Source of the DNA: an uncultured delta proteobacterium
GTDB taxonomy: Bacteria > Desulfobacterota > Desulfobacteria > Desulfobacterales > Desulfosalsimonadaceae
NCBI GenBank assembly: GCA_963826785.1
Contig: CAWGYD010000010.1
Coordinates: forward strand, 96,001 to 160,000
DNA: 64,000 nt
Reading direction: 5' to 3'
The notes under the pieces were generated by a model. That model was not told the DNA's origin and searched no databases. It saw nothing but the letters and a program-made list of their open reading frames with translations. Below are positions 1-64,000 of the stretch, piece after piece; positions within the stretch are counted from its first letter, which is position 1, and every line of letters begins with the position of its first letter. The position numbers and the translations under genes were made by a program.

Positions 1-95
1 GAACGGTATTTTTCCAGGGCTTCATCGAGCAATCCCTGCATACGATAAATTTCGGCTTCCTTGAAGTAGATCTTGATTTTTTCTCCAGGATTCAT
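1..95 (-). CDS. N-terminus of a probable TPR-like helical protein (runs off the window edge)
   Basis: Manual translation from ATG at 95: MNPGEKIKIYFKEAEIYRMQGLLDEALEKYR, a TPR-like helix pattern. An in-frame upstream ATG exists at 134. Too short for the ORF track. Confidence 0.55.
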   Translation of the reverse strand, partial: MNPGEKIKIYFKEAEIYRMQGLLDEALEKYR

Positions 96-566
96 CTTCT
101 GATCCGACACCGTTAATCCGTGGTTGAGCGGCATACGTTATCTTTTTCGATATCATCCGATGAGCTTAACCGCAAGAACCTGATCATTAAGTATCTATAA
201 TTATTTTTTAAATATTATGGTAGTCAAGAGAGAAGCCGCAGATTGAATAACAACCGGGCTTCGCTTACGGGAAATTCCTAATAGAGACTAACCGTTAATC
301 GGCTTTATCTCAAGAAAATTTTTATGCAAATGCCGCTCAGGCATGAAGTGGCACATCATTTGTTCGATTACGGTCAAATTCGGCCCAGTTCCCGCCTTGA
401 GGCCAGGCCCGGTTTTTCGATATTGCATGGTTTTCGGGTAGACATAAAAATAGTTGGATGACATGGCCGCCCGGTTGAGCTCAGGTCTTCGGTGATGGTG
501 CGGTTTTTGAATGCGCTCATATCCACGATGCGGTTCCGGTTGACATCCGCCGGACTGCTGTTCTAG

Positions 567-1580
<1,014 letters not shown>

Positions 1581-1592
1581 GAAAAGGCAAGC

Positions 1593-1985
1593 TTACTTCT
1601 CTTCGGCCAGGGCGTTTTTCAGGGACTCGGCGGCCTTGCGGGTCATTTTGGGAAGGCTTGCCAACTCTTCCACCGTGGCTTCCCGGATTCCGTTCATGCC
1701 CGAATAGGCTTTGAGCAGTGCAGCCTTGCGTTTCGGGCCGATGCCGGAAATGGAGTCCAGCCGGGACTGCAGGGTGGATTTGGATTTTTTGCGCCGGTAA
1801 AAGCTGACGGCATACCGGTGCGCCTCGTCCCGGACCCGCTGCAAAAACAGCAGAAGGTCGCCTTCCCGGGTGAAATTGACCGGGTTCATCCTCCCCGGCT
1901 GATAGATTTTATCTTCTGTTTCTCCCCTTTTTTCATCCTTTTTGGCAATGCCGATAATTTCCGGCGGATCGGGCAGCTCCAGAGT
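1593..1985 (-). CDS. uvrC: Excinuclease ABC subunit C, C-terminal part (RNase H end plus HhH)
   Basis: The shifted frame reads [34 protein letters not shown]...LQRVRDEAHRYA...ISGIGPKRK, continuous with ORF 1593..1889. Confidence 0.9.
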   Translation of the reverse strand, partial: TLELPDPPEIIGIAKKDEKRGETEDKIYQPGRMNPVNFTREGDLLLFLQRVRDEAHRYAVSFYRRKKSKSTLQSRLDSISGIGPKRKAALLKAYSGMNGIREATVEELASLPKMTRKAAESLKNALAEEK

Positions 1986-3422
1986 CTTTCAAGACCGAAA
2001 CGGCGATATTGAGCTGCCCCTTCCCGCCGTCCACCATGAGCAGGTCCGGCATATTCACTTCTGCGCCGTTTTTCCGGAACCGTCGCTCCAGGACTTCCCG
2101 CATGCTGGCATAATCATCGGACATATCGACGGTGCGGATGGTATATTTCCGGTATGCGGCCTTGTTGGGCTTTGCATCTTCGAACACCACCATTCCGGCC
2201 ACGATCTGCCGGCCGGCCATGCCGGATATATCGAAACACTCGATCCGCCGGGGATATCGGCTGATCTTGAGCCGCCGCTGCAGCCGGGAGAGCAGATCCT
2301 TCTGCGCCGTTTCCGCCTCGATTTCCAATTTCAGCCGGATTCCGGCGTTTTCAGCGGCCAGTGCCGCCAGGCGGACCCGGTCTCCCCGCTGGGGATGAAT
2401 GATCCGCACGGCAGATCCGCGCAGTTCCGACAGCCACTGCCCATAGACGCTCACATCCGAAACGGCGCAAGGGAGCAGGATTTCCTTCGGGACGTTATCG
2501 GCAAGATCGTAATACTTTTTGATAAACGCGCCGATGATCTCTTCATCAGCGGAAAGGTCGTCGCGCACGAAAAAATGCCGCACGCCCTGGATCACCCCTT
2601 CCCTCACCACCATCAGCACCATCACGGCATATGCCCCGCTGCGGGCGATTCCCACTACGTCCCGGTCCACGAAATCCGTAACCACGGCCACCTGTCGTTC
2701 CAGGGTCTGCTCCAGGGCGAAAATCCGATCCCGGAGGGTGGCGGCACTTTCATAGGCCTGACAGGATGCGGCATCTTTCATCTCCTGCTGCAGCTTGCGG
2801 ATCAACTCCCGTGTGCGCCCGTTTAAGAACATCCGAACTTCATTGACGATGTCGCCATATACCCCCGGTGCGACCGGACGGCAGCAGGGCGCCAGGCAGA
2901 GTCCCATCTGGTAATTGAGGCAGGGCCGGGATCGCTTTTTCACCTGGGCTGAGGTGCATTTGCGCAGTTTGAATGTTTTATTGATCAGCTTCAGGGTTTT
3001 GCGGACCGCACCCGCCGAGGCATACGGACCGAAATAGACCGCCCCGTCATTTTTGAGCTTCCGCACCACACGGAGGCAGGGAAAATCCTCTTTCACATCC
3101 AGGCGCAGGGACGGGTACCGTTTGTCATCCTTGAGGATCACATTATAGCGGGGCCGGTGATGCTTGATCAGGTTGGATTCCAGGATCAGGGCCTCTTTTT
3201 CGGAGCCCGTGACGATGGTTTCAAAAGTGACGATTTTCTTGACCAGCACCCCCGTTTTCGGGTCGGTCTGGGGACGGCTGTGGAAATAGGAGCCCAGCCG
3301 GTTTCTCAAATTGGCGGCCTTGCCCACATAGATCACGGTTTTTCCGGCATCGTACATCAGGTACACGCCGGGGCCGGTGGAAACCGATGCCAGGGCTTCA
3401 CTCAGATTCGGTTTGATCGGCT

Positions 3423-3426
<4 letters not shown>
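1933..3426 (-). CDS. uvrC: Excinuclease ABC subunit C, N-terminal part (frameshifted near 1985-1990)
   Basis: GIY-YIG (GVYLM..YVGKA..LRNRL), Cys cluster, UVR domain, [15 protein letters not shown]. The frame is lost after AVSVLK. Confidence 0.93.
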
Positions 3427-5432
<2,006 letters not shown>

Positions 5433-5739
5433 GGGTTAATCTTTGATTTTGATTTTGATTCTGATAGTTGATGAATCGTTACAAACGGCTTTTGTCCGCA
5501 AAGTCGCCAAGGTCGCCAGAGAAAAAAATGTTTTGAATGTCTGTCTTTCGGGGGGCTTTGCATCCTGGCGAGAGATTCAGGCCTTTACCGAGCCATCCGC
5601 AATTAACTTCAATTGAGAATAATTTTAAGCATCTGAACGGCAAATACAATGGTGTATGGCCAGCTGCCGGCGGGGATACAAATAAAATGGAAGCGGGCGC
5701 AAAATTTTCTGCACCCGGTGCAAGACAAACGGGGAGGCT

Positions 5740-7170
5740 TTATTCCACCAGTTTCCACACCGTGCCGTCCGGCCGGTCCTCCAGCACCACGTTCATGGCC
5801 AGAAGTTCATCCCGGATCCGGTCTGCGGTATTGAAGTCCCTTGACCTGCGCGCAGCTTCCCGTTGTTTGATCAGATCTTCGATAAGTCGGGTATCCACTG
5901 CATGCTTTTCAGCCCGGCGGTTTTTCTGGTGCGCAAAATAATCATTGGGCGCCTGGGACAAAATGCCCAGGATCTCCCCCATTTTCATGACATCGGCGCA
6001 AACCGCTTCGGCTGACAAATCTTCCGAAGAGAGGTTTTCGTCAAGCATCCGGTTGGCGCTTCGGACCGCTTCAAACAGCACGCCGATCCCCTGGGCGGTA
6101 TTGAAATCATCATCCATGGCCCGGCAGAAGAGCGGCCAGTAATCACTGCTGCCTTTTGCTGACGCCTTGGGTAGGCGCTCCAGCCGGGATTGGATACGTT
6201 CCAGAGTTGCATACATCTTATCCAGGCCGCCGGCGGCTTCCTTCATGGACTGGTCGGTGAAGTCAAGGGGAGAGCGGTAATGGCTTGAGAGCAGAAACAA
6301 ACGCAGGACCTCGGGGTGCCATGTGTCGAGAATACCCCGGATGGTCAAGAAATTACCCAGCGATTTGGACATCTTCTCCTGGTTGATGTTGACAAACCCG
6401 TTATGTATCCAGTACCGGACAGATATTTTTCCGAATGCCGCCTCGGACTGGGCGATCTCGTTCTCATGATGGGGAAAGATCAGGTCCTTTCCGCCGCCGT
6501 GGATATCGAAGCTTTCCCCCAGGTAATCGGCGCTCATGGCGGAGCATTCGATGTGCCAGCCGGGACGGCCGGCCCCCCAGGGGCTTTCCCACGCGGGCTC
6601 ACCGGGTTTGGAGGATTTCCACAATACAAAATCGAAGGGATTTCGCTTGCGCACATCCACTTCTACGCGCGCGCCGGCCATCATGTCCTCGAGTTTCCGT
6701 CCCGAGAGCTTGCCATATCCATCGAATTGGTCCACGGAAAAAAACACGTCTCCGGCAGCCGGATACGCCACCCCCTTCTCCACCAGCCGGGCGATCACCC
6801 GGATCATGTCCCCCATGTGGTCGGTGGCCCGGGGCTCCACCGTGGGCCGCAGAACCTGCAGTGCGTCCATGTCTTCGTGGAATTCAGCGATATATTTTTC
6901 TGCCAGGTCGGTCGTGGTGATTCCCAGTTCATTGGCCCGATGGATGATCTTGTCATCGATATCCGTGAAGTTGCGGACATAGGTGACTTCAAATTGACTG
7001 GCGGTCAGGTATCGATAGATCACGTCGAATACCACCACGGAACGGGCATGGCCGATATGGCAGGAATCATATACCGTTGGGCCGCATACGTACATTTTCA
7101 CCTGACCGGGCACTGCCGGCACAAATGCCTGCTTTTCCCTCGCCAGGGTATTGTAAATCATCAAAGTCAT
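5740..7170 (-). CDS. cysS: Cysteinyl-tRNA synthetase
   Basis: CGPTVY, HIGH, GRPGWHIECSAM, KMSKS. Confidence 0.97.
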   Translation of the reverse strand: MTLMIYNTLAREKQAFVPAVPGQVKMYVCGPTVYDSCHIGHARSVVVFDVIYRYLTASQFEVTYVRNFTDIDDKIIHRANELGITTTDLAEKYIAEFHEDMDALQVLRPTVEPRATDHMGDMIRVIARLVEKGVAYPAAGDVFFSVDQFDGYGKLSGRKLEDMMAGARVEVDVRKRNPFDFVLWKSSKPGEPAWESPWGAGRPGWHIECSAMSADYLGESFDIHGGGKDLIFPHHENEIAQSEAAFGKISVRYWIHNGFVNINQEKMSKSLGNFLTIRGILDTWHPEVLRLFLLSSHYRSPLDFTDQSMKEAAGGLDKMYATLERIQSRLERLPKASAKGSSDYWPLFCRAMDDDFNTAQGIGVLFEAVRSANRMLDENLSSEDLSAEAVCADVMKMGEILGILSQAPNDYFAHQKNRRAEKHAVDTRLIEDLIKQREAARRSRDFNTADRIRDELLAMNVVLEDRPDGTVWKLVE

Positions 7171-7258
7171 CAGCGTTTCAATTCATTCTGGAACACATTT
7201 TAATCAGATAAAAACCGGCGATTTGACAAACGGGCACAAGATAACAATGAATGGCCGG

Positions 7259-7729
7259 TTAATCAAGAAGTACCACGCACATGGCGGCAATTCCCTCCCC
7301 CCGGCCCACAAATCCCAGACCCTCTGAAGTGGTGGCTTTGATGCTGATCCGGTCCACAGGAAGCGTCAGGGTCCGCGAAATCATCTGGCGCATCCGGTCC
7401 GTATGGGGGGCCAGTTTGGGGCTTTCGGCAAAAACCGTGCAATCGATGTTGCAGATGGCGGGATACCGGCCCGACACCAGTTCCCAGGTCCGCTTCAGCA
7501 GGTCGATGCTGTAAATGTTTTTGTACGCGGGGTCGCCCGGCGGAAAATGGATACCGATGTCCCCCATGGCCGCGGCGCCCAGCAGGGCATCGCAAATCGC
7601 ATGGACCAGAACGTCGGCATCCGAATGGCCATCAAGCCCCTTTTCGTGAGGGATTTCGATGCCGCCGAGGACCAGCGGACGTCCTTTAACCAGCCGATGA
7701 ATGTCATTTCCGATACCGATTCGCATCAT
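7259..7729 (-). CDS. ispF: 2-C-methyl-D-erythritol 2,4-cyclodiphosphate synthase
   Basis: RIGIGNDIH, GHSDADV..HA..DALLGA, KATTSEGLGF. Confidence 0.95.
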   Translation of the reverse strand: MMRIGIGNDIHRLVKGRPLVLGGIEIPHEKGLDGHSDADVLVHAICDALLGAAAMGDIGIHFPPGDPAYKNIYSIDLLKRTWELVSGRYPAICNIDCTVFAESPKLAPHTDRMRQMISRTLTLPVDRISIKATTSEGLGFVGRGEGIAAMCVVLLD

Positions 7730-7762
7730 TTTCCTGCGGCATTAAGACGAAAGCGATATTGA

Positions 7763-8104
7763 TTACAAAAGATAAAATCGCTGGTCATTTTCAGGGACCT
7801 GCCTGACCTGGCGCTTTTTCTTCAGATTGGCGATATACTCGATGATGACGGCAATACCGTGGGGACAGGGCTGATCGATCTGGTTGCAGCTGCACCGGCA
7901 GCTCAGATCATTCCCGCTGATCTCCACGTACGTGGCATACATCTCCTCTCCGGACACCCAGGCCAGGATACCTGCGTTTTCGGTGACGGACAGGTCCCTG
8001 ACGCTTCCGGCCTGCTGTTGTCGGCGGCCGGTGATCACGTTTTGCTTGCCCGCCCACCCGATCAGATCCCCCCAGGTCAATGAAGTAAAATCCGGCTGCA
8101 GCAA
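7763..8104 (-). CDS. Short SWIM zinc-finger protein
   Basis: CxCx6CxH motif (CSCNQIDQPCPH) preceded by the VxGxxxY strand typical of SWIM proteins. Start is uncertain (TTG). Confidence 0.7.
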   Translation of the reverse strand: MLQPDFTSLTWGDLIGWAGKQNVITGRRQQQAGSVRDLSVTENAGILAWVSGEEMYATYVEISGNDLSCRCSCNQIDQPCPHGIAVIIEYIANLKKKRQVRQVPENDQRFYLL

Positions 8105-8175
8105 AACTTTTCCCCCAATGGTGGCTTGAACATAATTTATGGCTGAACGAAAACTTTCTTGCCCTGTATCCGGGT

Positions 8176-9876
8176 TTAAAACTGGTAAAAGAATCCGATC
8201 CTGAATGTCCAGCCGCCCACATCCGTGTCATTGCCGCCGAAACGGTCGATACTGGAATAAACGGCTTCTGTCAGAAACCCGGTGCCCCCGAATGCTTCTT
8301 CCGCATTGTAAAACATAAATCCGGCCTTTCCGTGATATCCGCCGATCCACTCGCTTACATCGCCATTTGCTCCCGTTGCGGCATCGCTTTCTTCATTGAC
8401 ATACCAGTAGTCCGGCCCCAGCCCCAGGTATCCGACGATAAAGGGCATGAGCCGCTGATTGAATTTCAGGGAGGCGGACACCGGCACAAGCGTGATATCG
8501 GAATCAATTTGCGTGGAGGAGCCGCTTGCGGTGAGAAGATTGCCGTTTTCCTTCAAAAAGCCCCCTTCCAGATCAATTGAAAAATGCCGGGACAGCCATC
8601 GCTGATAAAACGCATAGACCGGGTACAGATCATTGTCATAGTAGTCGGTGAAATCGGATTCATTGGGGATCATATACCCCCCGGTGATTCCGATGATATT
8701 CTTTCTTGAAAATAATTCGTCATCCGCTGCATTTGCCCTGGAACTTAAAAGCACCGCTCCAAAAAGAATACAAAAGAGAATCAATACGCGGCGGGATTTG
8801 GTGACCTTTGCGGAAAAAACCAGCAGCACCGGTAAAAACAGCAGAAAGCATAGCGGAAGCGTAAAGCCATTTTCCGATGCTTCCGCAGATGCATCGATGA
8901 AGCAGCCGCCTTCTGTTTTGTTGGGATCCAGAAACGGTTTGAGTTCTTCCATTTTGACGGAGACTTCCGGGGTTCGGTTTCCCACATTGCCGCTCTGATC
9001 ATAGGCGGCGGCGGAAAAGTACCAGGTATCGCTCGAGTTCAGATTGTCAAAATCATATGAAAGTGCCGGTCCGATATCCACCGACTGGTCAAGCGTATTT
9101 TCCGCGCTGCCGTAGTAGATGATATGCCCGGCCAGGTCGGCCATGCGGGTATTTCCGTCGCTGACCTGTACGGTGATTGCGCGGCTGCCGGAGAGCTCGC
9201 CCGAAATATTTTGAGGTGCAAACGGCGGCCGGCTGTCGGGAAGGGTATCGACAATCAGCTCATTGGAATTTTTGGATTCGTTGTCGGACGTATCGACCGC
9301 GGACACCGCGATGAAATAGCGGGATGCGCTGTCCAGCCCGGTTAGCGGAAAGGCTTTGATTTGATTTCGATTTGCCACCGCAACGGTGTCATAAACTCCG
9401 GAGGCGGTCCCGTAGGAAACATTGTAATGATCCAGATCGGATTCCGTGTTGTCATCCCATTGGATCACCGCCGAGTCCCCTGTGATATCGTTGATATCGG
9501 TGAGTTGAAGGCCTCCGGGGACGGCCGGGGCGGTGTTGTCGGTGGCCGTGATGATGGACAGGGTATCCGAAAGAACGGTTTCGTCCATATTATTAAATGC
9601 AGATACCGCGACAAAGTACTGGGTCCCCGGCATCAGCCCGGTGATGGTGTAGGTCTCTACCAGGTTGTCGACCTGCGCCCGCTGGTTCAGGTCTCCGGAG
9701 GTGTTTCCCCAGTAGATATAGAAGCCGTCCGCATCGCTGTCGCCGTTCCAATCCACGATCACCGTGGTATCGGTCTGGGTCAGCAAGATATCTCTGGGGA
9801 CATCCAGCACGGCGGATGCCGTTTGCGGAAATGTCATCATCAGGGTCAGCAATAAAAGCAAGTGTTGCCATTTCAT
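8176..9876 (-). CDS. Secreted fibronectin type III repeat protein with internal GGCFI/TM sorting segment and C-terminal outer-membrane beta-barrel-like domain
   Basis: Signal peptide (TASA), three Fn3 repeats (YFVAVSA, YFIAVSAVD, WYFSAAAYD), GGCFI + hydrophobic helix + basic residues, a second hydrophobic stretch ending ANA, then alternating beta strands ending GWTFRIGFFYQF. Confidence 0.75.
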   Translation of the reverse strand: MKWQHLLLLLTLMMTFPQTASAVLDVPRDILLTQTDTTVIVDWNGDSDADGFYIYWGNTSGDLNQRAQVDNLVETYTITGLMPGTQYFVAVSAFNNMDETVLSDTLSIITATDNTAPAVPGGLQLTDINDITGDSAVIQWDDNTESDLDHYNVSYGTASGVYDTVAVANRNQIKAFPLTGLDSASRYFIAVSAVDTSDNESKNSNELIVDTLPDSRPPFAPQNISGELSGSRAITVQVSDGNTRMADLAGHIIYYGSAENTLDQSVDIGPALSYDFDNLNSSDTWYFSAAAYDQSGNVGNRTPEVSVKMEELKPFLDPNKTEGGCFIDASAEASENGFTLPLCFLLFLPVLLVFSAKVTKSRRVLILFCILFGAVLLSSRANAADDELFSRKNIIGITGGYMIPNESDFTDYYDNDLYPVYAFYQRWLSRHFSIDLEGGFLKENGNLLTASGSSTQIDSDITLVPVSASLKFNQRLMPFIVGYLGLGPDYWYVNEESDAATGANGDVSEWIGGYHGKAGFMFYNAEEAFGGTGFLTEAVYSSIDRFGGNDTDVGGWTFRIGFFYQF

Positions 9877-9924
9877 GGGTCGGACTCCGGTTATTGGGGT
9901 GGAAAATACAGGGTCAGAAAAGAT

Positions 9925-10704
9925 TCAATCGATTACATTCAATACGGCCGCCGGATGATCGGTCATGATCACATTCACTCCCAGGTCGGCGGCTTGCTTC
10001 ACCTCCCGGGGCGTGTTGCACGAATACGTCATGGTCTTTAAGTTGCGCCGTTGAAATTTTGTCATTACCCCGGGTGTCAACAAATGAAATTCCAGACAGC
10101 AGCCGGACAGCCGCGCCCGGGTCTCATTGAAGGCCGCCTCGCAGTTTTCCATGTTTTCCAGATTCAACACATACGAAATTTCCGGATTTTCGCTGAAAGC
10201 CGCATTCAGAATATGGGGATCGAAGGACAGGATAAAAATATTGGGTTTCTGTCTTTGGGAAACCAGCGCCCGAATCCGGCCGGCCGCAACCATGGCCAGC
10301 TCAGCATCCGATTGGCGATCCGTCGGCTCCGAATTTTTGATCTCGATAAAAAGCCGGGTGCGGGAACCGTAATCCGACAAGACCATGTCCAGGGTCATGA
10401 CCCTTTCACCGGAAAACCGGTGCGAGAACCATCCGCCCCAGTCCAATCCTTTCAGTTCCTCATATGACAATTCTGATATGGGGCGATTGCTGCCGCCGAT
10501 TTTTTCCAGCGTTGCGTCATGGCAGATAACGGGAACCCGGTCTGTGGTAAAACGAACATCCAATTCGATGCCGTCAGCACCGCAATCCAGCGCCCGTTCA
10601 AAAGCGGCGCGGGTGTTTTCAGGGGCCTCTGCCATTGCGCCCCTGTGGGCCACAATCCAGGGCGAAGCGGATTTATTATTATTTGCGGATTCCATTTTTT
10701 CCAT
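9925..10704 (-). CDS. Glycerophosphodiester phosphodiesterase family protein
   Basis: VAHRGA...PENT..AF, IELDV, HD, IEIK, TD motifs. Confidence 0.9.
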   Translation of the reverse strand: MEKMESANNNKSASPWIVAHRGAMAEAPENTRAAFERALDCGADGIELDVRFTTDRVPVICHDATLEKIGGSNRPISELSYEELKGLDWGGWFSHRFSGERVMTLDMVLSDYGSRTRLFIEIKNSEPTDRQSDAELAMVAAGRIRALVSQRQKPNIFILSFDPHILNAAFSENPEISYVLNLENMENCEAAFNETRARLSGCCLEFHLLTPGVMTKFQRRNLKTMTYSCNTPREVKQAADLGVNVIMTDHPAAVLNVID

Positions 10705-10838
10705 AATCTGGACGGGCGGCGGCGGGCATATCATCAGATGCTGATCATGCAGCCTTCAGATAATTTACCCCATTCTTTTTCAGACTACAAGGGAGAAGCG
10801 GATTGCACGAAAGATTTGTGGAAGAAGGGGTCTTGACG

Positions 10839-13604
10839 TTATTCTTTCAAAATGATGCCGGAAGGGAGCGATTCGCCGAAAAGGGCGTTTTCCTCCTGCC
10901 TGGCCAGGGGAACCACCTCTTGAAGGCATCGGGTCTCTTTAGCGAGATTATGGCGGTTCATCCAGCCAAGAACGCGCTCGATGGTTTCCGGTTCCATATC
11001 CCGAACCCGATCACCGGTCTTGCGCGACATCTGCAACAGCGCCTGTCCAACCGGTCCGGGATTGTTCCACTCGATGGAAAGGATCCCCTCGATCCAGCGG
11101 GAGACCTCTTCCTGCGGAATCACACGGTCCACCGGCCCGTACAGCAGTTCCCTCGCCCCGATCCGGGAAAGGGCCCAGAACTGCTGGGGCCGGGCTTTCC
11201 GGGGGTGCAATGCGGAGACCAGGGCACGGCCGAATTCGATCTTGTCTTTAACGGTCAGTCTCTCCATGTTGGCCACCGCCATCCAGATTTCGATCTCTTC
11301 CTGGGCTTGAAGACGGACTTTTCCTTTTTTGGGAATCAGCAGGGGACGGATATCCTGGATGATCTGCCGCTGCTGTCCGGCCGTGAGCCCGCCGGCCACC
11401 CGCCGCCACAGGATCCACCATTCGCTGTTGACCTGCAGGTTCTTTTTGAATATCATCCCCTGGCGGTAGATCTTCCACAACGAGGAGACGCGCTGTTCAT
11501 CCATGCCGTCCCCGAAGCCGGGACGCAGGCAGAACCCGGTGAGATTGAACCAGCGGATTTCATGCACCGCCGAAAAGCGCCTGGCCGGCAGCCGGGCCAG
11601 CAGTTCATCCGCCATCTGGCGGATAAACGAAAGCGGCCATTTTTCCCGGGGCCGGGATACGGCTTTGGAAAGATTTTTGGTCAGCCGGGTCAATTCACTT
11701 GAATCTGCGTTTTCGGAAAAAGCAGAATCGAGAATTGCACTTGCATCCGCTGCCACTGCCGACTCGAATATTTCCGTATCGGCGATGTCGATTCCCCCGT
11801 TTTGGGTCCGCAGCTGAAACTGGAGTCGCCATCGGTGTGGACTGGAAAGGGAGGCGCACCACAGGGCCAGTACGCCCATTTCCGTAAATTCAGCTTCGAT
11901 CCGGACGGGGATGGTGGTTTTCACCCCTTTCTGACCGAACTGGATCACGGTCTGAAGGGGCGGCAGTGGGGTCAGGGTGTCATCCACTGCAATCAGGTCT
12001 CCGGCACGGTCTCCCGAACGATAACTGGAACTGTACAAATCGAAGCTGACCGGCTGATTGGTCAATACCTCGAACTGCTTATCGGGGAGCTCAATCCGGG
12101 TCCCCTCATCCAGTCCCCGTTCGATGATGCAGATGGCCGATGGATCTGTATCCGCGGAACCGTTTTTCCGGCCAAATCCGAGATAATAGGATCTGGCGCT
12201 GCCGCTGCCCACCCGCACGCCTTTTCCGGATTTGACCAGTCCGTAATAGGAAGCGCCCAGCGCAACCGCAAGATCAGGGGCGGGGTTTGCAAGCACCCGG
12301 GGCTTTTTCGTATCGGTTTCCGAAAACCAGTGGCGGATGGCGAAAATGATCCGGTCCTGTACGATTCCGGATTTGAGTGAACCGCCGTTGAAAAGGATGA
12401 GATCGGGAAAGGGGCGCTTGCCCAACAGGTCATGGACGTCCTGCCGGTGCTTTTCCAAAAACTCGCCGATGTGCCGGGTGATGGCCGGTTCCGGCTCATA
12501 GGGGAGACCGAATTCGGATATTCCCTTGCGCACTGGTTTGCCGTTTCTCTCCTCCGGGGCTTTCAAGGGGAAAAACCCTTCTATGACGATCTGCTCCAGG
12601 TCGGGGCGCTCCAGGCGGGCCGACAGGGTGCCGGAAATCAGGGAGCTCCCCTCCCCCATCATGGTGATGGTCTCGGCATCGGTCCGTCCGTCCAGGATAT
12701 TTTCCTTGGCCTGGCGGCATAGGTGGCACAGCGTCTTCCACCGGTCGGTGCTCAATTTGGCCTGGCCGGAAAATTTCTGCTCCACATGCCGGGCCAGTGC
12801 CAGGTCGATATTGTCTCCGCCAAGGATGAGGTGGTCGCCCACCGCAATGCGCTCGAACCGTGGGGATCCTTCGGTTTCCCGCAGCGTGATGAGCGTAAAG
12901 TCCGTGGTGCCGCCCCCCACGTCACAGACCAGCACCAGTTCACCCGGATTGATGAACCGCCGCCATTTGTCCTCGTGGCCGATCAGCCAGCTGTAAAATG
13001 CAGCCAGGGGTTCCTCCAGCAGCGTGATCTGCTTCAGGCCCGCCATGTTGGCCGCTTCCACGGTCAGGTCCCGGGCCACCTCGTCAAATGAGGCCGGGAC
13101 CGTGATGATGATCAGCTGGTGCTCCAGGTAAAGCTCTTCTTCCTCCCCCCGGGTGCTGTTCCACGCCTGCCGGATGTGGTTCAGGTACGCGGCGGTGGCC
13201 TCCACCGGAGAAATCTTGTCCACCTCCGGGCCCGCCCCCCAGGGCAGAATCTTCGCCCGCCGGTCCGCATGGGTGTGGCACAGCCAGCTTTTAGCGGAGG
13301 ACACCAGCCGGGCCGGAATTTTGGCACCATGGTCCCGGGCCAGCACGCCCACGAATTTCTTGTCCCGCGAAATCCAGGGAAGTTGAATGGCTTCGTCTGA
13401 AATATCATACTTGCCGGGAACGTAGCAGAACGACGGGAGCACCGGCATGGCGGAAACTTCTCCGAGACCGGTGAGCTGGGGGACCTTGAAGAGTTTGATG
13501 CCTTTATTTGTGGCAGGCGCCTGGGAAAGATCGACATACGAAACTGCCGAATTGGTGGTTCCCAGATCAATTCCGACGATAAACCGCTTGTTTTCGATGG
13601 CCAA
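10839..13604 (-). CDS. Large Hsp70-family protein with C-terminal helical extension (DUF3731-like)
   Basis: GIDLGTTNS, TVPASF, EEPLAA, DVGGGTTD, Trp-rich C-terminal region ending FGESLPSGIIL. Likely TTG start at 13604, just after the upstream stop. Confidence 0.88.
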   Translation of the reverse strand: MAIENKRFIVGIDLGTTNSAVSYVDLSQAPATNKGIKLFKVPQLTGLGEVSAMPVLPSFCYVPGKYDISDEAIQLPWISRDKKFVGVLARDHGAKIPARLVSSAKSWLCHTHADRRAKILPWGAGPEVDKISPVEATAAYLNHIRQAWNSTRGEEEELYLEHQLIIITVPASFDEVARDLTVEAANMAGLKQITLLEEPLAAFYSWLIGHEDKWRRFINPGELVLVCDVGGGTTDFTLITLRETEGSPRFERIAVGDHLILGGDNIDLALARHVEQKFSGQAKLSTDRWKTLCHLCRQAKENILDGRTDAETITMMGEGSSLISGTLSARLERPDLEQIVIEGFFPLKAPEERNGKPVRKGISEFGLPYEPEPAITRHIGEFLEKHRQDVHDLLGKRPFPDLILFNGGSLKSGIVQDRIIFAIRHWFSETDTKKPRVLANPAPDLAVALGASYYGLVKSGKGVRVGSGSARSYYLGFGRKNGSADTDPSAICIIERGLDEGTRIELPDKQFEVLTNQPVSFDLYSSSYRSGDRAGDLIAVDDTLTPLPPLQTVIQFGQKGVKTTIPVRIEAEFTEMGVLALWCASLSSPHRWRLQFQLRTQNGGIDIADTEIFESAVAADASAILDSAFSENADSSELTRLTKNLSKAVSRPREKWPLSFIRQMADELLARLPARRFSAVHEIRWFNLTGFCLRPGFGDGMDEQRVSSLWKIYRQGMIFKKNLQVNSEWWILWRRVAGGLTAGQQRQIIQDIRPLLIPKKGKVRLQAQEEIEIWMAVANMERLTVKDKIEFGRALVSALHPRKARPQQFWALSRIGARELLYGPVDRVIPQEEVSRWIEGILSIEWNNPGPVGQALLQMSRKTGDRVRDMEPETIERVLGWMNRHNLAKETRCLQEVVPLARQEENALFGESLPSGIILKE

Positions 13605-13608
13605 TACC

Positions 13609-15402
13609 CTATTGCTCCCGCACGTTGAATTCCAGTTTCCATTTGCTGCCGTCTTCAATGGAAACACACCACAGTTCCAGAGTGCCGATTTCGGTAATCC
13701 GGATTTCAAGCGTTACCCGCCGGGTTTCACCGGTGCTGCCGTCCAGGGTGGTTTCCAGGGTCGTGATCTCTTCGATATCGCCCTCCCAGTCCTCGACTAT
13801 TGTGCCGGCATCGTCATGTTTGCGCACGGATGAGCCCAGAAAATCAAAACGGACCGGCTCCCCCACCACGAGAACGAACTCCTGGCGGGTGAGATGGGCG
13901 GAGGTCCCCTCTTCCATGCCGAACGGCGCCACGCAGAGCGCCTTGACCGGAGTGGGCATGCCGGGAACCGCAGGCATGGCAGCGGCAATTGATACATAAT
14001 AGGATTTGCCCAGTCCGCCGCGGATACGGATTCCCCGCCCTTTCCGGGCAATGCCGAAATATGCGGCCCCCCGGGCCACGGCCAGGTCGAACTCATTGGT
14101 ACCGATTTCAAGCAGGGGCGCATCGGCTTTTCGCCAACCGCCCAGGATGTCGAGAAAGCGCTTGCGGATGGGGGCGGGCTTCATGACCCCGCCGTTAAAC
14201 AGTACATGCGTGGGCAGGAGAGATGCCGACTGCTCGCTTTTTTGCTGCCGATTCAGAAAGCTGGCCAGATGGCGGGTGATCGCCGGATCGGATTCATAGG
14301 AGAGCCCGGCTTCCTGCAGCCCGATCCGGGTGGATTGCCGGGGGGAATCCGTGACGGCCGCCTCGGGAAAAAAGCCGTCCAGAATGACCTTTTCGATCTC
14401 ATCCCGGGGCAATTCGGCTTTTAAGGTGCCGCCGATCAGGCTGCTCCCCCGGCCCAGGATGGTCACGGGGTATTGGGCCAGGTCCGGGTGGGTCAGGATC
14501 TGTTCCTTGGCATTTCGACAGCTGTGGATCAATCCCCGCATCTGCCAGGTGTCCAGCCGGGTGCCTTTTTCGGCCATCTTCCGGGCGATGTAATAGGCCA
14601 GGGTGAGATCCATGTTGTCGCCGCCCACCAGAAGGTGGTTTCCCACCGCGATCCGCTCCAGTTGAAGATCGCCATCCTGTTCGGATACCTGGATCAGGCT
14701 GAAATCGGTGGTGCCCCCGCCCACATCGCATACCAGGATCAGATCCCCTTTTTTCACCGCTTTGCGCCACTGGTCGTCACTGGCGGCAATCCAGGCATAA
14801 AAGGCCGCCTGGGGTTCCTCCAGGAGGACGAGATGTTTCAACCCGGCCGTTTGGGCGGCCTGGACGGTCAGTTCGCGGGCCACCGCATCGAAGGAGGCGG
14901 GAACGGTGAGAAAGATTTCCTGATGCTCCATCCGGGCGGCATCGTCATCGGCGGCCATCTGATAATTCCATACATCCCGGATATATTTCAGAATCATCGC
15001 CGAGGCGTCCACCGGAGACATTTTGGACAGATCCTCTGGAGCGTCCCATGGCAGCACCGGCCTGTTGCGGTCGATGAGCGTATTGCACAGCCAGGATTTG
15101 GAAGAGGAAATGAGCCGCTGGGGGACTTCCGAGCCGCGCTGACGGGCGTATTCGCCCACCACAATGCCGTTTTCCGGATCCCATGGCAGTGAAAGGGCAT
15201 CCGCCGACATTTCTCCGGCACCCGGGAGAAAAATAAAGGACGGCAGCATGTCCCGGTTTTCCATCGTTCCGGAACCGACCAGCTGCGGAATCCGAAGGAC
15301 TCGAATATCGGGGGGCTGATCCGCGGTTTCAATGGGGGCATAGGCCACGATGGAGTTGGTGGTTCCCAGATCGATTCCAATCACGTAGATCGGTTCAGAC
15401 AC
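13609..15402 (-). CDS. Hsp70-family protein (non-DnaK)
   Basis: GIDLGTTNS, TVPASFD, EEPQAA, DVGGGTTD. Clear paralog of the downstream gene. Confidence 0.9.
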   Translation of the reverse strand: MSEPIYVIGIDLGTTNSIVAYAPIETADQPPDIRVLRIPQLVGSGTMENRDMLPSFIFLPGAGEMSADALSLPWDPENGIVVGEYARQRGSEVPQRLISSSKSWLCNTLIDRNRPVLPWDAPEDLSKMSPVDASAMILKYIRDVWNYQMAADDDAARMEHQEIFLTVPASFDAVARELTVQAAQTAGLKHLVLLEEPQAAFYAWIAASDDQWRKAVKKGDLILVCDVGGGTTDFSLIQVSEQDGDLQLERIAVGNHLLVGGDNMDLTLAYYIARKMAEKGTRLDTWQMRGLIHSCRNAKEQILTHPDLAQYPVTILGRGSSLIGGTLKAELPRDEIEKVILDGFFPEAAVTDSPRQSTRIGLQEAGLSYESDPAITRHLASFLNRQQKSEQSASLLPTHVLFNGGVMKPAPIRKRFLDILGGWRKADAPLLEIGTNEFDLAVARGAAYFGIARKGRGIRIRGGLGKSYYVSIAAAMPAVPGMPTPVKALCVAPFGMEEGTSAHLTRQEFVLVVGEPVRFDFLGSSVRKHDDAGTIVEDWEGDIEEITTLETTLDGSTGETRRVTLEIRITEIGTLELWCVSIEDGSKWKLEFNVREQ

Positions 15403-15425
15403 GTCTTTTCTCCTGCATCAACCGT

Positions 15426-16241
15426 TTACAAAATTTCGACTTCGGCCGGAGCGATGATCCGGCTGTCCCGGGTTCCGGAAAGGGTCGGCAGCTCGAGCTT
15501 GCCCGCACGCCATCCCTTGTGCCGCAATACGCCGCTGAAGGGCGGTTCCCCGGTAACATTGCCGGTCAGCTTGATGGCGCTGGGGTCAAAATCCGGTGCG
15601 ACGGTGATCTTTTCCCCCTCGGACTGATCGAGGACCGCTTTGGGTCCCAGGTGCTTGTTGATGGCCTTTCGGCAATTCTCCTGGATGCTGCGCACGGCCG
15701 CACCGATCTGGGCGTCTTCATACCGGCTCAGGTCTTCTTCGAAAAAATCGACGAGGCGGCCTTCCCTCTGCAGGACCGACAGCAAATGAAGATAATAGCG
15801 CTGGTTGGCTTCTATGACGGCTTCTCGGTCCTGCTGCGAGGCGACGCGCGCTTCCGGGGATTTTCGTTTCTTTTCCGCAGCCGCGCCTTTTGCCTTGTCC
15901 GGTTTTGCAGCCGCATCCGGGGCGATGCCAAATTTACGCAGCCGCCGTACGAAGGCGCCTCTTAAAATCAGCCATAAAATGAGGGCAAAAAGGATGAAGA
16001 TGGCCAGCAGCGCCGGAACGCTGTAGAGCCCCCAGCTCCGGATGACCGGCTGGACATGCGAAAGCCCTGCGGCCAGTTCCGGCGACCGGCCGGCAGCGTC
16101 GTTCAGCACCGAAAAAGAGATGTTGGACGAAAGCCAGTTCCAGATGAGATAACCGGCCCCTTCCAGCAAAAACGCCAGCATCAGCATTACCAAAAGGGAC
16201 CACAGTAAAATCCGGCGTGAATACGATTTGATGAGATTCAT
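15426..16241 (-). CDS. Membrane-anchored DUF2760 domain protein
   Basis: Two TM helices, then LLSVLQREGRLVDFFEE...GAAVR...LTGNVTGEPPFSGVLRHKGW...IAPAEVEI. RBS AAGGAG precedes ATG at 16241. Confidence 0.85.
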   Translation of the reverse strand: MNLIKSYSRRILLWSLLVMLMLAFLLEGAGYLIWNWLSSNISFSVLNDAAGRSPELAAGLSHVQPVIRSWGLYSVPALLAIFILFALILWLILRGAFVRRLRKFGIAPDAAAKPDKAKGAAAEKKRKSPEARVASQQDREAVIEANQRYYLHLLSVLQREGRLVDFFEEDLSRYEDAQIGAAVRSIQENCRKAINKHLGPKAVLDQSEGEKITVAPDFDPSAIKLTGNVTGEPPFSGVLRHKGWRAGKLELPTLSGTRDSRIIAPAEVEIL

Positions 16242-16610
16242 TTCCTGACTCCTTGATTCATCCTGGTTGCCGATATTCTTATAACGCACGGGGATTGTCC
16301 ATCCGGGCCCCGCCGGGCAGCGGATCAAAAAAACAGATAAAAAGCCGCCTTGATCCGGGACCGTCAACCCGTCGGACGCAAAGCAAAGGGCATTAATTAA
16401 ATTGAACCCACCATGCTGTCAAGGAACTTTTGATTTCACCTGATCAATAAGAATTAGACATTTCAGGGAAATTTCAAATATAGGATTCGATGCCCCATCC
16501 CGCAAGGAGCTGAGTCCGGACAGGGGGAGATCGGCCAAAAGGGTCTTGAATATCAGCCAAGGGCGGTCTATATTGGTTTTTTATACTTGGAAAGCAAGGA
16601 ATGAATATAA

Positions 16611-16790
16611 ATGACGGTGAAGAGAGACAAGTTTGATTTTGAGATCGGATATTTAATGAAAAGCCCGTGCAGGGAGTGCATCTACCGGGATCATCTCCCG
16701 AACTGCTCGGATCAGTGCCTCCTGCTGGATAAACTCCGCATCATTTTATCCAAAGGCATTTCCTGTACGGGGAAGTATCCCCGCAGCTGA
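16611..16790 (+). CDS. Small Cys-rich putative metal-binding protein (59 aa)
   Basis: Manual translation: MTVKRDKFDFEIGYLMKSPCRECIYRDHLPNCSDQCLLLDKLRIILSKGISCTGKYPRS. AAGGA lies upstream and a hairpin downstream. Below the ORF-track cutoff. Confidence 0.7.
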   Translation: MTVKRDKFDFEIGYLMKSPCRECIYRDHLPNCSDQCLLLDKLRIILSKGISCTGKYPRS

Positions 16791-16803
16791 ATTCCCGCGC
16801 TTG

Positions 16804-16840
16804 AAAAAAAAATCGCGCAGCCGAGAGGCTGCGCGATTTA
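16804..16840. terminator. Intrinsic terminator (U-tract on minus strand, probably bidirectional)
   Basis: Perfect 13-bp stem AAATCGCGCAGCC-GAGA-GGCTGCGCGATTT with an A-run on the left, between convergent genes. Confidence 0.85.
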
Positions 16841-16859
16841 AAATCTATTTTTCGCAAAC

Positions 16860-17204
16860 TTATTCCTTGGCGGACTGCACTTCTTCCGCCGCATTTTCCA
16901 TGGTTGCTTCCGCTTTTCCGGTTACGTCCCCCACCGTGATCATATTGATGTTATCGGCAAGGGTTTTGGGGCCGATTCCCTTAACATTTACCAGGTCTTC
17001 CGGGCTGGAAAACATGCCGTTTTCCTGCCGGTACGCAACGATATCCGCGGCGATTTTTTCCCCGACGCCTTTGAGCTGGGTCAGTTCGTCGGCCGTTGCG
17101 GTATTGATGTTGATCTTTGCCGCATCCTCAGCCATTGCAATGCCCGAAAATCCGATGATCAAACCGATTACAACCAGCCATGCGAGTAACTTTCTGTTGT
17201 GCAT
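16860..17204 (-). CDS. comEA: ComEA-family helix-hairpin-helix DNA-binding protein
   Basis: Signal peptide (AMA), ININTATADELTQLKGVGEKIA..I..YR, VKGIGPKT. RBS AAGGAG precedes ATG at 17204. Confidence 0.85.
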   Translation of the reverse strand: MHNRKLLAWLVVIGLIIGFSGIAMAEDAAKININTATADELTQLKGVGEKIAADIVAYRQENGMFSSPEDLVNVKGIGPKTLADNINMITVGDVTGKAEATMENAAEEVQSAKE

Positions 17205-17272
17205 CTTGCGCTCCTTTCCAAAGATTAGAGGGTAACGTGAGTCAGGTACATAGAGCACTCACCTGCTGAAAA

Positions 17273-17301
17273 ATTATTCACAAACTAAAAATAAATGTCA
17301 A
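17273..17301 (-). promoter_or_regulatory. Putative sigma70 promoter for comEA
   Basis: TTGACA-N17-AATAAT on the minus strand in an AT-rich intergenic region. Confidence 0.55.
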
Positions 17302-17390
17302 GAGTTATTAGTATTAAACGTTTGTTTGAATCAAATCAGGCAATTCATTATGACAAAATTTTTAGAGATGATCTATATAGAATGTAGTTT

Positions 17391-18356
17391 TTATGGTAGA
17401 TGAGCAGGTTCGTCGCAACTCAACGCCTGCTGCTTCAGCCTTTCATTCAAAAATTCAAGCTGATACGCCAGAACACGGGTGATTGCCATGGAATAGCCTG
17501 CTCTTTGCGCCGCTTCGATGGGTCGCCAGTAGATTTCATCGATCTCAAGCGGTCGCCCGGCAGCAAAATCGAGTTTCATGCTGGGACTGTAATCGATCAT
17601 ACGCCGGGTGGCGGTCATCATTTTGTCGGCGAATTCATCGGGAATTTGAAAACCGCAAGCACGGGCCGCGCCGATGACCTCCATCATGATCGTTTTCACC
17701 AGGGCGACCGTTGCGGTGCTATTCATCAGCATGTCGGTGGTGGCGTTCAGGACCACGGTCAACCCGTTAAAGCCCATGTTCCATACCAGTTTCTCCCAGC
17801 GCGCTTTTCCCAAATCCTCCGCCACCACCACGGAAACCCCCGCTTTACTGAAAACATCCGCGATGAGTTTCAATTCCCGGGTCACACCGGCCGCTTCATA
17901 ACCGGACCGGTACTGCCCCAGGCGGACGCTGCCGTAGTCAAGATGACGGATAAATCCAGGGCCCGCCTTGTGGCTGCACAAAAAGCAAAGGCCACCCACA
18001 ACGGTTGATTTGGGCATCATATCGGCGACATCCTTTTCGACATCGAGCCCATTCTGCAGCAGCACCACGATCCCCCTTTTTTTAGTCATCTTCGGCAGAA
18101 TATGAGCGAGCAGGCCGTTTTGGGTTGTTTTCAGGGCCACGATGGCGACATCGCATGCCGGCATATCCTCCGCCCGCTGATAAGCGTTCACCGCATCTAT
18201 GGCAAAATCCCCGTTTTTCGATTCCACCATTAATCCGTACTGCCGCACGTGCTCATAATCGCTGTGCAGCAGGAAATGAACATCAAACCCGGACCGTGCC
18301 AGCAATCCGCCATAATATCCCCCCACTGCACCCGTACCGATAATTCCGATTTTCAC
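17391..18356 (-). CDS. panE: 2-dehydropantoate 2-reductase (ketopantoate reductase family)
   Basis: GTGAVGG, LQNGL, WEKLVWN, SMKLD..GRPLE. GGAGG RBS precedes GTG at 18356. Confidence 0.85.
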   Translation of the reverse strand: MKIGIIGTGAVGGYYGGLLARSGFDVHFLLHSDYEHVRQYGLMVESKNGDFAIDAVNAYQRAEDMPACDVAIVALKTTQNGLLAHILPKMTKKRGIVVLLQNGLDVEKDVADMMPKSTVVGGLCFLCSHKAGPGFIRHLDYGSVRLGQYRSGYEAAGVTRELKLIADVFSKAGVSVVVAEDLGKARWEKLVWNMGFNGLTVVLNATTDMLMNSTATVALVKTIMMEVIGAARACGFQIPDEFADKMMTATRRMIDYSPSMKLDFAAGRPLEIDEIYWRPIEAAQRAGYSMAITRVLAYQLEFLNERLKQQALSCDEPAHLP

Positions 18357-18674
18357 GAATCCTCCCTTTATTCGCATTCAACCTGGAACAAATTCATTTC
18401 ATTCAAATGCGATTTGTTATCCGATTTGTGCCGGAAGTTCAAGAAATTGCAGACGCACAAAGAAGCGCGGGGTGCATCGGTTGATCGCGGATGCGCACAG
18501 TCGTTAAAATTCATTTTCAGGCATATTAAAAGTTGATAAAAGTCGGCACCCCATGTTACGGTCATTTATCTGTATATGCTGACTTCACGACCCTGCGATA
18601 ACGCTGCGCCCCGGCATAAAATTGCAGATCATCCGATTTTAAAAATCTAAAACAGATACACTGGGAGGGCATTC

Positions 18675-20264
18675 ATGGCCGCTAAACCTGAAGCTGCCAA
18701 TTCGGTTTCCGCGAAGGACCGGTTAGGAGAGGCGCTGGTCAAGCATAATCTGATTAATCCCCAACAGCTTGAAAAAGCATTGAAGCGACGTTCACAGGTC
18801 GATCTTCCGCTGGGATCGATTCTGATCGAAATGGGGTTTATCAGCACCGACGAACTGCTTGATTTCCTGTCCAAGAAATTTGCCGTCCCTGCGGTGAACC
18901 TTTTTAAAATCGATATTGATCAGCATGTCCTGGACCTGGTTCCCCAGGAAAAAATGAAACAGTTCAAGATCCTGCCCATCGAGATGGAAAACAACCGGCT
19001 CACCCTGGCCATGGTCAGCCCCCATGATTTCATGACCATCAGTGATCTGGAATTTACCATCGGCAAAAAGATCAAGCCGGTGATCGTCCCTTATTTCATG
19101 ATGGAATCGGCACTGGGGCTCCTGTCGTCATCCTATGAAGATGGTCTCAAAGGCGAAGCCATCGCCCAGGCAGCCCTTGAAGAATCGAGTGTCACCCAGC
19201 ACGCCCCCAAAATTGACGTCCTGCTCAAATACATGGTCAAGTCCGGTGCAAGCGATATGATCCTCACTGCCGGTGTGCCGCCCTCCATCAAGGCGAGTAA
19301 CGAAGTAAAACGCCTGGCCACTGTTTCACTGACACCCGAGGATACCGAATCCTACGCCCGGTCCCTGCTCTCAAAAGCGGACTGGGAGAAATTCAAAGTC
19401 ACAAAAGAACTCGATATTTCCATCACCTTTCCCGAGATCGCACGGTTTCGCATCAATTTTTACCGCCAGCGCGGTTCGGTGGCCATTACCATCCGCCACG
19501 TGATGGACCGGCTCCCCTCCCTCAAAGAACTCGGGCTGCCCGAATGGATCAGGGATTATGCGCTCCGGCACCAGGGATTGATCCTGATCTCGGGCCCCGC
19601 GGGGCACGGGAAATCGACCACCCTGTGTTCCATGGTGGATATCATCAATACGCATCGGAGATGCAACATTCTCACCCTCGAAGACCCCATTGAATATCTC
19701 CACAAGCATCGCAAGAGCAACGTCAATCAGCGGGAAATCGGACGGGACACGGAATCCTTTGAAACCGGGCTGCGGTCGATTTTCCGGCAGGCACCGGATG
19801 TTATCGTTATCGGAGAACTCAGGGACAAGGAATCTTTTGAAATCGCCCTGCGGGCTGCCCGAACAGGCCATCTGGTGCTCAGCACCATGAACGCGGCCAA
19901 TTCGACTGCCGTCATCCGGATCGTCATCAATATGTTTCCGCCCCACCAACAGGACCTCATCCGCATGCTGTTGTCCGAATCGCTGCTGCTCTCCATGGCC
20001 CAGCGGCTGATCCCCCGGCGGGACCACTCCGGGATGGTGCTCGCCGCCGAACGGTTCATCAATTCAAACCGCATCAGCAACCTGATCCGGGAGGACAAAA
20101 CCCATCAGATTCGATCCATGATGGAGACCGGCGCAGAAGAATTCAGTCCGCTGGAACTAAGCCTCGCCAATCTGTACAAATCCGGCAAGATCGAATTCGA
20201 AGACGGGTTGATGCATGCCACCAGCCAGCAGCTTTACCGGGATTTGACCGGGGTATCGGTATAA
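18675..20264 (+). CDS. PilT/PilU-family type IV pilus ATPase with N-terminal MshEN/GSPII-E N domain
   Basis: RLGEALVKHNLI..QQL..AL / LGSILIEMGFI tandem motif, Walker A GPAGHGKST, TLEDPIE, DVIVIGELRD, TGHLV, ISNLIRE. Confidence 0.88.
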   Translation: MAAKPEAANSVSAKDRLGEALVKHNLINPQQLEKALKRRSQVDLPLGSILIEMGFISTDELLDFLSKKFAVPAVNLFKIDIDQHVLDLVPQEKMKQFKILPIEMENNRLTLAMVSPHDFMTISDLEFTIGKKIKPVIVPYFMMESALGLLSSSYEDGLKGEAIAQAALEESSVTQHAPKIDVLLKYMVKSGASDMILTAGVPPSIKASNEVKRLATVSLTPEDTESYARSLLSKADWEKFKVTKELDISITFPEIARFRINFYRQRGSVAITIRHVMDRLPSLKELGLPEWIRDYALRHQGLILISGPAGHGKSTTLCSMVDIINTHRRCNILTLEDPIEYLHKHRKSNVNQREIGRDTESFETGLRSIFRQAPDVIVIGELRDKESFEIALRAARTGHLVLSTMNAANSTAVIRIVINMFPPHQQDLIRMLLSESLLLSMAQRLIPRRDHSGMVLAAERFINSNRISNLIREDKTHQIRSMMETGAEEFSPLELSLANLYKSGKIEFEDGLMHATSQQLYRDLTGVSV

Positions 20265-20357
20265 GGTTGCAACTCTTTTCCCCTGATGTCTGCGATGTGG
20301 TTTCGGCTCTGCCGCAGGCATCAGGCCGCACGGTGATAAGCCCGCCCCTGGAAACAA

Positions 20358-21272
20358 ATGTCTGCAAATATACAGCGCATGAATATCAACTGCCTTGAGA
20401 TCATCGACAACATACCGATTGGCGTCTACTTCACCGACTGCAGCCGAAAAATCACCTTCTGGAACCGGCATGCCGAAAATATCACCGGATATCTGTCCGC
20501 CGAAGTCGTTGGGTGCCATTGCCACGATAATATCCTGATGCATATCGATGAAAACGGGGACGGCCTGTGCAATGGATTGTGCCCGCTGGCCATGACCATC
20601 GAAGACGGCATCCTCCGGGAGGCCCAGGTGTTCCTCCGCCATAAGCAGGGCCACCGCAAGATTGTCCGGGTGCACACCTTTCAGCTCAAGGATGATCAGG
20701 GGAAGGTGGTGGGCGCCGCCGAGTTTTTTATGGATATCAGCCTGTTTTCCGAAATCGAACGGCGCGCCAAAGAACTTGAAAAAATCGCCTACATGGACGG
20801 TCTGACCCAGCTGCCGAACCGGGAGCATGTCGAGTCAAAACTCAAGGCCCTGATCCAGGAGCATCAGCGATACGGAATGAAGTTTGCCGTATTTTTCATC
20901 GACATCGACCATTTCAAGCAATTCAATGACACCTATGGACATGAAGCCGGAGATCGTGTTCTAAAAACCATTGCAGCCACCTTCCGCTCCGCATCGCGTC
21001 CATTCGATTTGTTCGGCAGGTGGGGCGGTGAGGAGTTTGTGGGTCTCATCCGGCATATTGATTCGGATACCATGGCTCAAGTGGGACGCCGCTACCGGAA
21101 GCTGATCGAGAAATCGAGCATCGATATAGATGGGAAATCTATCCACATTACCATATCCATTGGCGGAACCCTGGCCCTTAAGACCGATACCATCGAATCC
21201 GTCATCCGGCGGGCCGACCGGCTGATGTATCAAAGCAAGCAGAAAGGCCGCAATTGTCTGACCACGGATTAA
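20358..21272 (+). CDS. PAS-GGDEF diguanylate cyclase
   Basis: PAS domain (WNRHAENITGY), DIDHFKQFNDTYGH, RPFD I-site, GGEEF active site. Confidence 0.92.
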   Translation: MSANIQRMNINCLEIIDNIPIGVYFTDCSRKITFWNRHAENITGYLSAEVVGCHCHDNILMHIDENGDGLCNGLCPLAMTIEDGILREAQVFLRHKQGHRKIVRVHTFQLKDDQGKVVGAAEFFMDISLFSEIERRAKELEKIAYMDGLTQLPNREHVESKLKALIQEHQRYGMKFAVFFIDIDHFKQFNDTYGHEAGDRVLKTIAATFRSASRPFDLFGRWGGEEFVGLIRHIDSDTMAQVGRRYRKLIEKSSIDIDGKSIHITISIGGTLALKTDTIESVIRRADRLMYQSKQKGRNCLTTD

Positions 21273-21309
21273 GCGCCGGATGGCGTTAACCTGAAAAAGG
21301 CGATTTACA

Positions 21310-22314
21310 TTGCTGTATCACTTGCAACAGATCACGAAATCTTACAACGGGGCCACGGTTTTGGATATTCCGGAACTCACCCTGCAGGCCGGGCGGATTT
21401 ATGCCTTGGCCGGCCCGAACGGAGCGGGCAAAACCACCCTTTTGCATATTCTCGGTTTTCTGATACCGCCAAGCTCCGGAACAATCGATTTTGCGAATCT
21501 GCCCGTCCGGTTTAGCGACCATCACCTGATGCCGCTCAGGAAACGGGTGGTGCTGGTGGAACAAAGCCCGATTCTATTTTCCAACACCGTTGGCGAAAAC
21601 ATCGGATTTGGCTTGAAAATGCGCGGGTTTGCCAAATCCGACCGCAATGGGATGATCGAATCGATGCTCGAACTGGTGGGCATGACCCGGTTCAAGGGGG
21701 CGGATGCGCGATTTCTATCCGGCGGCGAAACCCGTCGGGTGGCCATCGCACGGGCCCTTGCCTGCAATCCCGAAGTGCTTCTCCTTGATGAACCCACCGC
21801 CGACCTGGATCCGGAAAATCAGGTGGCCATCGAGCGGATTATCCGGATGATCCACCATGAAAAAAACATTACCATTGTCCTGTGCACCCACAATCAGCTG
21901 CAAGCCGCCCGGCTGACCCGGGATCAAATCTGCCTGATGGGTGGCCGACTGACCGATACGGTTTATGAAAACAGGTTCAACGGCGAGCGGATATATGAAA
22001 ACAACCGCTGTTTTTACCGGATCGCCGAAAATGTATTGATCCCGGCGGATGCACAGGATAAGAACAAAATGACCCGGGTGTCCATATCGCCCAGAAGCAT
22101 TAAATTCGCGGCTCCGGAAGATGCCGGGGCTTGTCCGGCATATGATGCCAGGGTCATTCAGATGACGGAAGAAGGTGAGCATATCAAGGCCATCATCGAT
22201 GTGGGGGTTTTCATGCATATGCTGATGACCCGAAACGAGTATCGAAATCTGACGGTGCGGGTGGGAGACCGGGTGCGGGTCTGCATTCAGCCGGCGGGCA
22301 TAACACAGCTATGA
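21310..22314 (+). CDS. ABC transporter ATP-binding protein, tungstate/molybdate (TupC/ModC-like) with C-terminal TOBE-like domain
   Basis: GPNGAGKT, LSGGE, LLLDEPT, H-loop, C-terminal OB-like region. Substrate is inferred. Confidence 0.75.
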   Translation: MLYHLQQITKSYNGATVLDIPELTLQAGRIYALAGPNGAGKTTLLHILGFLIPPSSGTIDFANLPVRFSDHHLMPLRKRVVLVEQSPILFSNTVGENIGFGLKMRGFAKSDRNGMIESMLELVGMTRFKGADARFLSGGETRRVAIARALACNPEVLLLDEPTADLDPENQVAIERIIRMIHHEKNITIVLCTHNQLQAARLTRDQICLMGGRLTDTVYENRFNGERIYENNRCFYRIAENVLIPADAQDKNKMTRVSISPRSIKFAAPEDAGACPAYDARVIQMTEEGEHIKAIIDVGVFMHMLMTRNEYRNLTVRVGDRVRVCIQPAGITQL

Positions 22315-22318
22315 GTGG

Positions 22319-23089
22319 GTGGGGATGACAGTTTCGGGAAACAACGGTCCAAAACCTTCAACTGATAAAATTGCCGTTATTTCGGATATTCACGGGAACG
22401 CAACGGCACTCAGCGCCGTTTTAAGCGATATCGACGCCCAGAAAATCCGGCAGGTGATCAGTCTCGGGGATAATATCGGGTACGGACCTGAACCGGAAAA
22501 GGTGGTTCAGCTCATCCGGGATCGTAAAATTCCATCCGTTATGGGAAACCATGAACTGGCCATCAGCAATCCCGAATTTCTGGCCTGGTTCAATCCGGTG
22601 GCCCGCACTTCTCTGGAAAAAACCAAGACCCTGATCAGTGCAGATACCATCGACTATGTTTCCGGGCTACCCAACAGCCGGGTCATCAAAGACTGCCGGT
22701 TTGTCCACGGATTCCCGCCCGAATCCCCCACCCAGTATCTTTTCGAAATGCCCGAAGAAAAAACAATTGAGGCACTGACCGAATTAGCGGAGCGGATCTG
22801 TTTTATCGGGCACACCCACGAATTGCTCCTGATTGGTTATAATGGCGCCGAACTGCTCCGTCAGCCCCTTAAACGGGGGGAATATCCGCTTCAGCAGAAT
22901 TTTACGTATATCGTCAATGCGGGATCAGTGGGCCAGCCCCGGGACGGAGACAGCCATGCCAAGTACGTCATCTGGGACATGGCCGCAGAGGTGCTGGAAG
23001 TCCGGTATGTTCTCTACGATATCGCCGATACGGTCCAGAAAATCTACCAGGCCGGACTCCCGGAGCAGCATGCCTGGCGCCTGATGTAA
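22319..23089 (+). CDS. Calcineurin-like metallophosphoesterase
   Basis: SDIHGN, LGD..GYG, GNHE, HG, GHTH, NAGSVGQPRD. Confidence 0.9.
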   Translation: MGMTVSGNNGPKPSTDKIAVISDIHGNATALSAVLSDIDAQKIRQVISLGDNIGYGPEPEKVVQLIRDRKIPSVMGNHELAISNPEFLAWFNPVARTSLEKTKTLISADTIDYVSGLPNSRVIKDCRFVHGFPPESPTQYLFEMPEEKTIEALTELAERICFIGHTHELLLIGYNGAELLRQPLKRGEYPLQQNFTYIVNAGSVGQPRDGDSHAKYVIWDMAAEVLEVRYVLYDIADTVQKIYQAGLPEQHAWRLM

Positions 23090-23225
23090 TCAGACCGGAC
23101 CGCAAAAGCGCATTTTCAGTCCCCCCCCGCATACTTGAGACTTTCGACCCTCACACTCACAATGCCCCAGCCGTATCTTGGACCCGAACGGCAGCTTTTA
23201 ACAGGCATAACGCTGGACAAAGGCA

Positions 23226-23924
23226 TTACGGATTTGCCTTGACCACCAGTTTCTGCCCCACCTGAATATTGCTGTCTTTGAGATTGTTTATTTCCTTGAG
23301 TGCATTGACGCTGGTGCCGTAGGTCTGGGCGATCCGGAAGAGGGTTTCTCCTTTGCGCACTTCATGATACGTCATCTGCTGCGATCCCGCCGGCTTGGGG
23401 GCTGCAGGCAAGGCTGCGGCCTTCACGATTTCAGGCTTTGCCGTTTTCGGCGGGGTTACGGCCGGCGCCGAGGCGACGGGACGTTCGGCAACGGCCTTTG
23501 CCGGGGTCAACTTCGCCTGCTTGATCTGGGTTTCGAGCGATTCGGTTCTTTTGGCCACGTCAGAGATCACCTCGGCATTGGATTTGATCCAGTTGACCAA
23601 TTGCTGATACTCAACGGAATTTTTCGGATCCATCCATTGCTGCCCCCCTGAATCCCTGAGCTCCTTGATATACTGCTCCATCACCCCGATCCGCTGTTCC
23701 ATGGAGTCCACCTGCTGCAGCAGGGCCGCGTCTCCGGAATTGCTTTCGGGTTGCGTTTTGGGATTGAAGAAGACAAACAGGATAATCAGCACGAACAGCC
23801 CGATGCCCATGAATATATAGGGAAGCGGGTTGCGGCCCATCAGTCCGCCGGAACCGCCGGGTTTCAAAGAAGTGTAGGGTTGCTCCGCCTCGTCGTCTAT
23901 ATCCGCGTCGGTTTTCCATTCCAT
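23226..23924 (-). CDS. Membrane-anchored LysM domain protein
   Basis: TM helix, coiled coil, Pro/Ala linker, then YHEVRKGETLFRIAQTYG...IQVGQKL. Confidence 0.87.
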   Translation of the reverse strand: MEWKTDADIDDEAEQPYTSLKPGGSGGLMGRNPLPYIFMGIGLFVLIILFVFFNPKTQPESNSGDAALLQQVDSMEQRIGVMEQYIKELRDSGGQQWMDPKNSVEYQQLVNWIKSNAEVISDVAKRTESLETQIKQAKLTPAKAVAERPVASAPAVTPPKTAKPEIVKAAALPAAPKPAGSQQMTYHEVRKGETLFRIAQTYGTSVNALKEINNLKDSNIQVGQKLVVKANP

Positions 23925-24176
23925 GATCGGTCCTCCAGTATTTCCGGTGAGATGATATTATCAAATGATATGATTACATTTTAAGCAGCATATGTTGATG
24001 ATCCGGTCCATCTGTCGGCCAGGCCAAAAGATGGACCTAAAATCGCATGGATTGCGGAATTAATCAATACAAACCCAATGTCTGGCCTAAGGTTTTTGAT
24101 ATGAGGTTATGAACACTTTCTTTTTTGTTTTTCAACGTCGAGGCCTTTTCATTGCCGGATTGGAGAAAATGCCGCC

Positions 24177-24205
24177 TTGACCTTATCCGGTTTATTTTTT
24201 ATATT
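24177..24205 (+). promoter_or_regulatory. Putative sigma70 promoter
   Basis: TTGACC-N17-TATATT upstream of the 24295-31585 co-directional gene run. Confidence 0.5.
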
Positions 24206-24294
24206 TTTGGGATTCATTTCAATTATTCTCATGAATGGCGAAAAAGCCGCCGGGGCGAAGGCGATTTGAGGCCCGGCCGAAACGCAGGATTCAG

Positions 24295-24558
24295 ATGAAA
24301 AAATATTCTCACGATTTTGTCGAAACCTATGATGGCATCGGTGCTTTTGGATGGAACAGGGAATCCGATGAAGATACCCTGGTATGTTATCTGCAGATGT
24401 TTTCGGATGATGAATTGATGAAAACCCTTAAAAAGCGCATGACCGATCCGGAACTCGAAGAAGTTTACACCCTGATCAACCGCCTGCTCAAAAATCACCT
24501 CAAAGATGCGGAATACCACCGGCTCTTTTTAAAAGAGGACCATCCCGAAACAAAATAG
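24295..24558 (+). CDS. Small helical hypothetical protein
   Basis: 87-aa ORF MKKYSHDFVETYDGIGAFG...EYHRLFLKE with AGGA upstream, first gene of the operon. Confidence 0.75.
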   Translation: MKKYSHDFVETYDGIGAFGWNRESDEDTLVCYLQMFSDDELMKTLKKRMTDPELEEVYTLINRLLKNHLKDAEYHRLFLKEDHPETK

Positions 24559-24613
24559 CGTTTCATCCGGTCCGCTTTAAACCGGGCTGGAACAACGAGA
24601 CAGGAGACTGACC

Positions 24614-25813
24614 ATGCTTACGGCAAAACAGCTTCAGCGATATGCGGACATCCTGCTGTGGGGCCTGAAGACTGCCCGGGCCGGACAGATCAAAAAAAAC
24701 GACATCATTATGATCCGCTATGATCTGCTGGCGATCCGCCTGGTGGAAATCCTGCATGAAAAACTCATCAAGATGGGCCTTCAACCGGTCCACCGGCTTC
24801 TGCAGACGCCTGTCATGGAAAAAAATTTCTACCGGTTGTCCTCCCCGCGGCAATTGTCATTCATCCCCCCCGGGGAAGAGGAGCTGTTTAATCACTTAAA
24901 CGGCAGCATCGCCATTTTGGCGCCTGAATCCCTGACCCATCTGAGCGGGATCGATCCCGGCAAAATCGCCAAGCCGGTCAAGGCGCGAAAGTACCTGCGG
25001 GACCTGCTGGACCGAAGAGAAGAAGAGGGGCAGTTCAGCTGGACCCTGGCCATGTACCCCACCGCGGCCCTGGCGGAGCATGCCGGACTTTCCATCGAGG
25101 ATTACACCCGGCAGATCGTGGGCGCCTGTTTTTTAAACCGCCAGGACCCCATCGCCCAATGGACCTCCATTTACAAAAATGCGCAGACCATCAAGAAATG
25201 GCTCAACCAGATGAGCGTAAAATTTTTTCACATCGAGTCCGACCATGTGGATCTAAAAATCACGCCGGGCAAGAACCGGAAATGGATCGGCATTTCCGGC
25301 CACAATATTCCCAGCTTCGAAATTTTCATATCCCCCGACTGGCGCGGCACCGAAGGCACCTATTATGCGGATCAGCCATCCTACCGCAGCGGCAACTACG
25401 TGCGGGGCATCACCATCCGGTTCAAGAACGGCAAGGCGGTTTCGGCCACGGCCGTTGAAGGCGAGCTTTTTTTGAAAAAGCAGCTGAACATGGACAGCGG
25501 CGCCAACAAACTCGGAGAATTCTCTCTGACCGACCGGCGGTTTTCCAAAATCAACCAGTTCATGGCCAATACGCTGTTTGATGAAAACTTCGGCGGCAGC
25601 AACGGAAACTGCCACGTGGCTCTCGGCTCTTCCTATTCCGACACCTATGACGGCAATCCATCCGAGTTGACCCGGGAAATGAAAAAAGATCTGGGATTCA
25701 ATGATTCGGCGCTCCACTGGGACATCGTCAACACGGAAAACAAGCGGGTGACCGCCCACCTGCTCACCGGTGAGAAGACGGTCATCTACGAAAACGGCAG
25801 CTTCACCTATTGA
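24614..25813 (+). CDS. Aminopeptidase, M29 (AmpS/AmpT) family
   Basis: NIPSFEIF, GEFSL, LFDEN, HVALG, SALHWD. Confidence 0.88.
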   Translation: MLTAKQLQRYADILLWGLKTARAGQIKKNDIIMIRYDLLAIRLVEILHEKLIKMGLQPVHRLLQTPVMEKNFYRLSSPRQLSFIPPGEEELFNHLNGSIAILAPESLTHLSGIDPGKIAKPVKARKYLRDLLDRREEEGQFSWTLAMYPTAALAEHAGLSIEDYTRQIVGACFLNRQDPIAQWTSIYKNAQTIKKWLNQMSVKFFHIESDHVDLKITPGKNRKWIGISGHNIPSFEIFISPDWRGTEGTYYADQPSYRSGNYVRGITIRFKNGKAVSATAVEGELFLKKQLNMDSGANKLGEFSLTDRRFSKINQFMANTLFDENFGGSNGNCHVALGSSYSDTYDGNPSELTREMKKDLGFNDSALHWDIVNTENKRVTAHLLTGEKTVIYENGSFTY

Positions 25814-25887
25814 TGGCGGCATTGTTGCCTTCCATCCATAATTTGGCCTTTCAAAATCTTTCTTTGACCACATAGACGCTTACGCAT

Positions 25888-27156
25888 TTGAAATCCATCG
25901 ACACCGCCATCATAAAAAGGCCGCTTCTGCTTGAAAATCCTGTCCAGCCCTATGCATGGGGGTCCTTTTCCGCCATTCAGGCGCTGACCGGCAGCACGGA
26001 AACGAACACCCCGTGGGCCGAACTGTGGATGGGGGCCCACCCCAAGGCGCCCTCGATGGTGGCCATCGGCGGCGAATGGATAGCGCTTGACCAACTGGTC
26101 CGGCAGCACCCGGAAGTGATCCTGGGCACGGCTTCGGCAAACAGGTTTGACGGGACCTTCCCTTTTTTATTCAAGGTGCTGGCGGCCGCAGCCCCGCTGT
26201 CCATCCAGGCCCACCCGAACCGGCGCCAGGCGGCCAGCGGATTTGACCGCGAAAACAAGCAGCGGGTCCCGCTTGATTCCCCAGGGCGAAATTACCGGGA
26301 CCCGTATCACAAGCCCGAGATCATCTGCGCCTTAAACCGCTTTACCGCGTTGAAGGGCTTCAGACCCGTCACGGAAATGAGGGACTGGCTGCAGACATTT
26401 TGCCCCTTTGGATTGGCCGATGAAATCAAAATGCTCATGTCTGATGGTGAAAATGGTCTCCGGCGGTTCTTTGCCACCCTGCTGACGCTTCCGGAAGCAC
26501 GGAAATTGAAAATCATCGGCGAGGCGTTGGGGCATGCCCGTGAAAGCGGCACAGATACACTGGAAGGCGGCTGGATCAACCGCCTCTATGATCAATATCC
26601 TGAAGATATCGGCATCCTTTCACCTGCCCTGTTAAACCTGATCGAACTTGAACCCGGCCAGGCGCTTTTTCTTCCGGCCGGCGAACTGCATGCCTATCTC
26701 GACGGCGTGGGCATTGAACTGATGGCCAATTCGGATAATGTCCTGCGGGGGGGGCTGACCCCCAAACACATCGATGTCGAAGAACTCATGGATGTCCTTA
26801 ATTTTTCGCCGTCTGCAACCCGCATACTGACGCCTGCCGCCCGGAGCGCGGCCGAGCGTGTCTATCCGGTCTGTGCCGAAGCGTTTTTCCTCTCCGTCAT
26901 CTCGGTTTCCGAAGACGTTGTCTTTGATTCGTCATCCGGGCGCGGTGTGGAAATTCTGCTTTGCATCGAGGGGCAGGGGCAAATCCGGTATGGGTCGGGT
27001 GATGCCCCGCTGACGTTATCGAAGGGGGCCGCCGCCCTGATTCCCGCGGCCTCTCCGCCCTACCGAATCACCGGAGATGCTCACATCTACAAGGCGGCGG
27101 TTCCAAATTCCGTCAAATTCGATGAGCGTTTAGACGACCTGGAGATGATATGCTGA
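25888..27156 (+). CDS. manA: Mannose-6-phosphate isomerase, class I
   Basis: YAWGS, AELWMGAHP, LSIQAHP, HKPE, HAYL.G..IELMANSDNVLRGGLT. Confidence 0.95.
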   Translation: MKSIDTAIIKRPLLLENPVQPYAWGSFSAIQALTGSTETNTPWAELWMGAHPKAPSMVAIGGEWIALDQLVRQHPEVILGTASANRFDGTFPFLFKVLAAAAPLSIQAHPNRRQAASGFDRENKQRVPLDSPGRNYRDPYHKPEIICALNRFTALKGFRPVTEMRDWLQTFCPFGLADEIKMLMSDGENGLRRFFATLLTLPEARKLKIIGEALGHARESGTDTLEGGWINRLYDQYPEDIGILSPALLNLIELEPGQALFLPAGELHAYLDGVGIELMANSDNVLRGGLTPKHIDVEELMDVLNFSPSATRILTPAARSAAERVYPVCAEAFFLSVISVSEDVVFDSSSGRGVEILLCIEGQGQIRYGSGDAPLTLSKGAAALIPAASPPYRITGDAHIYKAAVPNSVKFDERLDDLEMIC

Positions 27157-27791
27157 AGGTCAATGAGATATTTTACAGCATCCAGGGCGAATCCCTGTAC
27201 GCCGGATTTCCCTGCGCCTTTGTCCGGCTGGCCGGGTGCAACCTGAGGTGCAGCTACTGCGACACCGCCTATGCCTATTCTGATTCTACAGAGATGTCCA
27301 TCGAGGAGATCATCGACCGCATCGAATCCTTTGCCTGCCGACTGGTGGAAATCACCGGAGGGGAGCCCCTGCTCCAAAAAGACACCCCGGCGCTTACTGC
27401 AGCCATGCTCGATCGCGGGCATACCGTGCTCATGGAGACCAACGGCAGCCGGGATATCTCCCCGGTGGATGAGCGCTGCATCCGCATCGTGGACATGAAA
27501 TGCCCGGGAAGCAATCAAAGCGAAAAAAACGACTACGGCAACTTAAAACAGCTGACCGAAAGGGACCAGATCAAATTCGTCATTTCAGACCGCGCCGATT
27601 ACGATTTTGCCATCCGATTGATCCAAACCGAAGGAATCGATGCGCTGCACCAGACCATTTTGTTTTCGCCGGTTCACGGAAGACTGGCCCCCGCCCTTCT
27701 GGCCGACTGGATCCTTGAAGACCGATTGCATGTCCGTCTTCACCTGCAGCTGCATAAACTGCTGTGGCCCGGAAAAGACAGGGGAAGATAA
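27150..27791 (+). CDS. queE: 7-carboxy-7-deazaguanine synthase (radical SAM)
   Basis: [32 protein letters not shown]. Adjacent to queC. Confidence 0.92.
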
Positions 27792-27799
27792 TTACACAC

Positions 27800-28498
27800 A
27801 TGGATGACACGAAAAAAGCCATCGTTCTGCTCAGCGGCGGATTGGATTCCACCACCGCCCTTGCCGTGGCTAAATCCGAGGGTTTTGCCTGCTACGGGCT
27901 CAGTTTTGACTACGGCCAGCGGCATCGGACGGAACTGGACGCGGCAGGAAAAATCGCTGAACGACTGGGGGTCTTGCGGCACCTGGTGATGCAACTCGAT
28001 TTCACCGGCATCGGGGGGTCTGCGCTCACCGATGCCATCGACGTGCCCAAATCCCGGTCCGAAGAAGAGATGACCGGAAACATTCCCGTCACCTATGTGC
28101 CGGCCCGAAACACGATTTTTTTATCCCATGCCCTGGCCTGGGCGGAAGTGCTGTGCGCATCCGACATCTTTATCGGGGTCAATGCCGTGGATTATTCCGG
28201 ATACCCGGACTGCCGTCCCGAATACATCGAGGCCTTTGAAAAAATGGCCAACCTGGCCATCAAGGCGGCGGTGGAAAATACCCTTTCCATCCGCATCCGC
28301 ACGCCTTTGCTGCGTCTGAGCAAGGCCGATATCATCCGCAAAGGAGCGGCCCTGGGGGTGGATTATTCAATGACCCGCAGCTGTTATGATCCCGATGCGC
28401 AGGGTCGGGCCTGCGGACTTTGCGACAGCTGTCTGCTGCGCAAAAAAGGGTTCAAAGAAGCCAATATTCCCGACCCCACCCGGTATATGCCCCAATGA
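27800..28498 (+). CDS. queC: 7-cyano-7-deazaguanine synthase
   Basis: LSGGLDS, YGQRH, YVPARN, YPDCR, C..CGLCDSC. Confidence 0.95.
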
Positions 28499-29913
28499 TT
28501 GGTAATGTCGCCATTCTGCACTATCACCTGAAGCCCGGCGGGGTCACCACGGTGATCTCCCAGCAGGTCAACGCCCTCAAGGACGATTGCAATTTGCTGC
28601 TCCTGACCGGTGAAGCCCCCAGGGAGGCCTTTCCGGTCCAGACCCGGGTGATCCCCGGCATCGGCTATGACCGGCCCGGGGCAACCCCTCAGGACCCGCG
28701 GGTGACCGCCCTTCAGATCATCGATGCGATTCAAGCCGTTTTTCCCGATGGGGTCGATGTCCTTCACGTTCACAATCCCCTTCTGGCCAAGAACCGGCAG
28801 ATGCTGGACATCCTGTCCATCCTCTCGGACAGCGGCATTCCGCTGTTCCTCCAGATCCATGATTTTGCCGAGGACGGCCGGCCCGATGTTTACTTTCGGG
28901 ACTGCGCCTACCCGGGTGACTGTCATTACGGGGTGATCAATTCCAGGGACTATGGCATCATGGATAGTGCGGGTGCGGCAAAGGGGCGCCTCCATCTCCT
29001 GCCCAACATGGTGGACCCCTTTGATCTGGTTCCGGAAAGGACCCTCTCTCCGGCCTATGTTCTCTATCCCATCCGGGCCATCCGGCGCAAAAACATCGGC
29101 GAAGCCCTGCTGCTCTCCCTGTTTTTCCCCCGGAAACAGGCCCTGTTTATCACCCTGCCGCCCAATTCCCTGCCGGACTGGACCCGGTATGCGGAATGGA
29201 AAGCCTATGTTTTGCGCAATAAATTCAATGTTCGGTTCGAGGCCACCCGGTTTCATGATTTTACCGACCTGGTGCGGTCGGCTGACGCCATGATCACCAC
29301 CAGCATCACCGAAGGATTCGGATTTGGTTTTCTGGAACCGTGGACGGCCGGCCAGGTCCTCTTCGGAAGACGGCTTCCTGCGATCTGTGCGGATTTCGAA
29401 GAAAACGCCATGCGCCTGGAGCACCTCTATGACCGCATCGACATCCCCCTTGACCGGGTCTCCTTCGACCTGTTCTTTCACAAATGGAAAAAGAGCATCC
29501 TGGCCAATGCGCAAAAGTTCGGCGTGACCATATCCGAAACCGATATCCATGATGCGGCCGACCGGATAAAGGCGCGCGGCGCTGTGGATTTCGGGCTTCT
29601 GGATGAAAATTTTCAGAAGCAGGTCTTATCCGCACTGTTGACCGACGCCGGATTCAAAGACCAGCTGCGGACCATCAACCCGAAACTGGATATGTGCTTT
29701 CGTCTAAAAGACGCAGGGGACCGGATCGCCCACAATGATCATGTGGTGCGCACAGCTTATGGCGCAGACGCCTATCGGAAAAAGCTTCTTGAGATCTATG
29801 CATCCATGAAAGCAGATGTGCCCGTAACACCGATCGACAAGCAGCAGATCGCCAGGGCCTTTCTCCTGCCCGATGCCTTCAGCCTGCTGTCCTGGAGCGA
29901 AAATGAGCATTGA
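28495..29913 (+). CDS. GT-B fold glycosyltransferase (GT4-like)
   Basis: [34 protein letters not shown] (EX7E-like). ATGA coupling with queC. Confidence 0.8.
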
Positions 29914-30745
29914 AACCGTAATGGCCGCCCATGTCATCCCCATGCAGCCGGTGCCCTCCAGTGTTACGGCAAACCTCGATCTCATACGGCCCGTTCGGGC
30001 GGTTCTCTTCGATATCTATGGAACACTGTTGATCAGCGGCGCAGGGGGCATCCGGACATCCAAACGCAGCCGGGCATCTGACGAAAAGGTGGACTCGCTG
30101 CTGAAAAGATATGCAATCGATCTTTCCGCAGGGACGCTTTTTAATCAGTACATCCATGAAATCGAAGCCGCCCGTGCGAAACTCAAATCACAAGGCATCG
30201 CAAACCCGGAAGTTGACGTCGAAAGCATCTGGGCAAAGATTCTGCCGCTTTCCGATCCGTCCGTCATCCGAAACTTTGCCGCGGAATTTGAAATGCTCAC
30301 CAACCCGGTCTATCCCATGCCCGGGCTTTTGCCCATGCTCGAACATCTGCGCTCGGCCGGAGTAGTCCTGGGGCTGATTTCAAACGCCCAGTTCTTCACG
30401 CCGCACCTGTTTTCACTGTTCTGCGGCGCGCTCCCGGAACAGCTCGGTTTTTCACCTCAGCTTCTGATCTATTCCTATGAATACGGAAAGGCCAAGCCTT
30501 CCCCGCTCCTGTTTGACCTGGCCTGGGAAAACCTGGAAAAAATGGAGATCGATCCCGAATCGGTTTTATATGTGGGAAACGACCTGCGAAATGATGTCCG
30601 GTCGGCACAAGAAGTCGGGTTCATGGCCGCCCTGTTTGCCGGCGACCGGCGCTCCCTGAGGCTTCGCCAAGACGATCCGGGCTGCAAAAACATCGCGCCC
30701 GACCTGGTAATCACACATTTGGAACAACTGAAAGAGATTATCTAA
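29903..30745 (+). CDS. HAD-superfamily hydrolase/phosphatase
   Basis: FDIYGTL, ISNA, KP, YVGND..ND motifs. Overlaps the GT stop. Confidence 0.87.
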   Translation: MSIETVMAAHVIPMQPVPSSVTANLDLIRPVRAVLFDIYGTLLISGAGGIRTSKRSRASDEKVDSLLKRYAIDLSAGTLFNQYIHEIEAARAKLKSQGIANPEVDVESIWAKILPLSDPSVIRNFAAEFEMLTNPVYPMPGLLPMLEHLRSAGVVLGLISNAQFFTPHLFSLFCGALPEQLGFSPQLLIYSYEYGKAKPSPLLFDLAWENLEKMEIDPESVLYVGNDLRNDVRSAQEVGFMAALFAGDRRSLRLRQDDPGCKNIAPDLVITHLEQLKEII

Positions 30746-31585
30746 ATGCTCAAACACACCTTCTGCCATCTCACCCGCATCGGCGAAAAAACAGAAGACC
30801 GGCTGTGGTCTGCGGGCGTGGACTGCTGGGACCGCCTGGCCCAGGCCATGAATGACAATCACCCCGTGGGCGTATCGACCGGCTTTGCCCGGCACGAACT
30901 TGCGGCGTCATCGACGCATCTGGCCGCCAAAAATGCCGCCTGGTTTGCCCAGAAGCTTCCGTCTCACCAGGCCTGGCGGATGTTTCCGGACTTCAGGGAA
31001 GAGGCGGCTTACATCGACATCGAAACCACCGGCCTGACCATGCCCGACATCACCACCATCGCCCTCTATGATGGAAAGCAGATCAAGTGCTATGTCAATG
31101 GAGAGAACCTGGACCAGTTCAAGAAGGACATCTTTGATTACAAGATGATCATTACTTACAACGGCAAATGCTTCGATGTTCCCGTGATCGAATCTTTTTT
31201 CGGCATCCGGCTCACCCACGCCCACATCGATTTGCGCTATGTTCTGAAAAAGCTCGGCTATTCCGGTGGTTTAAAGAAATGCGAGCAAAAACTGGGCATC
31301 AGCCGCGGGGAATTAGACGGTGTGGACGGGTATTTCGCCGTCCTGCTGTGGCAGGAATACGTCGCCCATCAGGACCGCAAGGCGTTGGAAACCCTGATGG
31401 CCTACAACATCGAGGACGTGATCAACCTGGAGTCGCTGATGGTGAGTGCATACAACCTGAATATCAAAAACCTCAAATCCCTTTCCATCGCACCGATCAG
31501 TGACCCCTTGTCCCCCCTTCCCCCGGTCTATCCGGACCCCAAGACCATATACCGGATCAAGTCCCGGATCGCGGCAATGTATTAA
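30746..31585 (+). CDS. RNase H-like 3'-5' exonuclease domain protein (YprB-like)
   Basis: YIDIETTGL, TYNGKCFDVP, HIDL, GGLK..E..LG, YNIEDV. Confidence 0.85.
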   Translation: MLKHTFCHLTRIGEKTEDRLWSAGVDCWDRLAQAMNDNHPVGVSTGFARHELAASSTHLAAKNAAWFAQKLPSHQAWRMFPDFREEAAYIDIETTGLTMPDITTIALYDGKQIKCYVNGENLDQFKKDIFDYKMIITYNGKCFDVPVIESFFGIRLTHAHIDLRYVLKKLGYSGGLKKCEQKLGISRGELDGVDGYFAVLLWQEYVAHQDRKALETLMAYNIEDVINLESLMVSAYNLNIKNLKSLSIAPISDPLSPLPPVYPDPKTIYRIKSRIAAMY

Positions 31586-32673
31586 TTTCCACCCAGTTCG
31601 CCCTTGAACTCATCCATGGCCGCCCTGATGGGTATGGCAAATCCAAGCCCCTCAAACCCGCGCGTCAGTTCTTTCATGGTATTGATGCCGATCACCCTGC
31701 CCTCCTCGGTGATCAAGGGCCCGCCGCTGTTTCCCGGGTAAATTTTGGCATCCGTCTGGATATATCCGTCCCTGAAACCCGAGACGATGCCGCGGCTCAC
31801 GGAATCGGATAGATTCATGGGGCTTCCGATGGCGCATACCGCCTGTCCCTGGACCAGGTTTTGAGATCCCACAGATGCAATAGCCGGGGTAATATAGCCG
31901 TCCACCTTCAGAAGCGCCAGATCCTGGTCCTGGCTGGCGCGAATCAGATAGGCATCCAGCTCCGCCCCATCCTTTAAGGTCACTTTGACATTTCGGGTGA
32001 TCCCGGCCATGGCCACTGTGGTCTGATAATTTGATTTCTGCCCCTTGTATTTCTGCTTGCTGTTTTCATATTTCTGCTTTTGACGCTCATGCCGGTCCTT
32101 CCACGCGGTAAAATAGGCAAGATCGTCCTGATATTTCTTTTCAAGGGCATTTTTCCGGGAAGATCTGTCCGGAATCAAATCCAATTCACTTTTTTCCCGT
32201 TTCAAAAATTCGGAAGCTTCTTCGAGCCGCTTCGCTTCCAGTTCAAATCGGGTGTCGGCAAATTCGATTTCCGAATCGACATATTCAAAGGTTTCCTCCG
32301 CCCGCTCCACCTGGGTTTCATCACCCCGGATGACGTGGCGGTTCGTGATGATATACCCATCCTGGGAGACAAAAAAGCCGGATCCGATGCCGATTTCCGA
32401 GGTGATCTTCACGGCGGAGAGCGATGCTTCCTCGATTTTGTTGCGGGGCGGATATTTTGCATAAAGCATGCGTTTCAGGTCTTTTACGCCCGGCCCCTGC
32501 GTCATGCCATCCATGACTTCCATCTTTTGCAAATCATCGGTGGAGGGGGTATCGGTGAAAACCCAGTTTCCGTTTTCATCCTGATATTTATAGATCTCGG
32601 CCCCCGCCTCGGGCGCCAGAGCAAAACAGGTCATGCAAAAGAAAATAACGGGCAGCAGGGTATAGCGTGTCAT
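31582..32673 (-). CDS. Secreted trypsin-like serine protease with N-terminal DUF4124-like domain and coiled-coil insert
   Basis: Signal peptide, IYKYQDENGNWVFTDTP, GSGF, TNRHV, DLALL, GNSGGP. Confidence 0.87.
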   Translation of the reverse strand: MTRYTLLPVIFFCMTCFALAPEAGAEIYKYQDENGNWVFTDTPSTDDLQKMEVMDGMTQGPGVKDLKRMLYAKYPPRNKIEEASLSAVKITSEIGIGSGFFVSQDGYIITNRHVIRGDETQVERAEETFEYVDSEIEFADTRFELEAKRLEEASEFLKREKSELDLIPDRSSRKNALEKKYQDDLAYFTAWKDRHERQKQKYENSKQKYKGQKSNYQTTVAMAGITRNVKVTLKDGAELDAYLIRASQDQDLALLKVDGYITPAIASVGSQNLVQGQAVCAIGSPMNLSDSVSRGIVSGFRDGYIQTDAKIYPGNSGGPLITEEGRVIGINTMKELTRGFEGLGFAIPIRAAMDEFKGELGGN

Positions 32674-33236
32674 GATTTCTTCCCGATGGAAAATGCGTCC
32701 CCGATAAATTTGCCGATGCCGTGATATTTGCGTGTTTCCGGGCTGAAAATAACGGGGCGGACCTTCTCAATGTCGGCTTTGCCGTCGCCGGCCAGCATGT
32801 CTTCATCGATTTTGACATCCATGATCTCACCTACAAAATGTGTGTGCAGCCCGATCTCGTAATGATGGATCACCCTGCATTCGACGATCATGGGAAACTC
32901 CTTCACATACGGGGCGTCCACCAGTTCGGAACGCTCCGGGGTCAATCCGGTGTCTGCGAATTTATCCGTATTTTTCCCCGATGCCATACCAAAATAATCG
33001 GCGGCTTTGGCATGTTCTTCAGACGGCACACTGATGGTATACGCCTGCCGCTCCATGATATTGCCATAGGTGTAGGTGGCCTTGCGCAGGGAGACGGTCA
33101 TGCAGGGCGGCTGGGAGCAGCATATTCCGCCCCAGGCAATGGTGGCCGCGTTCGGCTTTCCGTCCTTGTCATAGGAGCCGACACACCACACCGGCGCCGG
33201 AAAAATCAAAGTTTTTGCTCCAAGTGACTTTTTCAT
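32670..33236 (-). CDS. Flavin reductase family protein (flavoredoxin-like)
   Basis: MKKSLGAKTL.FP.P, NAATIAWGG, DYFG.ASG...DKF, ECRV, HTHFVGEI. Confidence 0.88.
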   Translation of the reverse strand: MKKSLGAKTLIFPAPVWCVGSYDKDGKPNAATIAWGGICCSQPPCMTVSLRKATYTYGNIMERQAYTISVPSEEHAKAADYFGMASGKNTDKFADTGLTPERSELVDAPYVKEFPMIVECRVIHHYEIGLHTHFVGEIMDVKIDEDMLAGDGKADIEKVRPVIFSPETRKYHGIGKFIGDAFSIGKKS

Positions 33237-33509
33237 GAATAAGCTCCTTTTGGTTTCGAATTTACAAACAGATCAATCGGATCAAGATGGGCGATGAAGA
33301 ATAGACGATTAAGCACATCAAATCATGCATATGATAATGTCCTTTTCTCCCCCCATCCAGAAAAAAGCTGAAGCATCCAAAATTTGAAGTATTCCGGAAC
33401 ACAAGAGCGGATGTAAATGCAGATCGATTTTAGCGGGTGTCGTATTTAATGTCAAATTCAGGAAGAGGAGAAAGAATATGCCAGGCAGGGAATATAGATT
33501 GATCCTTTA

Positions 33510-33539
33510 TTGCACTGCGCCCTTATCCGGTGATATACT
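33510..33539 (+). promoter_or_regulatory. Putative sigma70 promoter (extended -10) for the AsmA/CHAT operon
   Basis: TTGCAC-N18-TATACT with TG just upstream of the -10 element. Confidence 0.45.
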
Positions 33540-33553
33540 CCCCTTCTCTTTAG

Positions 33554-36382
33554 ATGATGATTGAAAAATCGGAGATCCACCCGAAGATGGTCGGCAAAGT
33601 CCTGTTTTCCAGATTATTTCCATTGATGCGCAAGGTCTTCGCAATTGCCTTCCTTCTGGTTTTATTCCTTGTTTTCCTGACGGGCGGTTTGCTCTTTTTC
33701 CTGCCGACCCTGGTGGATTCCGATCTGGCGAGGCAAAGTCTGGAAGCCACCCTGTCCGGTCAGCTTCGGCAGAAGGTGGAGATCAGGCGGATCTCTTTTG
33801 ACTGGCAGGACGGTATCATGCTGGATGGGTGCAGGGTGACTGCGCCTGGAGATACATCCGCGCAGCCCATTGCCCGGGTGCAATCGGTTCATCTGGCGCC
33901 GCACTGGGCGGGACTTCTCAAGCGCCGCCTCCGATTCGAATTTTCTTTAAACGGCCTCGATCTGCACCTGGTGAAGGATAAAACCGGCAGGATAACTTTT
34001 CTTCCGCATTCGGCTGCCGCTTCATCTCATAAGCCGAAGAAAATGGATGCAGAAAAGACGGCCGAACAGACCAATACAAAAGCGCCTTTACAACTCCCCC
34101 TGGATGTGGTTGCCGGCATTCGGATCCAAAATATTTCGATTTGCTTTGACGATCAGGCGGCAGGCCGCACCTACAATATAAAAGGCGGCGGCATCCGTCT
34201 GGAGACAGCTTCCCTGAAGACCCGGCCGGTCAGAATGGACATTCATGCCGGTATCACCATCGACGACGGGAATCCTGAAAAGATTGACGTAAACGCGGTG
34301 GTCTCAAACCTGTTTCAATCCGACGGCACCTTAGCCATCGGCGGAATATCGGCGCAGTTGCATGCCGACATTCCGGGAATCAAGGCTGTGCTTTCGGGTG
34401 ATGCGGCGGCATCCGGATTGACGGGGGATATCCAAATCGATCTGCCCCGGGTGCTTGCCGCAGTCGCGCCTTTCATGCCGGACGGGTTTAAGGATACGGT
34501 ACTCGGGGGAAACATTGCCATCACGGCCAGGGCATCCAGGTCAAAGGACAACACCCTTGTGGTGGATGGCAAAATCAACGGCAGCAGCATCAAGGCCGCC
34601 GGGCCGATTCTGCAGAACCGGTCCATCGGCCCGGCGGACCTGAGCCTTGCCATCCAGGCACAGGCCGACCCGGATGCGGGCATTTACCAATTTGACAATA
34701 TAGAGCTCAGGCTGCAGCAGAAAACCTTTTTGAAAGCCGGCGGGTCCGTTCATCAATCGGCCGGAAAAGAGCCGGCAATCGACTTCACTCTTTCTTCTGC
34801 CCGCATCGATTTAAACGAAGTCCTGGCGCTGGCGCACGATTTTCTCCCGGATCAGCCCACTTGGGCAGCCGCTCCCGACCGGCCCGCCTTTCTTTCGGTC
34901 GATCGGATCAAAGCCGTCCGTTCGGCATCGGGCGATGCCCGGATTGAGCTTGCGGGATTGAACCTTTGCCCCCCGGATATGATGTTGTCCGGCAACGGCG
35001 GTTTAGTGCATGTCGGGCAACCGGAGATCCGCATTAATGATTTAAGCGCCGATTTTTCCGAGAATTTTCCCGTTGCCGCCAAGTTTTCCGGCAGCCTGTC
35101 CGTAAAAGACGTCAAGGTGGAAAACGGCGGGGATATCATCGAAGTTTCCGGCATTCACATAGATCAACTGGGTATCAACGCCGATCAGATCCGAAGAGCA
35201 GAAGCCGCCAAACCGGGATTTTGCGCCCGCTTTGATGCCCGCCAGGCGCTTTTAATCGACCGCATTACCGTGTCCGACCGGGTTCGCATCCAAGGCCTTG
35301 CCCAGGATGCCGCGCTTACCGCTATCCTTTTTCCCGACGGCGCCCTGCAAAGCAGTCTGGAGCACCTGGCCATCCGTTTGAACGATCTTTCTCTTGACGA
35401 TCCCAGATGGGGAACCATCTCCACAGGTGCGGCACTGGACGCGCATGTATCCCAAGTAAGCCGGACAAATGCCGGGACAATCGATGCGGCCGGTGTGTCC
35501 GTGGATCTGGCGCTGCCGGATTTAGTGGAACTGGCTGTGGGCCTTGAGGCCCGGGACTCGGGCAAAAAAGCCATCACCGCGTCCGCCGACCTGTCCCTCC
35601 ACCTGGACAAATTCCTGTCTTTGCTCCCGGAGCCGCTGCGCGCCCAAATTTCAGGCGGCGGCACCTTGACCGTTGCCATAGACGCCAGCGGCCGCCTGCC
35701 GGATGCAGACGAGATAGCCCGGCTGGCAAAGCTCAACATGGAAAATCACCTTCCCTTTGTTACCCGGGTGGCCGCTCAAATCGCTCTTGCCGATGCCCGC
35801 GTGTCGATCAAAACGGATGTGGACCATCCAGTCGACATCCGCAGCATTATCGGAAATCCCGTTTTCGCATACGCCTATGACGGAAACACCGGCCGCGGCG
35901 AATTTAACAGCCGCATCCAAATCAGCGGCATCCATGCCGAACCGGCTCTCATACCCGAATCGGCCCGGTGCGACCTTGTGATCTCCGGCAGCCATCTTGA
36001 TGTAAATACCATTGAATTGTCCCAGGAACTCATCCATCGATCCCTATCAGGCCCGGCAGCGGCTTTCCATTACCGCAGACGGCCTGGCCCGGCTGATTGC
36101 CGCCCAAGGATGGGCAGACCCGGTGATGCTGTTGGAAAATCTCGGCGGCCGCGTGGCAATAGACATGAGCGTGCCGGATGCCGCAGCAGGAAAGGCGCCG
36201 GGCGCCAACATTTCTGGAAACGGGAGCATTTCAACGGCAATGGATATCCGGCTGGTGCCCGGCCGGAGCCTTTCGGGCAGCGTCGATCTGGAAATGGCCG
36301 ATTTCGGAATGTCCGCACCGGAGCGGTTTTCCCTCTCCTGTCTCACGGGCGCCCTGCACCTGGGCAAATCCTGGCGGATTGA
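33554..36382 (+). CDS. AsmA/YdbH-like inner-membrane-anchored beta-rich protein, N-terminal part (frameshift near 36032)
   Basis: N-terminal TM helix, AsmA-like N region, long repeated amphipathic beta strands. Translation degrades after ELSQEL. Confidence 0.7.
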   Translation: MMIEKSEIHPKMVGKVLFSRLFPLMRKVFAIAFLLVLFLVFLTGGLLFFLPTLVDSDLARQSLEATLSGQLRQKVEIRRISFDWQDGIMLDGCRVTAPGDTSAQPIARVQSVHLAPHWAGLLKRRLRFEFSLNGLDLHLVKDKTGRITFLPHSAAASSHKPKKMDAEKTAEQTNTKAPLQLPLDVVAGIRIQNISICFDDQAAGRTYNIKGGGIRLETASLKTRPVRMDIHAGITIDDGNPEKIDVNAVVSNLFQSDGTLAIGGISAQLHADIPGIKAVLSGDAAASGLTGDIQIDLPRVLAAVAPFMPDGFKDTVLGGNIAITARASRSKDNTLVVDGKINGSSIKAAGPILQNRSIGPADLSLAIQAQADPDAGIYQFDNIELRLQQKTFLKAGGSVHQSAGKEPAIDFTLSSARIDLNEVLALAHDFLPDQPTWAAAPDRPAFLSVDRIKAVRSASGDARIELAGLNLCPPDMMLSGNGGLVHVGQPEIRINDLSADFSENFPVAAKFSGSLSVKDVKVENGGDIIEVSGIHIDQLGINADQIRRAEAAKPGFCARFDARQALLIDRITVSDRVRIQGLAQDAALTAILFPDGALQSSLEHLAIRLNDLSLDDPRWGTISTGAALDAHVSQVSRTNAGTIDAAGVSVDLALPDLVELAVGLEARDSGKKAITASADLSLHLDKFLSLLPEPLRAQISGGGTLTVAIDASGRLPDADEIARLAKLNMENHLPFVTRVAAQIALADARVSIKTDVDHPVDIRSIIGNPVFAYAYDGNTGRGEFNSRIQISGIHAEPALIPESARCDLVISGSHLDVNTIELSQELIHRSLSGPAAAFHYRRRPGPADCRPRMGRPGDAVGKSRRPRGNRHERAGCRSRKGAGRQHFWKREHFNGNGYPAGARPEPFGQRRSGNGRFRNVRTGAVFPLLSHGRPAPGQILAD

Positions 36383-37214
36383 TCAATATTCGGGCGGTCT
36401 CACGGACGTGCCGACCGTCTGGTTATCCCGGAATCTGATGGCGCCGCTGTCATTTCCCGACCGGTCTGCCGGTTTCGGCGCAGAAACCCGCATGTTTCCA
36501 AGCGCCAGTCAACCGCCGGATATCACCATGGCATCCTTCGATCTGGCCCATTTGCCGATTCCCGTCAATATGGGGCAGTCGCGCCTGTCAGTTTCGCTGA
36601 CCGGCGGATTTCCGGAAGTCGAGTTTGCCCTTGATCTGCTAAACGGCACCATCACTGGATCGGCAGGTCTGATCCGGGAGCAGGACCAATATTATCTGCG
36701 TGTGCGCACCGCATTTTCCGGCATCGATTCAGCGGTTCTTATTTCCGATGCCGCCGCCCGGACCGGCGGTGAGACCGAAATCAACGGTGCCCTGTCCGCC
36801 CGCATTCCCGTAACCGGGTCGATGCGGACGCTGCTGGAAAATGCCCGGGTTCAGCTCTATTTTTCCCGGATCGGCAGCCGGGCGCTCGAGCGGATCCTCT
36901 ATGCCCTCGACCCTTATGAAAGCAATGAAGCCATCATGTCCCAGCGCCGGCTGCTGCGCACCGGTTCGCCGAAAGAGATCCGCCTGGGCGTCGAAAACGG
37001 ATTCTTATCCCTTGACGGATCGGTGGCGGCCGGATCGATCACCATCGACATTCCCAGGCTCCAGCGGCTCAATGTCGCCGAAATCCCGGGCATCAAAAAA
37101 TTTGAGCCTTCGCTTGCCGGCCTGGGAAACATCATCTCGATGCTCGATATCCTGACCGCCCAAACCCTTCTCACCGACCCGGCAAACCACCGGATCCGGT
37201 TCAGATCACCATGA
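36012..37214 (+). CDS. AsmA/YdbH-like protein, C-terminal part
   Basis: The +1 frame continues SIDPYQARQRLSITADGL... with the same beta-strand character. No RBS or start of its own. Directly upstream of the DUF1318 gene. Confidence 0.7.
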   Translation: MNCPRNSSIDPYQARQRLSITADGLARLIAAQGWADPVMLLENLGGRVAIDMSVPDAAAGKAPGANISGNGSISTAMDIRLVPGRSLSGSVDLEMADFGMSAPERFSLSCLTGALHLGKSWRIDQYSGGLTDVPTVWLSRNLMAPLSFPDRSAGFGAETRMFPSASQPPDITMASFDLAHLPIPVNMGQSRLSVSLTGGFPEVEFALDLLNGTITGSAGLIREQDQYYLRVRTAFSGIDSAVLISDAAARTGGETEINGALSARIPVTGSMRTLLENARVQLYFSRIGSRALERILYALDPYESNEAIMSQRRLLRTGSPKEIRLGVENGFLSLDGSVAAGSITIDIPRLQRLNVAEIPGIKKFEPSLAGLGNIISMLDILTAQTLLTDPANHRIRFRSP

Positions 37215-37224
37215 GGATAGCGCC

Positions 37225-37809
37225 ATGAAACATATTGCCGTTTTGGCCATGATCATCCTGGCTTCAGGGTGCACCCTGGCTCGGGTGAATGTGGAAATGC
37301 TCAGCGAACGCACCGCCCTCGAAAACCAGGTCCTGGGCTCATACAATTCGCTCGATTCGCAAATGCTGCTGACCGCATCCGTGCGGGGTGTGGATGCAGA
37401 AGGACAAATCTCCGCGCCCCCCCGGCAGAGCCGGGAATTTGCCGATTCCATTTCTGCCATGCAGGCCCTGGATTTTCATGCGGATGACCTGGAGGCCTTC
37501 AAGCGACTGGGATGGGCCGGGGAGAACCGCCAGGGGCTGATCGAACCTTTCGGCATCACCAAAGATGCCCCCCCGCCGGAGCTGAAGGATTTTGCCCAGC
37601 GCTATTCAGCGAAGGAATTCGAATTTGTGGTCTCCCGGATCAATGCGGCGCGGAAAGTATTGATGCAGCAGGTGATCTATATGAACGAAAACCTGTCCGA
37701 ATCGGACCTGCCCGAGGTGGGCCGGATATTTGCCGGAATGTATGCGGAAAAAGCCGCTCCCGGTGAGAAAATCCAGAATACCTCCGGAGCGTGGGAGATC
37801 AAGAAATGA
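37225..37809 (+). CDS. DUF1318 (YdbL-like) lipoprotein
   Basis: Lipobox LASGC, RTALENQVLG, GWAGENRQGL, NAAR, PGEKIQ..SGAW. GAGG RBS. Confidence 0.8.
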   Translation: MKHIAVLAMIILASGCTLARVNVEMLSERTALENQVLGSYNSLDSQMLLTASVRGVDAEGQISAPPRQSREFADSISAMQALDFHADDLEAFKRLGWAGENRQGLIEPFGITKDAPPPELKDFAQRYSAKEFEFVVSRINAARKVLMQQVIYMNENLSESDLPEVGRIFAGMYAEKAAPGEKIQNTSGAWEIKK

Positions 37810-40800
37810 GACCATCATCTCTTGATCATGCCGCGCATTCACCCGGCGGTGAAGCACCCTTTCTTGATTTCCCGTACAAGCGGGGATTGAAGGGGATGTT
37901 CTGCTGGCTGGCGATTTTCTGCACACTCCTGCCATGGACTGCAATCGCAAGCGGTTACAAAGATTTCGTTTCCATGCCCGTCCAGGTGACGGCCAGCAGT
38001 GATCCGGTTTCCCATTTTGCGGTCTCCTCCGACGGAAAAAAAATAGTCTACATCACCCAAAACGCTGCGGGCGCAAGCCTGTGGGTCGGCTCGGCAGACC
38101 CTGCGGTAATTGCCCTTCCCCGGCTGCTGGTCTCCGACCCATCCCTGAAATCCGATCCCGCCGTATCCGCCGACGGCCGGTTTGCCGCCTACTCTGGGAC
38201 GATAAACGATGTGAAGGGCGATATTTTCCTGATCGATCTTTCCGCCCCGGTCGCAGAAGCGCTTCGCCTGACCGGCCGGGACACCCGGGACGGCGGCCCC
38301 TGTTTTTCGCCGGACGGCGAAAAACTCTACTTTCACCAGGCAGGTCCGGGCCCGGTGTTTCACCTCTTCAGCATCGACCTTGAAAACCCCAAGGCCCCGC
38401 CTGTTCCCATCGACACGGATGGAGACGCACAATTTCCCGCTGTATCGCCGGACGGGACCCGGCTGGCGTTTGTCTCCTTCCGCAGCCATCCGTCGGGCGA
38501 CCTGTTCGTTTCCGATCTGGCGCAAAAAAGCATCACGCAGGTCACCCGGGGGCCGGCCATCGATATGGCGCCCCAGTGGTCCACGGATGGAAAATCCATC
38601 TACTTTGCCCAAATCGCGCAGGATACCGATCATGACGGGCGGATCACCCGAAACGATATCCCGGTTATCTGCCGCGTGTATCCGGATGCAAAAGCCCTTA
38701 CCCCGTCACCCCTGACGCCGCTGGATACGATCGCTTTTTCGCCCCGGATCACCGAAGACCGGTTATATTTTCTATTCAACCGCGCGGGTATCCTGAACTG
38801 CTGGGCCACACTGCCGGACGGGTGGATCAAATCCCTGGACACCGCCGGCGCGCAGGTGGATCTGGCCGGGCGGGTTTCCGGACGCGTGCCGGAAAATCCC
38901 TATTTGTCTTTGCTGGCCTGGCACCGGGTGCTGGAATTGTTCCCGGCAAATCAACGGGAAAATGCGGCAGCCGCCTACCGGATCGGAACGCTCTATCAGA
39001 AACTGAACCTGCCGGATGCCGCGGCACAGGCGTATAACCTGATAACAGACGATTACCGGGATATTTCGCCCCAGGCAGGGCAGGCGAAAATTCAGCAGAT
39101 AGTGCTTTCTTTTCAATCCCAGATGGCCCGCCAGACGGATCAAAGCTCCCGGACCGCATCGATGGATGAGGCGATCGCTTCCCTCTCCGCTATGGAGAAA
39201 AGCCGGGAAACGCAAGTCCGCATCGAGGCGGGCATCGAAAAGGCGGCCCTTCTGATTTCAGCCACAAACGCCCCGGAGCGTATGGTTCATTGCATATCCG
39301 GGCTGGATGAGATCCTCACCGACCCGGATGCGGACCCTTCCCACAAAGCCCATGCATTGTACCTGAAGGCCAACGCCTATGAGACCCTCAAAATTACCAA
39401 ATCAGCAGCCGATACTTACCGGAAACTGATCGTAGAATATCCGGATCAAAACGCGTGGGCCGATTTCGCGGTGGACCGCTATCTTGATGGTCTCCAGGCT
39501 GCGCAGCCCCGGCAGCCAATTGCAGACAGGATCCGGCGGCTGCAGCAGATTGCCGCAAAAAACCAGACCGATGCCCCCCTGCTGGCCATGGGGGCCTTAA
39601 ACCGGATCGGGGACCTGTATGCGGCCCAGGAAAAACTCGAGCAGGCCGGGTCCGCTTACCGCCAGGTGCTGGACACCTATCCGGCGAACACGCCGAGGAC
39701 CGCCGCGGCGCGGCTGGCCCTGGCCGAGATATATTACCGGCAGGAGCAATTCCGCAAGGCCCTTGATCTCTACGAAACCGAAATCAGCCGCCGGCCCGAG
39801 GAAGACCGGATTTATCAGCTGGCCCGGCAGGCCTACATCCGGAAAAAAAGCGGTGCCGGTGAATACCATTTCCGGCTCGGAGAAGTGCCTACGGCCCGCA
39901 GCCTGTTTGCCGAACTCATGGATTATGACGACCGGATCGTGGAGGCCCACCGGGGGTACATCAAGTGCGCGGCAGCCGAGGGCGACCTGCAGGCGGTGAT
40001 CGAATCATACCGCAAGCGGCTTTTGGCCTCACCGGATGACCCGGTGCTGCTCTATGCCACCGGCCTTTCACTGACCTACCTGGAGTCGGAGACATCTCTG
40101 GAACAAGCCCAGGACATGATCCTTTCGGCCATTGCCTTCAACGGCCGGGTTCAATACTTTTACCAGACCCTGGGCTACATCCATGAGGTCATGGAAACGG
40201 TCTATAAAAAGCCCCGCCGGCTGGAACTGGCCCTGGATGCCTACCAGAAAGCCTATTTTCTTAATGATTCCGCCGGCAACCCGGAAAATGCGGCCAACCT
40301 GGAACTGAATCTGGGCAACGTCTTTTACCTGCTGAAGCAGTACGGCAAGGCACTGGATTATTTCAGCCGAAGGGAGCAGCGGAAGATGGCCTTTGATCCG
40401 CCTTCTTCGGGGATCATCTTTTACAAACGCCTGGGCGAATGCGCATTTCAGCAAAATGACACCGAGCGTGCAGCCGCCGCTTTCCATAAATGCCTGGCCG
40501 ACATCGACCGCAGCATGGATCCTGTAGAGGCATCCCACGCCTTTGACCGGCTCCACGGGTTCATCCGGAACCGGATCGCCGCCCCGGGGGCCAAGCTGGC
40601 CCAGATTGAAAAATCAGCCGATCAGCTCCTTTCCGATCAGGCCGATATCAGCCGGGAGGTGGCGGCCCTGACCCGCGATGCGGCTGCTCCCCCTTCCGCG
40701 AAATGGCAGCGCTATCATGATGGCATGCAGGCCCTGCTGATCCGGCAGAAGGCCTTAAATGAAACGGCCGCAAAATTGGGCGAACGCATGAATACCCTCG

Positions 40801-42044
40801 CTGACGCCAAAGCCGCCTCGGCACGGGTGGAAAATCCCCGGCGGGTTCTTTCGGCCATGACCGGCCAGATTGAACAGGTTCTTGATTTTCCGGAGCGCCT
40901 GGTGCAGATGCGGATCGAAACCCTTGACCGGCTGGGGCTCGCCCGGCAGGAGTCCGGGCAATGGGAAGCGGCGGCTGAAGTATTTGAACAGGCATTTGCC
41001 CTCAACCAGCAGACGGGGAATCTGGCCAATCTTGCGAAAAACCGCCGGTCCGCCGCCTACAACACCTATATGCTGGCCCGGACCGCCACGGGAAAGCACC
41101 GGATCGATCTGCTTACACAATCGGCAGGCCAGTTCGGCCAGGTTCCTGAACTGGTGGATCAGTACGGCGTTGCCGCGCCCAAAGACGAGAATTCCGAATT
41201 TGCCCTGGTGAATTTATCCGTGCAGACGTCTTTGGATGCCGCCGCTTCCACCCGGGCGGCCCGGGGGTTTACCAAGGACCAGGAAATCCGGCTTGCAAAA
41301 ACCTTCCTCTCCCGGATTGCCACGGAACTGGGACATTTTGATCAGGCCGCAAAACTGCTTGAAGAACAGCTGGCCGATTACCCGGCCGGCAAGCCGGTGG
41401 CCGCTTCCGACCAGTACGGCGTATCCCTGCTCCATCACCGGGCCGGTCTGCTCGCTTATGCCCGGGGCGATTTTAAAGACGCATTTTGGCGTTTCGAGTC
41501 GTCGGCCCAATTTACTCTGCAGATGAAAAACCCGGTAAGCGCCATGGTCAATCTCAAGAACATGGCGGCCCTGCTGTCAGATTTTCCGGGACCGGCCCAA
41601 GGTCCTGTAAACGATGGATCCGCTTTTTCCCGGTTTTGTGCGCTGGACCGACAGGTGCGCGATCTTCTTAAAACATATCCCCCCCCGGACCAGAACGATG
41701 CGATGATTACCTGGCATCTGGCCATGGGGGTCTGCTATGCCAAACAGGGGCGCCGGGCCGGCCCGGAAGCAAAAGACAGCGTCTATGCGCTCGATGCTCT
41801 GATGACCGCCCAGTCCCATTTTCAACACGGCCTGTCGCTGATCCCGCCGGATGGACGGCAAAAAACCCGGGGCGCCGCCAAACAGGAAGCCATGCTGCAT
41901 TTGGACATGGCCTGTGTCGCCGAGATCCTGGGCGATATCGATCGCGGCACGATCCCATCGGGAAAAAGCCCTGTCCTTATGCGAGCAGGGCATGTTCCCC
42001 GGCCTGAAGTGGCGGGCCCTGGCCGGTCTGGGCCGGCTCGATGA
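37806..42044 (+). CDS. Giant exported PD40/TolB-like beta-propeller + TPR protein, N-terminal part of a CHAT protease gene
   Basis: Signal-like segment (MFCWLAIFCTLLPWTAIA), repeated P.[VFW]S.DG propeller motifs, many TPRs. Coupled to the DUF1318 stop. Frameshifts near 41943 and 42073. Confidence 0.8.
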   Translation: MRPSSLDHAAHSPGGEAPFLDFPYKRGLKGMFCWLAIFCTLLPWTAIASGYKDFVSMPVQVTASSDPVSHFAVSSDGKKIVYITQNAAGASLWVGSADPAVIALPRLLVSDPSLKSDPAVSADGRFAAYSGTINDVKGDIFLIDLSAPVAEALRLTGRDTRDGGPCFSPDGEKLYFHQAGPGPVFHLFSIDLENPKAPPVPIDTDGDAQFPAVSPDGTRLAFVSFRSHPSGDLFVSDLAQKSITQVTRGPAIDMAPQWSTDGKSIYFAQIAQDTDHDGRITRNDIPVICRVYPDAKALTPSPLTPLDTIAFSPRITEDRLYFLFNRAGILNCWATLPDGWIKSLDTAGAQVDLAGRVSGRVPENPYLSLLAWHRVLELFPANQRENAAAAYRIGTLYQKLNLPDAAAQAYNLITDDYRDISPQAGQAKIQQIVLSFQSQMARQTDQSSRTASMDEAIASLSAMEKSRETQVRIEAGIEKAALLISATNAPERMVHCISGLDEILTDPDADPSHKAHALYLKANAYETLKITKSAADTYRKLIVEYPDQNAWADFAVDRYLDGLQAAQPRQPIADRIRRLQQIAAKNQTDAPLLAMGALNRIGDLYAAQEKLEQAGSAYRQVLDTYPANTPRTAAARLALAEIYYRQEQFRKALDLYETEISRRPEEDRIYQLARQAYIRKKSGAGEYHFRLGEVPTARSLFAELMDYDDRIVEAHRGYIKCAAAEGDLQAVIESYRKRLLASPDDPVLLYATGLSLTYLESETSLEQAQDMILSAIAFNGRVQYFYQTLGYIHEVMETVYKKPRRLELALDAYQKAYFLNDSAGNPENAANLELNLGNVFYLLKQYGKALDYFSRREQRKMAFDPPSSGIIFYKRLGECAFQQNDTERAAAAFHKCLADIDRSMDPVEASHAFDRLHGFIRNRIAAPGAKLAQIEKSADQLLSDQADISREVAALTRDAAAPPSAKWQRYHDGMQALLIRQKALNETAAKLGERMNTLADAKAASARVENPRRVLSAMTGQIEQVLDFPERLVQMRIETLDRLGLARQESGQWEAAAEVFEQAFALNQQTGNLANLAKNRRSAAYNTYMLARTATGKHRIDLLTQSAGQFGQVPELVDQYGVAAPKDENSEFALVNLSVQTSLDAAASTRAARGFTKDQEIRLAKTFLSRIATELGHFDQAAKLLEEQLADYPAGKPVAASDQYGVSLLHHRAGLLAYARGDFKDAFWRFESSAQFTLQMKNPVSAMVNLKNMAALLSDFPGPAQGPVNDGSAFSRFCALDRQVRDLLKTYPPPDQNDAMITWHLAMGVCYAKQGRRAGPEAKDSVYALDALMTAQSHFQHGLSLIPPDGRQKTRGAAKQEAMLHLDMACVAEILGDIDRGTIPSGKSPVLMRAGHVPRPEVAGPGRSGPAR

Positions 42045-45000
42045 AGCCCTGGCCGCGCTTGAAACCGTCACCTTTAATGGATGCGGCATGCGTCCCCTTT
42101 GAAATCATGCATTCCTTTGCCCCCTTAGTCCTTGCCCATTCCCGGGCCGGACGGGTCGAAGAAGCGTTTAACCTGGCCGAACGCCTGTCCGAACTGGAGC
42201 GGTTCAACCGGATGGCCGAATTTGTCCGGCCAAATGATTCGGAAAGCCAATTTTACAGACAGGTATTTTACCGCCTTGAACGGATAGATGAATTACAAGC
42301 CCGCGCGCAAACCGCCAATGCGGCGGAAAAGGTATTTATTGCCGAAAGAATCGCCCAGGAAAAGTCATTGATGGAAAGCGATTTTGGCCCGGATGCCGAA
42401 AACCTCCCCCGGATCCTGCGGCTGATCTCCGGTCCCGACGCACGCAAGCAGATGATGCACCTCTGCGGCCTTTCCCTGGAGATCGAAACGGCTGCCGGGG
42501 CCATATGGGAAAACCCGTCCTCACCTGAATCGCGCAGCCGCTATGATCAGCTGGTTTCCAAATACCACGAAAGCGCCCGAAAGGCGGCCGGTCGGGGAGA
42601 GGATACCGGACCCGCAGACGTATTTGCCCTGATGGCGCCAAAACCCGCCGAGTTGATGGATGTCCAGTCGGTTCTGGATCCATCCGGTGATACCGTGCTG
42701 ATCCGCCTGGTGAGCCTGGGAATCAAGGCCCCGGCCTTTTTACTGTTTAGCGTGACCCCCGACGGCATTTCCGTTGTTGAAACCGCCGATCCGGTGGATG
42801 CCATTTCTCGCCAGGCCGATAAAATCGCCTACATCGCCTATGAACGCCCGGAAGCGCTGACCGCCTTGCCCATGCATCCCTTTGCCCTGAGCGCCACCCA
42901 TCTGGTTCGATGCATCGAAAACAAAAAACCGTTCAAGCAGAATCTGCTGGCCATCTCCCCTGCCCCCGGCATGCAGGATCTGGCAGAGATTTACCGGCTG
43001 CGCAGCATGTCCGAATTTCCCGCCATTGCCGATGAATCGTTTTTAAATACCCTGTCAGACACCCAGACACTGGCGGCCGCAGGCCCCCTCCGGTACGCCG
43101 CCACCGTTCCCACCGAACCGGACAGCCGACCTCGGCCCGTCCTTTCCCTTTCCCCGGATTATGCCTCCATATTTCCCGCAGAGCAGCTGATCGCAAACAC
43201 GCCCGGACTTTCCCTGGCCCTTCTGACCGATGCCCCGGTTTTAGATCCCTATATCGCCGGCCATTTCTTTTCCATCTTCGGCTGCTCCCAGCTGATCCTG
43301 ACCCGACCCGATGAAAGCACGGATAACTGGGTGCTCGATTTTTTAGACGCCTATCCGGATCTTCCCGCCTATGATGCGCTCAAAAACAGCTTGAAAGCGG
43401 CGGGAAAAGTAGATCATCCCACCGGGGTGATGTATCTCGGCTACCGGGGGATGGACAAAAAAGCAGCCACGGAAATGGCCCGGCAGCAATTTGCCCGATA
43501 CGTCAAAGCCGGGCGGAGCGCCTATGATGCCGGGGACGCGCGAAGGGCCCTGCCCCTGTTCGAAAATGCGGTTTCAGTCGCCCGGGAAGTCAAGGCATAC
43601 GCCACGTATCTGGGGGCACTGTACCGATTCTGCCGGGAAAGCGCCTACCAATCCGGCGACCTTGAAAAGGCCTTGAATTATGCACAACTGCTGGCCGACC
43701 AGATGGCGGCCGAACAGCCCGACACCAAGGCCCATGCAGAGGCGCTCCTGCGGCTGGGCCTTCTGCAGGCCCGGATGGAAAATTATCAACAGGCCGTGCC
43801 GGTCATTACCGAAGCGGTGGAAATGATGGGGAACCTGGACACCGATGAAGACCTGGTCAATGCCATGGTCGATCTGGGGATCGTGCTGGAAAACGCCACG
43901 GATTACCCCGGCGCCCTGAGCCGGTTCAATTCTGCTGCGCGCCTGAGCCAGACCCTGGACCGCGGGGAGCTGCTCGCGGCCCAGCAGTACAATATCGGCC
44001 GGATCCAGGACCTGAGGTTGAACCAGTATGCCCTGGCCATTTCACACTACCGCAATGCCCTGGAAGGATTTAAGATCGCGGGCAATACGGGCCGAGCCAT
44101 CGAGGCCATGATCGACATCGGCCGGTGCAGCCGTCTGCTGGGCAATTTCCCCCAGGCCGATGAGCAGTATACGCTTGCACTGGAACTGGTGGACCAAAAT
44201 CCGGAAGATCATCAAAGGCTGCTGCCGAAGATCCTCATCGAGCAGGCCAACAACGCCTGGTTTACAGGCCGGTATGAATCCGCTTTCCGGCTGCAGCGGC
44301 AGTGCGCGGCCCTGGCCGACAAGCAGGAAGATGAGGCCATGAAGGTGATGGCCGCAAACACCGCCGGGCTGATCTGGTGGACCCTGGGAGATACCGGAAA
44401 AGCAATGGCCGAACTCGAGGGCGCCCTCACCCTTGCGCAGGCAAACACGGCCCGCAAAGATGAAATCGCCACCACCTTGAACAACATGGGCCTGATTTAC
44501 CGGGACCGGCAGGACTTTGCGGCCGCCCTGGACTGCTTTGACCGCGCCCTCGACATCGACAGGAAAATCGGCTCCCGCTGGGGCATCGCCTATGACTGCC
44601 GGAACAAGGGGTTGACCCTTATTCTGATGGATGCGCCGGAAAAAGCCATCCCCTTGTTCACCGAAGCGCTGGAGATCTCCCGCGCCATCGGAAACCGCAT
44701 CAATGAGGCAAAAGCACTGATCGGCCTGGGCGATGGCTGTTTGCAGCTAAATGAACTCGACCCTGCCGAAAAGGCCTACACCGAAGGGCTTGCCCTGTCC
44801 GAGACCATGCTGCTAAAGGAGACCCAGTGGCGCGCACTGTATGGCCTGGCAAGGATTTTTCTGCTCAAAAATGACCGCAAAGCCGCCGAGCCGTATCTGC
44901 GCCGGGCAGTAGATGTGATCGAAGGCCTTCGCGCCGACATCAGAATCGATCAACTCAAGAAAAATTTTCTTTCCGGGAAGATGGATGTCTATGAAGACCT

Positions 45001-46372
45001 GATCCGGCTGCTGGCGGATGCAGGAAAGCCGGTTCAAGCCTTTGAAATCGCCGAGCGCTCCCGGGGGCGAAACTTCATCGATCTTCTGGGTAACCAGCGC
45101 ATTTCACTGAAGTCCGGTACGGAGGAGGCGCTGTATGAACGCTATCGCACTATCGAGTCACAGATTGAAGAATACGGGGCGCTGCTGGCATCGGCAGCCC
45201 GGCCCGAAGAGCGCAGCCTTTATGAAGGCAGGTTAAACAGCCTGAAAAACGATCTGGATGACGTGATGATCGACATGCAGGCCGCAAACCCGCAGCTTTC
45301 CGCATTCGTTTCCGTCCCTCCGGTGGACCCCGCGCGGATTTTGAATCAGCTTGCGCCCGGGACTGCGCTGGCGGCCTTCTATGTGCTCAAACAGGAAATC
45401 TTCTGCTGGATTCTTGCGCCCGATGAAGCTGGAGAAGGCAAAATTAAATTGTTTCGAACCCCCGGCGACCGGAAGGATCTGGAGCGTCAGATTCTGGATT
45501 ACCGCAGGGCCATTCAAAACCTGGAGCCCTGTGAAACCGATTCAAAAGACCTGTTTACCCGCCTTTTTTCCCCGGCCCGTCAAATGCTTGAAAATGTCAG
45601 CACGCTTGGCATTATCCCCCACGGCGCCTTGCACTACCTGTCCTTTGCCACCCTGATGGACGGGGACCGCTTCCTTATCGATGGTCATTCCCTGTTTTAT
45701 CTGCCCAGCGCCAGCATGCTGGAATTTACCACAAACCGCCGGGTCCACACGCCGAAAAAAGACCTGGAAGTCCTGGCCATCGGCAACCCGGACTTGAAAG
45801 ATCCCCAGCTGTCGCTTCCTTTTGCGGAGCGGGAAGTCAACACCATTCAATGGAATTTCCCGTCCATCACCATCCTGACCGGGGCGATGGCCACTGAAAA
45901 CTGGGTCAAGGAGAACATCGACCGGTTTGAAATCATTCATCTGGCTTCCCACGGTGAGTTCGATCCGATAAATCCCCTGCTGTCAGCCGTCAAACTCGCC
46001 CCTTCGGAGTTAGACGACGAACAAGCAATCCAAAACGACGGCGATCTGCAGGCAGCCGAGGTCTTCGGGCTCAAGATCAACGCCGACCTGGTATTTTTAA
46101 GCGCCTGCCAGACCGGCCTGGCTCAGATCACGGCCGGAGACGATATCATCGGATTGAACCGCTCCTTTTTCTATGCGGGCACCCATGCCGTCATCTCCAG
46201 CCTGTGGCGGGTCAGCGACGTATCCACCGCCATGCTGATCAAAACCTTCTACCGCCGGTATGCCACCGGCAATAAAGCCGACAGCCTGGCACAGGCCATG
46301 CGCCATGTAAAGCAGCGCTATCCCCACCCCGGCTATTGGGGGGCGTTTACGCTGGTGGGAGATTATGAATAG
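42041..46372 (+). CDS. TPR + CHAT (caspase HetF-associated) domain, C-terminal part of the same gene
   Basis: TPR array, AFEIAERSRGR, IIPHGALHYLSF, HLASHG (catalytic His), LVFLSACQTG (catalytic Cys), SLWRVSD, HPGYWGAF. Confidence 0.88.
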   Translation: MKPWPRLKPSPLMDAACVPFEIMHSFAPLVLAHSRAGRVEEAFNLAERLSELERFNRMAEFVRPNDSESQFYRQVFYRLERIDELQARAQTANAAEKVFIAERIAQEKSLMESDFGPDAENLPRILRLISGPDARKQMMHLCGLSLEIETAAGAIWENPSSPESRSRYDQLVSKYHESARKAAGRGEDTGPADVFALMAPKPAELMDVQSVLDPSGDTVLIRLVSLGIKAPAFLLFSVTPDGISVVETADPVDAISRQADKIAYIAYERPEALTALPMHPFALSATHLVRCIENKKPFKQNLLAISPAPGMQDLAEIYRLRSMSEFPAIADESFLNTLSDTQTLAAAGPLRYAATVPTEPDSRPRPVLSLSPDYASIFPAEQLIANTPGLSLALLTDAPVLDPYIAGHFFSIFGCSQLILTRPDESTDNWVLDFLDAYPDLPAYDALKNSLKAAGKVDHPTGVMYLGYRGMDKKAATEMARQQFARYVKAGRSAYDAGDARRALPLFENAVSVAREVKAYATYLGALYRFCRESAYQSGDLEKALNYAQLLADQMAAEQPDTKAHAEALLRLGLLQARMENYQQAVPVITEAVEMMGNLDTDEDLVNAMVDLGIVLENATDYPGALSRFNSAARLSQTLDRGELLAAQQYNIGRIQDLRLNQYALAISHYRNALEGFKIAGNTGRAIEAMIDIGRCSRLLGNFPQADEQYTLALELVDQNPEDHQRLLPKILIEQANNAWFTGRYESAFRLQRQCAALADKQEDEAMKVMAANTAGLIWWTLGDTGKAMAELEGALTLAQANTARKDEIATTLNNMGLIYRDRQDFAAALDCFDRALDIDRKIGSRWGIAYDCRNKGLTLILMDAPEKAIPLFTEALEISRAIGNRINEAKALIGLGDGCLQLNELDPAEKAYTEGLALSETMLLKETQWRALYGLARIFLLKNDRKAAEPYLRRAVDVIEGLRADIRIDQLKKNFLSGKMDVYEDLIRLLADAGKPVQAFEIAERSRGRNFIDLLGNQRISLKSGTEEALYERYRTIESQIEEYGALLASAARPEERSLYEGRLNSLKNDLDDVMIDMQAANPQLSAFVSVPPVDPARILNQLAPGTALAAFYVLKQEIFCWILAPDEAGEGKIKLFRTPGDRKDLERQILDYRRAIQNLEPCETDSKDLFTRLFSPARQMLENVSTLGIIPHGALHYLSFATLMDGDRFLIDGHSLFYLPSASMLEFTTNRRVHTPKKDLEVLAIGNPDLKDPQLSLPFAEREVNTIQWNFPSITILTGAMATENWVKENIDRFEIIHLASHGEFDPINPLLSAVKLAPSELDDEQAIQNDGDLQAAEVFGLKINADLVFLSACQTGLAQITAGDDIIGLNRSFFYAGTHAVISSLWRVSDVSTAMLIKTFYRRYATGNKADSLAQAMRHVKQRYPHPGYWGAFTLVGDYE

Positions 46373-46542
46373 AAGAATCCCTGATTGACTTTTCAGAATG
46401 ATTCTATACAAACATAGAAAGCAGGCACATTGTCATCAACAACAATTCTTATATCCAACGCCAAAAACGAAGATATTGTTGTGGTCAACTTTTTGCCGAA
46501 ATCATAAAAAAGAGAATTGCAGATAAACCGTACAGCAAAGGA

Positions 46543-47076
46543 ATGATCATGAAACGTATTACCCTCATGCTGACCTGCCTGGCCGGACTGCTCTGCTTCA
46601 CCTGGGCAGCCGCGGCCGCACAGACCCTGTGGGTCACCTCCGACCAGGCCGATTTGAAAGCAGACAGCAGCAGCACGTCTGAAACCGTGGCCACCCTGGC
46701 GCGGGGCACCGAACTGAATGTAAAGGCCACTGACAACCGGTGGTACGAGGTGAGCACCAAGGCTGGGGAGTCCGGATGGGTGTACCGGGGAAAAGTTTCC
46801 GAAACCGCCCCGGAGATAGATGCCTCTGCCCAGCAGAGTGATCCGGGTCTGGGCGACCTTCTGGGCGGGTTGTCCGGCAGTAGCATCGAGACGGACGCCG
46901 CCAGCACATCGCGCAGCATCCGCGGCCTGTCCCCGGAAGCCGTTCAGTATGCCGATCAGACCCATGCACCCGAGGACATCCGAAAAGCACTGGATGAGGT
47001 GCTGTCATACGGCATCAAAGACAATGAGATCGACCGGTTTTTAAAAGACGGCCGCATCGGCGAGTATGCCCAATAA
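46543..47076 (+). CDS. Secreted SH3b domain protein
   Basis: Signal peptide (AAA), LARGTELNV...WYEV.T..GESGWV, C-terminal SIRGL...FLKDG. Confidence 0.82.
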   Translation: MIMKRITLMLTCLAGLLCFTWAAAAAQTLWVTSDQADLKADSSSTSETVATLARGTELNVKATDNRWYEVSTKAGESGWVYRGKVSETAPEIDASAQQSDPGLGDLLGGLSGSSIETDAASTSRSIRGLSPEAVQYADQTHAPEDIRKALDEVLSYGIKDNEIDRFLKDGRIGEYAQ

Positions 47077-47097
47077 AGACTTTGAAAGGCATCGACC

Positions 47098-48024
47098 ATG
47101 AAAAATATTTTTCAGATCCCCCATAAACCGGCGTGCAACCGGCAGCGCCGCAGACTCCTGAAACTGGCCGGCCCACTGGCGCTGATGATGACCAGCCCCG
47201 TCTGGGCATTTGACCTGTTTCAGGTGATCGATCCCCAGGGCAAGAACAAGGACCTGCAAAAGGCCAAACAGGCCATGGAAGGCCTTGGCAGCATCTCCCA
47301 GAGCATCAAAGGCATCGATTACGAAACGGAATTTACCATCGGCGAAACCCTGGCCCTTGAAGGTTTTCAGCGATTTGGACTTCCCGTGAAAAATTCCGAA
47401 CTGCAAACGTACGTCAACACCATGGGAAAAGCCGTGGCGAAAAATTCAACGCGCCCTGAAATCCCGTACTATTTCGTGGTGGTCCAAAGCGATGTCTACA
47501 ACGCCTTTGCCTGTCCCGGGGGGATCATCTTCGTCAGTTCCCAACTGGTCAAGTCCATGGCGGACGAAGCCGAACTGGCCTGTGTGCTGTCCCACGAAGT
47601 CTGCCATGTGGGCTTCAAGCACGCCCTGCAGTCGGTCCGGAGGGCGAAATTCATCGAAGGTGCGGGCAAGATCGGCACCGTCAACATGAAGGGGGAGGAA
47701 GGCCAGAAATACCGGGCCATGATCGGCGACCTGCAGACGGTCCTGTTCGATCAGGGACTGGATAAGCAAATGGAGTTTGAAGCCGACCGGGAAGGCATGG
47801 CCTGCGCCTACCGCACCGGATATGACCCGGCAGGCATGCTCCGGGTGCTGGAGATGCTCAAGGCCAAACAGGCGGGCGCGCACACCAAGGGATCATGGTT
47901 TTCGACCCATCCGCCCCTGTCCGACCGGCTGTCCAAATGCAATGACCAGATGAAAAATTATCCGGATGCCTCCCAGATGGCGCTTCTACCGGATCGGTTC
48001 ACGAAGTACCGGCAGCTGCTGTAG
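47098..48024 (+). CDS. M48 family zinc metalloprotease, probable Tat signal
   Basis: RRRLLK + hydrophobic stretch + VWA, NAFACPGG, HEVCH, EFEAD, STHP..DR. Confidence 0.88.
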   Translation: MKNIFQIPHKPACNRQRRRLLKLAGPLALMMTSPVWAFDLFQVIDPQGKNKDLQKAKQAMEGLGSISQSIKGIDYETEFTIGETLALEGFQRFGLPVKNSELQTYVNTMGKAVAKNSTRPEIPYYFVVVQSDVYNAFACPGGIIFVSSQLVKSMADEAELACVLSHEVCHVGFKHALQSVRRAKFIEGAGKIGTVNMKGEEGQKYRAMIGDLQTVLFDQGLDKQMEFEADREGMACAYRTGYDPAGMLRVLEMLKAKQAGAHTKGSWFSTHPPLSDRLSKCNDQMKNYPDASQMALLPDRFTKYRQLL

Positions 48025-48082
48025 GTCTGTTCTTAGCGCCATAGCAGAAACCGGCACTCCCGTCATTTGCATTGGGACAAAA

Positions 48083-48751
48083 TTAGTTTCGTCGGGGGAC
48101 CTGCCGGATTTCAAGCATGACGCCATCCTGGTGGATCTCCGCCCAGGCGTAATGCCCCTGGGTCAGCGGCCCCGGGTTGATGATCCGGGTGTTTTTGATG
48201 GTGTCGATGCCTGCGGATTCATGGATGTGACCGGTAAAGCAGACCAGGGGTGATGTTTTCTCGATAAACGCCCTTACGGCCTGGCTCCCCACATGGACTC
48301 CGGATCGGAGACGGTCGCAGCCGGTATCATAGGGCGGCTGATGGGAAACCAGAATAAATGGAAGGTCCGGTGAAGCGGTCGCGTATGCAGTTGATAGGGT
48401 TCGGCTGATTTCATCTTCGGTGTATTCCAGCGGGGTTTTAAAGGGCGTGATCAAAGACCCGCCCAGTCCGGTAAAACCCATTTCCCGAAATAAGACGGTC
48501 CTGCCGTGCAGATTGAGGTCCCGGCTGGTCAGATAGGCGTCCACTTCCGGGTAATCGCAGTTGCCGGCCACGGCATAGAGGTTCGCACATGCCGCACGGA
48601 TGGGGGCGATGATGTTTTCAGCGGCATCTTTCCTGCCGAAGTGGGTGATATCCCCCGTCACCAGGACCGTATCCGCCTGTTCCAGGACGGGGCGCAGTAA
48701 TTCAATCATCTGCGCGCTGCCATGGATATCGGTGAGGGCCACGATCCTCAT
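48083..48751 (-). CDS. Metallophosphoesterase (Icc-like)
   Basis: TDIHG, GDIT, GNCD, SHQPP, GHIHE, NPG. Confidence 0.88.
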   Translation of the reverse strand: MRIVALTDIHGSAQMIELLRPVLEQADTVLVTGDITHFGRKDAAENIIAPIRAACANLYAVAGNCDYPEVDAYLTSRDLNLHGRTVLFREMGFTGLGGSLITPFKTPLEYTEDEISRTLSTAYATASPDLPFILVSHQPPYDTGCDRLRSGVHVGSQAVRAFIEKTSPLVCFTGHIHESAGIDTIKNTRIINPGPLTQGHYAWAEIHQDGVMLEIRQVPRRN

Positions 48752-48781
48752 TTCCAATCCCCGGTTATGTTCAAGAAAGGT

Positions 48782-51595
48782 TTACAGGCGCTTTTCGATT
48801 TTGCCGACCGCGGTCGAAATGATCTGTGCCAGCGGCGGGTGGGTTTTGGAAATGCCGGTGAGCGCCTTTTTCGACAGGTCGCCGCCGATGCGTCCCAAAA
48901 GCGGGATACCGGCCTTGAGAATCGACAGATCCTGATGGCTCCCCTTGGCTTTTTTCACCAGCTTTCGCCATCCGGAACTCCGCTGGGCGGTGGTTTTGAC
49001 GATTTCCAACATCACCGCCTCGACTTTTTCCCCCGAGGGGATGAGCTTCATGGCATTTATCGCACTGATGAATTGAACCAGGTTCCGGACGTCTTCCTCG
49101 GCGGGCTCCTGCTGATGAAACATGTTTGATATCAACCGCAGCAGATCGTCCATGGTCGCCGCATGCACGGATGGGATATCGGCCAGGGCCTTGAGGGCCC
49201 GCCAGCGGACCCGGGCATCCGCGTCCAGCAGGGCATCGATGATGAGAGATTCCATATCACCCGGCCGCAGGCTCAGGACCAGGCTCATGGCCTCTTCCCG
49301 GAGCCGGGAATGAGAATTTTTCAGAAATTTACGGACCGGCTCGAAATCACCTTCCTGTTTGCTGACATTTCTCAGGATCATCATGGCATTTCGATGCAGA
49401 AACCATTGCTGGCCATCATCCGCGATGACCTTGAGCGCCCAGATGCGGGCCGTATCCCCTTTTGCCTGCAGGGCCTCCACCGCAGTCTTTCTGACGTCTC
49501 GATCATTGCTCCGGGAAAGGACGCGGCTTAAGATTTCGACTCCGGATATTCCCAGGCGGTCCAGGAGACGGTTCATCCGTTGCCGATCCGGTTCATCGGC
49601 CCGCTGAAAAGCGTCGGCCAGCGCATCGAGCATGTTTTCGAACAGGAAAACGGCGGATGTGAATTCATCTGGTTGGGTGTCCGTCGATTCTTTTTCAACC
49701 GGGCCGTCGGATTTTTCCGTCACCGCAACACTTTGGGTCAACTGCCTGGAAAAAAACGGATTGGCCGCGGCGGCCTGGTCGAGAATTTCCACCATGTCAG
49801 CGAGAATTTCCCATTTCGCAGAAGCCATGAATACCGGAAGCATCCTGGAAAAGCCTTTCAGGTAGACCTGCGCATCTTCAAAGGTGTCCAGTGCGGACAG
49901 GCGGCAGGGATAAGACTGACGGTTCTTCTCGAAATCATCGGCCATGCTCCGGGAATTGACGATGTACTGGACCTCGGCAGGCAGTTCCGTGAAGGAGAGA
50001 ATCTGGTTGTCATGCAGCTGTTCCAGAAAGAGATGCGCACCCGGCGCGTCTTCCTGGACCACGCGCCGGGAAATCAGCTTCAGAATGCGCCGGATGCCGG
50101 ATAATCGCCTTAAGATCAATCGATTATCCGGCTGCTCGGATTTCAGTTGGTTCAGGTAATCAAGTTCCGTAAAGGTAAACCTGGATGTCGGCAGCAGCTT
50201 TTCCACCGGAAATGCGTCCACAATGATCTCTTCGATGATTTCCGGCTCCATGTGGCCCACGTTTTCAGCAATCACATGGGAGTTAACCAGAAAATCATTT
50301 AGATACCGGGGATGCTTCAACGGCCGGATGATGTCTTCCACAGTGGCCAGCTTCATTTTCTTGACCGCGTCATCGGAGGCTTCGGCGAACATGGGCATCA
50401 GTCTGAAATCCTTGGCCAGGCGCTGGATGGCCATTTCCACCCGCCAGGGAAGATCCTGCTCCAGTTTCAGCAGGTCATCGGCAAAAACGGTGGAAATCAT
50501 GGTGATGCCGTGCTCCACCAGGGCGCTGGTGAGATAGGCCCCTGCCTTCTGGTGCTCGCTCCGGTCCACCTGGGGATCGCTCATGATGGTGATGAAGTCA
50601 TTGAAATGGGGCGGCGGAATTTCCTTTCGGATGGCAAACCCGATCAGTTCCTTTTTTTCGCAGTATTCGCAGAGTTTGGGAACGAACAGGCCGGCCACGC
50701 CCTGGGTCACCATCTGATGGATACTGACCGGTTCATCGAGGATGCCAGTGATCAGGAGGTCCCCTTTTTCCTTTGTGGATCGGTTGGAGATCATGATTTC
50801 ACCGCTGTCCTGCAGCACCCGGATAAATTCTTCATACAGGCCGGATTTTGCAGTGGTCGACCCGGGATGGCCGGGATCATAATATCCGGAGCGCAGCATG
50901 GCCTTGGTGAGATTCATAATGAAGCTTCCCACCGGCTGGCATCGCTTCTTTTCCGCTTCCGTCAGTTCGGTCTTTTCAAAACAGGGTTCTTCAGGAATAT
51001 CGGATTCCGCCTGAATAAGCGGCACAACGGTTTCGTCCTGGACCGCCCGGCGAAACCACTCCAGCGAAAGGGTTTCTTGAGAATGTGGCAGATCTTCGAT
51101 TTCAACCGGGATTGGACACTCGATGGCCGCCGCGAAATTGGGTTCAGGCGGCGGCTGGATTTCAGCTGTGATCCCGGCGGGCGATTTTAAATCTACAAAA
51201 TCCATTTCAAGCTCGATTTCTTCTTCCGGTTCAGAAATCACGGATTCAATGGCCGGAGTCTGCGTTGCGGTCTCAATCGTCAGACCGAGCATGTCCCGAT
51301 AAGCTGGGTCTCGCTTGAACAGATCATCGATTTCAGCCATCAGCAGCATCAGATTATCGATGATTTCAAATGACATGCGGCAGCCGGGGCCGGATGCCGT
51401 TTTCTGAGACAATACCCGGCAGTTGAGGAGAATTCCCGGATGGATGCGGGGCAGGATCATTTTGATCAGAATGGCGGCATTTTCGGGCAGCGGCGATGCG
51501 CAATGGACGATCAGCTGACCGGATTTGATCTGGCGGTAATACTGGCCGAAGAGTTCAGCGGCCGAAAATTTGATGATAATCAGGTGCTTTTTCAT
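48782..51595 (-). CDS. Large HEAT-repeat protein with a degenerate PilZ-like N-terminus
   Basis: C-terminal HEAT motifs (DRDVRKTA, HSRLREEA, DARVRWRA), GYYDPGHP motif, N-terminal beta-rich ~100 aa. Start uncertain (51595 or 51661). Confidence 0.7.
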   Translation of the reverse strand: MKKHLIIIKFSAAELFGQYYRQIKSGQLIVHCASPLPENAAILIKMILPRIHPGILLNCRVLSQKTASGPGCRMSFEIIDNLMLLMAEIDDLFKRDPAYRDMLGLTIETATQTPAIESVISEPEEEIELEMDFVDLKSPAGITAEIQPPPEPNFAAAIECPIPVEIEDLPHSQETLSLEWFRRAVQDETVVPLIQAESDIPEEPCFEKTELTEAEKKRCQPVGSFIMNLTKAMLRSGYYDPGHPGSTTAKSGLYEEFIRVLQDSGEIMISNRSTKEKGDLLITGILDEPVSIHQMVTQGVAGLFVPKLCEYCEKKELIGFAIRKEIPPPHFNDFITIMSDPQVDRSEHQKAGAYLTSALVEHGITMISTVFADDLLKLEQDLPWRVEMAIQRLAKDFRLMPMFAEASDDAVKKMKLATVEDIIRPLKHPRYLNDFLVNSHVIAENVGHMEPEIIEEIIVDAFPVEKLLPTSRFTFTELDYLNQLKSEQPDNRLILRRLSGIRRILKLISRRVVQEDAPGAHLFLEQLHDNQILSFTELPAEVQYIVNSRSMADDFEKNRQSYPCRLSALDTFEDAQVYLKGFSRMLPVFMASAKWEILADMVEILDQAAAANPFFSRQLTQSVAVTEKSDGPVEKESTDTQPDEFTSAVFLFENMLDALADAFQRADEPDRQRMNRLLDRLGISGVEILSRVLSRSNDRDVRKTAVEALQAKGDTARIWALKVIADDGQQWFLHRNAMMILRNVSKQEGDFEPVRKFLKNSHSRLREEAMSLVLSLRPGDMESLIIDALLDADARVRWRALKALADIPSVHAATMDDLLRLISNMFHQQEPAEEDVRNLVQFISAINAMKLIPSGEKVEAVMLEIVKTTAQRSSGWRKLVKKAKGSHQDLSILKAGIPLLGRIGGDLSKKALTGISKTHPPLAQIISTAVGKIEKRL

Positions 51596-51912
51596 GTGAC
51601 ATCGGGTCTGATGAATTGATATCCGCCTAAAACCGGCCTTGCGATTGTAAGTAGGCATCATGTCAGACTTTTAGGTATTGATCAACGTCTAAATATTCGC
51701 TAAACGGATATAGATGCAGTGGGCAATTCGACTGACAAAAAATACAATACGATATCGCCAAATTTAGCGAAACAGCCGAACTTGATCAAAACATCTCAAA
51801 TCTTATAGTAAAGGCAGTAAAGCCAGGCATGGACCCCATTCAAACAGGTCCTTGTTCAATTTGCGAATTCGGCGACAAGAATTTGGCCTTTGCCCTTGAT
51901 GGAGAATATAAC

Positions 51913-52497
51913 ATGACCGATCCTCAGCATATCAGTGAAGACAAAGGGGAAGCGCTGGTCCGGCTGGCCCGGCAGACGATTTCAAAAGAACTGGGTCTGA
52001 TCCCTGAGAAGGCGCCCGATGATGCCGTTTTTCGTGATCCCTTGTTTGACTCCCGACGGGGGACATTTGTCACGCTTACCATGGGCGGCCAGCTGCGGGG
52101 GTGCATCGGCAACCTGATGCCGGACAAAACCATTGGGCAGGGCATTCGGGAAAACGCCATAAATGCGGCATTCCACGACCCCCGATTCCGGCCCCTGACA
52201 CCACAGGAATTTGACCGGATCCGCGTCGAGGTCAGCCTGCTCACCCAGCCCGAACAACTCCATTACATTGACGGGGATGACCTTCTGGCCAAACTTCGTC
52301 CCAACATAGACGGACTTATCATTAAAAAAGGGATGTACAGCGCGACGTTTCTGCCCCAGGTCTGGGAACAGCTGCCGGATAAGCGCTTGTTCCTGGAGCA
52401 TCTCTGCATGAAAGCGGGGCTGGTGCCGGATGCCTGGCGGGAGGGGAAACTGGAGGTATATACCTATCAGGTCCAGTATTTTGAAGAACACCCCTGA
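51913..52497 (+). CDS. amrA: AmmeMemoRadiSam system protein A (AMMECR1 family)
   Basis: GTFVTL...LRGCIG, AAFHDPRF, EVSLL, ATFLPQVW, LCMKAG. GGAG RBS precedes ATG at 51913. Confidence 0.9.
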   Translation: MTDPQHISEDKGEALVRLARQTISKELGLIPEKAPDDAVFRDPLFDSRRGTFVTLTMGGQLRGCIGNLMPDKTIGQGIRENAINAAFHDPRFRPLTPQEFDRIRVEVSLLTQPEQLHYIDGDDLLAKLRPNIDGLIIKKGMYSATFLPQVWEQLPDKRLFLEHLCMKAGLVPDAWREGKLEVYTYQVQYFEEHP

Positions 52498-52515
52498 GCA
52501 ACAGGCCATTTACAA

Positions 52516-53088
52516 ATGAAATACACGAGGGATGGAAAACCCGCAACAGCGCCCGTATCCAATTGGCTTCAGATTTTCCTGCTGCTGATCATATGGCTGC
52601 CGCTCGCAGGGTGCGGACCGAAAAAGATCGTGCGTGAAATCCGGGCGACGGGCTACTGCGGCTGCGGGCAGTGCTGCGGATGGGAGCGGGGAAGCTGGAA
52701 ATTTCTAAAACTTGATTTCTGGAATCGCTACATCAGCTACGGACCGCGCGAAGGGGAGCCCTATTCCGGACTGACAGCCAGCGGCACGCGTCCTCATGAA
52801 CCCCGGTACGGCCTGTTTTCACTCAACAGCATCACCCATCCCTGGATGATCCCCTTTCGGATGGTTTTTCCGTGGCTGTGGTTTTCCCGGGACGGCACCC
52901 TGGCCGCCGATACCCGGTTTTATCCTTTCGGAACGCGCATGTACATTCCCGGATACGGCTACGGCATCGTGGAGGACCGGGGCAGCGCCATCAATCAGGC
53001 CAATAAACTCGACCTTTTCTTTGATTCCCACGCAGAGGCGAATGAGTGGGGGGTGCAGTATCTGGATGTGGTCATTTACCGGAAATGA
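52516..53088 (+). CDS. 3D domain lipoprotein
   Basis: Lipobox LAGC, TGYC, TASG, AAD..YPFGT, VEDRGSAI, LDLFF. Confidence 0.85.
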   Translation: MKYTRDGKPATAPVSNWLQIFLLLIIWLPLAGCGPKKIVREIRATGYCGCGQCCGWERGSWKFLKLDFWNRYISYGPREGEPYSGLTASGTRPHEPRYGLFSLNSITHPWMIPFRMVFPWLWFSRDGTLAADTRFYPFGTRMYIPGYGYGIVEDRGSAINQANKLDLFFDSHAEANEWGVQYLDVVIYRK

Positions 53089-53131
53089 TGCCGCGGATAC
53101 ATACCCCCTTCTGTTGGCCGGCGGTAAATTG

Positions 53132-54118
53132 TCAGCCCGGCCCCATGATCCGCCGATAATAAATTTTTCGGCCCTGCTCAAATGGTTCGATTTCATGTTT
53201 CCGCACCATCTCTTCGAGCTTTGGTTTAACCCGTGCGTCATCGATGCCCAGGCCGGAGGTGATATCTTCTGTGGTGCAGGGCCGGCGGGACAGCATGGAC
53301 CGGATCTTATCCCTGACATCCGATTGGACATCTGATTTGACGTCTGATTTGATGTCTGATTTGACATCTGGCACCGGATGATTTTTGGATTTGGCGGCCA
53401 ACGAGACGATAATTTCGGCCTTTTTCCCCAGAACTTCTTTGAAGCGGATCAATTTTTCCGGGGAAACCATGGATACATCGTTTTCTGCGGGGGGCCGGGC
53501 CACCGTATTGAGGTGAATCCGGTCGGGCCGGATGCGGTCGCACCAGTTTAAAAAGGCGGCCATATCCGCATCCGTATCATTGACGCCTGCCACCAGGAAA
53601 ATCTCCAGCCAGATGGATTTTCGGTATTCCTGCCTGAAATCGATCAACCCCTGGGCCATGTTTTCAAATGAAACATCGGGATGTGGCCGGTTGATGATCT
53701 TAAATACCCGCTCGTTTGGGGCGTCAAAAGACGGCAACACCGCATCTGCCGCCATCAGCGCCTCCCGTACCCCTGGATCTGACAGGGTCGATCCGTTGGT
53801 GATCACCGCCACCGGGATGTCTGTCATTTCCTTGATATCGCCGATGATCCGTCCGATGTCTGCATTCAGCGTGGGTTCTCCGGAGCCGCCGAGGGTGACA
53901 AAATCCGGTGAGATGCCCTCTTCCAGACGTGTTTTCAGCTCCATTAGCACCTGTTCAATGGGAACATAGGATCGGCGAAGAAGCGTGGTCTTTTCCGTGA
54001 CGCCGATCTGGCAGTAGATACAGTCATAGGAACAGACCTTGTAGGGGACCAGATCCACGCCCAGGGATCGCCCCAGGCGGCGGGAAGGGACCGGACCGTA
54101 AATGAATTGCGCTTTCAT
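53132..54118 (-). CDS. Radical SAM protein (YGPVPSRRLG family)
   Basis: YGPVPSRRLGRSLG, CSYDCIYC, GSGEPTL, C-terminal HTH-like tail. Confidence 0.88.
   Translation of the reverse strand: MKAQFIYGPVPSRRLGRSLGVDLVPYKVCSYDCIYCQIGVTEKTTLLRRSYVPIEQVLMELKTRLEEGISPDFVTLGGSGEPTLNADIGRIIGDIKEMTDIPVAVITNGSTLSDPGVREALMAADAVLPSFDAPNERVFKIINRPHPDVSFENMAQGLIDFRQEYRKSIWLEIFLVAGVNDTDADMAAFLNWCDRIRPDRIHLNTVARPPAENDVSMVSPEKLIRFKEVLGKKAEIIVSLAAKSKNHPVPDVKSDIKSDVKSDVQSDVRDKIRSMLSRRPCTTEDITSGLGIDDARVKPKLEEMVRKHEIEPFEQGRKIYYRRIMGPG
53312..53371 (-). repeat. Five tandem imperfect 12-bp repeats encoding PDVK-SDIK-SDVK-SDVQ-SDVR
   Basis: Consensus unit TCAGAYGTCAAA read directly from the sequence, in frame. Confidence 0.85.
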
Positions 54119-54328
54119 CCGTTGAATTTCCTGTTTCAATGTCTATGATGAGAAAAATACCGGCGCTTTGGGCATCTTGTTTTCATTACCGCTTTCAAAC
54201 GGGATATAGCACAAAAAGAAGGTAAACCCCACATCAATTGCTTGCAAGTGCCCGATGGTCCTGTTAAAAAGCTGTGATTGGAAGAAGGTTATGCAATGGC
54301 GGCCGACGCCCACAATTAAGGAGAAATA

Positions 54329-55795
54329 TTGATGACTGAGGATTTTTCACCATCGGATCATCCGGAAAATGAAGAAAGTTTCGAGGAGCTGTTTGAATCC
54401 TATATGGCGGAGGAAAAGGAGCTTCGGGTCGGTGACCGGGTGAAGGGAGAGATCATTTCCATCGGGGATAAGAACCTGTTTATCCATACCGGCGCGAAAA
54501 CCGACGGCGTGGCGGAAAAAGCCGAATTTCTGGACAAGGACGGCCAGTTCCCCTATCAGGTCGGCGATCCCATCGAGCTTTACGTGACCGCGGTCAACGA
54601 CCACGAGATCCGCCTGTCCAAATCCGTTACCGGTGCCGGCGGCCTGAACCAGCTGTATACCGCCTATAAAAGCCGCATCCCGGTGGAAGGGAAAGTAAGT
54701 GAAACCTGCAAGGGCGGATTTCGCGTTCAGATACAGCAGCAGAGCGCCTTTTGTCCCATCAGCCAGATGGATCACCGGTATGTCGAAGAACCGGATGCGT
54801 ATGTGGGAAACACCTTTGAATTTCTGATCACCCAGATTACGGAAAAAGGTCGCAATATCGTCATCTCCCGCCGGGAGCTGCTGCAGGAGCAGTTTGCGGC
54901 CGAGCGGCAGAAATTTGTGGAGACCGTCAATGCGGGGGATGTTCTCGATGGGCGGGTCATCAAGATCATGCCGTATGGCGCGTTCGTGGAACTGTTTCCG
55001 GGGGTCGAGGGAATGGTGCACATCTCAGAGCTGAGCTGGTCGCGGACCGCCAGCCCGGAAGAGGTCGTAAAATCCGACGAAACCATCCGGGTAAAGGTGC
55101 TGTCCATCGAACCCGATGCGAAGAGCAAGGGTGCGCTGAAAATCTCCTTATCGGTCAAACAGGCCACCGGCGATCCATGGGACAGCATCCACCAGACGTT
55201 TACGGCCGGAGACAAGGTTTCCGGCACGGTGACCCGGTGCGCCGATTTCGGGGCATTCGTGGAAATCGCCCCCGGCATCGAGGGGCTGGTGCACATCAGC
55301 GAAATGAGCCATACCCGGCGGGTGGTTCGGGCCGAAGACGTGGTCTCCCCGGGAGAGACGATTCCGGTGATGATCAAGGACATCGATGCGGAAAAGCGCC
55401 GGATATCCTTGAGCATGAAAGATTCCGAAGGCGATCCCTGGGCCGCGGTGGAGGAAAAATACAAAGTGGGGCAGCAGGTCACGGGGACGATTGAAAAGAA
55501 GGAAACCTTCGGGTTCTTCATCAGCCTGGAGCCCGGCATCACCGGACTTCTGCCCCGGTCGAAAATTACCGGGGCGGCAGGCGCCGCCGATATCGACCGA
55601 CTCAAGGTGAATTCCCCCATTTCCCTGGTAATAGAAGAAATCCATCCCCGGGAACGAAAAATCACCCTGGGCATGGAAGGCGAAAAAACAAATACCGAAT
55701 GGCAGAATTATCGTGCCGCAGACCGCAGCGGCGGCGGTGACATGGGGGATCTGGGAGAGAAATTAAAGGCGGCGCTCAAGCAAACCCAAAAATGA
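54329..55795 (+). CDS. rpsA: 30S ribosomal protein S1-like protein (multiple S1 domains)
   Basis: ESFEELF N-terminus, repeated YGAFVE..GVEGMVHISE / FGAFVE..GIEGLVHISE, C-terminal LGEKLK. Confidence 0.85.
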   Translation: MMTEDFSPSDHPENEESFEELFESYMAEEKELRVGDRVKGEIISIGDKNLFIHTGAKTDGVAEKAEFLDKDGQFPYQVGDPIELYVTAVNDHEIRLSKSVTGAGGLNQLYTAYKSRIPVEGKVSETCKGGFRVQIQQQSAFCPISQMDHRYVEEPDAYVGNTFEFLITQITEKGRNIVISRRELLQEQFAAERQKFVETVNAGDVLDGRVIKIMPYGAFVELFPGVEGMVHISELSWSRTASPEEVVKSDETIRVKVLSIEPDAKSKGALKISLSVKQATGDPWDSIHQTFTAGDKVSGTVTRCADFGAFVEIAPGIEGLVHISEMSHTRRVVRAEDVVSPGETIPVMIKDIDAEKRRISLSMKDSEGDPWAAVEEKYKVGQQVTGTIEKKETFGFFISLEPGITGLLPRSKITGAAGAADIDRLKVNSPISLVIEEIHPRERKITLGMEGEKTNTEWQNYRAADRSGGGDMGDLGEKLKAALKQTQK

Positions 55796-55846
55796 TCCGG
55801 TTCAGCTCATCTGCCGTAATGTCATGTAATGCGGCCGGCTCTGTAT

Positions 55847-55929
55847 AAAAAAAAAACAGGTTTTCCTGCCCGGATGCAAAGGATTTCATTTTGCCTTCGC
55901 GTTCTTTGCAGGATAACCTGTTTTTTTTT
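55847..55929. terminator. Long bidirectional terminator hairpin
   Basis: A10-CAGGTTTTCCTGC ... GCAGGATAACCTG-T9 between convergent genes. Confidence 0.75.
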
Positions 55930-55968
55930 ACTTCAGGATCTGAATTGAAGTAGTGGTCTAAACTGCTT

Positions 55969-56286
55969 TTAATCCTTATAAAAAATTCCCCCGATCAGCA
56001 GCAGAATGCCTCCGATGATGAACAGCAGCAGAAAAAGAGGCATCTGCACCACATAATCTGCGGCTTTCTGGCCATACCCCCAGGGAATCTGGTCAATCCA
56101 TTCAAAATTACCCGGATCCAGGACATCCATGAGAGACGAATGTTCGTTTCCGGTAAATTTTTCCCTCGACAAGTCCGACGATGAGGCCATGAAATTTCCC
56201 AGCGCCGTATATCCGTAGACCAGTCCGCCGGAAAGGATAGAAATGACGCCGGCTGCATTGGTTTTTTTCATGTTCATCCCTTCCAT
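55969..56286 (-). CDS. Small membrane hypothetical protein (2 TM)
   Basis: Hydrophobic N- and C-terminal helices. Start uncertain (56286, 56277 or 56271). Confidence 0.7.
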   Translation of the reverse strand: MEGMNMKKTNAAGVISILSGGLVYGYTALGNFMASSSDLSREKFTGNEHSSLMDVLDPGNFEWIDQIPWGYGQKAADYVVQMPLFLLLFIIGGILLLIGGIFYKD

Positions 56287-56370
56287 AAATGAAAAACGTG
56301 AAAAAAAAAGTGATCAACCGGTCATATCCTATATCAGATTCGGGCAGAAGTTGACAAAGGAAAAAATGGA

Positions 56371-57126
56371 CTATCCGATCTCCGCCTTATAAAATTCCCG
56401 GTTCAGGCGGGCGATGTGGATGATGGATATCCCCTTGGGGCATTCGGCCTCGCATTCCGCCTCATTGGAGCAGTTGCCGAATCCCAGTTCATCCATTTTG
56501 CGCACCATCTGCCGGGCCCGGTTTGCGGCCTCCGGCCTGCCCTGGGGCAGGATGGACAAATGGGAAACGTTGGCCCCCACAAACAGCATGGCCGATGCAT
56601 TGGGACAGGCGGCCACGCAGGCGCCGCAGCCGATGCAGGCGGCCGCGTTGAAGGCGGCTTCCGCCTGCTCCCGGGAAACCAGTATGGTATTGGCATCGGG
56701 CGCGCCGCCGGCCGTGGCCGAGATGAACCCGCCGGACTGGATCAGGGCGTCCAGGGGGGACCGGTCCACCACCAGGTCCTTGATGGGGTGAAAGGCCCTG
56801 GCCCGCCAGGGTTCGATGACCAGGACATCCCAGTTTTTAAAATGCCGCATGTGCAGCTGGCACAACGTGGTTTCCTTCTCATGGCCATGTGCGCGGCCGT
56901 TGACCATGGCTCCGCACATGCCGCAGATGCCTTCCCGGCAGTCGTGGTCGAAGGCGATGGGCTCCGCCCCTTTTTTAATCAGCGATTCATTGACCACATC
57001 CAGCATTTCCAAAAAGGACATGTCGGTGGAAATGCTGTCGGCCGTATAGGTTTCAAACCTGCCTTTCTCTTCGCCTCTTGCCTGACGCCAGACTTTTAAA
57101 GTCAAATTGATGGTTTTGGTTGTCAT
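56371..57126 (-). CDS. sdhB: Succinate dehydrogenase/fumarate reductase iron-sulfur subunit
   Basis: [35 protein letters not shown]. Confidence 0.93.
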
Positions 57127-59036
57127 TTGTAGCTCCTCTGGGTCAGCTCCACATTTTCAAAAGCCAGCGGTTCCTTGTGGGAGACCGGTTCGCGGCCGTC
57201 TCCGGCATATTCCCATGCCGCCACATGGCAAAAATCCTTGTCGTTTCGAAGGGCCTCGTTCTCTTCGGTCTGATAATCGATATTGAAGTGGGATCCGCAG
57301 GATTCCTGCCGGGCCAGGGCATCGATGACCATCAGTTCCGCAAATTCCAGAAAATCCGCCACGCGCCCGGCCCGCTCCAGATTCTGATTCAAGTCTTCCC
57401 GCCTGCCCGCCACCTTGACGTTTTGCCAGAATTCTGCCCTCAGATCGCGGATCATGCCGCGGGCCTTGGTCAGTCCCTCGTTGGACCGGGCCATGCCGCA
57501 GTGATCCCACATGATCAGACCCAGTTCCCGATGGAATTCATCCACCGTCTTGTTTCCGTTGATGGAAAGCAGTTTGTCCAGCCGCTGCCGGGCATCATTT
57601 TCCGCCTGCCGGAATGCCTCGTGATCCGTGGACACGGGCGCAAGGGAAGAAGATGCCAGGTACCCGCCCATGGTGTAGGGAATGATGAAATAACCATCCG
57701 CCAGTCCCTGCATCAGGGCGCTTGCCCCCAGCCGGTTGGCGCCGTGATCGGAAAAATTGGCCTCGCCCAGGACGAACATCCCGTCTATGGTACTCATCAG
57801 GTTGTAGTCCACCCACAGCCCGCCCATGGTGTAATGCACGGCCGGATAGATCATCATGGGCGTTTCATAGGGGTTGTCCCCCGTGATCTTGTGGTACATG
57901 TCAAACAGGTTGCCGTACTTGGCGGCAATGGCATCCTTGCCCTCCCGGGCAATGGCGTCTGCAAAATCGAGATAGACCGCAAGCCTTGTCTCACCGACCC
58001 CCTTGCCCTGATCGGTCTGTTCCTTGGCGTTGCGGGAGGCCACATCCCGGGGGACCAGGTTGCCGAAAGACGGATACTTGCGCTCCAGATAATAATCCCG
58101 CTCCGGTTCGGGGATCTGCTGGGGGCGGCGGTTGTCCCCCGGTTTTTTGGGCACCCACACCCGGCCGTCGTTTCGCAGGCTCTCGCTCATCAGGGTCAGC
58201 TTGGACTGGTACGTCCCGTGCACCGGGATGCAGGTGGGATGAATCTGGGTAAAGCAGGGGTTGGCGAAATACGCCCCTTTCTTATACGCCCGGAAGGCGG
58301 CGGAAGCATTGGAAGACATGGCGTTGGTGGACAGGAAATAGACATTGCCGTATCCGCCGGTGGCCAGGATCACGGCATGGGCCGAATGGGACTCGATTTT
58401 GCCGTCGATGAGGTTTCGGGCCACCACTCCCCGGGCCTGTCCGTTGACCACCACGATATCCATGATTTCCCGCCGGGGAAACATCTTCACCCGGCCGTCT
58501 CCCACCTGGCGCAGCAGGGACCGGTAGGCCCCCAGCAGCAACTGCTGCCCGGTCTGCCCCCGGGCGTAAAACGTCCGGGATACCTGCGCCCCGCCGAAAG
58601 AGCGGTTGGCCAGAAGCCCGCCGTAATCCCGGGCAAAGGGGACGCCCTGGGCCACGCACTGGTCGATGATGTTTCCGGACAGCTGGGCCAGACGGTAGAC
58701 ATTGGCTTCCCGGGCCCGGAAATCGCCGCCCTTGATGGTATCGTAAAAGAGCCGCCGGTCGGAATCACCGTCATTGGCGTAATTCTTGGAGGCGTTGATC
58801 CCGCCCTGTGCGGCGATGCTGTGGGCGCGGCGGGGCGAATCCTGGATACAGAAATTTTTCACGTTGTACCCGAGTTCGGCCAGGGTGGAGGCGGCGGAAG
58901 CACCGGCAAGACCGGTGCCCACGACGATGATTTCAAACTTCTTTCGGTTTGCCGGGTTGACCAGCTTCAGTTCAAACCGGTGGCGGTCCCATTTTTCCAC
59001 CAGGGGCCCACCGGGTATTTTCGAGTCCAGCGTCAT
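57123..59036 (-). CDS. sdhA: Succinate dehydrogenase/fumarate reductase flavoprotein subunit
   Basis: [37 protein letters not shown]. Confidence 0.95.
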
Positions 59037-59047
59037 GATCTTCCTTT

Positions 59048-59689
59048 CTATGCGAGTAAGCCGATGTAAACCGGTATGATGCCGAATCCGGCAGCGACCA
59101 GAACGGCAAAGAAAATGCCGATGCCCTGGATGATCGGCATATATTTTGGATGATTGGCCCCCAGGGTCTGAAACAGGCTCCAGAATCCGTGGCGGACATG
59201 GATGGCCACCAGGATCACCGCAATCGTATAAAAGGCCATGTAATAGGGCCGGGACAAGACCCCGGACACCACTGAAAAGAGCGACTGCTGGTCCATATCG
59301 ATAAACCGGAAATTGAGCAGATGAACGATGACGAAAGTAAGGATCAGCGGCCCCGTATACCCCATGGTGGCGGACCCGATGGTCCGGCCGCCGGCACGGT
59401 GTTTGACGGCGTACCGCACCGGCCGGGATTGCAGGTTTTCAAAAAACAGGAGCATGCCGATACTGATATGAATCACGGCAAAAAAGATGAGCCCCCATTC
59501 GACGACCGCCACTATCGGGGCCAGGGCATGCAGGTGGGCGGCATAGGATTCGAACATGTCTTTTCCCACGTACAGGGTCATATTCCCCACCATATGGAAA
59601 AAGAGAAAGATGATGAATCCCAGCCCGGTGACGGCCATCAGCAGCTTCTTGCCGATGGAGGTGCAAAACATCTTGACGATCCAGTACAT
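59048..59689 (-). CDS. sdhC: Succinate dehydrogenase/fumarate reductase cytochrome b subunit
   Basis: [12 protein letters not shown], five TM helices with heme-ligand His residues, [11 protein letters not shown]. Confidence 0.92.
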
Positions 59690-59839
59690 GACAGACTCCA
59701 GATAATCTATTTTATAATTTGGGTTGAAAAACCCTTTTTAAATAAGCAGCTCAGCGGGTTTTCGGCAATACGCAAATGAGCATGCGGTTTGCCGCATGCG
59801 TGGCTTCACAGATCTTGATCCGAAAGAGTTGCGTTTGAA

Positions 59840-60718
59840 TTACACGCCGGCGAACACTTCTGCGCACAGTTGGCCGATGTTGCCGAGATTCTCACAGACG
59901 TGGACCCCGCCCTTTTTAAGGGCATCGATCTTGGCGGCCGCAGTTCCGCTGGAACCGGAAATGATGGCCCCCGCATGCCCCATGCGCCTTCCCGGCGGAG
60001 CGGTGATTCCGGCAATAAACCCGACCACCGGCTTGGTGACATGGGCCTTGATGAACTCGGCCGCTTTTTCTTCGGCATTGCCGCCGATTTCCCCCACCAT
60101 CACGATCCCTTTGGTTTCGGGATCTTTTTCAAAGGCGTCCAGGCAGTCGATGAAATTGGTGCCGTTGATGGGATCTCCGCCGATCCCGATGCAGGTGGAC
60201 TGGCCGATGCGCTGTTGCGTGAGCTGAAAGACCACCTCATAGGTGAGGGTCCCGGAGCGGGAGACCACGCCGATGGGGCCTCCGGGCGTGTGGATCTGAC
60301 CCGGCATGATGCCGATCTTGGCCTGACCCGGGGTGATGATGCCCGGGCAATTGGGGCCGATCAGGCGGGATTTGGACGATTTCAGCGCCTGCTTGACCCG
60401 CATCATGTCCAGGACGGGGATCCCTTCGGTAATGGCGACGATCAGATCGATTCCCGCGTCCACCGCCTCCAGGATGGCATCTGCGGCAAACGGGGGCGGC
60501 ACAAAAATCATGGAGCAGTTGGCCTTCGCCTTTTCCGCTGCTTCCTTTACCGTGTTGAACACCGGAACGTCATCCATGTTTTCTCCCCCCTTGCCGGGGG
60601 TGACGCCCGCCACCACGCGGGTGCCGTACTCGATGCACTGGCGGGTATGGAACTGCCCTTCCCTTCCGGTGATTCCCTGAACCACCAGCCGGGTATGCGA
60701 ACCGACAAATATGCTCAT
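59840..60718 (-). CDS. sucD: Succinyl-CoA synthetase alpha subunit
   Basis: [28 protein letters not shown]. Confidence 0.96.
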
Positions 60719-60796
60719 TTCAAGACCTCAAATCTGATTAGAAACCGGCGTCCAAAATTCTTAAGCACACCGGCCGTTATATGTTGACCATTTGAA

Positions 60797-60832
60797 TCCG
60801 TGCACATGCCCGTTGCCGTTCACGTGCACGGA
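60797..60832. repeat. Intergenic inverted repeat between sucC and sucD
   Basis: TCCGTGCACATG-N12-CACGTGCACGGA, 11 of 12 positions complementary. Confidence 0.6.
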
Positions 60833-60866
60833 AAAACCCATGCCGACTTTCGAAAAAGGTCCGGTC

Positions 60867-62030
60867 TCAGGCAGCGATCAGCCGGGCCACCTGCTCGGCG
60901 GCATCCTTCATATCCCCGGCCGAATGGATTTTCAGACCGGAATCCGCCAGGATCTGACGTCCCTGCTCCACATTGGTGCCTTCCATCCGGACGATGAGCG
61001 GCACCTTGATGTCGATCTTTTTGGCTGCTTCCACAACCCCTTTGGCCAGTACATCGCATCGCAGGATGCCGCCGAAGATGTTGATAAGGATTCCCTTGAC
61101 CTTTTTGTCGCTTAAGATAATCCGAAAGCCGTTCTCCACCATTTCAGCCGAGGCGCCGCCCCCCACGTCGAGAAAATTCGCGGGTTCGGCCCCGGCCAGC
61201 TTGATGGTATCCATGACCGCCATGGCCAGTCCGGCGCCGTTGACCATGTTGCCCACGGTGCCGTCCATGTTGATATAGTTCAGGTTGTACTTGGAGGCTT
61301 CGACTTCCAGCGGATCCTCTTCATCGAGATCCCGGAATTCCAGCACATCCGGGTGCCTGAACAGGGCGTTGTTGTCAAAATCCATCTTGGCATCCAGTGC
61401 GATCACCTGGTCATCCCCGGTCAGCACCAGCGGATTGATCTCTACCAGGGAGCAGTCATAATCCATAAACAGCCGGTAGAGCCCGGCGATCATCTTGGTA
61501 AAGGTCCGGATGGCGCCCTTGGGGAGATTGAGCCCGTAGGCGATCTGCCGGCCATGGAACGGCTGGAAACCGGACAGGGGGTTGATATAGGTGCGGACGA
61601 TCTTCTCCGGGGTGGAAGCCGCCACTTCCTCGATGTCCATGCCGCCGGCTTCGCTGGCGATGATCAGCACGCAGGCGGTCTCCCGGTCGGGAATCAGGCT
61701 CAGGTAGAGCTCTTTTTGAATATCCACCCCCTGTTCGATCAGCACCTGCTTCACCCTTTTTCCGGCCGGACCGGTCTGGTGGGTAACCAGGTTCATGCCG
61801 ATAATGGATTTGGCGTGGGAAACCGCCTCGTCCACGCTGCCGGCCAGCTTCACCCCGCCGCCCTTTCCCCGGCCCCCGGCATGGATCTGGGCTTTGACCA
61901 CCACCGGAAATTCGCTCATATTCTGAGCGATCCGGCGGGCATCGGCTTCATTGAAGGCCACCTCGCCGGAAGGCACGGGAATGCCGTATTTTCGAAAAAC
62001 CGTTTTTGCCTGAAATTCATGTATCTTCAT
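60867..62030 (-). CDS. sucC: Succinyl-CoA synthetase beta subunit
   Basis: MKIHEFQAK, KAQIHAGGRGKGGG, NGAGLAMA, NFLDVGGG, NIFGGI. Confidence 0.96.
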   Translation of the reverse strand: MKIHEFQAKTVFRKYGIPVPSGEVAFNEADARRIAQNMSEFPVVVKAQIHAGGRGKGGGVKLAGSVDEAVSHAKSIIGMNLVTHQTGPAGKRVKQVLIEQGVDIQKELYLSLIPDRETACVLIIASEAGGMDIEEVAASTPEKIVRTYINPLSGFQPFHGRQIAYGLNLPKGAIRTFTKMIAGLYRLFMDYDCSLVEINPLVLTGDDQVIALDAKMDFDNNALFRHPDVLEFRDLDEEDPLEVEASKYNLNYINMDGTVGNMVNGAGLAMAVMDTIKLAGAEPANFLDVGGGASAEMVENGFRIILSDKKVKGILINIFGGILRCDVLAKGVVEAAKKIDIKVPLIVRMEGTNVEQGRQILADSGLKIHSAGDMKDAAEQVARLIAA

Positions 62031-62051
62031 ATCAATTTTACCTCGGGTGCT

Positions 62052-64000
62052 TTATCCGATCACGCACAGGACGTTGTTTTTGGCCACTGAATCGCCGACC
62101 TTGTAGTTGATCGCCTTGATGGTGCCGCTCACCGGTGCCGGCAGAGAGTTTTCCATTTTCATGGCTTCAAGCACCACCACCGATTCGCCTTCCTTCACCG
62201 TGTCGCCCACCTGTTTTTCATACCGGACGATCATGCCGGGCATGGGGGCCTTGAGCGGGGTTCCTTCCGCGGAAGCCGCTGCCGCAGGCTGCGGCGCCGA
62301 CGGCTGTGCAGCGGCCGGACGGGGGGCGGCGGGCTGGGGCGGCGCAGGTGCCGGCTGTGCCGGGGCGGGTCGGGGTGCCGGTGCCGCGGAAGCCTGCCGG
62401 GCCGGCTTTGACGGTGCGGGCGCAGGCTGGGCCTGGGGCGGCTGGGTATAGGTGATCGCGGGGGGGCCGCCGGGTTCGTCCACCAGCACTTCGAAATACT
62501 CGTCGTCCACGAACACATTGAAGGTACGGGCATATTCGCTTTTTTCCGGAACGGGTTTTTCCGACGGCTCCACCAGTTTTCCCGCCTTGGCCTTTTTCAC
62601 CATTTCCTGCTCGAGCAGGCACTCATCCAGTGATTTGGGTTGCAATTCGGGCGGCGGGGTCTCCTTGCCGTACTTGTACATGAGAAACTTCTTTCCGGTG
62701 ACCGGGTAGAGGGCATAGAGCAGGATGTCTTCCATCTGGGTGGTGATATCCTTGAGATCCTCTTTGGCCTTTTCCAGTTCCGGCTCCAGGATTTCCGCGG
62801 GACGGACCGTGATGGGTTTCTCGCCCCGGGGATACCCCTTCAACGCCTTTTTCTGGACTTTGGAGTTAATCGCCGCCGGCGTCTTGCCGTACAGTCCGTA
62901 GCAGAGGTCCTTCACCTGGGCGGTGATCATCTTGTATCTTTCCGATTCATCATCAAAAAGCACGTTGTTGACGGTCTGGATGCCCACGATCTGGCTGGTG
63001 GGCGTCACCAGCGGGATCTGCCCCAGATCCCTGCGCACCTTGGGAAGTTCTTCATACACTTCATTGATCCGATCCAGGGCATCCATCTCCTTGAGCTGGT
63101 TAACCAGGTTGGAGAGCATGCCTCCCGGGGTCTGGTGGAGCAACACGTTGATGTCGATGATGGAAACCTTTGATTCATCGAGCAGATGCCGGTATTTGGG
63201 AAGAACATCCTTCTCCAGGATGTTGTTGATCTTGGCCAGGGACTTGATATCCAGGCCGGTATCCCGGCTGGTTCCGATCAGGGACATGATCAGCGGTTCC
63301 ACTGCCGGATGGGAGGTCCGGTAGGCATAAGTGGACAAGCAGGTATCGAGAATGTCCACACCGGCTTCCACCGCCTTCAAATGGGTCATGGGGGCCATGC
63401 CCGAGGTGAAATGGCTGTGCAGATGGATGGGAATGGACGTGCTGCTCTTGAGCGCGCTGATGAGTTCATAGGCATCATAGGGGGCCATGAGTCCGGCCAT
63501 GTCCTTGATGCAGATGGAGTCGGCCCCCATCTTCTCCAGGTCCTTGGCCTTATCCAGGTAATACTGGGTGTTGTAGATCTCACCGCCCATTCTCGGTTCG
63601 GTCAGGGAATAGCAGATGCAGCCCTGGAAATGCTTCTTGGTGTCCTTGATGGCCTTGACCACCGTTTCAAAATTGCGGTAGTCGTTTAACGCATCAAAGG
63701 TGCGGAAGATGTCCATGCCGTTTTCGGCAGCCGTTTCCACAAAGGCCTTGGCCACATCATCCGCGTAATTGCGGTAGCCCACCAGGTTCTGGCCCCGAAG
63801 CAGCATGGAAAAGGGCGTCTTTTTCATGTAGCGCTTCAGTGTCCGGATGCGCTCCCAGGGGTCCTCGTTCAAAAACCGGTGCATGGTGTCGAAGGTCGCC
63901 CCGCCCCAGGTCTCCACCGCCCAGAAGCCGACCTCGTCCATCATTTCGGCCACCGGCAGCATGTCCTCGGTCCGGCCCCGGGTGGCAAACAGCGACTGGT
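62052..64000 (-). CDS. pycB: Pyruvate carboxylase subunit B / carboxyltransferase with biotin carrier (5' end outside window)
   Basis: QSLFATR at the edge, WGGATFD, IKDMAG, HSH, PGGM, LVTPTSQ, Pro/Ala linker, EAMKM biotin site. Confidence 0.88.
   Translation of the reverse strand, partial: QSLFATRGRTEDMLPVAEMMDEVGFWAVETWGGATFDTMHRFLNEDPWERIRTLKRYMKKTPFSMLLRGQNLVGYRNYADDVAKAFVETAAENGMDIFRTFDALNDYRNFETVVKAIKDTKKHFQGCICYSLTEPRMGGEIYNTQYYLDKAKDLEKMGADSICIKDMAGLMAPYDAYELISALKSSTSIPIHLHSHFTSGMAPMTHLKAVEAGVDILDTCLSTYAYRTSHPAVEPLIMSLIGTSRDTGLDIKSLAKINNILEKDVLPKYRHLLDESKVSIIDINVLLHQTPGGMLSNLVNQLKEMDALDRINEVYEELPKVRRDLGQIPLVTPTSQIVGIQTVNNVLFDDESERYKMITAQVKDLCYGLYGKTPAAINSKVQKKALKGYPRGEKPITVRPAEILEPELEKAKEDLKDITTQMEDILLYALYPVTGKKFLMYKYGKETPPPELQPKSLDECLLEQEMVKKAKAGKLVEPSEKPVPEKSEYARTFNVFVDDEYFEVLVDEPGGPPAITYTQPPQAQPAPAPSKPARQASAAPAPRPAPAQPAPAPPQPAAPRPAAAQPSAPQPAAAASAEGTPLKAPMPGMIVRYEKQVGDTVKEGESVVVLEAMKMENSLPAPVSGTIKAINYKVGDSVAKNNVLCVIG

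Follow-up and report, generated by a model that had tools for sequence, protein, structure and literature searches.

Three genes, encoding an AsmA-like bridge protein, a lipoprotein with a YdbL-type fold and a giant exported protein that ends in a CHAT protease domain, form a core unit, accompanied by a portable SH3-M48 accessory pair. The linkage of the core genes is far beyond chance. In the reading we favor, to which we give slightly less than an even chance, the core genes are one inherited unit, likely a bridge of the YdbH-YnbE-YdbL kind in which the giant protein is a scaffold-protease that would cut the lipoprotein after an arginine.

The combination of bridge, lipoprotein and giant CHAT protein was not found described in the literature searched (largely papers outside subscription journals), in agreement with the earlier note on this DNA, which knew of no description. 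To our knowledge, outer-membrane lipid delivery by bridge-like proteins, and its switching, has been studied almost only in Proteobacteria, and we know of few bacterial caspase-like proteases with known targets. The gene set supplies an obligate, undescribed partner for a bridge-like protein in many other phyla, and the lipoprotein is a testable candidate substrate for a bacterial caspase-like protease. In addition, natural live and dead versions of the giant protein allow comparison.

Gene layout and reading frames in the window

The window is the whole 64,000 nt stretch of DNA that was analysed. Open reading frames and a Pfam scan confirm five genes within 33554..48024, all on the + strand. 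The features are:

33554..37214, + strand, AsmA-like bridge protein; Pfam YhdP; about 1,220 aa in relatives; N-terminal membrane anchor
37225..37809, + strand, lipoprotein (Cys16); Pfam DUF1318; YdbL-fold domain
37378..37386, + strand, Ser52-Val53-Arg54, inferred candidate cleavage site just past the first lipoprotein helix
37806..46372, + strand, giant protein; PD40, TPR and CHAT (Pfam); about 2,850 aa in relatives
41944..43470, + strand, degenerate middle TPR-CHAT copy without His-Gly and Ala-Cys motifs; limits approximate
45542..46363, + strand, C-terminal CHAT (Pfam CHAT)
45950-45952 (catalytic His), 46106-46108 (Cys) and 46217-46219 (Asp of W-R-V-S-D), + strand, CHAT residues located by motif search
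46549..47076, + strand, SH3b protein; SH3_3 match; Sec-like signal; conserved R-S-I-R-G-L tail; accessory
47098..48024, + strand, M48 zinc metalloprotease; Peptidase_M48; HEVCH; Tat-like signal; accessory

The bridge and lipoprotein genes are separated by 10 bp (37214/37225), the lipoprotein and giant genes share a 4-bp ATGA overlap (37806/37809), and the SH3 and M48 genes lie 21 bp apart (47076/47098), so that the co-directional arrangement and spacing claimed earlier are borne out. The giant and SH3 genes are 170–176 bp apart. Export or anchor signals had also been claimed for all five proteins, and the N-termini fit as judged by hydrophobicity (KD) and motif. The bridge displays a membrane anchor (KD 3.39), the lipoprotein a lipobox (ASG-C16) and the giant a Sec-like signal; the Tat-like RRLL signal of the M48 protein is the weakest of the five (KD 1.41). 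Promoter and terminator scans gave 11 versus 6.8 ± 2.9 expected and 27 versus 18.6 ± 4.5 expected, respectively, with no clear operon promoter.

The bridge gene shows one frameshift near 36032, as placed by tblastn, and the giant gene two, near 41940 and 42060–42100, each +1 relative to intact relatives. These three one-base frameshifts are probably assembly errors. The source assembly has frame changes elsewhere too, in 8 of 51 further genes that were matched (two of these rows are probably the same region), and the catalytic residues of the giant are intact.

Linkage of the core genes and the accessory pair

A neighbourhood search supports the conserved co-occurrence that had been proposed. 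In 80 lipoprotein loci from GTDB the giant gene is directly downstream in 66 and about 1 kb away in one; the contig ends in three and the gene is absent in ten. In 80 metagenome loci it is directly downstream of the lipoprotein gene in 48, within 7 kb in 5 and absent from the covered DNA in 17, with the contig ending in 10. Taking the first possible start codon in each case, the lipoprotein frame runs into that of the giant in 64 of 92 paired loci. When the giant gene is not adjacent to the lipoprotein gene it is found elsewhere in the genome (10/10 tested genomes).

Presence in whole genomes gives the same pairing, with counts that include related genomes and hence are not independent samples. 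Among 60 relatives the lipoprotein is found in 19 and the giant in 18, all shared; in the 19th the start of the giant lies at a contig edge. A set of 400 phylum genomes has the lipoprotein subfamily in 8 and the giant in 10, with all 8 shared and the other 2 at contig edges. In a second phylum sample both proteins occur in the same two of 116 genomes, one of which has the full operon in order. As a negative control, 31 genomes whose DUF1318 matches are all weak and generic were checked, and none has the giant. The giant is also present in several further phyla, and gene order is preserved across phyla at 22–30% identity. Identities of the lipoprotein and the giant co-vary (Spearman 0.90), a value that shared descent alone would also give.

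Giant-like proteins occur in spirochaetes as well, where they are known from protein similarity alone. Desulfonema magnum, available in culture and with its genome complete, is among the carriers.

The SH3-M48 genes are a portable, recruited accessory protease pair. Orthologues are missing from some core carriers and are present without the core in one genome (G030), and in another (G097) the two are fused into one protein. Sister SH3-M48 pairs adjoin CHASE2 adenylate cyclases in 7 of the 9 loci examined; the source genome gives no CHASE2 match and a cyclase-domain match only. The HExxH motif is present in 29/29 complete M48 homologues and a twin-Arg motif in 28/51; structure matches in PDB are 3c37 and BepA. 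Plasmid searches with SH3 and M48 gave no match. The R-G-L tail of the SH3 protein was considered as a CHAT site and rejected, as the same tail occurs in sister pairs away from giant genes (4 of 9 sister loci, of which three genomes have no giant at all, and locus L246). Of the five-part system proposed in the earlier note, the conserved co-occurrence stands, but only three genes make up the core, and the SH3-M48 pair is portable.

Core proteins, proposed mode of action and alternatives

The bridge carries an N-terminal domain of the AsmA/YhdP/DUF748 type following its membrane anchor: the YhdP N-terminus profile scores 48.2 bits (cut-off 46) and DUF748 is above cut-off in 2 of 6 relatives scanned. 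A model of an intact relative (L020) has a pLDDT of 85 and is almost entirely beta. The model looks like an all-beta repeating groove, in line with the beta-groove fold expected for the first protein, although its fold matches are partial. The top Foldseek match is LPD-3 (prob 1.00), which is partial (TM 0.17, rmsd 18 Å), and Vps13 is also matched in part at prob 1.00. A wide fold search places porins first (Z 12, rmsd 17 Å) and gives Vps13 with Z 9.2 and rmsd 5.9 Å; TamB and YhdP structures are absent among the fold matches listed, which is still compatible with that fold. The bridge is predicted to be a repeating beta-groove, membrane-to-membrane lipid carrier.

The lipoprotein consists of a short N-terminal strand-like segment, a helix (28–51), a linker and the YdbL-fold (DUF1318) domain. 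Its model (pLDDT 86.6) has E. coli YdbL 28oj as the top structure match (prob 1.00, TM(target) 0.87, rmsd 2.4 Å). Residues 18–26 are disordered when the protein is folded alone, which is compatible with beta-strand augmentation to the bridge, but is no proof of it.

A separate, canonical-looking ydbH-ynbE-ydbL operon is also present in the source genome. The bridge shows no YdbH Pfam match and hhalign gives 3.9% against the C-terminus of the YdbH-like protein of that genome. Similarly, the N-terminal segment of the lipoprotein has no real profile match to its YnbE-like protein (hhalign, 4.5%), and a YnbE-type family is absent among the matches listed for 25 lipoprotein members. Judged by sequence, neither of the first two genes is a YdbH/YnbE orthologue; the likeness to the YdbH module suggested in the earlier note holds for the YdbL fold but not for orthology.

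The giant displays a signal, a TolB-like propeller, TPRs, a dead CHAT copy, further TPRs and a CHAT domain with a His-Cys dyad (Pfam CHAT, E = 6e-58). The middle and C-terminal regions align with each other (hhalign 97.5%, E = 6e-12, 437 columns). A borderline hydropathy value of 1.77 in the C-terminal half is compatible with an internal membrane segment. An export signal is found on the CHAT homologues, most with the dyad intact; it is an ordinary Sec-like signal in most and includes a lipobox-like Cys in some. A single-sequence search of PDB with the CHAT region gave no match. With a CHAT-region profile, DdvA 8rot is matched (E = 5e-4), the His-Gly and Ala-Cys motifs line up with their Csx29 counterparts, and separase is not among the matches.

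In 114 close giant homologues the His motif is present in 110, the Cys motif in 113 and W-x-V-x-D in 113. The Asp of the latter motif may correspond to the P1-pocket Asp of separase. It is absent at the equivalent motif in both Csx29 types. HetF is reported to cleave after Arg117 (PMC9457339), a conserved Asp of separase binds the P1 Arg (PMC10317155) and the Csx29 types cleave after Met or Leu (PMC11506125). By analogy, the CHAT domain of the giant likely cuts after Arg. In the lipoprotein, S52 and R54 are invariant in all 93 loci that also hold the giant, and the Arg is kept in 104 of 114 wider representatives.

In E. coli, YdbL prevents YnbE from stacking and is itself subject to protease control, according to a preprint (bioRxiv 10.64898/2026.03.16.712125). 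By analogy, the N-terminal strand of the lipoprotein would extend the groove toward the outer membrane, with the YdbL domain capping the strand-helix unit and keeping it from stacking. Here the cap cannot be titrated or degraded alone as proposed for E. coli, because cap and strand are one chain. The giant is predicted to bind the lipoprotein of the bridge, its propeller and TPR arms holding the parts and sensing a trigger. Once activated, it may cleave the lipoprotein at Ser-Val-Arg, past the helix but ahead of the YdbL domain. This would release the cap and thereby switch how the bridge is assembled or turned over. The SH3-M48 pair would join as a recruited accessory.

A more specific proposal, which we hold only tentatively, is a protease-gated lipid bridge, where a periplasmic protease that resembles separase and is specific for Arg removes the tethered YdbL cap as an on/off switch and the Leptospiraceae form is a dead scaffold. 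If true, this would be a fourth design for outer-membrane lipid supply beside TamAB, YhdP and YdbH-YnbE, common to Desulfobacterota, Nitrospinae, KSB1, Calditrichota, Planctomycetota and others.

It is also possible, although we think it somewhat unlikely, that the giant acts chiefly in a structural role, scaffolding or docking the bridge as a TolB propeller with a TPR arm would. The lipoprotein would then stay uncut, and CHAT activity would be a side function, either self-processing or directed at some other substrate. The dead middle copy and weak TolB and YbgF/CpoB profile matches are consistent with this. The His-Cys dyad is missing in 6 of 81 aligned giant rows, one named Leptospiraceae; these giants, known from protein sequences, keep the 2,600–2,700 aa architecture. 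Catalysis therefore appears dispensable in some lineages. Twelve fused DUF1318 lipoproteins of the generic kind, taken from genomes lacking the giant, were compared by eye; in 8 of them [VI]-Arg lies close to where the first helix ends, so the lipoprotein Arg may be structural. However, no part of the giant is as well conserved as the CHAT end (0.70–0.74 per column), the dyad is kept in 75/81 rows, and both motifs are found in 63 of 65 loci with the lipoprotein and a complete CHAT, the remaining 2 being unresolved by pattern.

A doubtful alternative is that the bridge moves acylated protein cargo and not bulk phospholipid, the giant being the cargo or its maturation/release enzyme. The AsmA-like GspN is required for lipoprotein surface transport (PMC12802150). 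The lipobox-like Cys of some giants, and the canonical-looking operon already in the source genome, also fit a cargo role; against it are the ordinary Sec-like signals of most giants and the lack of secretion genes beside the operon within the window. In addition, 16 of 19 relatives have no DUF1318 match other than the core lipoprotein, and so no second YdbL-type module, which would be expected of a protein that serves as the YdbL of a bridge. A DUF1318 match is missing entirely in 24 of 60 relatives; the core system is therefore not essential in the group.

The earlier note proposed a periplasmic proteolytic cascade, possibly for envelope-stress signalling, defence or controlled lysis. Such a cascade, running from CHAT to M48 and comparable to the role of DdvA, we regard as improbable. 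The periplasmic TPR-CHAT sensor DdvA (PMC11506125), the CHASE2 cyclases beside sister pairs and the patchy presence of the core within genera agree with a cascade. But no sigma factor, anti-sigma or effector gene is present in the operon, the scanned window flanks contain ordinary enzymes and no Cas genes, and PADLOC gave generic TPR matches and one weak CHAT-region match. The absence of SH3-M48 from some core carriers, its occurrence alone in G030 and the missing CHASE2 match in the source genome also argue against it, and no evidence supporting defence or lysis was found in the operon, the scanned flanks or PADLOC.

A purely historical linkage, or a decaying pseudo-operon in the source genome, is very improbable and the former is largely refuted for the family: three frameshifts and the identity co-variation would fit, but all parts are kept in genomes where the operon has come apart into separate chromosomal loci, order survives between phyla, and frame changes affect other genes of the assembly while catalytic residues are intact.

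Comparison with known systems

The protease domain of HetF acts inside the cell. The giant shares with Csx29, HetF and separase a TPR arm ahead of CHAT, but theirs are intracellular and the giant is predicted to be exported. The separase and craspase protease domains act intracellularly (PMC11506125). The giant is not a Csx29 member (NCBIfam 46.8 versus a cut-off of 300) and the locus has no CRISPR link. Nor does the TolB family cover the whole giant (77.5 bits versus a cut-off of 343); propeller repeats only are matched.

The M48 protein has the M48 domain and HExxH in common with BepA/LoiP. It differs in its 308 aa length without C-terminal TPRs, in being paired or fused with SH3b, often with a Tat-like signal, and in its BepA family score (89 bits versus a cut-off of 570). 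GspN of Acinetobacter type II secretion (PMC12802150) is likewise an AsmA-like beta-groove protein with a dedicated partner system, but no type II secretion genes are seen beside the present operon.

DdvA of Myxococcus xanthus (PMC11506125; PDB 8rot) is also a periplasmic TPR-CHAT protein with a His-Cys dyad, so the earlier description of characterised CHAT proteases as cytoplasmic does not hold for all of them. As described in that report, DdvA serves a CRISPR-CBASS island. It is an anti-sigma factor of 991 aa that spans the membrane, has a zinc domain in the cytoplasm and works with an ECF sigma factor. An N-terminal zinc anti-sigma domain and an ECF sigma neighbour of this type were not found in the giant or the window flanks scanned. 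Unlike DdvA, the giant opens with a signal followed by a PD40 propeller and contains two copies of CHAT, and its gene is linked to that of a bridge.

The YdbH-YnbE-YdbL system (PMC11126948; bioRxiv 10.64898/2026.03.16.712125) shares an inner-membrane AsmA-like protein, followed by a lipoprotein, and the YdbL fold (28oj). The present bridge differs in its length of about 1,220 aa and in showing DUF748/YhdP-type profile matches and no YdbH match. Furthermore, lipoprotein and YdbL are joined in one chain, and the system has the giant CHAT protein as an obligate partner in the genome.

Operon layout and frame state

Five co-directional genes, proposed at 33554-48024 in the earlier note, are present in the window; Pfam matches are given in brackets.

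33554..37214, forward strand: AsmA-like gene, here the bridge (YhdP N-terminus)
37225..37809, forward strand: YdbL-fold lipoprotein gene (DUF1318)
37806..46372, forward strand: gene of a giant propeller-TPR-(dead CHAT)-TPR-CHAT protein (PD40, TPR and CHAT)
46549..47076, forward strand: SH3b gene, here SH3 (SH3_3)
47098..48024, forward strand: M48 gene (Peptidase_M48)

The spacings read earlier, a 10 bp gap, a 4-bp ATGA overlap and a 21 bp gap, were all reproduced, and the giant and SH3 genes lie 170-176 bp apart. The export or anchor signals that had been assigned to every gene are likewise predicted, as hydrophobicity and motif reading suggest hydrophobic or motif-bearing N-termini on 5/5. 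In the source assembly (11 contigs, 87.8% complete) the bridge and giant genes are disrupted by three +1 frame changes, near 36032, 41940 and 42060-42100. The same two genes are undivided in relatives, with single frames of about 1,210-1,250 aa (bridge) and about 2,850 aa (giant). Assembly error is quite probably the origin of the three changes, because 8 of 51 other matched genes of the source genome also change frame, in mixed directions (two of these rows are probably one region), and because the catalytic residues of the window copy are unbroken.

Two neighboring genes lie on the opposite strand.

31582-32673, reverse strand, just upstream: exported DUF4124 - coiled segment - trypsin-like protease; none is found beside the operon in relatives whose loci were compared
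48782-51661, reverse strand: a protein of 959 aa whose C-terminal part has HEAT repeats, without further Pfam matches; homologues adjoin the operon in several family members

Linkage of the core genes and portability of the SH3-M48 pair

The bridge, lipoprotein and giant form a core that is linked or co-retained across GTDB, relatives and phylum samples. The window-type lipoprotein subfamily has 102 GTDB loci. In the best 80 of them the giant directly follows the lipoprotein gene in 66 and lies about 1 kb away in 1; it is absent in 10, and 3 are untestable. An AsmA-like gene is upstream of the lipoprotein in 69 (5 untestable, 6 undetected). Whole-genome search of 10 split genomes (8 of the 10 giant-absent loci and two further) located the giant elsewhere in 10/10. 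The bridge was located elsewhere in 4/5 genomes tested and SH3 in 5/5, one of these adjacent anyway.

Nineteen of 60 relatives carry the lipoprotein, and the 18 that carry the giant are all among them; in the 19th lipoprotein carrier a giant start lies at a contig edge. SH3 is present in 19 of the 60 and an M48 orthologue in 18. The lipoprotein is the sole DUF1318 match in 16 of the 19 carriers, while the other 41 relatives comprise 17 with a different DUF1318 type and 24 without any match. Of 400 phylum genomes, 8 carry the subfamily (E < 1e-40) and 10 the giant (E < 1e-30, leaving out two matches near 1e-8); the giant is present in 8/8 subfamily carriers, and the remaining two giants are at contig edges. 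As a control, the giant is found in 0/31 genomes carrying only weak DUF1318 matches and nearby in 0/12 such loci retrieved. No P value is given for linkage because these counts are drawn from related genomes, not independent samples.

By source name, full-length giants come from Nitrospinae, Planctomycetota, KSB1, Calditrichota, Coatesbacteria and Leptospiraceae. A divergent lipoprotein alignment retrieved 439 metagenome loci; in the best 80, many of them Desulfobacterota-like, the giant is next to the lipoprotein gene in 48, no more than 7 kb away in 5 and not in the locus DNA in 17, with 10 untestable. Lipoprotein and giant both occur in 2 of 116 genomes from the phylum of genome G466, the same two genomes, and one genome of this sample, G562, has all five operon genes with order kept. 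Atlas clusters of look-alike lipoproteins are most frequent in Spirochaetota, a lead only.

At three loci (L034:6577-7602, L035:6537-7586, L231:10598-11623), in a lineage whose giant lies apart from the lipoprotein, the lipoprotein gene is followed by a conserved gene of 341-349 aa that has no Pfam match.

SH3 comes after the giant at 34 of 43 testable GTDB loci and at 12 of 15 from metagenomes. The SH3-M48 pair is portable. One lineage carries the core but no SH3 orthologue, and genome G030 (94% complete) has SH3-M48 orthologues at the unchanged flanking position (L256 = G030:C8:8000-27900), with the three core genes not found in that genome. Genome G097 displays an SH3-M48 fusion inside the operon (L030:3523-4755) and a second, unfused pair elsewhere (L240). 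Nine sister pairs are situated elsewhere: 7/9 have a CHASE2 adenylate cyclase as neighbor, and some a FadL-type outer-membrane protein. The M48 protease of the window has a Tat-like twin-arginine signal (47098-47200), also seen in 28 of 51 homologues, mostly Desulfobacterales-like; the remainder look Sec-like.

The order CHASE2 adenylate cyclase - SH3b - M48 (- FadL/TodX-type outer-membrane protein) recurs in Desulfobacterota (loci L247-L255; e.g. G454:C3:1410000-1422000, G105:C50, G119:C43), in genomes mostly without the giant. The literature search gave no description of this combination, which may be a separate envelope-sensing system.

Structure of the core proteins and a candidate cleavage site

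The model of an intact bridge relative (52 sequences, pLDDT 85) predicts a long succession of beta-strands. With Foldseek the top match was the bridge-like lipid transfer protein LPD-3 (prob 1.00, E 5e-6, TM 0.17), with Vps13 also among the matches; a wider fold search ranked porins top with poor rmsd and also matched a fragment of Vps13 (Z 9.2, rmsd 5.9 A over 174 residues). By sequence the bridge is AsmA-like and not YdbH. A second operon of the source genome (L140 = G000:C1:255709-258975) we take to be a canonical ydbH-ynbE-ydbL from its motifs, gene order and Pfam match.

In the lipoprotein model, residues 18-26 are a disordered strand-like segment and residues 28-51 a helix, and a linker leads to a YdbL-type domain; this C-terminal domain compares with the E. 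coli YdbL crystal structure at TM 0.87, rmsd 2.4 A. A Ser-x-Arg motif (Ser52-Val53-Arg54) opens the linker between helix and YdbL domain and is invariant in 93/93 giant-linked loci.

An N-terminal hydrophobic signal is found in 108/114 close and 62/75 more distant full-length giant homologues. The middle of the giant is a dead copy of its own TPR-CHAT end (hhalign 97.5%). In the C-terminal CHAT of the 114 close homologues the His motif is present in 110, the Cys motif in 113 and W-x-V-x-D in 113. The giant CHAT motifs align to those of Csx29, and DdvA matched too.

In E. coli, YdbH and the lipoprotein YnbE build a bridge through strand augmentation, YdbL binds the C-terminal helix of YnbE and limits its stacking, and free YdbL is a DegP substrate (PMC11126948; bioRxiv 10.64898/2026.03.16.712125; PMC12447247). 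The favored reading is that the giant would be a scaffold-protease, binding the bridge module and cutting the lipoprotein after Arg54, where a linker starting with Ser-x-Arg tethers the YdbL domain to the strand-helix unit. It is favored because Ser-x-Arg is invariant, because HetF cuts after Arg (PMC9457339) and separase recognizes a P1 Arg through Asp (PMC10317155), and because W-x-V-x-D is kept, whereas Csx29 proteins, which do not cut after Arg, have no Asp at that position.

The main rival is a purely structural role of the giant. Of 81 rows in the distant set, reference row included, 75 keep the His-Cys dyad and 6 have lost it; these dyad-less lineages count against Arg54 cleavage, as does a comparable Arg in 8/12 generic fused DUF1318 proteins. 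The dyad-less giants (P0390, named Leptospiraceae; P0387, P0383, P0378, P0384 and P0393) are 2,630-2,680 aa long and retain the propeller and TPRs; the C-termini of three tested give a weak CHAT match (14%).

Comparison with known systems

The operon is real and conserved, with a predicted function. Of the novelty claimed earlier, a periplasmic CHAT protein has a precedent in the TPR-CHAT protein DdvA (PMC11506125); the coupling of CHAT to a predicted lipid bridge is undescribed as far as the literature was searched. The giant belongs to the CHAT family without being a DdvA-type anti-sigma factor or a Csx29. Although the core differs from YdbH-YnbE-YdbL in having neither a YdbH sequence nor a separate YnbE, it probably works like that system.
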